Shown: piece after piece, positions 1 through 32,000 of the stretch
How positions within the stretch are numbered: the first letter of the stretch is position 1
How the letters are laid out: every line of letters begins with the position of its first letter
Assembly: GCF_000025945.1 (NCBI RefSeq)
Contig: NC_006138.1
Coordinates: forward strand, 420,001-452,000
DNA length: 32,000 nucleotides
DNA from: Desulfotalea psychrophila LSv54
Lineage (GTDB): Bacteria > Desulfobacterota > Desulfobulbia > Desulfobulbales > Desulfocapsaceae
Direction: 5' to 3'
Position numbers and translations under genes: made by a program
Notes under the pieces: model-generated
Told to the model about the DNA's origin: nothing
Seen by the model: the letters and a program-made list of their open reading frames with translations, nothing else
The model's database searches: none

Positions 1-600
1 GGAACCTGATCTTTTCTGCGCCCTCGCCTCCAACTGGCCCAAGGCATAGAAATACTCCATAAAGCCCTTAAAATTTGTCCGGCTTTGCAGGGCCCCATGC
101 AGGGCATCAAAACGCCGGCGAGGCTTACAGAGACAGGGTTCAGGCAGGGGAATTTCAAAAACGTCACGCCCCGTGCCAAAGTAGATGAATATCGGTAGCT
201 GGTAATCGGCACCGGCATTTTCTGCCTCTATGAACTGATCAACATATGCATAGAGCTCTTTTACCCCGCGCCCCGGTGGTATTTCTCCTGCCGTTTTTTC
301 TGTCTGATCCCGTCTCTCCGTTCTATCCCAGACAAAACCTGTATCGGTCTCACTGGTAATACGCATATAGGGAGGTCTATGCCCGTCAGAGAAGATATGA
401 AAGTCACTGGCCTTGGGCTCCAGACCTGTCACCCTGGGCAGGCGGGTTAAAAAAACACCCAGAGAGGTGGCAACAGCATCAAGGATAGTTGATTTCCCCT
501 CGCCGTTTTTCGCAACCAGAACAGTCAACTGCTCATCAAAATCAATTTCAAAGTTGGTGAATCGACGATAATTATGGAGTGTCAGTCGTTTTATCTTCAT
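1..600 (-). CDS. ABC/SMC-like P-loop ATPase (COG3950-like), N-terminal 200 codons; the rest lies outside the window
   Basis: Absent from the ORF track because it runs off the window. The reverse complement from ATG (600-598) reads MKIKRLTLHNYRRFTNFEIDFDEQLTVLVAKNGEGKSTILDAVATSLGVFL... and stays open to position 1. Walker A is 'KNGEGKST'. The N-terminus is collinear with the 427-aa ATPase at 12550-13833. Confidence 0.75.
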   Translation of the reverse strand, partial: MKIKRLTLHNYRRFTNFEIDFDEQLTVLVAKNGEGKSTILDAVATSLGVFLTRLPRVTGLEPKASDFHIFSDGHRPPYMRITSETDTGFVWDRTERRDQTEKTAGEIPPGRGVKELYAYVDQFIEAENAGADYQLPIFIYFGTGRDVFEIPLPEPCLCKPRRRFDALHGALQSRTNFKGFMEYFYALGQLEARAQKRSGS

Positions 601-992
601 AGGCTTACCTTTAGAAACATTTCCATATACAAAAAATCCCACCCCTGAATACAGGGTTAAAAAAATTACAGGTCACATTCTCAACAATCGCAAGGAGGAG
701 GACCTTTACTCAAAAAGCGCCCTACTCTCATATCATAGCGAAACCAACACCAGACTTCATCTTTTCGAGCAAATTATTTCCTCAGAGCAACTCCAAACAG
801 AGACCCCATAAGATGAGGCAAGGGAGGGAGACAGATTTACTTCCTCAAAAGAATACTCTTAACCAATATTGTCCAATTGCAACTTCTTCGATATGCTATA
901 AGAAAGAATTAAGGTAAAATGGATAGGTTACAGTTAACATCTAAGAGACTTCAAAAAGAGATCAACAGGACTCACTACAGGGAATAAAAACT

Positions 993-1712
993 ATGCTGAT
1001 TTTTAACTGCACCAGGACAGCCTGTAATTTTTTCACCGTCAGTCAGGGGGGCGTCAAAGTCTCACCGGTAGAACCAGCCCCGCACACAAACTTGGCAGAC
1101 GATGATCTGAAAAACAGTGATGGGACCAAACCTGCTCTGATGCAGTGGCTGATTCATCTGATAAGGGTGCAGGGCAAAAATATTATTCTGGCCATGGAGA
1201 TAAAGAGTCATTATTGCATGATCTTTGCGGGTCTGAAGAAGGGTGATGCCACCACCTTTATTCAACTATTTTATGAACGCCTCTTTAATAATATGCAGTG
1301 GTATGGTGAAAGTATTGGCTTTATGGATGAAACCAGCTTCCAACCAATGGCTACAAATTTCATAAAAGCCCATGACGAGTTCCGTTTTTTTGCCCGCGAC
1401 GATGCCAAAATCCAGAAAAGCATAGATAATGTGGCAAAGGACATTCGCCTCTGGGCCAGTAAGCATGACAGCTCTGGCAATGCGGCGGAACAGGCGGCAG
1501 AGTTTAACCAAAGGGTAAACAGTATCCCCCACAAAGCAGGATCCCAGCAGGGCGCCATCCCCTCTGAAGTAATGTTCATCTACTGGATCGGCCATTTTTG
1601 TAATGCTCAGGAAAAAGAGATAAAAATGGCTCGACAGCGCTTTGAAGTCCTTAAAAAAAGAGAGCTTGAACAGCTCGGACTTCTCCTTCGCAGTAAAAAG
1701 AATGACTCCTGA
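993..1712 (+). CDS. hypothetical protein (no recognised domain)
   Basis: Long ORF with no convincing competing frame; the antisense ORFs are shorter. The first ~50 codons look poorly coding, so the real start may be the internal Met at 1140 (MQWLIHL...). Confidence 0.45.
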   Translation: MLIFNCTRTACNFFTVSQGGVKVSPVEPAPHTNLADDDLKNSDGTKPALMQWLIHLIRVQGKNIILAMEIKSHYCMIFAGLKKGDATTFIQLFYERLFNNMQWYGESIGFMDETSFQPMATNFIKAHDEFRFFARDDAKIQKSIDNVAKDIRLWASKHDSSGNAAEQAAEFNQRVNSIPHKAGSQQGAIPSEVMFIYWIGHFCNAQEKEIKMARQRFEVLKKRELEQLGLLLRSKKNDS

Positions 1713-1758
1713 AGAGATGAGCTCGTGAAGGCAGTCGACTAGCCGAAAGAGGCAAGGA

Positions 1759-2268
1759 TTACAGGGCAGACATCTCTCTCATCGAGCTCAAAAACTGGCT
1801 AAATATCCTCTCCACCGCCACAAGTGAGGAGTTCAGTCGATGATCTCCGCTGATCAGGTGCAGGGAGCAATCTGCCTCCTCGGCAAACTTTATTGAGTGA
1901 GAGGCAGGGATAATATCGTCGGACCAACCATGGACGATTTCAATATGTTGACAATGAGAATTATGAGTCTGTCTCTCATATCCTGACATATAGAGGGCTG
2001 GTGCCAAAAGAAATAGCCCCTTGGCATCTACCCTCTCAGATGCAACCAGGGAAACATAGGCGCCCATGCTTGAGCCCACCAGCAGAAAGGTCTCCTCCTC
2101 AGCCCGCAGGATCTTTACCAATCGCTCAACCCGAGCATCGGCCTCAGGAAGATCCGAATAATCAATACTCTCAACTTGAAGACCCTCTTTACGGGCGATC
2201 AGGGCAAGCCTCTTTATCTTGCTCCCCCAGGGACCACTCTCCTTCCCATGGGCAAAATATACCTTCAT
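1759..2268 (-). CDS. small alpha/beta-hydrolase (YqiA/UPF0227-like esterase)
   Basis: Reads MKVYFAHGKESGPWGSK..., with nucleophile elbow 'GSSMGA' and C-terminal 'IVHGWSDDIIP' and 'GDHRL', the typical Ser-Asp-His order. Start moved to the MKV Met; the longer track ORF adds an implausible Arg/Cys-rich leader. Confidence 0.75.
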   Translation of the reverse strand: MKVYFAHGKESGPWGSKIKRLALIARKEGLQVESIDYSDLPEADARVERLVKILRAEEETFLLVGSSMGAYVSLVASERVDAKGLFLLAPALYMSGYERQTHNSHCQHIEIVHGWSDDIIPASHSIKFAEEADCSLHLISGDHRLNSSLVAVERIFSQFLSSMREMSAL

Positions 2269-2305
2269 TCCTCTCTCCCTTCTTGATTTGGCGAACAAAC
2301 AGACT

Positions 2306-3031
2306 CTACCTCTGAAAGGCACCGTGCTGTAAAAAGTATTTTGTCTGACGAATAACCTCGGTGGCTCTCATTATAAAGGGATGAGAGTGGGGCAAAACCA
2401 AAAAATCAACCATCCCCTCCACCTTAGCGTTTTCTATGGAAACCTTACCATCGTCCTCTCCCGTAATCATAAGAGAAAGAATGAGGTTAACGCTCCTGTT
2501 ACCGGCAATCACCCCTAATTCAAAGCCTACCCTGCCCAATCTCCGGGGAATGCTCGCCGCAGAGGTTCCCAGCTGCTGACCGGCCGGACCATTGAGCCAA
2601 AAGAAGCCGGGCACAGCCTTCATCTTATCCACCACCTCACTCCCCCCATTAGGCGGACTGAGCATGACAACCCGGCCAAGATTTGCAATCTGCCTCTTTG
2701 AGAGATATTGACGAACAAGGATTCCACCCAATGAATGGGTGACAAAGTGAACTTTGCGGGGAGAGTATTCCTGACACTCACTGAGCGCCGCTGAAACAGC
2801 AGCATCGGCCAATTTTTCAATCTTAAATTTCCGCGAGGGGTAATCAAGATTAATAACCCTGTAACCCGAGGACAACAGAGACTCTTCCATGCTGACCATT
2901 GACCTGCTGGTTCTGGCTAAACCATGGAGAAGAATCACACATTCATTATTAATCGGCACCTCCTCCGCCCCAAGCGCAAGGGAGCAGGGGCTGAACAGTA
3001 TAAGGGCAAGCGCGATTCGTTTACGCCACAT
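2306..3031 (-). CDS. secreted alpha/beta-hydrolase (lipase/esterase-like)
   Basis: Signal peptide MWRKRIALALILFSPCSLALGAEE, oxyanion-type 'ILLHGL' and nucleophile elbow 'THSLGG'. Start set at the Met preceding the signal peptide; the alternative at 3073 would overlap terC. Confidence 0.8.
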   Translation of the reverse strand: MWRKRIALALILFSPCSLALGAEEVPINNECVILLHGLARTSRSMVSMEESLLSSGYRVINLDYPSRKFKIEKLADAAVSAALSECQEYSPRKVHFVTHSLGGILVRQYLSKRQIANLGRVVMLSPPNGGSEVVDKMKAVPGFFWLNGPAGQQLGTSAASIPRRLGRVGFELGVIAGNRSVNLILSLMITGEDDGKVSIENAKVEGMVDFLVLPHSHPFIMRATEVIRQTKYFLQHGAFQR

Positions 3032-3053
3032 ACTTATACCTGTGAATAAATTC

Positions 3054-3797
3054 TCATTGTATTTTTTTATCAAGCTGAACCTTTTTAGAATCCTGATTTT
3101 TTCGGATTCTAATATTCAACATCTCAACACCCACCGAAAAGGCCATGGCAAAGTAGATATAGGCCTTGGCCACATGCATATCAAAACCTTCCCCCACCAA
3201 GGTGACCCCTATGAGAATAAGAAAGGAGAGGGCCAACATTTTGATGGTCGGATTCTTATCAATAAACTCGCCAATGGATTTTGCCGCAACCAGCATAACA
3301 GCCACGGAGAGAACAACGGCAATAACCATAATGGAGGTGTGCTGAACAAGGCCGACTGCGGTGATCACCGAATCGAGGGAAAAAATAACATCCAGGATAC
3401 AAATTTGGGCCAGCACCGCCATAAATGTGCTTGTCGCCAGGACAGGCCCCTCCCTCTCTGCTACCTCCAAACTGCTGTGTATCTCCAGGGTAGATTTACC
3501 GAGAAGAAAGAGGCCACCGACAATGAGAATAATATCTCTACCGGAAAAATCATTACCCGCCAGGGAAAACCAGGGCTCTACCAAACTCATTACCCAAACA
3601 ATAGAGAAGAGAAGGAGAAGCCTGGAGGCCATTGCCAGAAGGATACCCAACCGACGAGCCCTGTTTCTCTCCGATTCCGGCAGACGAGCCACCAAGATCG
3701 AAATAAAAATGATATTATCAATACCAAGAACAATTTCTAAGGCGACCAGGGTTACCAGCGCTATCCACCCCTGTGGAAGCACTATCCATTCAAACAT
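3054..3797 (-). CDS. TerC-family integral membrane protein
   Basis: Polytopic membrane protein with the TerC-type N-terminus 'ALEIVLGIDNIIFISIL' and a repeated 'SLDSVITAVG' half. Confidence 0.85.
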   Translation of the reverse strand: MFEWIVLPQGWIALVTLVALEIVLGIDNIIFISILVARLPESERNRARRLGILLAMASRLLLLFSIVWVMSLVEPWFSLAGNDFSGRDIILIVGGLFLLGKSTLEIHSSLEVAEREGPVLATSTFMAVLAQICILDVIFSLDSVITAVGLVQHTSIMVIAVVLSVAVMLVAAKSIGEFIDKNPTIKMLALSFLILIGVTLVGEGFDMHVAKAYIYFAMAFSVGVEMLNIRIRKNQDSKKVQLDKKIQ

Positions 3798-4099
3798 ATA
3801 TCTCTCCTCTGCAGTATAAGCCTGATAAGTATAAAATCGGTTGCGCCAATAATCCTATCTCATAAATATTTTTTCCCGCCAAGCCCTCTGCCACAGCTAA
3901 GATAGCATGCTATGGCTAAAACAAAACTTCCCTTCACCTCTCGATACAAAGCATCCTCTTCCTCCAGAGAAGAAAAGGCAAGGCCTATTTGACATTCACT
4001 ATTTCATAATCGTAGAGTGGAGTTACGCTCCTATCTTTATCATTTTTTAGCCAATGTACCATATCATATTTTGAACAGAATATTCTGCTCGCGCTCTTA

Positions 4100-6166
4100 A
4101 TGGAGGCCAATTTGCGCAAAATAAACGCATCACCCTTCAGGGCAAAATTTATCGAAGCAATAGCACTGATAATCTCCAGTCTAGCATATGTTTTAATAAT
4201 TTCCTGGACACTTAATCTCCGCATAATCCAACCGGCATTCCAACAGTTAGAAAAAAGACAAGGGCTAGAGGACATCGGCCGAGTTCGCGCCACCATCAAA
4301 AATGAATTCCCCAGCCTTACCCTCCTTACCCAAGATTGGGGCGACTGGGATGAGACCTACAAATTTAGCCAAAACCACAATCAAGAGTACCTTGAGGCGA
4401 ATGTTCCCTCATTAACAACCCTCTCCAAATCAACCAAGATCGACTTCCTGGCGCTCTACGACCTGAACGCCATAGAACTCTTCAAAGGAGCTTATCATCC
4501 GGATATGGAACGTGAGGTTAACCTTCATAGCACTCCTTCCATAAGATCCCTGGTTGCATCGGTGCTTAAAACGAATAGAGAGAAAAAGGGCCTCTTTAAA
4601 ACAGATGAGGGCTTACTGGCCTTAGTGGCCAGGCCGATACTCACATCGGAGGGAAGGGGGCCCAGCCACGGCGTTATCATCATGGGACGATTTCTCTCCC
4701 AGCTTCTGCTCAGCTCCGTTGGAAAAAAATGCCCTATTCCCTTCGAGCTATTTATTCAGGATGACAAGAGGTTATCAGCCCCGGAAAAGGCACTATTCGC
4801 CAAGCTCTCCGCAACAGCACCAAGGTTCACCCCGGTATTCCATCAGGGCTTTGTCTATCAGACCTACCCGGACATCGAAGAGGAGGCGGTATTACTCTTA
4901 CGTACGCCCCTGCGTGACCATATCACCTCACTTGGCCGACAAACTGGCTATATTCTTCTGGCAACGCTTGGATCCATTGCCCTGGCATTATTAACTTTCC
5001 TGGCAGGATACAGAATGCAGCAAAAAATATCGGTACAGGAATTACAAGAAAGTGAAATACGATACAGGACCTTATTTGAAAATAAGCATACCATTATGCT
5101 CCTCGTCGACCCTGAGAGCAGGGCTATCACAGATGCCAATCCTGCCGCCTGCAACTATTATGGCTTTAACCATAAGAAGATGCTTAAGCTGAAGATTGAT
5201 CAGATTAATGCCGTACCGACCGAGGACACCTGGGCCAGAATAGACCTTATTCGCCTCGGGAAACAAAAACACTTTATCACCAGACATAGCCAAGCTGACG
5301 GCACGATCCGTGATGTAGAGATCTATTGCGAACCCATAAGCCTCAATGGCAGGGCTCTGCTCTTTTCAATTGTCCATGATATCACCACACGTCTCCAGGC
5401 CGAGGTTGAACTGGCCCAACTGGAGGCACAAAGCCGACAGCTACACAAGAGTGAAGGCCTGAGCAGGATGGCCGGTGCTGTCGCCCACCTCTTTAATAAC
5501 CAGCTCACCGTTGTCCTAGGCAACCTGGAAATGGTTATAGATGAAGAGGCAGAGGGCAGATCACGGGAGATGCTCATTATGGCAAAACAGGCAGCGCGCA
5601 GAGTTTCAGAGACAAGCGGCATGATGCTCACCTATCTCGGCCAACATTCAGAGACCCTGGAACCCTGTCCGCTCTCCGATATCTGTCAGCACTATCTGAC
5701 AGAGCTTCAGGCCAATACCCCTAGCAATATTGCCATCCGGACAGATCTTATTTTTCCCAGTCCGCTCATCCATGGCAATGCCAAACAGCTCAAACAGGTT
5801 CTGTCCTACCTCACAACCAATAGCGCGGAGGCAATTGCCGAGGATTGGGGTGAAATTTCCCTGACAACATCCATTGTTGAGACTAGCGACATTCCTCAGG
5901 AATATCTTATACCAAGAGATATAACATTCACCTCAGGCACCCTGGCCTGTCTGCAAATCAGGGATACGGGCTGCGGAATGACAAAGAAGTCTCTGGAGAG
6001 AATATTCGACCCCTTCTTCACCACCCAGTTCCCCGGCAGGGGCTTAGGTCTTCCCGTCGTCCTCGGTATCATTCGCTCATGGGGCGGTTGGATCGGAGTG
6101 GAGAGCAAGCACAATCAGGGAAGCACCTTCCGCCTCTACCTGCCTCTGAGCAAAGGGAAGGAATGA
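4100..6166 (+). CDS. sensor histidine kinase (CHASE4-like periplasmic domain, PAS, HisKA, HATPase_c)
   Basis: An N-terminal TM segment is followed by 'DWGDWDETYKF', a CHASE4-like signature. There is a second TM, a PAS domain ('SEIRYRTLFEN...VDPESRAITDANPAACNYYG'), an H-box 'AVAHLFNNQLTVVLG', and G-boxes 'DTGCGM' and 'GRGLGLPVV'. Confidence 0.9.
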   Translation: MEANLRKINASPFRAKFIEAIALIISSLAYVLIISWTLNLRIIQPAFQQLEKRQGLEDIGRVRATIKNEFPSLTLLTQDWGDWDETYKFSQNHNQEYLEANVPSLTTLSKSTKIDFLALYDLNAIELFKGAYHPDMEREVNLHSTPSIRSLVASVLKTNREKKGLFKTDEGLLALVARPILTSEGRGPSHGVIIMGRFLSQLLLSSVGKKCPIPFELFIQDDKRLSAPEKALFAKLSATAPRFTPVFHQGFVYQTYPDIEEEAVLLLRTPLRDHITSLGRQTGYILLATLGSIALALLTFLAGYRMQQKISVQELQESEIRYRTLFENKHTIMLLVDPESRAITDANPAACNYYGFNHKKMLKLKIDQINAVPTEDTWARIDLIRLGKQKHFITRHSQADGTIRDVEIYCEPISLNGRALLFSIVHDITTRLQAEVELAQLEAQSRQLHKSEGLSRMAGAVAHLFNNQLTVVLGNLEMVIDEEAEGRSREMLIMAKQAARRVSETSGMMLTYLGQHSETLEPCPLSDICQHYLTELQANTPSNIAIRTDLIFPSPLIHGNAKQLKQVLSYLTTNSAEAIAEDWGEISLTTSIVETSDIPQEYLIPRDITFTSGTLACLQIRDTGCGMTKKSLERIFDPFFTTQFPGRGLGLPVVLGIIRSWGGWIGVESKHNQGSTFRLYLPLSKGKE

Positions 6167-6189
6167 TTTATTGAGAGCGCCAAAAAAGC

Positions 6190-7476
6190 TTACCTCTCTT
6201 CAAGGGGGACAAAGGATCTCTCCTGCCTCCCCGTATAGACCTGACGTGGCCGGGTAATACGGAGGTTCTGGTCATGCAGTTCCCGCCAATTTGCTATCCA
6301 GCCGGGCATTCTACCAATGGCAAACATCACCGTGTACATCTCCGGAGGAATTCCTATTGCCCTGAGAAGAATGCCGCTATAGAAATCGACATTAGGGTAG
6401 AGTTTACGACTGATAAAGTACTCATCTTTCAGGGTTTTCTCCTCAAGCTCCAGGGCAATATCAAGCAGAGGATCGGATTTGTGCAGCTCTGCAAGTACCT
6501 CATAAACCCTCTTCTTGAGGATGCTGGCCCGGGGATCAAAATTTTTATAGACCCGATGGCCAAAGCCCATCAGTTTGTAATCGTTACTTTTATCCTTTGC
6601 CCTGTTGATATAATAGTCAATCTTCCGGCCCGAGGCCATAATCTCTTCCAGCATCTCTATCACGGCTGCATTGGCACCACCATGCAGGGGTCCCCAAAGG
6701 GCACATACCCCTGAGGCGACGGAACTAAACAGGTTCGCCCTGGAACTGGCCACTGTTCTCACCGTTGAGGTCGAGCAGTTCTGCTCATGATCGGCATGGA
6801 GTATCAGGAAAAGTGCCAAAGCCCTTTCGACAGCTGGACTGGGGATATATTCTTGAAAGGGCTCGGAAAACATCATATGCAGAAAATTTGCACAGTAAGT
6901 GAGATGGGGGTTTGGCTGATTAAAGGGTTTGCCGACAGACATCCGATAGGACCAGGCTGCTATGGTTCGAACCTTGGACAGGAGGAGGGCGGCAGTTCGA
7001 TCAAAGCCATGCCCCTCTGAGTGTACCTCCAGAACACCGGGGTGGAAACAGGAGACCAGGTTAAGCATTGCCGAGAGAATCGCCATGGGAGGCGACGATT
7101 CGGGAAATCCGGAAAAGTAGTGATAGAGGCTTGTGTGCAGTGGCGCATGTTCTGCCAGGGCCCTGCGAAACCTGTTCAGGGTTTCTGCATCGGGAAGTTC
7201 ACCATAGATAATCAGCGAGCATGTCTCCACAAAACTTGCCCTCTCCGCTATCTGCTCAATAGGGTAGCCACGATAACGCAGGATTCCTCTCTCACCATCA
7301 ACATATGTGATATCAGAGAAGCAGGCACCAGTACTGCCAAAGCCTGGATCCATGGTGATATAGCCCGATTTAGCACGTAACGATTGAATATCAATACACC
7401 TCTCATCCTCCGTTCCACTGGTAACATCAAGTTCATAACTTGCACCGCCAACAGTCAGGGTTGCTTTTTCACTCAT
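6190..7476 (-). CDS. gltA: citrate synthase (type II)
   Basis: 428 aa containing 'GPLHGGAN', 'GFGHRVYKNFDPRA' and 'LYPNVDFYSG', the catalytic His/His/Asp neighbourhoods of citrate synthases. Confidence 0.95.
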   Translation of the reverse strand: MSEKATLTVGGASYELDVTSGTEDERCIDIQSLRAKSGYITMDPGFGSTGACFSDITYVDGERGILRYRGYPIEQIAERASFVETCSLIIYGELPDAETLNRFRRALAEHAPLHTSLYHYFSGFPESSPPMAILSAMLNLVSCFHPGVLEVHSEGHGFDRTAALLLSKVRTIAAWSYRMSVGKPFNQPNPHLTYCANFLHMMFSEPFQEYIPSPAVERALALFLILHADHEQNCSTSTVRTVASSRANLFSSVASGVCALWGPLHGGANAAVIEMLEEIMASGRKIDYYINRAKDKSNDYKLMGFGHRVYKNFDPRASILKKRVYEVLAELHKSDPLLDIALELEEKTLKDEYFISRKLYPNVDFYSGILLRAIGIPPEMYTVMFAIGRMPGWIANWRELHDQNLRITRPRQVYTGRQERSFVPLEER

Positions 7477-7706
7477 ATTTTCCTCCGTTAAAGACGCTGC
7501 CCTGCAGCAATCTTAGGTTTGCCCCGCTATTCCTCTATTGAAGTGGCCTGAAAACAAGCAGAAACAGCATTTTGAGTAAAAAAAGCTGTTCCATACATTG
7601 TAGGTCAGTTATAAGATATTGTGTATGTAAATATTTTCCCTGACTCGTGATCGATCTGTATTTATCATGTTAATATGGCAATAAAAGGTAAAGAGGAGAG
7701 AAGAAC

Positions 7707-7958
7707 ATGTTTATGACTGCCACCAGAATCAAAAGAGAAGGCAAACCTTTGTTAAAACTCAACATCCATGAATATAACAAAGACGACATTCCATTCTTAG
7801 ACAGCCTTGGCATTGACCAACTTGAAGGCGACTCGACAGAATGGAGATATATCCATATCCACAGCCAAAAAGATTTTCTCAGTACCCGTTCTGCAATCCT
7901 TGAGAGATACAGGATTCTGAAAGAAACAGGTCCAAGGGTCTTTCTGGAAGCGAAGTAG
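7707..7958 (+). CDS. small hypothetical protein (83 aa)
   Basis: Strong SD (GAGGAGAG) about 7 nt upstream of the ATG and no overlapping ORF. No domain recognised. Confidence 0.5.
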   Translation: MFMTATRIKREGKPLLKLNIHEYNKDDIPFLDSLGIDQLEGDSTEWRYIHIHSQKDFLSTRSAILERYRILKETGPRVFLEAK

Positions 7959-8059
7959 ACAAAATGCCTCGCCCTTTTTTTATCTTGGTATTGCTCTTCA
8001 TCTGTAGTAGTTCATAGCCAATCCAAGCCGCCATTTTCAATAATCAACCAGGTGATGCA

Positions 8060-8590
8060 GTGCAGGAATTACAATATTTACAGGGATATCCAGACCATAT
8101 CACAGAGCAGGTCCAGCGCCTGATAGCAGAACAGAAATTAGATAAGCTCCTGCTGAAGAAATATCCAAAGCCGCATGAGATTCGGACAGACAAGGCTCTC
8201 TACCGCTATGTGATGGCAATAAAGAATAGTTCCATTCAGCAATCACAGCCCCTGAGCAAGATACTCTTTGACGCAAAAATCAAGATGCAACACCAGGCCC
8301 TGGGGGTGCATAAATTTATCTCACGGGTGCAGGGTGGTAAGCTCAAGGCTAAAAATGAGATCCGCATCGCCTCCACCTTCAGGAATACCCCGGAACCCCT
8401 TCTCCGCATGATTGTCGTCCATGAACTGGCCCATCTTAAAGAGAAAGAGCACAACAAGGCATTTTTCCAACTCTGCAAACATATAGAGCCTGAATACCAT
8501 CAGCTCGAATTTGATATGCGCCTCTACCTGACCCAGGTCGATCTGGCCGGCCCCTTATATAAAAAGGAAGCACCCGCCAGCCCCATATGA
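8060..8590 (+). CDS. YgjP-like (DUF45 / M48-type) zinc metallohydrolase
   Basis: Carries 'VVHELAHLKEKEHNKAFF', which is HExxH followed by the conserved H of the YgjP/SprT-like family. GTG start. Confidence 0.8.
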   Translation: MQELQYLQGYPDHITEQVQRLIAEQKLDKLLLKKYPKPHEIRTDKALYRYVMAIKNSSIQQSQPLSKILFDAKIKMQHQALGVHKFISRVQGGKLKAKNEIRIASTFRNTPEPLLRMIVVHELAHLKEKEHNKAFFQLCKHIEPEYHQLEFDMRLYLTQVDLAGPLYKKEAPASPI

Positions 8591-8732
8591 ATTTCCCTGC
8601 TCTTGCTGAAAAGGGCCCTCTCAGTAAACGGGAAAACGTCCTGGCCTCGTCAGCAGAAACGACGGGCGGTGGGATTTGCAGGCTTTTCCAGATAAGTCAA
8701 GGCGCCGAGCCAACATCTAAAAATGAAATGAA

Positions 8733-9155
8733 ATGAAATTTATTTTCTCGATCGTTCTGGTACTTTTTCTAGCAATTGCAGGACTGGGCATATACAAATT
8801 CAACCTGCTTGAAGACGATATCTATATGTCCGCTGATGCAGTCAGGCACGAGGATATGATCGGAGGATGGGTTCGACCGATAGAAAGCATGCCCGGCGAA
8901 GTCGAAGGTTTTGAACTACGTCCCAATGGAGTTGCCGTTTCAATCAATATGGCCACTCTGCCCTACACCTCGTGGCAACTGCTGACAGGAAAGTTGATCC
9001 TCAAGGGTAGATCAGTGGGCAACGGTACTAGTTCTGTAATAACAGAGACTTACACCATCAACAGCGTGGGAAAAGCAAACATGTCTGTCATCGATGAACA
9101 GGGTCGAGATATCGTATTTGACCATCAGCCCCTCAAAGAGCCCAACAACCAATAA
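8733..9155 (+). CDS. membrane-anchored or exported hypothetical protein
   Basis: N-terminal hydrophobic anchor MKFIFSIVLVLFLAIAGLGIY followed by a small beta-rich domain. Confidence 0.6.
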   Translation: MKFIFSIVLVLFLAIAGLGIYKFNLLEDDIYMSADAVRHEDMIGGWVRPIESMPGEVEGFELRPNGVAVSINMATLPYTSWQLLTGKLILKGRSVGNGTSSVITETYTINSVGKANMSVIDEQGRDIVFDHQPLKEPNNQ

Positions 9156-9179
9156 ATCATTTGCCCAACCGGAGCTTAC

Positions 9180-9950
9180 ATGACACCTAATAATTTCATT
9201 GTACATCTCGTGCAAGGAGGAAGCGCCGGGGGGTGCCTACGTCTTGCCTGCAAGTCATTTGGTTTACCCGGCAGCGTTCATCTCATCCAGGATGATTTCA
9301 GTCATGGTCCCTTAAAAAATGGCCCTGCCCGTGAAAAATATCTACGTGATTGCTCCCGCGGATATGCAGATGAGGAGGAGGATGAGATTAATACCTTAGC
9401 CCCCTGGCTCTCACTCAGTGAAATATTGGACAAGGGGTCCATTAAGCAGGTATGTATCTGGGCTGGTGAAAACGCTGCCGAGAAAACGTTTTTAGAAATG
9501 GCATGCTGGTATCTTCGTAACTACGCTGGAACCATAATGCGGGTAGGGGCTACGGGATTGGAGCAGCTTCCCTATATTGCTCCCCAGAACCCGGAAACCC
9601 TGGTCAGACTATTTGCACAAGGTCAAATTTTAGAGAGGGCCGATCGCACCGTACTTGTTGAGAGTTTCATTCAGACAAGAGATGAGGAGAGCACCCTGAG
9701 GAGATGGGAAGCTGGAGAGATCATTTCAGTACCGGTAGATTACTATGACAGCCTGCTGATGGAGCGATGCTCCAGCCAATGGACATGGGCGGCCAAAATT
9801 GTCGGTGAGGCAATGGGGCGATGTGATGCTCACAATCTGCTCGGCGATGTCTTCCTGACGAGCCGGCTTCAATATCTGATCGACCAGGGCATGCTACAGT
9901 ATAAGGGCGAACGGAAAAGCCTCCGAGACTATTGGCTCCGCTTGACCTAA
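9180..9950 (+). CDS. DUF1835/DUF3658-like protein
   Basis: The N-terminal 'IVHLVQGGSAGGCLR' matches the remembered DUF1835 pattern (h-I-x-x-G-x-S-a-a-G-x-L). The C-terminal 'GDVFLTSRLQYLIDQGML' resembles the DUF3658 tail. Recalled from memory, not searched. Confidence 0.6.
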   Translation: MTPNNFIVHLVQGGSAGGCLRLACKSFGLPGSVHLIQDDFSHGPLKNGPAREKYLRDCSRGYADEEEDEINTLAPWLSLSEILDKGSIKQVCIWAGENAAEKTFLEMACWYLRNYAGTIMRVGATGLEQLPYIAPQNPETLVRLFAQGQILERADRTVLVESFIQTRDEESTLRRWEAGEIISVPVDYYDSLLMERCSSQWTWAAKIVGEAMGRCDAHNLLGDVFLTSRLQYLIDQGMLQYKGERKSLRDYWLRLT

Positions 9951-9983
9951 TAAAATACCTTGCCAGGTTTTTTTGCTATTTAC

Positions 9984-10425
9984 GGCCTTGTTGCATAAAT
10001 CATGAGGGAAGAAAATCATCTTCCCTCTACGCCATGCCATCTTAGCAAACAGCTTCTCGAACAGGCATTCCTAAAGCGCTAATCTTGTTCAAAGCTTTAA
10101 TCACAGCTCTACCTGCTTGACCGTTGGTGATATCCTGTGCCTTTCAATTCACCTTAACTGTTTGGGCACGCCTGCTAACAGGTGTATCAAAAGCCCGGGG
10201 ATCAATGACCATCAGGTCAAAAATTGAATTTAGAAAACCTTCAGCTCCTCTGAGAGAAAGACCGTAAATGGTTCCATCAAACAAATCATGCATCATCAGT
10301 GTGCTTGTGACTACGACCACGCTGTCCTGATGTACCAACTCTCAATCGCTTTCTTGTCCACCCAAAACGTCAACGCCGCTGCTTCAGCGCTCTGTTGTAT
10401 TCAGGCCAATTTGTGCAACAAGGCC
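9984..10425 (-). mobile_element. internally deleted IS903-group (IS5 family) insertion-sequence relic with both terminal inverted repeats
   Basis: Terminal IRs are GGCCTTGTTGCATAAATC (9984-10001, + strand) and GGCCTTGTTGCACAAATT (reverse complement of 10408-10425), close to the IS903 IR GGCTTTGTTGAATAAATC. Minus-strand frames give 'LTFWVDKKAIESWY', then 'GLSLRGAEGFLNSIFDLMVIDPRAFDTPVSRRAQTVKVN' (track ORF 10144-10338), then 'AVIKALNKISALGMPVREAV*'. These match the N-terminal and extreme C-terminal blocks of IS903 transposase. The DDE core is missing and the frames are broken. Confidence 0.8.
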
Positions 10426-10554
10426 CCATGAACTTACTAACGGAATGATTAAGACGAGAATCCCCCATCCTTTCCACACAAACATAACTGATTCCAACTT
10501 CTTAAAATGTGTTTCAAAACTTAGTCTGTTGCACTTATTGTACTACTCCAGCCA

Positions 10555-10633
10555 TATTGGCTTTGACATCACTCATTTTGATATTAATGGACGTCATACC
10601 TGATAATTTCAATTCAATTTTATTGTCTTGAAT
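10555..10633 (-). pseudogene. fragment of a third copy of the duplicated secreted-protein gene
   Basis: 10555-10633 aligns by eye to 10820-10905 and 11505-11590 (motif 'gacatcact..ttt..a.attaa.gg.cgtc.tacctgat..ttt.c..tc.attttattgtcttgaat.act'). That is the central part of the 159-aa genes, here with no ORF. Confidence 0.5.
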
Positions 10634-10680
10634 TACTCCTGTAAGCTTATCCACTTTTTTAACTGACTTTTACACGTAGT

Positions 10681-11160
10681 TTATTTAAAAGTAATACTTA
10701 AAATATCAGATGTATTAACTGGCAAGGTGCCATAAGCAGCTTTGACTGAAAACGTTTGATTTTGTAATGTCCCCGACAAAACATCGCCATTCTTAAATAT
10801 AATCTTACATTCCCTTCCAATGGCATTGACATCACTTTGTTTAACATTAATGGGTGTCTTACCTGATAGTTTACGTTCGATTTTATTGTCTTGAATGACT
10901 GCTGGCTCGTCTAAAATAATATCTTCAATTTTTTTTACTTCCGAGCATGTTCCATCATTTTTATAGTTAGAGCACTTCCAATATGCATTATTCCACAAGA
11001 CTTTTTCCGGATTCCACATGCGGTTCTTGTTGAAAACACATGTACAGGGTTCCTCATCAGCTTTTTCGCCAATCTTAGATGTTCCTAGCTTGTTGGAGGC
11101 CATTGCGGCGGTACTGGCCAAAACACATAGTATAACAAATAATAGCCCAATTTTTTTCAT
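10681..11160 (-). CDS. secreted Cys-containing protein, paralog 1 (159 aa)
   Basis: Signal peptide MKKIGLLFVILCVLASTAAMA, then a Cys-containing segment 'CTCVFNKNRMWNPEKVLWNNAYWKCSNYKNDGTC', then a beta-rich C-terminal domain. Confidence 0.75.
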   Translation of the reverse strand: MKKIGLLFVILCVLASTAAMASNKLGTSKIGEKADEEPCTCVFNKNRMWNPEKVLWNNAYWKCSNYKNDGTCSEVKKIEDIILDEPAVIQDNKIERKLSGKTPINVKQSDVNAIGRECKIIFKNGDVLSGTLQNQTFSVKAAYGTLPVNTSDILSITFK

Positions 11161-11308
11161 AGCACTTACCTCGTTTTTTAGATTCTAATTTTATCTTAAT
11201 GCAAATTACACTTAGCATTAAAAACCGGACAGCCAAACCTTTTCCCTAAAGGATTTACAATAATGCGGCCTACCAATCGTCGAGGGGGACCAACAGCTAG
11301 CAACTTCT

Positions 11309-11325
11309 ATTTGTGCAACAAGGCC
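11309..11325. repeat. solo copy of the IS903-like terminal inverted repeat
   Basis: 'atttgtgcaacaaggcc' is identical to 10409-10425. It sits exactly at the junction between the two tandem units. Confidence 0.6.
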
Positions 11326-11365
11326 GTAAGCATATCCCATTTTTTAACTGAATTTTACACGTAGT

Positions 11366-11845
11366 TTATTTAAAAGTAATACTTAAAATATCAGACGTAT
11401 TAACTGGCAAGGTGCCATAAGTAGCTTTGACTGAAAACGTTTGATTTTGTAATGTCCCCGACAAAACATCGCCATTCTTAAATATAATCTTACAGTCCCT
11501 TCCAATGGCATTGACATCACTTTGTTTAACATTAACGGGTGTCTTACCTGATGATTTACGTTCGATTTTATTGTCTTGAATGACTGCTGGCTCGTCTAAA
11601 ATAATATCTTCGATTTTTTTTACTTCCGAGCATGTTCCATCATTTTTATAGTTGGAGCACTTCCAATATGCATTATTCCACAAGACTTTTTCCGGATTCC
11701 ACTGGCGGTTATTGTTGAAAACACATGTACAGGGTTCCTCATCAGATGGTCCACCAACCTTACTGGTTCCTTGCTTGTCGGAGGCCATTGCTACGGTACT
11801 GGCCAAAACACATAGTATAACAAATGATAGTCCAATTTTTTTCAT
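11366..11845 (-). CDS. secreted Cys-containing protein, paralog 2 (159 aa)
   Basis: More than 90% identical by eye to 10681-11160. The differences cluster just after the signal peptide (ASNKLGTSKIGEKADEE vs ASDKQGTSKVGGPSDEE). Confidence 0.75.
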   Translation of the reverse strand: MKKIGLSFVILCVLASTVAMASDKQGTSKVGGPSDEEPCTCVFNNNRQWNPEKVLWNNAYWKCSNYKNDGTCSEVKKIEDIILDEPAVIQDNKIERKSSGKTPVNVKQSDVNAIGRDCKIIFKNGDVLSGTLQNQTFSVKATYGTLPVNTSDILSITFK

Positions 11846-12549
11846 AGCACTTACCTCGTTTTTTAGATTCTAATTTTATCTTAATGCAAATTACACTTAG
11901 CATTAAAAACCGGACAGCCAAACCTTTTCCCTAAAGGATTTACAATAATGCGGCCTATAGAAAACTGGCTGCGAACAAAAAACGGCTTTTTCAAAAAGGT
12001 GATATATTCACATTTCAATTACTTACCATACCCCGCCCCCCATTGCATTTCAAATGCATTGCCCCCATTTGCATACACGGGCATATGGGGCGGAATCAGC
12101 ATGATATTGCTATACCGAATATGTGAAAACTTTTTATAGGGTTGCTCCATGGCAGATAATATCTCCAATACCAATTCAGGCATTGCCTAAAACACAAATT
12201 CCCCAAATCCCATGATCAGCCATTCTTTCAGGCTGATATCTCCGTCCAGATATGGATTACACAAATATTCATTTTACAAAGATTATGTATTGGGTCCCTG
12301 ATGATTGTAAGAGATGAAAATAGCTGACTCCCCCACAACGATCTCACAATTTCCATTATCACCAGCGGGGATATATTTTCAGACTTACTCCCGACAGTCT
12401 CACCATAGAGCTGTATCCTTTTTGCCGAAGGGAAGGAGAGGGGGGAAAAAGAGAAAAAAAGCTTGATAACGACAAGACCTTCGAACTAATTTTGTCATTA
12501 GGGTAAGATTAGAAAATGGATCAACCACACTCACACCCAAGGATAGAAT

Positions 12550-13833
12550 ATGGAAGTACAAAGGTTTCAACTGCATAATATAGGCTGTTTTGAACAACTG
12601 GAAATTTTGCTCGCTCCCACAAAAGAGAACAACAGCAATATTACTGTATTTATTGGTAATAATGGTGCAGGCAAGACCTCATTATTAAAATCTTTGGCAA
12701 CATCCCTAAGCTGGTTGGTCTCTCGCATTCGAAGCGAGGCGGGCAGTGGTAGCCCTATCCCAGAACTCGTTATCCAAAATAGCAAAAACTCCGCAGCGAT
12801 TGATATTCAAGTTTCTGATAAAAATATCACTACCTCCTCTGCAAAAGATCTCTCTGCCCCCTCAACCTTTGAGTGGAGAATTGCCAAATCTCGAAAGGGA
12901 CGAAAGGGAGAACATAAGAGCCTATTACAACAGGCGAGTCTCTTGGCAAACGCCTATCGCGATCGACTCTCGGCAGATGAACAAACGGCTTTACCGCTCA
13001 TGGCTTTTTATTCTGTTGAGCGTGTTGTTATTGAAATACCTCTACGGATAAAGGGCAAGCATAGCTTTCTCCAGCTCGATGGATACGACAACTCACTACA
13101 GCAAGGAGTTGATTTCAAACGTTTCTTTGAGTGGTTCAGAAAAAGAGAGGATACAGAAAACGAATCGATTATCCCCCCTGAGATCTTGAAACAGCTACAG
13201 GAGCTTACAGAGGAAAACAGCAGCCTGCAACAGGAGTTACAAAAGCTGAATGCCTCAAACAGAGACCGACAGCTCACAGCAGTACGGACCGCCATCAGTA
13301 GCTTTATGCCCGGATTTACCAATCTGAGAGTACGAAGAAAACCACGCCTGCATATGGCCATCGACAAAGATGGAGACACCTTTGATGTAGCCCAACTTTC
13401 CCAGGGAGAAAAGTCTCTGATGACCCTGGTTGGTGATATTGCCCGACGTCTGGCCATGATGAATCCTGGACGGCAAAACCCTCTTGAAGGGGAGGGAATC
13501 ATCCTCATCGATGAGGTTGATATGCATCTCCACCCGCGCTGGCAACGTACGGTCCTTGCCAATCTGAGCAAGACCTTCCCTCATTGTCAGTTTGTGGTAA
13601 GCACCCACTCACCACTGGTGGTGAGCGATATGGCCAACACCCTCTGCTACTCTTTGGACAATGGCATGCTAAAAGAGATTAAGGGGCTCTATGGTCAGGA
13701 TGCCAATCAGGTGCTCACCATTGTGATGGACACGGCAAGTCGCTCCGAAGAGATACAGGAAAAACTGGATAGGGTGCTTGACTCTCTACAGGATGGGGAC
13801 TTAGAGGGGCTAGCTGAAAGACAAGGAGCATAA
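12550..13833 (+). CDS. ABC/SMC-like P-loop ATPase (COG3950 / AAA_15-AAA_21 type), no adjacent partner gene
   Basis: Walker A 'GNNGAGKTS', a coiled-coil insert 'LKQLQELTEENSSLQQELQKLNAS', ABC signature 'LSQGEKSLMTL', Walker B 'IILIDEVDMHLHP' and H-loop 'STHSP'. Confidence 0.85.
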   Translation: MEVQRFQLHNIGCFEQLEILLAPTKENNSNITVFIGNNGAGKTSLLKSLATSLSWLVSRIRSEAGSGSPIPELVIQNSKNSAAIDIQVSDKNITTSSAKDLSAPSTFEWRIAKSRKGRKGEHKSLLQQASLLANAYRDRLSADEQTALPLMAFYSVERVVIEIPLRIKGKHSFLQLDGYDNSLQQGVDFKRFFEWFRKREDTENESIIPPEILKQLQELTEENSSLQQELQKLNASNRDRQLTAVRTAISSFMPGFTNLRVRRKPRLHMAIDKDGDTFDVAQLSQGEKSLMTLVGDIARRLAMMNPGRQNPLEGEGIILIDEVDMHLHPRWQRTVLANLSKTFPHCQFVVSTHSPLVVSDMANTLCYSLDNGMLKEIKGLYGQDANQVLTIVMDTASRSEEIQEKLDRVLDSLQDGDLEGLAERQGA

Positions 13834-13961
13834 CAGGGCGTTTTCCCAATGTTATAAACAGGGCTAGTAACAGCTTAGATTCACATGCTCCTCCACTGCC
13901 TCAGGTCGATCTGGCAGGAGCCCTAGGTAAGAAATAGGGGTTTTACCTCAAAGAAAGGGGC

Positions 13962-14020
13962 TGAACAAAAAAAGGGCGCAATTCTGGGAATTGTGCCCTG
14001 AGTAGATGGTTGAGGTCGGC
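13962..14020 (-). repeat. att-like/terminator repeat, copy A (most diverged)
   Basis: An A-run is followed by the hairpin AGGGCGCAATTC/GAATTGTGCCCT (13973-13999) and then TGGTTGAGGTCGG (14007-14019). Read on the minus strand this is a hairpin plus T-run terminator directly downstream of the 14057 stop. Confidence 0.6.
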
Positions 14021-14056
14021 ATCAACACTGAGTTGCCCCAGAATGCCTGTTAACTT

Positions 14057-14473
14057 TTAAAAATTCTGGTGAGAGGCTATCGCGGCAAAGAGCTTTTTGT
14101 AACTTACTTGGCTAGAAACATTGACTACCGTACCATTCACCATAGTAATACCGATATCATTTCTGTTTATTGAGTTGGTTGGCTTAAAATCACTGTCAAA
14201 ATCAGCCTTCCATAACCAATTCACATCTACCCAATGTTCTATTTTTGCCATAGCACTGAAGTCATGACCTTCATAGGGCGTCACCACTGCACCCACAGAA
14301 ATTATTCTATTTTTATTGTGATAGAGAAGAACAAGGTCACCTTTCTCAATTTTATCTACTTCACTGGCTTTTCCATAAAATGCTGCAGCCTTATTTTGTC
14401 TGAGCATGTATTTAAACGCATTGGGATTACCATTCTTGTCTTTACTATTTGTATTTACTAACCAAGTTTTCAA
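14057..14473 (-). CDS. small PUA-like (EVE/ASCH-type) domain protein, 138 aa
   Basis: TTG start with a GAGGTG SD. The pattern MKTWLVNTN...'KGDLVLLYH'...'IISVGAVV'...'HWVDVNW' follows the EVE-type layout (M-x-x-W-L..., GD-x-V-x-x-Y-H, IVG, W-x-V-D-V). The fold assignment is from memory. Confidence 0.6.
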   Translation of the reverse strand: MKTWLVNTNSKDKNGNPNAFKYMLRQNKAAAFYGKASEVDKIEKGDLVLLYHNKNRIISVGAVVTPYEGHDFSAMAKIEHWVDVNWLWKADFDSDFKPTNSINRNDIGITMVNGTVVNVSSQVSYKKLFAAIASHQNF

Positions 14474-14542
14474 AATTTCACCTCTGCTCTGTAAAAGTTA
14501 ACGCCAAATGTATGAAAAAGCTTAAAAACCAGCCTATTTTTT

Positions 14543-15145
14543 TTATTCTGCCCCAAGCAAGGCAATAGCGGCCTGTAGACGCACATGCTCGTCCTCGCTT
14601 GCCAACAAATCACAAAGAACTTTTATTGCTTCATCCCGTATCCCTTTTACTTGACTATCTTCATCCTCAGGTCGCCGAAAATCATTGTTTATAAAGTCTT
14701 CTATAAGCATGTGGTGCTGAGAAATACTTGAGAGGGTCTTACGTGCCCCGGACAAAGATTTACGCACTGGCATAGGGAGATCTTTTCGAGAGACGGTCTT
14801 GAGATGTTTGACTAAAATGAAATGCGGATTTCCTTCTGGCGAGATCTCTTTTACAAGATTATACCGACAGGTCGTCTTAGTTTTAAAAATATGCACAAGT
14901 TTTTTATCTCTGATAGAGGGCGTTAAGACTAAAGCACCCTCTGGCATATGAACAAATATATCAACCATAGACACCGAGATAGCTGATATATCTGGATAAC
15001 GACCCAACAAAGCCCTCTCTATTTCTGACCGATTTTCCCCAGTTAGATCCTTACCGCATGGCCAGCCTATACTGATGCAACCTTCTAAAAATTGTGCTTC
15101 CCGATTGATGCCGTCTGGTTTTGCTCTTAAAATTATTGCCTTCAT
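14543..15145 (-). CDS. hypothetical protein with an N-terminal beta-barrel-like (PUA-like?) module and a C-terminal HEAT-like repeat, 200 aa
   Basis: Start set at the ATG with a strong SD (AGAGGAGA). The N-terminus 'MKAIILRAKPDG..FLEGCISIGWP' and 'MPEGALVLTPS' resemble N-terminal reader modules of restriction-type proteins. The C-terminus 'SEDEHVRLQAAIALLG' is HEAT/PBS-lyase-repeat-like. Confidence 0.65.
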   Translation of the reverse strand: MKAIILRAKPDGINREAQFLEGCISIGWPCGKDLTGENRSEIERALLGRYPDISAISVSMVDIFVHMPEGALVLTPSIRDKKLVHIFKTKTTCRYNLVKEISPEGNPHFILVKHLKTVSRKDLPMPVRKSLSGARKTLSSISQHHMLIEDFINNDFRRPEDEDSQVKGIRDEAIKVLCDLLASEDEHVRLQAAIALLGAE

Positions 15146-15337
15146 AAAATCTCCTCTAAATTGATTTTCACAACCAAGGCCCCTCATGGTTCATAGTACC
15201 TCTAAAAGCGTCTTTTCGACTTCTATGAAACAACTGAACGAGAAACAATGCAAGCTTTTCTCAACCTCTTAGTTCTCCTGAGAAGGGAAAGTGAAGTTCT
15301 ATGTACATGGTGACTTTGCTTTTCTACTTACCTGTCT

Positions 15338-15430
15338 TGCCACCCAGTTTACCGACAAGGGGCTGGGCTTCCCGTCGTCCTGGAAATTATTCGCTTATGG
15401 GGCGATTTGCTCAAGGTGGAGATCAGGTAA
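15338..15430 (+). pseudogene. relic of a histidine-kinase C-terminus (HATPase_c G2 box)
   Basis: 'ccacccagtttaccgacaaggggctgggcttcccgtcgtcctggaaattattcgcttatggggcg...gtggag' parallels 6018-6105 of the intact kinase. It translates as GAGLPVVLEIIRLWG..VE, against GRGLGLPVVLGIIRSWGGWIGVES in the intact gene. There is no upstream ORF and an indel is present. Confidence 0.65.
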
Positions 15431-15775
15431 GAATACCTGAAAAGGTTAGTACAGGTTTATGGATAAACAGTTCAGGCTAACATGTTAGAATAAATGCAAC
15501 AAATCCTAGTTCACGAAGATCGATATGTGGTATCTTTGTTCTTGGGTGAATTGGCAGTAATTTTTTGCTTTCCATTAAACAAACCTTGGACTGAAGTGCA
15601 AGATCGGAAGCCCCATCTCCAACTCACTCACTTTTCAAATTTTAATCTGCTGTACTTACTGTACCAATCAATCATCAATTTCTCGGAACTACAACAAAAG
15701 TGCTGTAGGTTGGCCAAGTTACACACTCACAAAAACTTTTTATAACCTTGGCTAATTTAAACATTGAGGTGCAAA

Positions 15776-17848
15776 ATGAAAGAAAGAGCAATAGGGTACC
15801 TGCGAAATGCCCTTAATAAACCAGAAGCAAATTTTCGTGATGGGCAATGGGAAAGTATTGAGCAGTTGCTGAATAACAAACGGGTTTTAGTCGTTCAGCG
15901 AACAGGTTGGGGAAAAAGCATGGTATACTTTCTTGCAACTAAGCTTTTGCGTGAGCAGGGGGCTGGTCCGACCCTATTGATATCACCACTTTTATCGCTA
16001 ATGCGTAACCAAGTTGAGGCGGCTACACGAATTGGTGTTAGAGCAAAAACAATTAACAGTACCAATAATGAGGAATGGGACACCGTTCAAACAGAACTGG
16101 AAGCCAATCAAGTTGATGTACTGCTTATCTCACCTGAGAAGTTAGGTAATGATGATTTTCGACAGAATATCTTATCAACTATGGCTGATAAGGTAGGATT
16201 GTTTGTTGTGGATGAGGCACATTGTATTTCTGATTGGGGGCATGATTTCAGACCCAAGTACAGACAAATTGTACGGGTGCTCCAAGCTTTACCATCAAAT
16301 ATCCCTGTTCTTGCAACAACAGCGACTGCTAATAATAGGGTTGTAGATGACGTTAAATCGCAATTGGGTGATGACATTGAACTCATAAGAGGTTCACTTG
16401 TTCGTCAAAGCCTTAGACTTCAGAATATAACAATGCCAAGCTCTGCTGCGAGATTGGCTTGGCTTGCCCAGACCATTCCTAAACTTCCTGCTAGCGGCAT
16501 CGTCTACACTTTGACAAAAAGGGATGCTGATAGAGTCACTGAGTGGCTTCAACTAGTTAATATAGATGCTAAAGCTTACTACAATGGTGTTCCTAACAGA
16601 GAGGATCTTGAACAACAGTTATTTCATAATGAAGTAAAAGTACTGGTCGCAACAGTTGCACTGGGGATGGGCTTTGATAAGCCTGATTTAGGGTTTGTTA
16701 TCCATTTTCAAAGACCTAGTTCTGTTGTTCATTATTATCAGCAAGTTGGTCGTGCAGGGCGGGCTGTTGAAGAGGCATATGGCATTTTATTGAGTGGAAC
16801 AGAAGACGATCAGATTACGGACTTCTTTATCCGTAGTGCTTTTCCTCCACAAAAACATATATCGGAAGTAATTAGGGTGCTTGATGAATCAAATGACGGT
16901 CTATCTTCTTACTCTATGGAAAAAGTTTTGAATCTTCGGACTAAACAAATTATGAACACCATAGACTATCTTGCTGCTGAGTCACCCGCACCAGTTGTAA
17001 AAGTTGGGACAAAGTGGAATGCGACTGCCACAGCTTCAACGTATAGAATTAACCAAGAAAACATAGATGCAATCACTGCCATTCGTCGCCAAGAACAGCA
17101 GCAAATGCATGAGTACATGCAACATACTGGTTGCTTAATGGCATTTCTGCAAGATGCACTGGATGATCCAGCACCTCAAAATTGTGGAAAATGCCAAAAC
17201 TGCGCACCAGAGTTACGGCTCGATGAAAGCTACGATAATGACTTGGCCAATAAGGCGGGCCTTTTTTTGCGCCGGAGTTATCAACCCGTTAAAGCAAAAA
17301 AAAAATGGCCACCCCACAACCCGTTACCAACCTACAATTTTTCTGGCATGATACGAGAGAATTTAATAGCATCTGAGGGTCGTGCGTTAAGTCTCTGGCG
17401 TGATGCCGGATGGGGCGAATTGATTTATAAAGGGAAATATGAGGATAATCATTTTTCTGATGTCTTGGTGACAGCTTGTGTGGAAATGTTGCGAGAATGG
17501 GCACCCGAGGAGGCACCCAAATGGGTTACTTGTATACCATCTATCAACCATCCTGATTTGGTACCAAATTTCGCAAAACGTCTGGCTAGGGCGTTAGAGA
17601 TACCGTTCGTAGATTGCGTTGTAAAAGTACAAAATAATCAACAACAAAAAACTATGGAAAACAGCTTTCAACAAGCAAGAAATTTGGATGGTGTTTTTAA
17701 GGTTAATCTCGAATCTAGAGCATATAGCCCATGCTTGCTTATTGATGACATGGTTGATTCTGGTTGGACTTTCACTGTTGCGGCTGCCCTATTACGACAA
17801 GTTGGTTGCACCGCAGTTTATCCTTTAGCTCTAGCGCTGAATTCTTAA
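15776..17848 (+). CDS. RecQ-family DNA helicase fused to a C-terminal ComFC-type phosphoribosyltransferase domain
   Basis: Start set at the ATG six nt after a GAGG SD. RecQ motifs present: 'FRDGQWESI', 'TGWGKS', 'DEAHCISDWGHDFRPKY', 'ATTATA', 'QQVGRAGR', and a Zn cluster C-x16-C-x2-C-x2-C with the same spacing as E. coli RecQ. The C-terminal ~170 aa carry 'VTCIPS', 'QQK..ENSFQQARNLDGVF' and the PRPP loop 'LLIDDMVDSGWTFT'. Confidence 0.9.
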   Translation: MKERAIGYLRNALNKPEANFRDGQWESIEQLLNNKRVLVVQRTGWGKSMVYFLATKLLREQGAGPTLLISPLLSLMRNQVEAATRIGVRAKTINSTNNEEWDTVQTELEANQVDVLLISPEKLGNDDFRQNILSTMADKVGLFVVDEAHCISDWGHDFRPKYRQIVRVLQALPSNIPVLATTATANNRVVDDVKSQLGDDIELIRGSLVRQSLRLQNITMPSSAARLAWLAQTIPKLPASGIVYTLTKRDADRVTEWLQLVNIDAKAYYNGVPNREDLEQQLFHNEVKVLVATVALGMGFDKPDLGFVIHFQRPSSVVHYYQQVGRAGRAVEEAYGILLSGTEDDQITDFFIRSAFPPQKHISEVIRVLDESNDGLSSYSMEKVLNLRTKQIMNTIDYLAAESPAPVVKVGTKWNATATASTYRINQENIDAITAIRRQEQQQMHEYMQHTGCLMAFLQDALDDPAPQNCGKCQNCAPELRLDESYDNDLANKAGLFLRRSYQPVKAKKKWPPHNPLPTYNFSGMIRENLIASEGRALSLWRDAGWGELIYKGKYEDNHFSDVLVTACVEMLREWAPEEAPKWVTCIPSINHPDLVPNFAKRLARALEIPFVDCVVKVQNNQQQKTMENSFQQARNLDGVFKVNLESRAYSPCLLIDDMVDSGWTFTVAAALLRQVGCTAVYPLALALNS

Positions 17849-17863
17849 AGAATGGATTGATTT

Positions 17864-19150
17864 ATGAGTAACTATTTAACAGATGATACAAAGGCAATAA
17901 TCCTGCTTTGCGGATTCTTTGGAAAAGACAGCTCTACCAAGCCATTGTCGCAGGGAGATTACAACAAGCTTGTTGATTGGTTGATCAGTTCTGGCATGCG
18001 ACCAAAAGATTTGCTACAGCAAGAAAACATCGACCCAGCAGCAAAAGGATCAGGAATATACCAACAACGGTTAGAGGCCTTGCTCGGACGTGGAGTTCAA
18101 CTAGGCTTCGCCGTTGAGGAGTGGCAGCGTAATGGTATCTGGATTATTAGCCGAAGTGATACTGACTACCCAACACGATACAAAAATCATTTGGGTAAGC
18201 AAGCTCCGCCATTGCTTTTTGGTGTTGGTGATCGCTCGTTACTAACTGGTGGTGGTCTCGCGATCATAGGTTCTCGAAATGTAGATGAAATAGGCGGGAA
18301 TTTTACACGAGAGGTAGGTGCATTATGTGCTCAGAATAGGATGCCTGTCGTGTCAGGTGGTGCCCGTGGTGTAGATCAGTTTTCGATGACAGCGGCACTT
18401 GATGCCGGGGGCATGACTATTGGAGTTCTTGCCGATAGCCTTCTGAAAAAGAGCCTGGAACGTACTGCGCGTAAAGCAATTGCAAGGGGAAGGCTACTAC
18501 TCATTTCTGCTTGTCACCCCAATGCACGGTTCACCGTTGGAACCGCTATGGGGCGAAATAAGCTTATTTATGCCATGGCTGATTATGGTCTGGTTGTAAG
18601 CGCCGAACATAAAAAAGGCGGAACTTGGGCTGGGGCAGATGAAGAGTTAAAACGAGAACACTCTATTCCTGTGTTCGTGAGGCAAGGGAACGATGTCCCA
18701 CTCGGCAATTCAAAGCTTTTAGGCTTAGGTGCAATTGCTTGGCCAGACAAGGTTGACCATCAAAATCTAAGGGGACAGCTTACTGAGCTTTCGTCCCAAT
18801 GTGCCCAAAAGAGTACTCAGAAAAATATGAGCCTACTCGACTTTCAAGAGAGGCAAAAAGAACCGGCCAAGGAGCTCCCTAAAGCAGAGAGTATCGAATT
18901 AACCGAGTCTTCCAATGTTGTTGAAGATACTGCTGCAAAACACTCAGTCACTACAGTGTATGAAACTGTTTTGCCCCTCATATTAGAAAAGCTTGAATCC
19001 CCCACAACGGTTGACGAACTAATATCATCGCTGGATGTGGTTAAAACACAACTCAATGTATGGTTGAAAAAAGCACTTGAGGAAAAAAGAGTGGTTAAGC
19101 TGACACGTCCAGTAAAATATCAAAGGATTAGTTCGAAAGAACAGACGTAA
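17864..19150 (+). CDS. DprA/Smf-like (SLOG Rossmann) protein with a C-terminal winged-helix-like tail
   Basis: Begins 15 nt after the RecQ::PRTase stop. Carries 'YPTRYKNHLGKQAPPLLFGVGD', 'GLAIIGSRN', 'VVSGGARGVDQ', 'TIGVLADSL', 'MGRNKLIYAMAD' and 'KKGGTW', the DprA core order. An acidic linker leads to 'TTVDELISSLDVVKTQLNVWLKKALEEKRV'. Confidence 0.9.
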   Translation: MSNYLTDDTKAIILLCGFFGKDSSTKPLSQGDYNKLVDWLISSGMRPKDLLQQENIDPAAKGSGIYQQRLEALLGRGVQLGFAVEEWQRNGIWIISRSDTDYPTRYKNHLGKQAPPLLFGVGDRSLLTGGGLAIIGSRNVDEIGGNFTREVGALCAQNRMPVVSGGARGVDQFSMTAALDAGGMTIGVLADSLLKKSLERTARKAIARGRLLLISACHPNARFTVGTAMGRNKLIYAMADYGLVVSAEHKKGGTWAGADEELKREHSIPVFVRQGNDVPLGNSKLLGLGAIAWPDKVDHQNLRGQLTELSSQCAQKSTQKNMSLLDFQERQKEPAKELPKAESIELTESSNVVEDTAAKHSVTTVYETVLPLILEKLESPTTVDELISSLDVVKTQLNVWLKKALEEKRVVKLTRPVKYQRISSKEQT

Positions 19151-19406
19151 TACACTGATATAAATTACAGAAAATGCCCGGACAGAAAGTTTGTTACAGC
19201 TCACAATAAAGTTTGGGTTAACAACATAACCTATATCTTGAAAGGGATTTGCCTACGGCCCCCCCTTCTTTGACGTAGACCCGACCTAAAGGGCTCCCCA
19301 CTGTCCAGAGAGGCCGCCCAGGGGGCAATTGGAGGGATGTAAGAACAAGAGGACTACAGGGCACTGCCTGAAGACAAGCGGGGCTACTGCGGAAAGGGGA
19401 AGGCTA

Positions 19407-19492
19407 GGAAAAAAGCACAAAAAAGGGTCCAATCTCTAATTGAAGAAATTGAGCCCTGAGCAAATGGTGCGGAGGTCGGAAACGAATTAATC
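19407..19492 (-). repeat. att-like/terminator repeat, copy B
   Basis: 'aggaaaaaagcacaaaaaaggg..(degenerate hairpin)..ccctgagcaaaTGGTGCGGAGGTCGGaaacgaattaatc' aligns along its whole length with copy C (21053-21139). It lies just downstream of the 19553 stop on the minus strand. Confidence 0.6.
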
Positions 19493-19552
19493 AGCTAAGC
19501 CACTTAAAAGGCAGATTTTTATGACACACTTTTGGGTACAATCTGGATTATC

Positions 19553-19981
19553 CTACTCAGCGTCAGAATCTTTTTCACGGAGTACCACTGGTATTTGAGT
19601 TACTTTTTTCCAGCGTCCACCTTCACTTTTACAGGAGACTTCAAAAAAGTATCGGCCAGGGCCCGGGGCCTCTACACCTTCCACCCTTGTTCCGAAGTCT
19701 CCTCCATAGGTTCCTTCTTTAATTGTAAACTCTTGTTCACCTACTACCCCAATAGCCTTCTCTGCACTATCCAGCAAAGTTATTTTCACAGTGAACAACT
19801 CGTCACTATTTGCATCGCCCCCATCTCTGTACCACTTGGAAAAAAGCAAAAAACCTGGAAAGTGTGGACCTTCTTTTTTGTTGTAAAACCCAACTTTCAC
19901 CAGATCTTGAAGAGACATTAACCCTGTCAACTCATCTTTAATAACCCGTAAACATGCAACCGATGTTATATGTTTTGGCAT
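19553..19981 (-). CDS. hypothetical protein (142 aa), third gene of the hicAB operon
   Basis: The ATG lies 3 nt after the hicB stop. The sequence is beta-rich with no recognised motif. Confidence 0.65.
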   Translation of the reverse strand: MPKHITSVACLRVIKDELTGLMSLQDLVKVGFYNKKEGPHFPGFLLFSKWYRDGGDANSDELFTVKITLLDSAEKAIGVVGEQEFTIKEGTYGGDFGTRVEGVEAPGPGRYFFEVSCKSEGGRWKKVTQIPVVLREKDSDAE

Positions 19982-19984
19982 GCT

Positions 19985-20551
19985 TTAACCCCTAGATGAT
20001 AAATTAATAGTGTTAACAGAAGACTCAAAATCAGACTTAACAACAGAAGTCCACTCATTAAGTGATGCCCCTGGCGTTTGTCTTTTCTCATACACACCAG
20101 ATAAACTTACCTCTTGAAAAGTAGCCTCCTGCTTCATCAGTAGATCTTGATGGTGACCCATCATTTTTCCTTGATTCACAAGTATCTCATCCAACTTATC
20201 AGAAATGCCTGCTTCTTTTGCCACCCCACCAATTTGACTGACTATGTAGGTGTTAAGGGACACACCACTTTTTTCGGAACGTTCTACGAGTTCACGGTGA
20301 AGCTCTTTTCCCATACGGAGACGAACTTGCCCACTATACCCCTTATCTTCTTCTGGCTGCTTAACTTGAGGTAATGAAATCCCATTTTTCTTAAGTGAAT
20401 TAATAGCCATTTCAAGGACAATACGAGCATCCTTTAATGCCTCTTTTTGGGTTTCGCCAAAAGCAGACAAAAGAGGAAACTCAGGGAAAGTTACAACGAA
20501 ACAGCCATCTTCTTCACTCCAATGGATTTTTTTCGTAAATTTTTCTTTCAT
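19985..20551 (-). CDS. hicB: HicB-family antitoxin with an RHH DNA-binding module and a ~65-aa C-terminal extension
   Basis: 'IHWSEEDGCFVVTFPEFPLLSAFGETQKEALKDARIVLEMAI' is the HicB N-domain. 'GQVRLRMGKELHRELVERSEKSGVSLNTYIVSQI' is a ribbon-helix-helix. Separated by 1 nt from hicA. Confidence 0.85.
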   Translation of the reverse strand: MKEKFTKKIHWSEEDGCFVVTFPEFPLLSAFGETQKEALKDARIVLEMAINSLKKNGISLPQVKQPEEDKGYSGQVRLRMGKELHRELVERSEKSGVSLNTYIVSQIGGVAKEAGISDKLDEILVNQGKMMGHHQDLLMKQEATFQEVSLSGVYEKRQTPGASLNEWTSVVKSDFESSVNTINLSSRG

Positions 20552-20552
20552 T

Positions 20553-20825
20553 CTATAGCCCTTCCTCTAATGAGTTGTCGTCAATGAATTGCACAAACTT
20601 TCTTACCTGATAAATCTTAGCCATTTTTTTATCTCCTTCCCTCGGTTGGAGGTTCAAAAAATGGTATGGATCATCGTGACGTTTGTACTGTTCGTGACTG
20701 CCGTCTGTGTGGTCATGGACAAAACCAAACGCCTTAACTAGCTTTTTAAGCTCTTTAAAAGAGACACTCGCGGGACTCTTCCTCGCTTTCTTTAGCAAAT
20801 TTGTAATTTTATCTTTTTTTGACAT
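20553..20825 (-). CDS. hicA: HicA-family mRNA-interferase toxin
   Basis: From the internal Met the protein reads MSKKDKITNLLKKARKSPASVSFKELKKLVKAFGFVHDHTDGSHEQYKR..., the YcfA/HicA pattern including the conserved 'GSHEQY' His. The longer track ORF adds an unlikely hydrophobic leader. Confidence 0.8.
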   Translation of the reverse strand: MSKKDKITNLLKKARKSPASVSFKELKKLVKAFGFVHDHTDGSHEQYKRHDDPYHFLNLQPREGDKKMAKIYQVRKFVQFIDDNSLEEGL

Positions 20826-21052
20826 AAGCAGCAAACCGTCTCTTTTTACCATTAATGGTACCACATTTGGTACCAGATGAGCAATATATAGATATAGTGC
20901 ACTGTGCACAATGCGCCAAATTATATTGTAAAGTGACACAGCTCAACAAACAGTGGCGTTTACTTACATTAAAAGCCCACAAAACATACATTTTTCATCC
21001 AATCATTCAATAGTACCATATACAGAATAGATAATACCGGCACTACCTCAAG

Positions 21053-21139
21053 AGGAAAAAGCACAAAAAAAGGGCGCAATTTCTATTTCTAGAAATTGCG
21101 CCCTAATCAATTGGTGCGGAGGTCGAATTCGAACTAATC
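21053..21139 (-). repeat. att-like/terminator repeat, copy C (best preserved)
   Basis: Perfect 14-bp hairpin AGGGCGCAATTTCT/AGAAATTGCGCCCT (21071-21104), preceded by an A-run (a T-run on the minus strand), then TGGTGCGGAGGTCG (21112-21125). On the minus strand this 14-mer reads CGACCTCCGCACCA, like an acceptor 3' strand plus discriminator plus CCA. Confidence 0.65.
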
Positions 21140-21253
21140 CTGCAAACCCTTTATTCATGGGTAACAAGGAGAATTGAAAAAAATCAACACCTTCAAATAC
21201 ACACGAAAATACACACAGAGAAATACTGCTCTTTTGCTCATCTGTTAAGGTCG

Positions 21254-21302
21254 TCTTCCTCCTAAGCAGAGGTCGCGCGTTCGAATCGCGCCGGAATCAC
21301 CA
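21254..21302 (+). tRNA. 3' fragment (~49 nt) of a tRNA-Arg(CCU) gene: anticodon arm to CCA, with no 5' half
   Basis: Anticodon arm TCTTC/CTCCTAA/GCAGA (anticodon CCT), variable GGTC, perfect T-arm GCGCG-TTCGAAT-CGCGC, acceptor 3' strand CGGAATC, discriminator A and CCA (21300-21302). The required 5' strand GATTCCG is absent from the preceding 100 nt. Confidence 0.75.
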
Positions 21303-21310
21303 GCCATTAA

Positions 21311-21346
21311 AGGTGCTTACGTTTTTCACTGTAAGTGCCTTTTTTG
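21311..21346 (+). terminator. rho-independent terminator following the tRNA fragment
   Basis: 10-bp stem AGGTGCTTAC/GTAAGTGCCT (two G-U pairs), a 10-nt loop, then TTTTTTG. Confidence 0.7.
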
Positions 21347-21474
21347 TTTTTGGCTTTGTGACATCACGATGACATCATATTTTGTGATTTGCTTTTAATA
21401 TGTTAGCGTGGAATTTTCGTATGCTTAACAGGAGAAATAAATCACCATACATATTTAAATAATTGTGAGAAAAC

Positions 21475-21972
21475 ATGACTCAAAATTTCCCAAATTTATT
21501 AAAAAGAAACCTTTGGCATGTGACTAGCAGAGACAGATTCTTGAGTATGCAGTCCTCTGGTGCAATTCTCAGGTGTCCCCCTATTGCGGATTCAGAGCGT
21601 TGGGCAACCTCTCAAGGCCGAGAGCATTGGCCATTAGTAAGATATCTTGGTGGAATAAGTCTTTTTAATTTCAACGATTTTGATCCTGAATTATATACTC
21701 AAACTTACCCAATGTCATCTTGGCGCTCTTTTGTGCCCTCATGTCACCGATTTACTGAAAGTATTTGGATAGAGATAGATAAAGAAGCTATTATTGATAG
21801 TTTGCTTTTTGAGAAGGACCTAAAACAAAGAGTGGCTGAAAGGAATCTTTGGTGTCATAACAGGATGCCTTTGATTGAAATCGCATGTCTATGTGATATT
21901 GATATTGATAATTTTCTCAATGTTTTCTTGCATGATACCCAGGTGCTTGATTTTGTACCTTATGATGGCTAG
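21475..21972 (+). CDS. hypothetical protein (165 aa); weak ADP-ribosyltransferase-fold-like pattern
   Basis: Clean ORF in an AT-rich context. It has N-terminal 'NLWHVTSRDRFLSMQSSGAIL' (an H-x-T/S start as in ART-fold proteins) and C-terminal 'AERNLWCHNRMPLIEIACL'. The assignment is speculative. Confidence 0.55.
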   Translation: MTQNFPNLLKRNLWHVTSRDRFLSMQSSGAILRCPPIADSERWATSQGREHWPLVRYLGGISLFNFNDFDPELYTQTYPMSSWRSFVPSCHRFTESIWIEIDKEAIIDSLLFEKDLKQRVAERNLWCHNRMPLIEIACLCDIDIDNFLNVFLHDTQVLDFVPYDG

Positions 21973-21989
21973 GCATTTTACATAGTGAT

Positions 21990-22538
21990 CTATTTTATGT
22001 TGTAGATGCTGGCGCGTGAAACCCCGTATTCTTTGGCCAGTTCCGTAGGGCTGGTTCCCTTTGCTCTCTTTTCTTTAATTTCTGCTTTCTGAGTGCCAGA
22101 TAATATAGCTTTTCTACCAAGGTGCTTGCCATCAGCCTTAGCCTTTGCAATCCCTGCAAGCTGACGCTCTTTCCTCAGGTTCGTTTCAAATTCTGCAAAG
22201 ACTCCCAACATTTGCAAAAAAGCCCTACCGCTGGCGGTGGCTGTATCTATCGCTTGATCAATAATTTCAATAGTCGCACCTTTGCTTTCAAGCTCCTGGA
22301 CGATCTTTGATAAATCCAATACGTTTCTTGCTAGTCGGTCAAGCTTCCATACTACGAGTTTGTCACCCTCATGAATCATGTCTAAGATAAGTTGCAAGAC
22401 TCCACGTCCAGCTGTGGTTGTACCTGACTTCTTTTCTTCCCTGTACACACCCTCTGGATATTTTGCCTGTAGCTTCTGCTTTTGGAGACCTGTGTCTTGA
22501 TCTGTTGTTGATACTCGACCATAAAGAAAAATATTCAT
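21990..22538 (-). CDS. small serine recombinase (resolvase/invertase family)
   Basis: MNIFLYGRVSTTDQDTGLQ... contains the catalytic Ser motif 'YGRVST.DQ'. 'VVWKLDRLARN' is present, and the C-terminal HTH is 'TSPTELAKEYGVSRASIYN'. Confidence 0.9.
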   Translation of the reverse strand: MNIFLYGRVSTTDQDTGLQKQKLQAKYPEGVYREEKKSGTTTAGRGVLQLILDMIHEGDKLVVWKLDRLARNVLDLSKIVQELESKGATIEIIDQAIDTATASGRAFLQMLGVFAEFETNLRKERQLAGIAKAKADGKHLGRKAILSGTQKAEIKEKRAKGTSPTELAKEYGVSRASIYNIK

Positions 22539-22559
22539 TCCACGCCCTCTGTTTCTAAA

Positions 22560-22680
22560 AAGTGTCATTATTTGTATAAAAACATCTTAGACCTTTCTGG
22601 AAACAGTGTCAACAATATAAAAACAGACCTTTATGACGCATATTTTAAGGGTGTCAGAAAGGTATACCTTTTTGACGCTT
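22560..22680. promoter_or_regulatory. res-like recombination site upstream of the resolvase gene
   Basis: TGTCA-type half-sites occur at 22563, 22606 and 22652, with inverted CGTCA half-sites ending at 22638 and 22677. They include the 24-bp imperfect palindrome GTCAGAAAGGTA|TACCTTTTTGAC (22653-22676). The gamma-delta/Tn3 resolvase half-site consensus starts with TGTC. Confidence 0.5.
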
Positions 22681-22688
22681 GGTGTGAT

Positions 22689-23378
22689 TTATGGCAGAGA
22701 ACTATTAGACCAGTTGAGATGAGGATGGTTTTGTTGTGTGTCGAAGATGTGGTTTTTATTTTCTTCGTCTAGCTCTATAGGTAGGTCGGCCCAAATTGAG
22801 AGATTATTATTCCATTCGCTTTCATAAAAATTTTTAAATATATATTTAATGAAAGTGCCAAAGCTCATAGCGTGGCCCACTCCCATTCGACATGAACTTG
22901 CTTGGAAATGTAAATGTGAAGCTGGATGATCTATAGTTTGCTGCTCAACATCAAAATCGAAACGCATAGGAGACCGGAGGACAAGGTACTCTTCCCAGTT
23001 TGACATATACAAATCTAATGCTCCAAGTGGCGTTTCATTCTCTATATCATCGTTAGGAATCAGTAAAGGGCATGGCCAATACCATAGACTGTGCTTTTTT
23101 AGCTTACCTCTTTTAAATGTATAGGAAACTCTGATAAACGCACCATCTTTGAGAATCGCATGAAATGCATTGTTCTCCAATATTGAACGGTATTGAAATA
23201 ATTTACCAAATGCACCATCAGCATTGTAACAGGCACCTCTTTCATGCCTGCCCCACGTTATCATCTCGGACTCATTATCTTGCTGAAGCACTGGTATGTT
23301 GTAAAAGTACAACAAATTCCTTTCTGAAAGAATTTTAAGTATATTGATAATGGCACATTGAGTCTTCTTTACTGTCAT
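22689..23378 (-). CDS. hypothetical protein (229 aa) translationally coupled to the upstream helicase; His-rich motif 'HPASHLHF'
   Basis: The ATG lies 3 nt after the helicase stop. No domain is recognised with certainty; membership of DUF2290 is a hypothesis only. Confidence 0.75.
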   Translation of the reverse strand: MTVKKTQCAIINILKILSERNLLYFYNIPVLQQDNESEMITWGRHERGACYNADGAFGKLFQYRSILENNAFHAILKDGAFIRVSYTFKRGKLKKHSLWYWPCPLLIPNDDIENETPLGALDLYMSNWEEYLVLRSPMRFDFDVEQQTIDHPASHLHFQASSCRMGVGHAMSFGTFIKYIFKNFYESEWNNNLSIWADLPIELDEENKNHIFDTQQNHPHLNWSNSSLP

Positions 23379-23381
23379 AAC

Positions 23382-25508
23382 TTAGCTTTGATTTGGTTTA
23401 GTTGAGGTTTGATTTTTCCCTAAGCTTTCCAATAAAGATTGCAATGCAGCAGAATTACTAGGAGACAAGGTTCCATCTTCAATTAATTTGAGGATTCCTT
23501 TTGCTGATTCTTCAGCTTTACGAATTTTTTCTTTCTCTTCAGGTGTACGATCTCTGTTTATCAATCTTAATTCTGCAAGTTCTCCTTTCGTTGGAACATG
23601 GAACTTCAGCTTATAAGAATTGTCCACGGTGCGTTGGATTTCATCAATTAGGATGTCCATATTACGACCATACCCACATAGACGCACCCATGCACGAGAT
23701 CGTGTTATAGCTGTGAACAAAGTGTTGCGTAACTTAATTAATTCATACCCTTGTGCGCAATAATTTGAATTTGCAAGATAAACCATGGGAGCTTCATTTC
23801 CCTTTGCTCGGTATATACTAGAAACTACAACTGAATTACGAATAAAGAAAACATCTGACCTTGAAGATACTCCAGCAAGATGACTATCTATTCCATGTCT
23901 TTGTAATGATTGAGCAAGTAAAGGGTATTTTGTTTTTGCTGTTAATGCATTTGGTAATATTATTAGAATATCATCAGGGTCAAGCTCATCCTCAGTGATA
24001 TTTTTGTTGATTTGTTCTGCTATCCATTCATACTGTGCAATTTCATCCTCAAACTTTTTCGTAATAACAGCATCTTCTTTTGTCAATAAGTCATCAAAAA
24101 ACCTAGGGCATGAATCGCTTCGCCGACTGAGTGTTACATCAGAGTCAAAATTTAAATTTCCGCTATCTATTTGATACCCGATCTCTTGCCAAAGTGACAG
24201 TTCATCAAAGAGTTGAACAAGACCATCGTCACGATAGATTCCAAACCCTAGAGCATGAGCTAAAGTCAAAGCCCATGGAGTATTTCTGTAGCAAATTGGT
24301 AAAATAATATCTTGCTGCGGCGAGTTTTCAACATTATTAATAGAAACATTCCCATTAAATAGATGCTGTACAGAAGTCATCTGAGTATTATTTAGATTTT
24401 GAAGTTCATCGTATGCCCAAACAATTCTTTTAGGTGATTTTGTTGCTAGATAAACAAGTTGAAAAAATGGCACTGGAAGGTCTTGCGCTTCGTCTATAAG
24501 TACAGCATCGTACAGTTCTACTGGTTGCGACTTCGCATAAGTTAGTAATTCTCCACAGGCACCATGAAAAGCATTATTGTAACCATATTGATTTTTTGCA
24601 GTACCAAAATCCATTGCTGGAACATTAAGTGAGTCAGCGATAGTTGAATAAATCCCAGAAGCACTGTAACTACCCCAAGCATGCAAAATATGGAGTTTTT
24701 CAAAATTTGGTTTATCTCCAGAATGCTCAATAGAAAATCTTTCTACTAAATCAAAAAATTGTTGGCTTAGAGATCGAGTATTAAATGTAATTGCAATATC
24801 CCACTCAGGATGCTCTGCATGTAGGTACGCAGCTTTTAACGCCAGTACTACTGTCTTTCCTGATCCAGCTAACCCCCGAACTCTTTGCGCCCCTTCTGGT
24901 GTCTCTATTGCCGCTTTCTTTTGCCATTGATCCAAATTTGCTATTTGTACTTCAAGTTTTTTTAAAATAGCTCCACGTGAATCAGTTCCTTTTACATTTG
25001 TTCTTTTTTTAATCGGCTTTATTGTTGTGACCCTTTGGATGGCAGCAACTAGCGATCGAAAAAAAGATTCGTCAACAGGGGCGCACTTTGTGAATATTAA
25101 GCTAATGTTTTTGGGATAAGCAAAATAATATTTATCATTGGTTTCATTAGTAAAGCTGTTGCTAGCTGGAAAAAACGAAACTATATTTGCAGTTACACCT
25201 AAACGCCTTCCTTCTCTTAATGCGTCGTGTCTGCCTAAACTACCTTCAATTGCATAAGCTAAACTGTCTTGTTGGGCTTGAAGCTCTTCAACACAAGTTT
25301 CTATTGGTGGAAAATTAAAGGCTACCAACCCAGGCACCTTAGAAAGTAGCAAGGCCTGAACGGTTGTTGAATTATCGGCAGACGCCATTATTGGATACCC
25401 AAGGTACAAGGTTCCATCAATAGCAAGATTTTGTAATGTCTCCGAAAGTATTTTAGCCGCAGTTGAATTTTTAACATTTCCCCAAACTATATCTAACGCC
25501 ATTCCCAT
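23382..25508 (-). CDS. SF1 (UvrD/Rep-like) helicase with a ~200-aa unassigned N-terminal domain and a C-terminal extension
   Basis: Walker A 'GLAGSGKTVV', Walker B 'VLIDEAQDL', and C-terminal 'IYRAKGNEAP' and 'LFTAITRSRAW' (UvrD_C-type motifs). The start may be the second ATG at 25502, which has better SD spacing. Confidence 0.85.
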   Translation of the reverse strand: MGMALDIVWGNVKNSTAAKILSETLQNLAIDGTLYLGYPIMASADNSTTVQALLLSKVPGLVAFNFPPIETCVEELQAQQDSLAYAIEGSLGRHDALREGRRLGVTANIVSFFPASNSFTNETNDKYYFAYPKNISLIFTKCAPVDESFFRSLVAAIQRVTTIKPIKKRTNVKGTDSRGAILKKLEVQIANLDQWQKKAAIETPEGAQRVRGLAGSGKTVVLALKAAYLHAEHPEWDIAITFNTRSLSQQFFDLVERFSIEHSGDKPNFEKLHILHAWGSYSASGIYSTIADSLNVPAMDFGTAKNQYGYNNAFHGACGELLTYAKSQPVELYDAVLIDEAQDLPVPFFQLVYLATKSPKRIVWAYDELQNLNNTQMTSVQHLFNGNVSINNVENSPQQDIILPICYRNTPWALTLAHALGFGIYRDDGLVQLFDELSLWQEIGYQIDSGNLNFDSDVTLSRRSDSCPRFFDDLLTKEDAVITKKFEDEIAQYEWIAEQINKNITEDELDPDDILIILPNALTAKTKYPLLAQSLQRHGIDSHLAGVSSRSDVFFIRNSVVVSSIYRAKGNEAPMVYLANSNYCAQGYELIKLRNTLFTAITRSRAWVRLCGYGRNMDILIDEIQRTVDNSYKLKFHVPTKGELAELRLINRDRTPEEKEKIRKAEESAKGILKLIEDGTLSPSNSAALQSLLESLGKNQTSTKPNQS

Positions 25509-25664
25509 GCCTCATTTTATTTGAAAAGAAAAATTACATTTCCAAATATTTTGAATAATCTATTATAACTACTCGTCTGCATAGTTCTTCACCTACTTAC
25601 ACAGACAATTTCTTTTGACAAAAAAAACCAACGATCGGCCTCTTGGCTTCAATCAACACCGAAG

Positions 25665-26348
25665 TTATTCCTTCACAAACTGATCTCCATGCCGGATTTC
25701 ATTGCATTCTAGAAAGTGCTTGTAGTCAGATACCCAAAAATTAATTTCTGATGATCTAACACTATACTTCTTCAAAATCATTTCTATTTGATGGGGGCTT
25801 GGTGCCATCCAGTTATCAAAGTCCAATAGATCCTGCATCTCACTAGCAGCTGCATTCTGGTTTTCAGTTGTTTTAGAATTAATAACGCTGGCTTGCTCCC
25901 TACCCATCACAACCCTTCTGATAATTCTATGGTAGATTACCGTAATTCCTTTTTTCCAATCTTTTTCTGCATTTTCAATTTGAGCATCTGTTGCTCCGAT
26001 CTGCCTTAAAGCGCAAATAATATTATCATGGATTTGGAGTCTTTTGGCCTGAGACATACCATCGATAAAATTACCTGCTATTAAGTCGGTTAGCGTAGCT
26101 TCAGAATTGGCCACAGCGACATTTCTCAGCTGCTCTATAGTTGCTGACGCTTCGTCAACCTTCTCTTTCATCTTAGCTTTCACCGGCCCTAATGAAAGTT
26201 CTGCTAGCTCGCTTAGCCTTGATACAAATGTCACAAATGCACCACATAATGCAGCAGCCCAACTAGTTGACTGATCTCCAAAATAAACACCAATAATTGG
26301 TGGGACAACCAAAGTAAAGACAATGCCAATCCAAAAAAGTAATTTCAC
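25665..26348 (-). CDS. two-TM membrane protein with a cytoplasmic helical domain (227 aa)
   Basis: GTG start with an AGGAGA SD. Two N-terminal hydrophobic helices (LLFWIGIVFTLVVPPIIGVYF and WAAALCGAFVTFV) are followed by a helical soluble domain. Confidence 0.65.
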   Translation of the reverse strand: MKLLFWIGIVFTLVVPPIIGVYFGDQSTSWAAALCGAFVTFVSRLSELAELSLGPVKAKMKEKVDEASATIEQLRNVAVANSEATLTDLIAGNFIDGMSQAKRLQIHDNIICALRQIGATDAQIENAEKDWKKGITVIYHRIIRRVVMGREQASVINSKTTENQNAAASEMQDLLDFDNWMAPSPHQIEMILKKYSVRSSEINFWVSDYKHFLECNEIRHGDQFVKE

Positions 26349-26831
26349 TCTTTTCTCCTCTCAACAGCCCAAATCCACAAATCACATTTCTATATTGCTG
26401 TTTAATCAGACATAACAATCCACTAGCATACTCTGTGTAAGTTTACAATCTTATTATAGCTTGAATGTCGTAGAATACCTTTAATAAGTACGAACATACG
26501 GTCTAGGAATATCCACCTGACGTTGCTCCAAGCAAAATAACTTGCAACACAACCCCTGTCTAGTTTATGTTGTTTTCGTTGCTGGCAAAATCCAGCAGCC
26601 GAGTTTGGACGCTCGGACGCAAACGGTGGATACATGCCACCACTATTGGTGGTTTTTTTATGCCCTTTACGGGTATACTGTATCCGTCGCATAGTCGCTT
26701 TTGGGTGACTGTGTGGGAGACCTTCGGGTCTGCCGATTCCGTTTGATCGGTCGTCCAACCCGCATAGTCGCCCTTTTTTTTGTTTGGACGCAAAAAATGG
26801 GCTTAGACCACTTCCAAACGGAGCTAGTACC

Positions 26832-27095
26832 ATGCGTAAAGACCATATTGCTGTAGACCACCTCTCTCAACTCCCTGAAGATTTTCTCCTAGCTATCCAA
26901 AAACCAGAAGGACTCCCCATCAATCCTATCGGGATTGCCCTGGAGCGTTGCAAATCCATTCTCAACAGTTTGCAATCATGCGGAGAAGAACCCCACTTCA
27001 CGATTCAACATAGCGATGTCTTAGGTTGCCTTAATGCTATCGAGGCCAATATCCATATGGTTGGCAAGATGATCAACCATGCAGTGGAGGGCTAA
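26832..27095 (+). CDS. small hypothetical protein (87 aa), first gene of the replication module
   Basis: ATG with a GGAG SD 8 nt upstream. Its stop lies immediately before the next gene's ATG (27098). Confidence 0.45.
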   Translation: MRKDHIAVDHLSQLPEDFLLAIQKPEGLPINPIGIALERCKSILNSLQSCGEEPHFTIQHSDVLGCLNAIEANIHMVGKMINHAVEG

Positions 27096-27097
27096 CC

Positions 27098-28036
27098 ATG
27101 AACAAGGGATGGGTAAAAATAGACAGAGAACTCCTAGAACATTGGAGCTGGAACGGTGCGATTTTTTCAGAAGGTCAGGCTATTGTCGATCTGCACTTAC
27201 GGGCCAGCCACAAAACAAGAACAATTCGCCTACGTAGTGGTTTAGTGACTATTCACCGTGGACAACTGGCAAGATCCGAGAACACCCTCGCCAACGATTG
27301 GGGGTGGAGCAGAGGCAAGGTAAGGCGCTTTTTATCTCTGCTTGAACGTGACAACATCATCGGCCAGCAAAAGAACAACCAAACGACCATCATAACTATC
27401 CTCAATTACGATGTAAAAGAGGATAGCAAGAACACCACTCCTGCCCAAGGCGGTACAGCATGTGGTATACGAATAAGAAAGAAAGAAGAAAGAAGTAATA
27501 AAAGAAAAGAAAAAAAGAACACAATCCCCATCGGCGATCCTCTGCCCGACAAAGCACAAACAGTCCACCGTGAGCTTATCCCTTCTGGCTTCGCTTTTGA
27601 TACTTGGACAAAGATGCTTGCCTACCTGCGAACAAAGGGGGCCTTGGCTGGCGGAAGAATCAAAGCAATTGTTACTGAGATTGCCAAAGCAAAGGCTCTA
27701 AGCTTTTCTCCGGCCGACTGTTTAGCCTGTATGCTGCATCATGGCTGGCGTGGGTTCAAAGCCACTTGGTTATCAACCAGTGCCTTCTATCGTGAACGTA
27801 TGGCCCAAGCCGCCAACCATCATTGGCAAGATGAAACAAAGCGAACACGAAAGAAAATAGAGAGCTATGAGAAGCCACAGCCCACCAACAGGCGTCGCTG
27901 GTTATTCGATGAGAGCTATATGCTCAAGCTTGAAGGCAGGATCACACAGAAGCAACGAGACGACATCATAGCGGGGATACTCGATATCACCTCTTTCCTG
28001 TCGAGAAAAAGCACTGCTCATTGCCAAAGAGCATAG
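27098..28036 (+). CDS. replication-initiator-like protein (N-terminal winged-helix, Lys-rich linker)
   Basis: 'WVKIDRELLEHWSW....EGQAIVDLHLRASHKTRTIRLRSGLVTIHRGQLARSENTLANDWGWSRGKVRRFLSLLERDNII' follows the pattern of phage/plasmid replisome-organizer (DnaD-like) N-domains. It sits next to an ori-like region and a primase. Confidence 0.65.
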   Translation: MNKGWVKIDRELLEHWSWNGAIFSEGQAIVDLHLRASHKTRTIRLRSGLVTIHRGQLARSENTLANDWGWSRGKVRRFLSLLERDNIIGQQKNNQTTIITILNYDVKEDSKNTTPAQGGTACGIRIRKKEERSNKRKEKKNTIPIGDPLPDKAQTVHRELIPSGFAFDTWTKMLAYLRTKGALAGGRIKAIVTEIAKAKALSFSPADCLACMLHHGWRGFKATWLSTSAFYRERMAQAANHHWQDETKRTRKKIESYEKPQPTNRRRWLFDESYMLKLEGRITQKQRDDIIAGILDITSFLSRKSTAHCQRA

Positions 28037-28095
28037 CTTAAAATCGTGCCCTGTTTCGCTGTCTTGTTCTTTGAATATGAAATAGCTGTAACACG

Positions 28096-28404
28096 CCCTC
28101 TGGCTTCGCTTTTGATATCTGAACAAAGATGCTTACCTACCTGCGGACAAAGGGAGCCTTGGCTGCCAGAAGACGCAGAGTAGTTGTTACTGAAATTACC
28201 AAGACAAAGGCTCTGTTTTTTTTGCCAGCCGATTGCGTGGCCTGTATGCCCACAACGGTTGGCGGGGCTTTAAGATCACAGCACCTTTGTTCAGGAGCAT
28301 AACTTAAGGCCTTGCTCTGTTTCATAGAGCTTGTTCTTTTGAGAATAAAGCAAAGGGCGTGATAAACAACCTGCTATAACCGTAACACGCCTCTGCTGCT
28401 TCCC
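28096..28404 (+). pseudogene. decayed partial tandem duplicate of the 3' half of the initiator-like gene
   Basis: 28096-28285 parallels 27581-27775 ('c.ctctggcttcgcttttgata..tg.acaaagatgctt.cctacctgcg.acaaaggg.gccttggctg...'). 28293-28350 parallels the gene end at 28027-28085, and 28371-28404 restarts the unit. No reading frame is maintained. Confidence 0.65.
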
Positions 28405-28989
28405 ATGCCTACGCACAAGCTAAACGTCCTGTGTTACGTGGTGGGCCTCTGGTAAGCTACCCTGCTATTTGACACGAACAACAGAAAAGACGAAAGCCCT
28501 TAATTCGACCTGTGCTTGCCGATTACGAACAGAACCATGCCAGCATACCAGCGAAGCAACCAGCAGCGCACACAGGTCAAGACAGCGTGCCTAAACTTAT
28601 TTCTCCCTATACCCTCGCCCCTTATTATTAAACTCCAAGAGAAATACAAAGAGATTGAGCTTCTACAAGACCACAGCAGCCAAAGCTCAACTGGATACCA
28701 GCAATCAGGGCAAGGTAGCAAAAAGAGGCGCGGGTCCTTCTGGGGAAAAATGAAGTTGCACGGGTGGAAAGAGCTCGACGCTCGTACCTCAAAAATATTT
28801 TGTCTCAGCTGGAAAAGTGGAAAATGTAATTTCTTCAATGAAAAACCCATATGCTTTGCCGGCACATAACCATCCTGAGAATATTGCTCCTCACGAAATT
28901 TTTATGCCACAAAAGCCAACTTGCCTGATTCGTAAAACAGGACAGGATAAAACAAAGATAACGTAATTGATTGGAAGTTCTCCCAGACC

Positions 28990-29340
28990 AGACACGAAGC
29001 GGGACGCCATGGGACGGCACAAAACCAGCCACAGGACGGCTTAAGACATTGAAATAAAAGTAAAATACTGCTGGGACGGGAGAGACCCCCTTTTACCATA
29101 TATATATATAAACAGTATATAGAAGATATCCAAAATCCCAAACACAATATGTATATATATAAAACGTAGTCGCAACCGTCCCCTTAGTATACTTATATAT
29201 AATATATAATTATATTATATATTTATATATATAGTAAGTGGGACGACAGAGGTATTTTTCTGGACAGGCGGGACGGTGGCGCCTGACCAAAAAGGAGCAT
29301 AAATATAAACAGAGCACTTTTCCCCTACAGGGACAGACAG
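28990..29340. promoter_or_regulatory. candidate replication origin: GGGACGG iterons flanking two (TA)n-rich tracts
   Basis: GGGACG(G) occurs at 29001, 29011, 29073, 29240 and 29270. Near-copies are AGGACGG at 29033 and GGGACAG at 29330, with one inverted copy CCGTCCC at 29176. TA-rich tracts lie at 29097-29160 and 29190-29235. The region sits between the convergent initiator-like and primase genes. Confidence 0.5.
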
Positions 29341-29459
29341 CAAACGGGATCTTAAATGGCATCAAAGATCTTCGTTTCTTTCTTTGAAAAAAGCCCTTGT
29401 TTTATTACTTCAAGGGGGCAGGGTTGTTTCTATCTCCCGTGTATCCCCCCATCTGACAA

Positions 29460-32000
29460 TCAAGCTATCTGGTGTGGTGGCGCTTCAAGGTTACGAAATT
29501 TTTCTAAATCAAATTTCCATGCCTTACGCTGCACGCTATGGCTCTCGTTTTCGCTGGTGGGGAAGCGGTGATTTGTGCCATGAGAAATATAAGCAGGATG
29601 GCTACGGAGTGCTTTTTGCAGATCCTGAATTCTGGGCGGTTGCAATCCATTGTTATGCAGCAATCTTATCAACTCCTGCAAAGAAAAATACAGGCTATTG
29701 TAGTCAATCTTCGTTCTTCCTTGTGGCAAAGCCACTTCATGCCAATATTTTTTTACTTGGTCACCTTCAAGACTAAACACCTGCTCAAAGAAGGTTGATG
29801 CCTCATTGATTTCAAGCTCGGCCGAGCTCTGTTCTTTTGCCATCCCCACCTGCTCGACATGGGAGAAAATATCTATATCCTCAACCTCAAACAATTTGCA
29901 AAAGAGACGATGAAAAGCCAAAACAATGGCATGATTATTCCGGATACGCTCCTCTTGTACGAGCTCAAGATCGGCAATAGCTATTCGGTATTCTTCATAC
30001 CAGTTCGCCTCAATTATACCTCTCTTCCTGAGAACCTCTACAATCACGGTGGCCAGCTCTTCCTTTGCCATGTTATTAAGCTCATCAAACGCACATCGAG
30101 TATGTCCGTCCAGATCTTTCTCTTTAAAATTCAAACTTACCACCCTCTGTTTTTCAGCTTTTTGATTGAACGGCTCATTGTTCTGAACAAAAAGCAAGGC
30201 GCCCAAAAAAGGATTCTCTGCTGTCTCAAGCGTATTGGTAAACTTAGCCTGAACTTGCAAGCTCCCTGTGTTATAGGCAGTCAGCAAGATTGAATAGTCA
30301 AAACTCCGCTCGTTGCGCTGGTTATCCTCCAAGAGAGCTGTGAAAATCCCAGAAAACCCCGCCATTTTACGAGCAAGGCCTTTCTTGGTGTTGAGTTGCG
30401 AAAGTGGCAAGCCTTCTACATCACGCCCTTGCACGGATTGTAGCTTAGTTGCCAGAGCACTTTTCCCCGCAGCAGGAGCTCCATATAGTGACAGGAAAGG
30501 AAAAAAATTCTCACGCGCTTTGATCTGGTTGACAAACCAACTGGCCAGAGTCCACGAAAAAGCCATGGCGCCATTGGCCCCCCATGCAGCATAGAAAAGG
30601 CTATAAATCCTCCCCACGTCGACAGAACGCCCGACAAGAGGGGTTATAGCTTTATCTCCTGCTTGTGGTGCTGGACTTAACATTGAACTATGGTCTAAGC
30701 GAAAGAGCCCCCTCCTGTCCTTCTGCAAAAGCCTTCCTTTGGGGTCGATGGCGAAACTGTCAAAAACATACCAATTGGTTTGCGGATCGTAACCAGCAAC
30801 GGGGATCTGCCGAACCTCAGGAGCCTTACTGGTTGCTATCATCGTTGCAAGTGCCGTTATAGCATTATTCTTACCTTCAAAATTAACCTTGGCACTACTC
30901 AGCAAAAAAGCACCAAAATCACGCCCTGCTGCTAGCGTCTTACCCGAAGCAACACAATCCACAGGCCGACCGGCCAAAGGTGTTACACGAAGCTGATAGA
31001 GGTATTCCCTCTGCTTTTGATTGCCTATATTGATGAAAGAAACTACATCAATAACAAACAACCCCACACGCTCGGTCTTTGCTTGGGTAGCTTCTCCACG
31101 TATTCGCACCTCGCTGTACCAGGTACAACCATCGAAAACAAATAGCCCCGCTGCATTCCCAAAATATTCATAATATAATTTACCGTAATGATGGGCTGAT
31201 TCAGCAAGAGAAAGATTCGCATTGCACCTATAGCCCTGTTCATTCTCTTTAAAAAGCTGTTCTCCCTCGCCTCTTGCACGTTGCAAAATATCATTCCAAT
31301 CTAGCCCTTCGGGTGGCATGATTGCTTGTGCAGCCGAAAAAGCGCCAAGATATTTTTTGGTAGCCAGTGTTCCTGCCTTGTCATTATCAAAAGCACAGAT
31401 CAATTGATACTTCTCCAAACCCTCAAGCTTGGCAGGATCTTGCCCCGATGACAAAACAGCTATTGCCTGTACTTCCATCTGAAGAAGGCTTAACGCGTCA
31501 ATAATTCCTTCAACAACCGCCACTGGTCGCGATGCTTCAAGCGGCCTTGCAGGATGCGTCCACCATAGCCCCGAGGTAGAGCCGTTGTTATGAGTCTTCC
31601 CTTCACCCTGAGGGGGATTAAAAAGCCTGCCATTGTAGACATCTTTACCTTGAGAGTCTTTCCCCACGGGAAACATCACAGCCCCCGTTTTAAGCCCCTG
31701 CCTAGTGTTCTTCCAGTATCTAAAGTCAAGCCCTTCCAAAACGGCAGCCGACAGACCACGCCCCTTCAAGTATTCACGGGCTGGTTTATGCGGATCACTC
31801 TTAGTGGGCTTGTACTCCTGCTCAATATCAAAGGTGATATTAAACAGATCACGGGTTTTCGTTTTGGCTCCACAGCTATTGGCACGATTGCAATTAATCG
31901 AATAGGGTTCCTGCTGCACAGCCCATGCGGTCTTGTCTCCACACACTGGGCAAACAAGATTAGCAATAGTTCGTCCATTCTCTTTGGTGCGGGCAGAGCA
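29460..32000 (-). CDS. bifunctional primase/helicase-like replication protein (Zn-finger, TOPRIM, P-loop NTPase), 5' end outside the window
   Basis: 'CPVCGDK...C.....C' is a Zn-finger. TOPRIM motifs 'VAVVEGIIDALSL' and 'CAFDNDKAG' are present, with Walker A 'LYGAPAAGKSAL' further on. The layout resembles P4 alpha. The frame stays open upstream of the track start (31946) to the window edge (...RTIANLVCPVCGDK), so the true start is probably beyond 32000. Confidence 0.85.
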   Translation of the reverse strand, partial: CSARTKENGRTIANLVCPVCGDKTAWAVQQEPYSINCNRANSCGAKTKTRDLFNITFDIEQEYKPTKSDPHKPAREYLKGRGLSAAVLEGLDFRYWKNTRQGLKTGAVMFPVGKDSQGKDVYNGRLFNPPQGEGKTHNNGSTSGLWWTHPARPLEASRPVAVVEGIIDALSLLQMEVQAIAVLSSGQDPAKLEGLEKYQLICAFDNDKAGTLATKKYLGAFSAAQAIMPPEGLDWNDILQRARGEGEQLFKENEQGYRCNANLSLAESAHHYGKLYYEYFGNAAGLFVFDGCTWYSEVRIRGEATQAKTERVGLFVIDVVSFINIGNQKQREYLYQLRVTPLAGRPVDCVASGKTLAAGRDFGAFLLSSAKVNFEGKNNAITALATMIATSKAPEVRQIPVAGYDPQTNWYVFDSFAIDPKGRLLQKDRRGLFRLDHSSMLSPAPQAGDKAITPLVGRSVDVGRIYSLFYAAWGANGAMAFSWTLASWFVNQIKARENFFPFLSLYGAPAAGKSALATKLQSVQGRDVEGLPLSQLNTKKGLARKMAGFSGIFTALLEDNQRNERSFDYSILLTAYNTGSLQVQAKFTNTLETAENPFLGALLFVQNNEPFNQKAEKQRVVSLNFKEKDLDGHTRCAFDELNNMAKEELATVIVEVLRKRGIIEANWYEEYRIAIADLELVQEERIRNNHAIVLAFHRLFCKLFEVEDIDIFSHVEQVGMAKEQSSAELEINEASTFFEQVFSLEGDQVKKYWHEVALPQGRTKIDYNSLYFSLQELIRLLHNNGLQPPRIQDLQKALRSHPAYISHGTNHRFPTSENESHSVQRKAWKFDLEKFRNLEAPPHQIA

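Follow-up and report, generated by a model that had tools for sequence, protein, structure and literature searches.

The segment between positions 14057 and 15145 of the window (the whole 32-kb stretch of Desulfotalea psychrophila LSv54 DNA analysed here) carries two small minus-strand genes transcribed divergently from a helicase-PRTase and DprA-like operon, and it raises the question of whether these genes belong to that operon or stand apart from it. The initial annotation had considered them either as sensor or specificity components of the operon, giving a four-gene system, or as an independent mini-system, and had described their products as PUA/EVE-like readers.

Two conserved genes in a low-GC island

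The upstream gene, ORF A (14543–15145, minus strand), encodes 200 amino acids from an ATG at 15145 and the downstream one, ORF B (14057–14473, minus strand), encodes 138 amino acids from a TTG at 14473. Shine-Dalgarno sequences could be read in the sequence in front of both, AGAGGAG for ORF A (15151–15157, minus strand; 5 nt before the ATG) and AGAGGTG for ORF B (14479–14485, minus strand; GAGG separated from the TTG by 7 nt). An ATG at 15187 would allow a possible 214-amino-acid reading of ORF A; however, all its homologues align to the start at 15145 and not to that at 15187. The motifs MKTWLV, GDLVLLYH, IISVGAVV and HWVDVNW were found in the translation of ORF B, and MKAIILRA, ISIGWP and EGALVLTPS in that of ORF A, so that the gene sizes, the good ribosome-binding sites and the motifs initially reported were all confirmed in the sequence. 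Among the 5.8 billion searched, ORF B had homologues in 86 clusters (43–78% identity, with one outlier at 33%) and ORF A in 40 clusters (mostly 44–56% identity). As these clusters evidence, both are real conserved genes and not chance ORFs.

The two genes are separated by 69 nt, and no terminator-like site was reported by the scanner in the region 13700–15900. Downstream of ORF B, visual inspection and folding revealed an intrinsic-terminator-like hairpin at 13967–13998 (minus strand), with the sequence GGGCACAATTC-CCA-GAATTGCGCCC followed by T7. This G+C-rich hairpin of 11 bp was recovered in both the MFE and the centroid folds, and its one mismatch explains why the strict scanner did not report it. 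On the other side, the 618-bp intergenic region between ORF A and psyrT (15146–15763, no strand assigned) is the presumed site of both promoters; its promoter-like matches were at consensus level only, and the Rfam search identified no family in or near ORF A and ORF B, this region included. The layout thus agrees with a predicted bicistronic unit diverging from the gene that starts at 15764.

The G+C content of ORF B (36.5%) and ORF A (42.3%) is lower than that of the core genes (about 50%), and the same applies to GC3 (0.34–0.37 vs 0.53–0.55). This composition argues for a foreign origin of both genes, which lie in a low-GC island of defence and mobile-element genes. A repeat is present in this island, with copies at the hairpin after ORF B (from 13965), at 19406–19492 and at 21053–21139. 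The initial annotation took it as the boundary of one module containing the two genes and the divergent operon. The repeat does exist, but it is uninformative on function, and in its sequence the family looks like reiterated remnants of tRNA 3' ends and terminators left by island accretion. No intact tRNA explaining the tRNA-end-like repeats was detected in the window with ARAGORN. The convergent gene at 12550–13833, encoding a PtuA-like ATPase, was rejected as a partner, being on the other strand and never beside ORF A or ORF B elsewhere.

Fold and family of the two proteins

The AF2 model of ORF B (pLDDT 90.9) gave 68 Foldseek matches in the PDB at E ≤ 1e-3, the top ones being the EVE-HNH protein VcaM4I, YTH and EVE structures (E 1.7e-5 to 5e-4), with moderate TM-scores of 0.5–0.6. 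For the ORF A model (pLDDT 88.8), the top 50 matches were all EVE or YTH structures (E 1e-3 to 1e-2, the best 1.1e-3), again with moderate TM-scores of about 0.35–0.5 (0.44–0.51 on the target). The PDB matches listed for the two proteins were exclusively of EVE/YTH/PUA-like type and included VcaM4I (6yex), YTHDF2, PH1033, MJECL36, 2eve and 2gbs, and the named matches in a viral structure library were mainly EVE and ASCH proteins. No match of either protein passed the threshold in searches of Pfam, NCBIfam, PHROGs and the PDB sequences, whether with single sequences or with profiles. Since the ORF A and ORF B profiles matched no PDB sequence, the assignment rests on predicted structure, and at this fold level it is supported that both proteins are PUA-like, of the EVE/YTH type, as had been guessed from the motifs. 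The reported absence of a catalytic motif also held, as no nuclease or other catalytic domain was found in either protein with Pfam, NCBIfam, PADLOC or PHROGs. YTH domains (YTHDF2 4rdn and others), which are eukaryotic RNA readers recognising m6A, belong to the same fold class and gave similar Foldseek scores, but their sequence identity to ORF A and ORF B is only about 10–12%.

By its sequence, ORF B can be assigned as a typical member of the Pfam family DUF8426 (PF28530), a match which is precomputed for the exact protein and for most of its homologues. About 160 representatives of this family occur among 1.84 billion proteins, and no mention of it was found in the literature. Some sources already call the protein and its homologues "EVE domain-containing", and "predicted Mrr-cat superfamily restriction endonuclease" is another name in use for the homologues. 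Against the Pfam EVE family (PF01878) ORF B scored 16.2 bits (E 0.011) over residues 33–70 only, which is below the gathering threshold of 23, and therefore it does not belong to Pfam EVE by score. It nevertheless keeps the classical EVE landmarks, namely the N-terminal WL.. with W4, the GD-x-V-x-L-YH motif (G45-D46-L-V-L-L-Y51-H52) and a central W/D strand; in 26 sequences W4 and the motif residues are invariant or almost invariant. N7, N9, R25, H52, E79 and D83 are invariant polar residues, and the protein is unusually conserved, with 73–76% identity between Bacteroidota, Alpha- and Gammaproteobacteria. A weak match to the PADLOC candidate single-gene system PDC-S02 was also obtained.

ORF A begins with a divergent PUA-like domain (residues about 1–155), which a linker joins to a HEAT-like hairpin of two helices at the C-terminus (161–199). 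Its N-terminal module had been compared with that of ORF B, and the PUA-like fold agrees with this; however, the YH motif is lost, the segment reading E-G-A-L-V-L-T-P-S with conserved P76 and S77 instead. No match of ORF A to Pfam EVE (PF01878) was detected, and no DUF8426 match is recorded for the exact protein, although precomputed ones exist for 5 of its 40 homologues, weak wherever their strength is shown. The direct profile-profile comparison of ORF A with ORF B gave no significant match (probability 0.56, E 0.1), and their common origin rests solely on the fold and on the common weak DUF8426 matches. From the models, ORF A is best described as a putative divergent relative of ORF B with an added helical hairpin. 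The "HEAT-like" name previously given to its end is weakly supported: the model contains one two-helix hairpin and no tandem ones, and the Pfam HEAT/Arm matches (E 0.011–0.065) are all under the curated cut-offs (HEAT_2, 16.4 bits vs 27.7; HEAT, 14 vs 23.5).

Both can be compared with known proteins of the reader fold. The stand-alone EVE proteins (PF01878; PSPTO5229 2eve, PH1033 1wmm, Atu2648 1zce) are likewise single-domain PUA-like barrels of about 140 amino acids, and ORF B keeps their GD-x-V-x-x-YH landmark and N-terminal W. The differences are that ORF B lies under the Pfam EVE threshold and in a family of its own, that ORF A has lost the YH and gained a helical hairpin, and that neither is found in the conserved housekeeping-type neighbourhoods of EVE genes. 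[quoted passage not shown] The best structural match of ORF B was the EVE domain of VcaM4I (PDB 6yex), an EVE-HNH modification-dependent (type IV) restriction enzyme. As in type IV enzymes with PUA-like readers, distant ORF B-like domains are fused to nucleases: in 1.84 billion proteins searched with a profile, fusions were found with PLDc_2, NucS_C, NOV_C, HEPN_Swt1, PIN_12 and DUF1643, that is, with PLD, PD-(D/E)xK-like, HEPN and PIN nuclease domains in addition to DUF1643, and these fusion relatives match the PADLOC candidate single-gene system PDC-S11. Nevertheless, a type IV restriction enzyme was rejected for this locus, as ORF A and ORF B contain no nuclease domain and no nuclease gene is recurrently adjacent to them.

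Distribution and relation to the PsyrTA operon

The distribution of both families was studied in 52 loci, 29 of them found through an ORF B homologue and 23 through an ORF A homologue. ORF A was absent from 29/29 of the former and ORF B from 22/23 of the latter, the tandem of ORF A followed by ORF B being present only once elsewhere, on metagenome contig L031 (51% identity to the window copy for ORF A and 72% for ORF B). The idea of an independent mini-system is thus closer than a link with the divergent operon, yet overstated, as the two genes are together in a single other locus. No recurrent partner was identified among 118 flanking ORFs of 37 loci, in which no family appeared in more than 3–4. 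In one case (L050) the ORF A homologue lies upstream of a PDDEXK_4 nuclease gene; in Aeromonas it is carried on a small integrase island, and in L026, as in some other ORF A loci, it is located among housekeeping genes.

Both families occur beside attC sites in integron arrays, including cassette cargo of Vibrionaceae. Taking as an integron cassette an ORF bounded by attC (R''...R' with GTTRRRY) within an array, the ORF B homologue of L041 makes up a complete cassette, being the single ORF flanked on both sides by attC; L052 agrees in part, with only the upstream site on the contig, and a Vibrio cholerae ORF A homologue starts about 150 nt past the 3' end of an attC. The sequence after ORF B in the window begins with AAGTTAACAGG and ends with TGTTCAGC, which have a loose likeness to R'' and R', but an attC site at this position was rejected as unconvincing on sequence and folding. 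In the sedentary chromosomal integrons of Vibrionaceae, compact genes for defence that recognise modified phage DNA are over-represented (10.1101/2025.10.29.685425). The locus studied here differs from the sedentary integron defence cassettes of Vibrionaceae in lacking a convincing attC, and no integron integrase was detected in the 32-kb window. On the phage side, neither a set of 50,697 phage records nor IMG/VR yielded a relative of ORF B; the same phage records contained none of ORF A either, IMG/VR giving one partial ORF A match restricted to the C-terminal 63 residues (138–200). This distribution argues for families that are host-side rather than phage-side, and a phage-borne anti-defence role was rejected given that the phage records and IMG/VR are nearly empty of relatives.

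The operon adjoining ORF A (15764–19150, plus strand) belongs to the same island. PADLOC identified PsyrT (E 2.5e-293 over residues 5–692) and PsyrA (E 1.5e-131), and the Pfam domains were DEAD, Helicase_C, RecQ_Zn_bind and Pribosyltran in the former and DNA_processg_A in the latter. On this sequence evidence it is the known PsyrTA (RqlHI), in which a RecQ-like helicase fused to a PRTase is the toxin and a DprA-like protein the antitoxin. Two genes make up this system, which has been validated both as a toxin-antitoxin pair and in defence. The four-gene model was attractive: ORF A and PsyrTA are adjacent and share the 618-bp divergent control region, the four genes lie between the repeat copies at 13965 and 19406 and have similarly low G+C content, and stand-alone EVE proteins are known beside other toxin-like systems (PMC7641849). 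However, in the co-occurrence analysis which had been proposed as a check, PsyrT and PsyrA were found near ORF A or ORF B homologues in none of the 52 loci from other genomes and metagenomes (a single PsyrA-like match, in L042, is the housekeeping DprA beside topA), and three plasmid loci with PsyrT homologues contained neither ORF A nor ORF B. PsyrTA works with two genes, its two PADLOC matches are full-length with nothing missing, and the repeats resemble remnants of accretion rather than a functional boundary. The phylogenomic test therefore largely refutes the proposal that either gene provides sensor or specificity subunits for PsyrTA, which we regard as highly improbable.

Candidate roles of ORF A and ORF B

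The explanation that we favour, with moderate confidence, is that ORF A and ORF B are separately acquired, mobile single-gene PUA-fold proteins located beside PsyrTA and not part of it, whose reading of modified bases we infer from their fold. They are probably defence-related stand-alone readers. The pocket of the barrel, whose wall in ORF B would be formed by the invariant residues W4, Y51, H52, E79, D83, W86 and W88, may bind a flipped-out modified base, most likely in foreign or phage DNA. As nuclease domains are lacking in both proteins, any effect would come from occupying the modified DNA, so that its replication, transcription or packaging is blocked, or from handing it in trans to a nuclease of the host or of a neighbouring gene. 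The ligand, the role in defence and the way of acting are thus put forward here as predictions. To our knowledge, there is no established way by which a nuclease-free reader stops a phage.

A stronger version, which we consider unlikely, is that a lone DUF8426 protein is by itself a complete cassette against phages or mobile elements, either coating hypermodified DNA and thereby stalling replication or packaging, or acting through a cryptic catalysis by H52, E79 and D83. ORF A-type proteins would then be adaptors whose hairpin may recruit variable partners, such as ORF B (here and in L031) or the PD-(D/E)xK nuclease of L050. Also unlikely is that ORF A and ORF B form a facultative two-gene system of their own, as heteromeric readers or with the hairpin docking on ORF B or on a downstream product. 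Their common strand and order, the short gap with no terminator detected in it, the same arrangement in the unrelated contig L031 and, in L050, an ORF A homologue again upstream in a pair would all agree with it; moreover, both families are so rare (40 and 86 clusters in 5.8 billion) that two adjacencies by chance are unlikely. Against this, each gene nearly always occurs without the other in the loci studied, ORF B can be a complete single-ORF cassette and an ORF A homologue follows an attC, the two profiles do not match significantly, and the shuffling of genes in cassette arrays and islands can produce recurrent adjacency without function.

We also considered, as an unlikely possibility, that one or both proteins are small enzymes or regulators and not binders. 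At the same low level of likelihood, the PUA pocket would be the active site of a hydrolase, amidohydrolase or glycosylase whose substrate is a modified base or nucleoside or, alternatively, the protein would be a mobile-element factor shielding modified DNA from host restriction. Some ASCH-type PUA proteins are indeed catalytic, and the high cross-phylum conservation of ORF B and its invariant polar set could be equally compatible with an enzyme. Single-domain enzymes recognising modified bases are documented in Vibrio integron cassettes (10.1101/2025.10.29.685425). Nevertheless, no match to enzyme families was obtained, the closest structures are of modules that only bind, and the relatives fuse this domain to separate nucleases, as expected of a binding module; a shielding role on the part of phages is disfavoured by the lack of relatives in phage genomes.

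With this outcome the four-gene model of PsyrTA, appealing but unsupported, falls away, and attention is directed to DUF8426 as a very small, strongly conserved and widely transferred family of stand-alone reader domains. Should reading of modified bases give no protection by itself, ORF A and ORF B would be nothing more unusual than orphan readers lying in a defence island; if it does protect without a nuclease, they would represent a distinct and very compact form of immunity against phages with modified DNA.

Genes and predicted folds of ORF A and ORF B

The initial annotation had described two small genes on the minus strand, and both were confirmed as real genes: the open reading frames, the ribosome-binding sites and every motif quoted from them are present in the sequence, and each protein has a 100% identical record for Desulfotalea psychrophila. 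ORF A (14543–15145, minus strand, 200 aa) begins with ATG and has the Shine-Dalgarno sequence AGAGGAG 5 nt upstream of the start. A longer reading of 214 aa is possible; in the alignment, the homologues all start at the methionine at 15145. ORF B (14057–14473, minus strand, 138 aa) begins with TTG, and its Shine-Dalgarno sequence, AGAGGTG (14485–14479, minus strand), leaves 7 nt from GAGG to the start. The intergenic gap is 69 nt, no terminator-like site between the two genes was reported by the scanner, and an 11-bp, G+C-rich terminator-type hairpin with a T7 tail lies 3' of ORF B (13967–13998, minus strand). This layout is compatible with a bicistron that is transcribed divergently from the gene at 15764.

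ORF B fell below the cut-off of the Pfam EVE family (E 0.011, 16.2 bits against 23) and weakly matched PDC-S02, a PADLOC candidate single-gene system (E 8.7e-6); only HEAT/Arm Pfam matches, all sub-threshold, were obtained at the C-terminus of ORF A. Nothing significant was found for either protein in NCBIfam, PHROGs or the PDB sequences. The homologue search yielded 86 clusters for ORF B, nearly all of 135–146 aa with a precomputed assignment to DUF8426 (PF28530), and 40 clusters of about 200 aa for ORF A, five of which showed DUF8426 matches, weak where their strength was given. Some sources name ORF B homologues "EVE domain-containing protein" or "predicted Mrr-cat superfamily restriction endonuclease", and one ORF A cluster is named "HEAT repeat domain-containing". 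The similarity between the ORF A and ORF B profiles was not significant.

Structures were predicted from the homologue-search alignments. The ORF B model (pLDDT 90.9, pTM 0.86) had as its best PDB match the EVE-HNH restriction enzyme VcaM4I (E 1.7e-5), followed by many YTH domains and the stand-alone EVE proteins MJECL36, PH1033, PSPTO5229 and Rpa0253, with TM values of 0.5–0.6. The best 50 PDB matches of the ORF A model (pLDDT 88.8) were these same EVE/YTH structures, at weaker values (best E 1.1e-3, TM on target 0.44–0.51), and its last 40 residues form a two-helix hairpin behind a low-confidence linker. Named matches in the viral structure library were mainly EVE and ASCH proteins. The EVE landmarks W4, G45-D46 and Y51-H52 are kept in ORF B, which also has a conserved strand with E79, D83, W86 and W88, whereas in ORF A the YH motif is replaced by a conserved P-S. 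Because confident models match EVE/YTH structures, the PUA/EVE-like fold proposed in the initial annotation is supported, strongly for ORF B and moderately for ORF A; both proteins have PUA-like folds without a catalytic domain.

Linkage, pairing and mobility of the homologues

The neighbouring RecQ::PRTase-DprA operon (15764–19150, plus strand) is the known PsyrTA (RqlHI) system. PsyrT was matched over the whole protein (PADLOC E 2.5e-293) and PsyrA with E 1.5e-131, and the expected Pfam domains are present in both. Published work describes PsyrTA as a toxin-antitoxin pair of two genes and has validated these two genes as a phage-defence system (10.1101/2022.05.11.491447). A sensor or specificity role of ORF A and ORF B in a four-gene system with PsyrTA had been proposed. 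The A and B loci collected, comprising 24 ORF B loci found by scanning one genome of each GTDB species (up to 10 kb per side), 11 ORF A loci from a JGI metagenome scan and 17 more from exact-protein look-ups, were all searched by tblastn, the queries being A, B, PsyrT, PsyrA and PtuA. Neither PsyrT nor PsyrA was found beside the A or B homologues in any of them, and three plasmid loci with PsyrT homologues (59, 52 and 45% identity) carry neither A nor B. The sole PsyrA-like match, in a locus with two B copies (L042), was a housekeeping dprA beside topA. No linkage of ORF A and ORF B to PsyrTA was thus seen across these loci, and the four-gene model retains little support.

A and B were found together in exactly one other locus, a 2,066-bp contig with the same order and orientation; A was absent from all 29 loci found via a B homologue and B from 22 of the 23 found via an A homologue. 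When 118 flanking ORFs from 37 loci were scanned against PADLOC and Pfam, no recurrent partner gene was found. The commonest families were type I R-M subunits (3–4 of the 118 ORFs), and the remainder included scattered helicases, AIPR, CdiI, resolvase and integrase genes. A facultative A-B pair is a rival reading to that of independent genes: the tandem arrangement is repeated, which would hardly occur by chance in families so rare. The distribution is mostly solitary and carried by cassettes or islands.

In one locus (L041), a Vibrio-type integron array includes the B homologue as a cassette with this single ORF, flanked by attC sites at 6867–6960 and 7419–7510. Among the A homologues, that of V. 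cholerae has its start about 150 nt past an attC 3' end (GGCGGGCGTTAGGC), and that of Aeromonas is on a small island with an integrase. The B gene of Nitrosococcus oceani is bordered by a relaxase fragment, a resolvase and BrnTA. Near-identical copies of B occur twice in L042 (7001–7417 and 12294–12710), 5.3 kb apart and with flanking DNA 95–97% identical; NACHT, Cas2-like, DUF488 and NYN genes are found between and around them, and the arrangement may reflect duplication of a cassette or a series of small modules in an array. B homologues are 73–76% identical across Bacteroidota, Alpha- and Gammaproteobacteria (62% in Treponema), and this high cross-phylum identity indicates a strongly constrained protein that has moved recently by horizontal transfer. 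Searches of 50,697 phage records and of IMG/VR detected no B relatives; the phage records likewise had none for A, and its single IMG/VR match was partial, to the C-terminal 63 residues. Firmicute plasmids carry only distant A-like genes, one of them (28% identity over residues 6–153) directly 3' of a ToxN/AbiQ toxin gene on the Lactococcus lactis conjugative plasmid NZ_CP065987.1 (positions 4343–5585 of locus L043).

The surrounding island

ORF A and ORF B are located in a defence and mobile-element island. B has a G+C content of 36.5%, A one of 42.3% and PsyrTA one of 42–45%, against about 50% in the core genes on the left, and GC3 is likewise lower, at 0.33–0.39 against 0.53–0.55. Convergent with ORF B is a PtuA-like ATPase gene (12550–13833, plus strand; PADLOC PtuA E 8.2e-150), which scored under the cut-off of the NCBIfam retron Ec78 PtuA model. 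It is not followed by a PtuB/HNH partner, and of the ORFs listed for 6000–24000 none was noticed to encode a reverse transcriptase; the ATPase is possibly an effector of the Septu or retron type that is orphaned or has decayed. Two tandem paralogous 159-aa genes (10681–11160 and 11366–11845, minus strand; G+C 36–37%) have signal-peptide-like N-termini and lie in a direct repeat of 93% DNA identity (11000–11272 and 11685–11957). On the other side is a HicA/HicB toxin-antitoxin pair (19985–20939, minus strand; HicA 26.2 bits, just under the 27-bit Pfam cut-off), and after it a 142-aa ORF whose sole match, to DUF6941, is faint; this whole span (19553–20939, minus strand) is enclosed by two repeat copies. 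A complete helicase plus DUF2290 pair (22689–25508, minus strand; PADLOC E 3.8e-230 and 7.8e-79), another listed defence system of the island, adjoins a resolvase-like gene (21990–22568). A match to C4 antisense RNA (26698–26773, plus strand; Rfam 49.9 bits, gathering score 45) is a hint that a prophage or phage-derived element lies right of the island, since this RNA family is known from the immunity regions of P1/P7-type phages.

The repeat said to bound a module with PsyrTA is real and present in three copies of about 90–100 nt (approximately 13965–14040, 19406–19492 and 21053–21139). On the minus strand, each copy has a tRNA-3'-end-like sequence (..CGACCTCCGCACCA) and then a terminator hairpin with a T-run, the first copy also serving as the ORF B terminator. 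A tRNA 3' half without its 5' half is found at approximately 21247–21302 (plus strand), with the T-arm CGCGC-GTTCGAATC-GCGCC, the acceptor end and CCA; ARAGORN detected no intact tRNA in the window. The repeats look like att-type scars of tandem island insertions. We read them, with this fragment, as marks of successive insertions, placing A, B and PsyrTA in one interval while carrying no functional information.

Reader domains, nucleases and the possible role of A and B

Only 162 matches to the ORF B profile (E ≤ 1e-3) were obtained among 1.84 billion representative proteins. Many are stand-alone and of similar size, and many of the remainder are proteins of about 250–530 aa that have the B-like domain as their C-terminal part. 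A domain scan of ten longer proteins identified PLDc_2, NucS_C, HEPN_Swt1, PIN_12 or DUF1643 in the N-terminal parts and NOV_C at the C-terminus of one; several longer fusions matched PDC-S11, also a PADLOC candidate single-gene system. Relatives of the B domain are therefore fused to nucleases; they share the architecture of modification-dependent restriction enzymes, and the B-like domain takes the place of the reader. An ORF B homologue adjoins hsdM/hsdS in three loci, in agreement with the association of stand-alone EVE proteins with type I R-M systems described by Bell et al. (PMC7641849). In another locus (L050, 218–1882), an ORF A homologue (49% identity) lies 61 nt upstream of a same-strand gene for a 333-aa PDDEXK_4 nuclease, possibly a single case of a reader-plus-nuclease pair in trans.

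Only the genomic context suggests a defence role for A and B; the integron arrays of Vibrio are a known reservoir of compact genes for defence against modified phage DNA (10.1101/2025.10.29.685425). In each protein, the barrel pocket would bind a modified base in foreign nucleic acid, and the protein might act on its own, through its occupation of modified DNA, or in trans together with a nuclease provided by the host. The rival to this reader function is that A and B are cryptic enzymes or have a shielding function. The literature search found no studies of any DUF8426 protein.

Of the interpretation given in the initial annotation, the PUA-like fold thus holds and the link to PsyrTA falls. 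A and B are probably stand-alone EVE-like readers, of a known kind that is already catalogued as DUF8426, and their significance is modest. Should a reader without a nuclease turn out to work as a self-sufficient defence cassette, that significance would grow.

Follow-up and report, generated by a model that had tools for sequence, protein, structure and literature searches.

A predicted PsyrTA (RqlHI) toxin-antitoxin pair in a defence island of Desulfotalea psychrophila

Introduction

What is a gene for a RecQ-type helicase fused to a phosphoribosyltransferase (PRTase) doing next to a gene for a DprA-like protein in Desulfotalea psychrophila LSv54, and has such an assembly been seen before? 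I take up these questions for a window of 32,000 nucleotides (contig NC_006138.1, positions 420,001 to 452,000; coordinates below count from the first letter of this stretch), in which GenBank names the two genes merely 'RecQ family helicase' and 'DprA'. A preliminary description had read the pair as a conflict system rather than as competence machinery, and took the RecQ fusion as not known to be characterised; however, it has been, as RqlH in 2012, as RqlHI in 2015 and as PsyrTA in 2013/2022.

The helicase clade was defined with Mycobacterium smegmatis RqlH, which consists of a RecQ core, a zinc domain and a ComF-like PRTase, with a spacer of ~90 aa between the ATPase and zinc domains and no HRDC (Ordonez, Unciuleac & Shuman, 2012; PMC3378886). 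The Escherichia coli RqlH was subsequently described as a PRTase-dependent genotoxin that is held back by the DprA-like RqlI, a protein with a helix-turn-helix (HTH) at its C-terminus; RqlH toxicity comprises SOS induction and filamentation, the two proteins co-immunoprecipitate, K49 and D148 of RqlH were mutated in the same study, and mutation of D663 abolishes the toxicity (Russell & Mulvey, 2015; PMC4670107). PsyrTA was named as a toxin-antitoxin (TA) system by Sberro 2013, as cited in Millman et al. 2022, and the latter authors reported that PsyrTA is phage-defensive and that the psyrA deletion was not transformable.

The pair and its family

The two genes and the signal in front of them are:

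15765-15770, forward strand: GAGGTG, a ribosome-binding site read from the sequence, 5 nt ahead of the ATG of psyrT
15776-17848, forward strand: psyrT (rqlH), ORF of 690 aa, toxin by family, RecQ-like helicase with C-terminal PRTase
17864-19150, forward strand: psyrA (rqlI), ORF of 428 aa, DprA-like antitoxin by family

The NCBI protein of 690 aa (100% identity and coverage) begins at the same ATG as psyrT, and psyrA starts on the same strand exactly 15 nt past the psyrT stop, toxin gene first, which is the spacing that had been claimed for the DprA-like gene. The preliminary description had named a full match of the fusion to an existing defence model as a result that would speak against it, and both proteins do match PADLOC models at full length: the 690-aa protein matches PsyrT (PDLC03928) with E 4.3e-293 and 971.8 bits (aa 2-688 on model positions 5-683 of 689), and the 428-aa protein matches PsyrA (PDLC03927) with E 1.5e-131 and 437.2 bits (aa 5-421 on model positions 3-396 of 398), while the runner-up models are much weaker (DpdF 299 bits, ShosA 91.5 bits).

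The comparison with the E. coli proteins leads to the same family. PsyrT is 50% identical to RqlH and collinear with it over aa 9-690, PsyrA is 36% identical to RqlI and collinear over aa 5-413, and PsyrT K47, D146 and D658 align with E. coli K49, D148 and D663 (D657/D658 with D662/D663), so that the residues tested in E. coli are kept. The pairs share the gene order, with the toxin upstream and the antitoxin 15 nt downstream; the domain order of the toxin, which runs from a RecQ-like ATPase through a linker and a four-cysteine zinc domain to a ComF-like PRTase without HRDC; a DprA-like partner with a C-terminal HTH; and, closely, their lengths (690 and 428 aa here; ~690-698 and 400-431 aa for the E. 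coli proteins). What differs is the sequence itself, only 50% and 36% identical to the E. coli pair, the host, which here is a psychrophilic sulfate reducer, and the site, a tRNA-scar-bounded island here and the interval between gntU and yhgN in E. coli; no architectural difference from PsyrTA/RqlHI was found. Judged by its sequence, the D. psychrophila pair is a textbook copy of the known PsyrTA/RqlHI system, so its architecture has already been described and is not new.

Domain anatomy of PsyrT and PsyrA

The sequence features listed in the preliminary description were all recovered at their coordinates by motif position and Pfam, and its reading of the first ORF as a RecQ core, a zinc cluster and a C-terminal ComFC-like PRTase is borne out by motifs, Pfam and Foldseek. 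The domains of PsyrT are:

15830-16810, forward strand: SF2 RecQ-type ATPase/helicase core, aa ~19-345 (Pfam DEAD aa 22-192, Helicase_C aa 240-330)
16811-17062, forward strand: RqlH-specific linker, aa ~346-429, joining the ATPase core to the zinc domain and collinear with E. coli RqlH
17063-17203, forward strand: RecQ-type tetracysteine zinc-binding domain, aa 430-476 (Cys 453, 470, 473, 476)
17213-17845, forward strand: ComF-like type-I PRTase domain, aa 480-690 (Pfam Pribosyltran aa 599-680)

The helicase core carries motif 0 (FRDGQ, aa 20-24), Walker A (TGWGKS, aa 43-48, with K47), DEAHCISDWGHDFRPKY at aa 146-162, including the DEAH box (aa 146-149, with D146), and QQVGRAGR (aa 322-329), and it scores 259.7 bits against TIGR00614 recQ_fam, over the cut-off of 219.8. 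The Pfam matches are well past chance (DEAD 5.9e-27, Helicase_C 9e-13, RecQ_Zn_bind 3e-05, Pribosyltran 1.5e-08), that of RecQ_Zn_bind standing at 25.1 bits against a 25-bit cut-off with the cluster C-x16-C-x2-C-x2-C at aa 453-476. A Pfam search returned no domain in the linker (aa ~346-429) and no HRDC in PsyrT. The linker agrees with the ~90-aa spacer of M. smegmatis RqlH, and PsyrT has its domains in the same order as that protein. The PRTase domain has the PRPP loop LLIDDMVDSGWT (aa 654-665) and the motif ARNLDGVF (aa 634-641); TIGR00201 comF matches aa 600-687 with E 6.6e-07, and with the AlphaFold model of the domain (pLDDT 77.5) Foldseek retrieves APRT, PurF, Helicobacter pylori ComF (7p0h) and ShosT (8zvd). 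A search for solved structures turned up neither a PsyrT C-domain nor a complex of PsyrT with PsyrA.

PsyrA has two recognisable parts:

18122-18673, forward strand: DprA/SLOG Rossmann-like domain, aa 87-270 (Pfam DNA_processg_A 1.1e-35; SLOG cluster4, LDcluster4, 6.4e-08)
18956-19126, forward strand: C-terminal winged helix (HTH), aa 365-421 (AlphaFold, pLDDT 82-87)

The motifs GSRN (aa 136-139) and SGGARGVD (aa 164-171) lie in the first part, and a sequence search of the PDB gives matches to DprA and ShosA. The winged-helix-like tail that had been suspected is supported by the AlphaFold model, in which three helices (365-376, 383-390, 394-406) are followed by a beta-hairpin (strands 410-413 and 418-421).

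Better known families that do not fit

Several better known families resemble one protein or the other. Canonical RecQ shares with PsyrT the SF2 motifs 0-VI, the DEAH box and an identical C-x16-C-x2-C-x2-C cluster, but PsyrT has a linker of ~85 aa between the ATPase and zinc domains, a PRTase where the HRDC would be, and scores of 296.1 bits against a cut-off of 640.2 for TIGR01389 and 210.8 against 1015 for NF008279. Similarly, PsyrA is rejected as a canonical DprA at 85.7 bits (TIGR00732, cut-off 191.15) and 57.9 bits (NF008007, cut-off 495). The DpdF helicase of the Dpd system for 7-deazaguanine DNA modification is rejected at 152.3 bits against a cut-off of 550 (NF041063), its PADLOC model being weaker than PsyrT, and Dpd proteins besides this DpdF-like match were not found among the neighbours.

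The pair cited in the preliminary description, DprA-PPRT of Rousset et al. 2022, proves to be ShosTA, a sister system different from the D. psychrophila pair and a mechanistic precedent for PsyrTA. Both systems combine a DprA-like antitoxin with a PRTase toxin in TA-type phage defence with DNA-damage and filamentation phenotypes, and their PRTases are reported to fall within the same defence-associated clade. ShosT has no helicase, however, whereas the toxin here bears one, and ShosA neutralises ShosT without direct binding while RqlI co-precipitates with RqlH; the ShosT model reaches only E 7.5e-4 and 17.4 bits on the C-domain, and ShosA 91.5 bits against 437.2 for PsyrA.

The parallel with natural competence, in which ComFA-, ComFC- and DprA-like functions would act on incoming ssDNA, is already in print (Russell & Mulvey, PMC4670107; Iyer et al.), and it draws on a similarity at the level of domains: a PRTase fold with a ComF-like R-x-N-x-x-G-x-F motif and a DD PRPP loop, the match to TIGR00201 and the Foldseek hit 7p0h on one side, and the DprA Rossmann domain on the other. 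A role of this locus in DNA uptake is nevertheless extremely improbable: the motor is RecQ-type and not ComFA-type, the ComF/ComFC match is confined to a domain fused to a helicase, not a stand-alone protein of ~200-250 aa, and reaches 29.4 bits against a cut-off of 233.55, with the DprA score likewise well under its family cut-off, the system occurs in non-competent E. coli (PMC4670107), and, as had been noted before, none of the scanned ORFs in the window was recognised as a com or pil gene.

A defence island and a travelling pair

The surroundings of the pair are those of a defence island, with a PtuA-like ATPase, HicAB (the adjoining hicAB genes had been recognised from the start), a resolvase, a Helicase+DUF2290 and tRNA-end-like scars. 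The setting had been called AT-rich, and the GC content is indeed lower in the operon (43.3%) than in the core-like portion at the left of the window (47.6%), but only mildly so. The att-like scars that had been proposed are plausible, since the following repeat occurs twice, with a degenerate copy near 13.9 kb:

13930-14010, reverse strand: degenerate third repeat copy, possible left boundary of the module, from a three-way alignment
19406-19492, reverse strand: right boundary of the psyrTA module and possible att scar, an 87-nt repeat in which a tRNA-3'-end-like sequence and a terminator hairpin are found

The repeat at 19406-19492 is a direct repeat, 78% identical to 21053-21139; the exact 14-mer TGGTGCGGAGGTCG is present in two copies where 0.06 would be expected, and an exact 19-nt match, ACAAAAAAAGGGCGCAATT, connects 13965-13983 with 21063-21081. 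It is possible that a scar-bounded module holds psyrTA together with two unknown divergent genes, and the window offers a tidy example of a defence island made of modules that are parted by tRNA-end-like scars.

Furthermore, the pair keeps together when its surroundings change. The preliminary description had proposed collecting homologues of the fusion and scoring their neighbours, and in all of the 10 related loci, which come from different phyla, psyrT is immediately followed by a psyrA homologue, with a gap of ~15-20 nt. None of the other window neighbours is conserved in these 10 loci; several of the homologous pairs are flanked by matches to BREX, restriction-modification (R-M), DISARM-like and PDC genes. 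Relatives at 69-75% identity are found in Chlorobi, Cyanobacteria, Myxococcales, Verrucomicrobia, Spirochaetes and Gammaproteobacteria.

It is against this background that a housekeeping role on the host chromosome has to be weighed, in which PsyrT would stand in for RecQ as a helicase of DNA repair or recombination and the DprA-like PsyrA would be its loader or regulator. RqlH is a true DNA helicase of 3'-5' polarity, and a repair role was proposed for it in mycobacteria without RecQ (PMC3378886), DprA-family proteins load RecA and ShosA binds RecA, and in E. coli the pair has a fixed chromosomal site in ~30% of genomes with no obvious mobile hotspot, which also counts against a defence reading, as do the treatment of M. 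smegmatis RqlH as a repair-type helicase and the frequent occurrence of rqlH without rqlI in Gram-positive bacteria (the latter noted by Russell & Mulvey; PMC4670107). However, the pair here sits in a low-GC, scar-bounded island with other defence genes, its distribution across phyla at ~70% identity is patchy, the PRTase of the E. coli orthologue is genotoxic (PMC4670107), and the TIGR01389 score is less than half of the RecQ equivalog cut-off; such a role is very unlikely.

What remains to be weighed is a pair that serves mainly for addiction or stabilisation, a TA system that would retain the genomic island through post-segregational killing and would not act directly on phages. The orthologues do behave as a TA pair, the module is scar-bounded, mobile and beside a resolvase and another TA pair (HicAB), and in one study of a native host, E. 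coli NILS69, neither deletion of PsyrTA nor its expression in K-12 revealed detectable protection against the phages tested, a result that counts against the defence reading. Set against this, Millman et al. report phage protection by PsyrTA, and homologous pairs adjoin BREX, R-M and DISARM-type genes, so I regard addiction as the main function as quite unlikely. Addiction and anti-phage roles are mutually compatible.

How the pair may work

The D. psychrophila pair most probably belongs to the PsyrTA (= RqlHI) TA/anti-phage family as a typical and seemingly intact representative, horizontally acquired into a defence island. The conflict reading of the preliminary description thus stands on the PADLOC match and on the defence neighbours here and in homologues, but its suggestion that the fusion was uncharacterised falls away. 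The present analysis contributes family identity, domain anatomy, conservation of critical residues, strict pairing, horizontal spread and the island context; helicase activity, PRTase-dependent toxicity, PsyrT-PsyrA interaction and phage protection come from the orthologue literature, and the trigger and the PRTase substrate are what I infer.

By analogy with the orthologues, PsyrT would be the toxin, in which a RecQ-like 3'-5' helicase motor tethers the ComF-like type-I PRTase as the toxic effector, and PsyrA would be the antitoxin, a Rossmann/SLOG protein of DprA type that binds ssDNA and carries a winged helix at its C-terminus. In the uninfected cell, PsyrA would be bound to PsyrT and, together with the helicase domain, silence the PRTase. 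Infection might free it: PsyrA could be drawn off onto phage ssDNA or replication intermediates, or its resupply could cease. The freed PRTase would use PRPP in upsetting nucleotide or DNA metabolism, and the disturbance would lead to DNA damage, SOS, filamentation and replication arrest, such that phage multiplication is aborted. The ShosT PRTase is reported to act on free nucleobases.

An alternative, already speculated for the family by Russell & Mulvey (PMC4670107), is that the PsyrT PRTase may modify DNA directly, for instance through phosphoribosylation of bases in the ssDNA that the attached RecQ motor exposes, with the DprA domain of PsyrA competing for the same ssDNA. I consider this unlikely, though not far-fetched, and if it is true, PsyrT would represent a new class of defence effector that modifies DNA. 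The idea is family-wide rather than specific to this locus, and the window offers no support for it over the metabolic model.

Conclusion

For the family, the locus is one further instance of a widespread and catalogued defence/TA system, from a psychrophilic deltaproteobacterium, which PADLOC or DefenseFinder would label automatically. If the proteins are well-behaved, the intact D. psychrophila pair would be a usable orthologue for PsyrTA biochemistry, including the chemistry of the PRTase and the trigger.

Identity of the pair

The helicase-phosphoribosyltransferase (PRTase) fusion and the DprA-like protein encoded after it are a full match to an existing defence model, that of the two-gene toxin-antitoxin (TA) and anti-phage system PsyrTA, and their architecture is already known rather than new. 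Both open reading frames (ORFs) and all motifs quoted in the preliminary description, a model's reading of the sequence alone, are present as described, and the Pfam domains agree.

Features of the psyrTA pair (motifs located in the translated sequence)
15776-17848 (+): psyrT ORF, 690 aa, ATG start with GAGGTG before it
PsyrT aa 20-24: FRDGQ
PsyrT aa 43-48: TGWGKS
PsyrT aa 146-162: DEAHCISDWGHDFRPKY
PsyrT aa 322-329: QQVGRAGR
PsyrT aa 453-476: C-x16-C-x2-C-x2-C cluster
PsyrT aa 654-665: LLIDDMVDSGWT
17864-19150 (+): psyrA ORF, 428 aa, starting 15 nt past the psyrT stop
PsyrA aa 136-139: GSRN
PsyrA aa 164-171: SGGARGVD

The TTG at 15764 is not the psyrT start, since it sits within the GAGGTG ribosome-binding site. 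By Pfam, PsyrT carries DEAD, Helicase_C, RecQ_Zn_bind and Pribosyltran domains, and PsyrA carries DNA_processg_A with SLOG cluster 4. In PADLOC-DB the PsyrT model is matched end to end by the first protein (E 4.3e-293; aa 2-688 against model positions 5-683 of 689) and the PsyrA model by the second (E 1.5e-131; aa 5-421 against 3-396 of 398), while the next-best models are far weaker, namely the RecQ-like DpdF at no more than 299 bits and ShosA at 91.5 bits, respectively. A reading of the pair as a Dpd component is much less likely, the DpdF/Dpd system having been rejected on failed cut-offs, as was ShosTA as the identity of the pair. PsyrT does belong to the RecQ family (TIGR00614, 259.7 bits against a cut-off of 219.8; NCBIfam); PsyrT stays well below the true-RecQ equivalog scores and PsyrA well below those of true DprA, canonical RecQ, canonical DprA and ComFC were all rejected as identities on their cut-offs, and the housekeeping reading is much less likely.

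The operon's blastn matches in E. coli genomes are short core-helicase stretches only, of ~70% identity, and I used them to pick an E. coli rqlHI locus with which the two proteins could be compared (NZ_CP019944.1; pair at 5592-8890 of the extracted locus, L001). The fetched pair, annotated as 'RecQ family helicase' and 'DprA' and lying between gntU and yhgN, is rqlHI, and the window pair is collinear with it at 50% identity for PsyrT (aa 9-690) and 36% for PsyrA (aa 5-413), with K47, D146 and D658 of the window PsyrT aligning with E. coli K49, D148 and D663, whose roles have been examined experimentally. In the E. coli annotation rqlI and rqlH overlap by 94 nt, and the rqlI start was therefore probably placed too far upstream.

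What was already described

Ordonez, Unciuleac and Shuman (2012; PMC3378886) set RqlH apart as a new clade of RecQ-like proteins. It consists of an ATPase domain (aa 1-346), a linker of ~90 aa, a tetracysteine Zn domain and a C-domain that resembles ComF and contains a PRTase module, without an HRDC, and its 3'-5' translocase and helicase activities are independent of the C-domain (PMC3378886). The genotoxicity of E. coli F11 RqlH, seen as SOS induction and filamentation, requires the PRTase domain (Russell and Mulvey, 2015; PMC4670107); D663A ends this toxicity, the helicase mutants K49A and D148A worsen it, and RqlI, which combines DprA homology with a C-terminal HTH, counteracts RqlH and co-precipitates with it (PMC4670107). 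PsyrTA, "also called RqlHI", was later counted among phage-protective TA systems, with its TA function credited to Sberro 2013 (Millman et al., 2022), and a helicase-PRTase fusion coupled to DprA also appears in Iyer et al. (2017). The preliminary description was thus right to place the pair among conflict systems, as the full-length PADLOC matches support, and wrong to call the RecQ fusion architecture uncharacterised, with RqlH described in 2012, RqlHI in 2015 and PsyrTA phage defence in 2022; its claim to novelty fails because the pair matches the PADLOC PsyrT and PsyrA models end to end, the very outcome it had named as counting against it. The DprA plus PRTase system that it named does exist (Rousset et al., 2022), but that system is ShosTA, the sister of the window pair, and Rousset et al. 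cited rqlHI when treating it.

The PRTase domain

A PDB sequence search with the PsyrT C-domain reached no further than the PRPP loop in PRPP synthetases (E about 0.04), and a fold search was therefore used instead. For the AlphaFold model of the isolated domain (aa 480-690; pLDDT 77.5), Foldseek against the PDB returned the type-I PRTases APRT, PurF, H. pylori ComF (7p0h) and ShosT (8zvd), the latter two aligning over the greatest length and with the top query TM-scores (0.45-0.46); every E-value was marginal (1e-3 to 1e-4). The search supports a type-I PRTase fold for the modelled domain, apparently ComF/ShosT-like in extent, and gives no closer assignment; taken with a match to TIGR00201 comF (E 6.6e-07), it makes 'ComF-like type-I PRTase' a fair label that agrees with the 2012 description. 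The full-length PsyrA model was poor (mean pLDDT 58.5), and its use was confined to the C-terminal winged helix, a confident prediction of three helices and a beta-hairpin over the last ~60 residues. In PDB sequence searches neither the PsyrT C-domain nor a PsyrTA complex had a solved structure; among defence PRTases, ShosT alone had been characterised as of late 2025.

The ComF likeness invites a reading of the pair as competence machinery, and the ComFA/ComFC/DprA parallel was openly discussed by Russell and Mulvey (2015; PMC4670107). None of the scanned window ORFs proved to be a com or pil gene, as had been noted before, and competence machinery is much less likely than PsyrTA.

A two-gene unit with signs of horizontal transfer

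The window PsyrT is identical to an annotated Desulfotalea psychrophila protein, and relatives at 69-75% identity are spread over very different phyla, a signature of horizontal transfer; the homology search gave more than 8000 candidate PsyrT homologues. A PsyrA homologue lies directly downstream of PsyrT in all ten loci compared (nine related loci and E. coli), and the pair's other window neighbours recur in none of the related loci, so that the unit is exactly two genes; the two divergent upstream genes were rejected as further components (homologues in 0/9 related loci). Family identity, anatomy and gene pairing of the window psyrTA are in this sense direct observations. Defence genes occur among the 91 flanking ORFs of the nine related loci, with matches to BREX (two members each of BrxA, BrxC, PglX and PglZ, and one BrxHI), type I and II restriction-modification, DISARM-type DrmD/DrmMII and several PADLOC candidate systems. 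A megablast search with the operon turned up no plasmid match.

The surrounding island

The psyrTA DNA is lower in GC (43.3%) than the core-like left part of the window (47.6%), and it lies among the following features.

Features of the island
12550-13833 (+): PtuA-type (Septu) ATPase (PADLOC PtuA, 8.2e-150; also matches the retron type I-A ATPase model)
~13930-14010 (-): degenerate third copy of the 87-nt repeat
14057-14473 (-): divergent gene, 138 aa, opposite psyrT in the same scar-bounded module; weak PADLOC candidate PDC-S02 (E 8.7e-06)
14543-15187 (-): divergent gene, 214 aa, opposite psyrT in the same module; no family match
19406-19492 and 21053-21139 (-): 87-nt repeat, two copies, 78% identity
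19553-20939 (-): hicA/hicB and a 142-aa gene, between the two best-conserved tRNA-like repeats
21990-22568 (-): serine resolvase, beside the DUF2290-helicase pair
22689-23378 (-): DUF2290 protein (PADLOC 7.8e-79; Pfam 5.6e-100)
23382-25508 (-): UvrD-like helicase (PADLOC 'Helicase', 3.8e-230)

The 87-nt repeat consists of a GC-rich terminator hairpin followed by sequence resembling a tRNA T-loop, acceptor stem and CCA end, and contains the exact 14-mer TGGTGCGGAGGTCG (2 occurrences against 0.06 expected); no intact tRNA was found in the window. Its copies divide the island into PtuA, two unknown genes with psyrTA (a module flanked by two copies), an unknown gene with hicBA, and the resolvase with the DUF2290-helicase pair, which suggests that the modules accreted through successive integrations at a tRNA att site. 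The PtuA-like gene ends just before the degenerate scar, no PtuB/HNH partner was found among the ORFs between 11.8 and 14.1 kb, and it may be an orphan or truncated system. The HicA domain occupies aa 61-112 of a long ORF, whose real hicA start is likely an internal ATG near 20825; the HicB antitoxin has 188 aa and is followed by the 142-aa gene (19553-19981) in the same orientation. Judged by their family matches, the DUF2290 protein and UvrD-like helicase make up Helicase+DUF2290, an anti-phage system described by Rousset et al. (2022). Neighbour proteins of 138, 214, 142 and 165 aa gave nothing in PHROGs, Pfam or PADLOC beyond the weak PDC-S02 match.

Elsewhere in the window, a DUF6933 protein (993-1712, +) in the otherwise core-like left part matches the candidate defence family PDC-S63 (E 2.9e-75; PADLOC). 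At the island's left edge, where GC is low (35-39%), lies a tandem duplication (10641-10940 and 11326-11625; 300 nt, 96% identity, spacing 685 nt). Its ORFs (10681-11160 and 11366-11845, -) encode a pair of paralogues, each of 159 aa, whose N-termini look like signal peptides and which match no family. The region is bracketed by inverted repeats of 21 nt (9980-10000 and 11309-11329). At the right end, a C4 antisense RNA of the P1/P7 immunity type (26698-26773, +; Rfam RF01695 at 49.9 bits, gathering score 45 bits), a DnaD/O-like replication initiator (27098-28036; phrog_2514, 4.7e-21) and an 828-aa primase (29460-31946; phrog_1139, 2.3e-82) suggest a prophage- or satellite-like element.

How the pair may act

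A psyrA deletion was not obtainable in the work of Millman et al. (2022), which places PsyrTA among phage-protective systems. A pure addiction module is much less likely. Caveats on the defence model are that one E. coli study in the native host saw no protection by PsyrTA, that rqlHI, matched in 1650 of 5426 complete E. coli genomes, is always chromosomal and at the fixed gntU-yhgN site, and that rqlH occurs without rqlI in Gram-positive bacteria (Russell and Mulvey, PMC4670107). Toxicity, PsyrT-PsyrA interaction and phage defence would carry over to the window pair from its orthologues, and trigger and PRTase substrate may be conceived by analogy with ShosTA, for which the literature describes binding of ShosA to RecA that is sensitive to ssDNA, an antitoxin that is unstable once the host is shut off, and a toxin that depends on PRPP. 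The best-supported account of PsyrTA is the published TA/abortive-type model, in which PsyrA and the helicase domain would restrain the PsyrT PRTase, infection would free it, and its PRPP-dependent chemistry would then damage DNA or nucleotide metabolism and stop replication.

Follow-up and report, generated by a model that had tools for sequence, protein, structure and literature searches.

Two adjacent genes on the minus strand of the Desulfotalea psychrophila chromosome very probably constitute, as predicted here from profile matches and gene order, a canonical two-gene Helicase+DUF2290 anti-phage module (Rst_HelicaseDUF2290 in DefenseFinder; 'Helicase' and 'DUF2290' in PADLOC). They lie in a stretch of 32,000 nucleotides, the window, to which all positions refer (Table 1). 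The system was reported by Rousset et al. (2022, Cell Host Microbe) and is active against phage T7 (PMC9122126). In P. aeruginosa MPAO1, sequential deletions that removed it with other barriers made the cells more susceptible to subsets of phages (bioRxiv 10.64898/2026.09.16.752016). For a homolog on a Lactococcus plasmid, no protection was seen with the phages tested (PMC11381338). The searchable literature yielded no report of a mechanism, and neither family of the pair has a solved structure. The D. psychrophila pair is of a kind already known, real but ordinary.

Gene layout and family membership

Table 1. Features of the helicase-DUF2290 locus and its upstream neighbour, in window positions.
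Feature	Position	Strand	Basis or remark
TM227 membrane protein, 227 aa	25665-26348	minus	ORF list
Spacer upstream of helicase, 156 nt	25509..25664	minus	presumed own promoter and ribosome-binding site of the pair
SF1 helicase, 708 aa from first ATG, probably 706 aa	23382..25508 (end includes stop codon)	minus	PADLOC PDLC03002, Pfam, NCBI identity, AF2 model, PDB neighbours
Helicase N-terminal domain, residues 1-175	24984..25508	minus	kept in all homologs; no assigned family
Walker A / helicase motif I GLAGSGKT	24852..24875	minus	translation and alignment
Helicase/DUF2290 spacer, 3 nt	23379..23381	minus	sequence read
DUF2290 protein, 229 aa, partner subunit and presumed effector	22689..23378	minus	Pfam PF10053, PADLOC PDLC02998
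DUF2290 conserved core RFDFDVEQQTIDHPASHLHFQASSCR	22887..22964	minus	translation; holds invariant R139, F140, D141, H151, H155, R164

A sequence-only reading had proposed a helicase-based defence pair on the Helicase+DUF2290 pattern and left open whether the smaller protein belongs to DUF2290, which could not be confirmed by eye. The profiles settle the point. The 229-aa protein matches Pfam PF10053 at E=5.6e-100 (333.3 bits against a cut-off of 25, profile positions 2-204 of 204) and PADLOC PDLC02998 (DUF2290) at E=7.8e-79, and is identical to the NCBI entry 'DUF2290 domain-containing protein [Desulfotalea psychrophila]'. The fallback of an unassigned helicase-partner system drops out, the partner being DUF2290. 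The helicase matches the system-specific PADLOC model PDLC03002 'Helicase' at E=3.8e-230 over profile positions 2-690 of 707. The matches of both proteins span their full length at E<=1e-79 and are not due to chance. Membership in the system is assigned through these profile models rather than by direct comparison with the validated K. pneumoniae proteins. Both families, their order, tight coupling and sizes (about 700 and 230 aa) agree with the known system (PDLC03002, PDLC02998/02999), as does carriage by a mobile element or defence island.

The three open reading frames of the locus are borne out on the minus strand, and the motifs picked out by eye, GLAGSGKT, LIDEAQDL, YRAKGNEAP and FTAITRSRAW in the helicase and HPASHLHF and RFDFDVEQ in its partner, all occur in the translations. 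The two genes are co-oriented with the helicase first, and their junction reads ...AGC TAA gtt ATG..., so that three nucleotides separate stop from start, as had been claimed; the short spacer is consistent with translational coupling. The helicase is 100% identical to the 706-aa NCBI protein 'DEAD/DEAH box helicase [Desulfotalea psychrophila]' (P0182). A GAGG Shine-Dalgarno sequence stands 1 nt ahead of the first ATG and 7 nt ahead of the second (M3). Because this spacing favours M3 and the NCBI protein has 706 residues, translation probably begins at 25502 rather than at 25508.

The helicase is an SF1 enzyme of a system-specific clade. In Pfam it matches UvrD_C_2 at E=5.3e-13 and, marginally, UvrD-helicase. 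An alignment of 43 sequences shows no variation in motifs I, II, III, V and VI, including G215-T219, DEAQD (339-343), YDELQ (366-370), YRN (407-409), KGNE (569-572) and T599/T602/R603. With all SF1 catalytic motifs retained at this depth, the ATPase/helicase core is predicted to be active. The AF2 model (pLDDT 85.5) finds its best PDB neighbours by Foldseek among SF1 helicases, namely SLFN11/14, Dna2, PcrA, UvrD and Upf1. The N-terminal domain is a regular part of the protein, since in all full-length loci the tblastn alignments start within residues 1-5. It had been described as unassigned and stays so: residues 1-175 give no Pfam match (15 members) and no PDB sequence match even with a 15-sequence profile, all matches being at chance level. 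Its predicted topology of helix, three strands, helix and strand may resemble a degenerate restriction-endonuclease-like (NERD-type) fold, a likeness of secondary-structure order and topology that does not amount to membership.

Linkage of the pair and its genomic neighbours

The helicase gene lies directly upstream of the DUF2290 gene in 20 of 20 related loci from at least seven phyla, four of them on plasmids; one of the 20 (L003) is a degraded remnant. The linkage holds in both directions. Starting from DUF2290, 15 loci were found, each with the helicase immediately upstream on the same strand; starting from three helicase homologs, five loci were reached, each with DUF2290 immediately downstream. 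The association of the 229-aa family with helicases in other genomes, which the sequence-only reading had singled out for checking, is seen at every related locus examined. These loci come mostly from contigs encoding homologs and from plasmid records; a profile scan of genome contigs with the DUF2290 alignment, using strict peptide patterns, contributed three. Across 13 related loci the two genes overlap by up to 35 nt or are separated by up to 7 nt. A single annotated gap measures 73 nt, and there the homology match begins upstream of the annotated start. Across 16 loci, helicase and DUF2290 show correlated divergence (Spearman 0.77), and DUF2290 is always the faster-evolving partner, with 25-48% identity against 40-63% for the helicase at the same loci. 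Judged from gene order and divergence, helicase and DUF2290 are an obligate, co-inherited and translationally coupled unit across phyla.

The flanking genes are different at each locus. Upstream of the helicase stand, depending on the genome, an AAA_23 ATPase, Methylase_S, a 907-aa protein of no known family, a methyltransferase, an integrase, BrnTA, RelE/HTH or a relaxase. This variability bears on whether the protein is a housekeeping repair helicase of the UvrD/Rep type that, together with an accessory protein, keeps a conserved chromosomal neighbourhood. Weak matches around UvrD/PcrA motif I point in that direction. The absence of synteny already refutes the idea at the level of gene neighbourhoods, and the low-GC island, the plasmid copies and a best profile that is the defence-system model (764 bits against 23 for UvrD) leave it with practically no probability.

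The gene for the membrane protein TM227 lies 156 nt upstream of the helicase on the same strand, a spacing that was read correctly at the outset, and its membership in the system had been left open. Its first hydrophobic segment (residues ~3-23) passes the Kyte-Doolittle 19-residue threshold of 1.6 and is the only one to do so. Of the two N-terminal transmembrane helices originally described, the second (residues ~30-45) is weaker and below threshold in this copy; in many members of the family both segments are clear. The shared strand, the short distance, the common AT-rich block and the frequency of membrane proteins among defence-system effectors (PMC9122126) would suit a three-gene system in which TM227 serves, for example, as a membrane-disrupting abortive-infection effector of the pair. 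That arrangement is very improbable. No TM227 homolog occurs at any of the 20 pair loci, where the upstream gene differs every time, and neither helicase nor DUF2290 occurs at any of nine metagenome loci of TM227, a stand-alone family of 321 clusters without annotation. The three-gene order is therefore not conserved in homolog neighbourhoods, and as a conserved architecture it is effectively refuted; on these counts TM227 is an unrelated neighbour outside the helicase-DUF2290 unit.

Members of the TM227 family, for which a nine-sequence alignment served in the pattern scan, adjoin genes for Mrr, AbiTii and a prophage repressor.

The spacer between TM227 and the helicase contains a T8 run, a TATAAT hexamer and the GAGG sequence. 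A promoter consensus scan found no more sites in it than in shuffled sequence. An intrinsic terminator was considered here and rejected, the hairpin before the T8 run being no better than shuffles (z=-0.23) and the consensus scan empty. It is mainly the non-conserved upstream gene that marks the pair as a separate transcription unit, and the spacer presumably carries its own promoter and ribosome-binding site.

DUF2290, a proposed mechanism and related helicase systems

The AF2 model of DUF2290 is confident (pLDDT 93, pTM 0.90) and has no Foldseek match at E<=1e-3 in the PDB or BFVD; sequence and profile searches of the PDB are likewise empty. Resemblances to p32/gC1qBP, to UTRA/chorismate-lyase-like domains and to MHC platforms were set aside, with TM-scores of 0.2-0.3 at best and chance-level probabilities. 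In an alignment of 30 sequences with 24-51% identity, R139, F140, D141, H151, H155 and R164 are invariant, and in the model they fall on three adjacent predicted strands (138-143, 154-158 and 160-167). This R-F-D ... H-x3-H ... R constellation is a probable catalytic or metal site, as judged from conservation and the model. A His-Me-finger reading of the strand-strand-helix element at 154-184 was rejected: it is weakened by the helix that follows the 154-167 hairpin, which offers no conserved metal ligand. Since the model matches no nuclease or hydrolase fold in the PDB or BFVD, any enzymatic nature is putative. A tblastn search with DUF2290 against a phage collection gave no match, and no relative was confirmed when viral contigs were scanned for patterns from the DUF2290 and TM227 alignments.

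A tentative mechanism can be sketched. The helicase and DUF2290 would form a complex in which the helicase, with its conserved N-terminal domain, acts as an ATP-driven sensor and translocase. It would load on phage replication or recombination DNA; the linear, end-rich DNA of T7-type phages is the known sensitive target. DUF2290 would be the effector licensed by the helicase, its Arg-Phe-Asp ... His-x3-His ... Arg cluster most likely forming a metal-dependent phosphoesterase (nuclease-like) site on a fold without a solved relative.

A reversed division of labour is possible, though it is somewhat less favoured, with DUF2290 as a non-enzymatic sensor or regulatory subunit for a phage protein or DNA structure and the helicase as the effector that displaces replication or transcription complexes or depletes ATP. 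The faster evolution of DUF2290 is what a subunit touching phage factors should show, and is frequent in effectors as well. Catalytic motifs are all kept in the helicase, and none of the folds in the PDB or BFVD lends DUF2290 a known catalytic identity. A variable recognition surface would be less likely than a catalytic or metal site to keep two His, one Asp and two Arg residues invariant down to 24% identity, which speaks against this division. A more ambitious version of the licensed-effector model is doubtful when taken as a whole: DUF2290 as an unrecognised fold with a new metal-dependent phosphoesterase/nuclease site (R139-F-D141, H151-x3-H155, R164), licensed by an SF1 helicase with a degenerate nuclease-like N-terminal sensor. 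Equally doubtful is a separate idea, that TM227 represents a stand-alone gene for membrane-based defence or exclusion that has so far escaped recognition.

The licensed-effector model takes Hachiman as its working analogy. HamAB consists of the nuclease HamA and the helicase HamB, in which the helicase detects the state of the DNA and frees or licenses the effector (PMC12278908). Both are two-gene systems of a helicase and a small partner. However, HamB is an SF2 helicase and HamA a DUF1837 nuclease, whereas the present locus encodes an SF1 helicase and has its two genes in the opposite order; there is no HamA or HamB model match in PADLOC, nor, at the cut-off given above, a PDB fold match for DUF2290.

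Gabija (GajAB) is likewise built from an effector and an SF1 helicase, in its case the OLD/Toprim nuclease GajA and the UvrD-like GajB. PADLOC GajB matches to parts of the helicase are weak and local (E=5e-7 to 0.035) and lie several hundred bits below the Helicase+DUF2290 model. Unlike Gabija, the locus has no neighbouring GajA (ATPase-Toprim/OLD nuclease), and the helicase N-terminal domain is different. The closest Foldseek neighbours in the PDB are the C-terminal SF1 modules of Schlafen SLFN11 and SLFN14 (E=4e-14 to 3e-12 over ~650 columns), and among 15 N-terminal domains a single one shows a faint match to Pfam SLFN_GTPase-like (E=0.039). With no significant sequence similarity, TM-scores of 0.3-0.43 and PcrA, UvrD, Dna2 and Upf1 nearly equal, the Schlafen likeness is taken as a structural resemblance only.

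Island setting and significance

The AT-rich setting noticed at first sight is confirmed, with a GC content of 0.365-0.386 at 22501-26000 against about 0.44-0.48 in the flanks. As had also been noted, the pair adjoins a resolvase with res-like repeats and lies near a phage-type replication module (primase/DnaD-like). The low-GC island further carries PsyrT/PsyrA, a PtuA-like ATPase and HicAB, and on the strength of these neighbours in the window the pair sits in a defence-rich mobile island of the chromosome. Megablast searches gave no match, either for the locus in E. coli genomes or for 14000-32000 in plasmids. The setting differs from that of the original report in its host, a member of the Desulfobacterota, and in being an island with a resolvase and replication module rather than an enterobacterial P4-like satellite hotspot. 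It lies outside the P2/P4 hotspots that were the context of discovery; such a location is not required by the detection models and is not a defining feature, because homologs occur in many other contexts.

Some related pairs reside on plasmids, small or conjugative, where genes for replication, partition and toxin-antitoxin systems are their neighbours, and others adjoin a relaxase, integrases or serine recombinases. Such company, together with the resolvase and replication module here and the unprotective lactococcal copy, could mean that the pair mainly serves its carrier elements through competition, exclusion or stabilisation and not host phage defence. This is unlikely. Anti-T7 activity has been shown experimentally, related pairs are also embedded in BREX loci, type I RM loci and other defence islands, and defence genes generally ride on mobile elements, so a mobile context does not discriminate.

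The locus adds one more canonical Helicase+DUF2290 system, in a psychrophilic sulfate reducer, and the membrane protein is ruled out as a component; the wider value is modest. The surrounding island is shown to be a defence island with PsyrTA, HicAB, a PtuA-like ATPase and Helicase+DUF2290. For work on mechanism, the pair offers handles in its obligate coupling and correlated divergence, the intact helicase core, the conserved N-terminal domain and a set of invariant DUF2290 residues placed on a confident model without a fold match.

Identity and layout of the gene pair

The locus is an already known kind of system, which standard tools detect with very high scores. The 229-aa protein, proposed as a possible DUF2290 member in the sequence-only reading, matches Pfam PF10053 with 333 bits (E=5.6e-100, positions 2-204 of 204) and the PADLOC DUF2290 model PDLC02998 (E=7.8e-79). 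The helicase is matched over positions 2-690 of 707 by PDLC03002, the system-specific helicase model of PADLOC (E=3.8e-230), beside which the local matches of the GajB, Nhi, AbiO and generic UvrD models are weak. The NCBI names for the 100%-identical D. psychrophila proteins are 'DUF2290 domain-containing protein' and 'DEAD/DEAH box helicase'. These profile matches, together with the linkage of the two genes, support the interpretation as a Helicase+DUF2290 defence pair.

The layout is as it had been described from sequence. The ORF listing gives three co-oriented genes on the minus strand, with a spacer of 156 nt between the membrane protein gene and the helicase and of exactly 3 nt between the helicase stop and the DUF2290 ATG (...AGC TAA gtt ATG...). 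Every peptide motif that had been quoted is found in the translations, and the block is AT-rich (GC 0.365-0.386 versus ~0.44-0.48 in the flanks). The helicase probably starts at 25502, because a GAGG Shine-Dalgarno sequence is spaced for its second ATG and the NCBI protein has 706 residues, versus 708 in the ORF.

Features of the locus and its surroundings (window positions)
Feature	Position	Strand	Evidence or remark
Two tandem near-identical 159-aa proteins	10681-11160, 11366-11845	-	low-GC edge of island
PtuA-like (Septu) AAA_15/AAA_21 ATPase	12550-13833	+	PADLOC PtuA E=8.2e-150; retron I-A ATPase models match too
Two unassigned ORFs	14057-14473, 14543-15187	-	near PtuA-like ATPase
PsyrTA-type defence/toxin-antitoxin pair, complete	15764-19150	+	PADLOC
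HicA toxin / HicB antitoxin	19985-20939	-	between PsyrTA and resolvase
165-aa ORF	21475-21972	+	convergent with resolvase
Small serine resolvase	21990-22568	-	res-like repeats before gene
DUF2290 protein, 229 aa	22689-23378	-	ORF listing
SF1 helicase, 708 aa	23382-25508	-	ORF listing
Membrane protein, 227 aa	25665-26348	-	ORF listing, GTG start
DnaD-like/O-like initiator	27098-28036	+	PHROG 2514, E=4.7e-21
Phage-type Toprim primase, 828 aa	29460-31946	-	PHROG 1139, E=2.3e-82

Linkage in other genomes and the upstream membrane protein

DUF2290 and the helicase adjoin in loci found from either side, which answers the question of linkage raised in the sequence-only reading. When DUF2290 relatives of 24-51% identity are used as the entry, a helicase homolog lies directly upstream on the same strand in every locus with upstream sequence. 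These loci come from metagenome contigs (L004-L011), MAGs of Vicinamibacteraceae, Phycisphaeraceae and Isosphaeraceae (L001-L003) and plasmids of Thioflavicoccus, Mycobacterium, Acinetobacter and E. coli (L021-L024). Conversely, DUF2290 is directly downstream in all helicase-found loci (Bacillus toyonensis, a human-gut metagenome and Maridesulfovibrio frigidus). The two genes overlap by up to 35 nt or lie up to 7 nt apart; at the single annotated gap of 73 nt the homology match starts upstream of the annotated DUF2290 start. Homolog alignments to the helicase start at residues 1-5 and the N-terminal domain is therefore integral to the helicase family. Across 16 loci, identity is 40-63% for the helicase versus 25-48% for DUF2290, the helicase being higher in every locus. 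The two identities are correlated (Spearman 0.77, p=5e-4, with two locus pairs near-duplicates), as fits a pair co-inherited as one unit.

The flanks of the pair vary in every case and include type I RM, BREX, AbiE, integrases, serine recombinases, a relaxase, toxin-antitoxin and plasmid replication genes. Housekeeping synteny is thereby ruled out, and the differing flanks agree with a mobile defence module.

On the Thioflavicoccus mobilis plasmid pTHIMO01 (NC_019941.1 73688-83368; L021) the pair is nested inside a BREX locus, downstream of brxC, with a DNA methyltransferase on one side and the PglZ gene on the other. The Isosphaeraceae MAG (L003) carries a degraded pair at 6648-7648, where the helicase (residues ~5-168) runs almost directly into DUF2290 from residue ~77. 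It looks like an internal deletion remnant.

The membrane protein had been left as a possible third member. It is a neighbour and not a component of the pair, since a homolog occurs in none of the 20 pair loci, and neither the helicase nor DUF2290 in any of the nine metagenome loci carrying its family (L012-L020). Pfam, PADLOC, PHROG and NCBIfam give no assignment. The family comprises 321 representative clusters (50% identity) at E<=1e-3 and 53 at E<=1e-30; nearly all members are stand-alone proteins of ~230 aa, and the GTG start is supported by their alignment from residue 1 onward. Members begin with a hydrophobic hairpin, end in a soluble domain and carry the conserved motif E-L-S-L-G-P-x-K-A-x-M. 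Of the two N-terminal TM helices described earlier, the first hydrophobic segment (residues ~3-23) is the only strong one in this protein; the second (residues ~30-45), clear in many relatives, is weaker here. In the metagenome loci the family lies near genes for, among others, an Mrr endonuclease, an AbiTii protein, a CI-like repressor and an HDOD protein. On its own, the membrane protein may act in defence or exclusion.

Predicted structures and mechanism

The AF2 model of DUF2290, made with 30 homologs, is very confident (pLDDT 93, pTM 0.90). Foldseek with this model against the PDB (to April 2026) and BFVD gave no match at E<=1e-3, the top matches having TM-scores of 0.1-0.3, and the predicted fold is apparently an orphan within these two databases. 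Ten positions are invariant in the 30-sequence alignment (P102, P104, R139, F140, D141, H151, H155, R164, F176 and F184); the near-invariant ones include D78, G79, H96, P152-A-S154 and C163. The charged and His residues lie on adjacent predicted strands (92-101, 138-143, 154-158 and 160-167). These residues would form a catalytic or metal-binding site, most likely that of a phosphoesterase.

The SF1 motifs of the helicase (model pLDDT 85.5) are all invariant in the alignment, and the closest solved structures are the SF1 helicases SLFN11/14, Dna2, PcrA, UvrD and Upf1. Residues 1-175 have a predicted strand/helix order as in a restriction-endonuclease-like domain. The expected (D/E)xK place holds no conserved acidic or lysine residues (consensus ...VDALLVSxxxGLVAFxF), and profile searches with this domain returned no match backing any assignment.

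In the PDB the helicase model comes closest to SLFN11 and SLFN14, antiviral Schlafens of vertebrates (Foldseek E=4e-14 to 3e-12, ~650 aligned columns); Dna2, PcrA and UvrD rank below them. One homolog has a faint Pfam SLFN_GTPase-like match in its N-terminal domain (E=0.039). The likeness to Schlafens is only suggestive.

Helicase+DUF2290 specifically inhibits T7 and is also present in Vibrio and Bacillus prophage hotspots (Rousset et al., PMC9122126). According to a review of 2023 (PMC10952713), the part played by the helicase domains in this system had not been explored. Later papers go no further than listing, deleting or testing the system; a plasmid copy from Lactococcus did not protect against the phages used for challenge (PMC11381338). 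The literature search found no mechanistic or structural paper on the system, and the PDB holds no sequence relatives of either family apart from the generic SF1 motif-I region of the helicase. A tentative working model can be patterned on Hachiman and Gabija. The helicase would sense phage DNA, translocate on it and license DUF2290 as the effector. The main mechanistic rival, equally tentative and only slightly less probable, exchanges these roles, with DUF2290 as sensor or regulator and the helicase as effector.

A defence island on a mobile element

The surroundings had been read correctly as a resolvase with res-like repeats and a replication module in low-GC DNA. The window starts with chromosomal genes (citrate synthase, TerC, a sensor kinase) and passes into low-GC island DNA from ~10 kb onward. 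The tandem 159-aa proteins have signal-peptide-like N-termini and a Cys-rich segment, with no match in Pfam, PADLOC or PHROG. No ORF of at least 60 aa follows the PtuA-like ATPase on the same strand, so that no HNH PtuB is obvious beside it; the gene is an orphan or else has a partner of an unrecognised kind. PsyrT (PADLOC E=2.5e-293) combines a RecQ-like helicase and a phosphoribosyltransferase domain in one fusion protein and is followed by PsyrA, a DprA/SLOG-like protein (E=1.5e-131). HicB is long (188 aa). For the 165-aa ORF, searches of Pfam, PADLOC, PHROGs and NCBIfam gave no match, and none of the loci retrieved carries a homolog.

From the DUF2290 stop to the resolvase gene runs a spacer of 120 nt (22569-22688), which contains a 12+12-nt palindrome at 22653-22676 (GTCAGAAAGGTA/TACCTTTTTGAC), more copies of a CAGAAAGGT-type half-site and a TTGACA-17-TAAGAT promoter-like site. 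It resembles a res site made up of several subsites. The initiator and primase are the replication module of a mobile element; the window contains neither an integrase gene nor a tRNA gene. The PtuA-like ATPase, PsyrTA, HicAB, the resolvase, the membrane protein and the initiator/primase share the island with the Helicase+DUF2290 pair, itself one of the modules of this mobile-element defence island.
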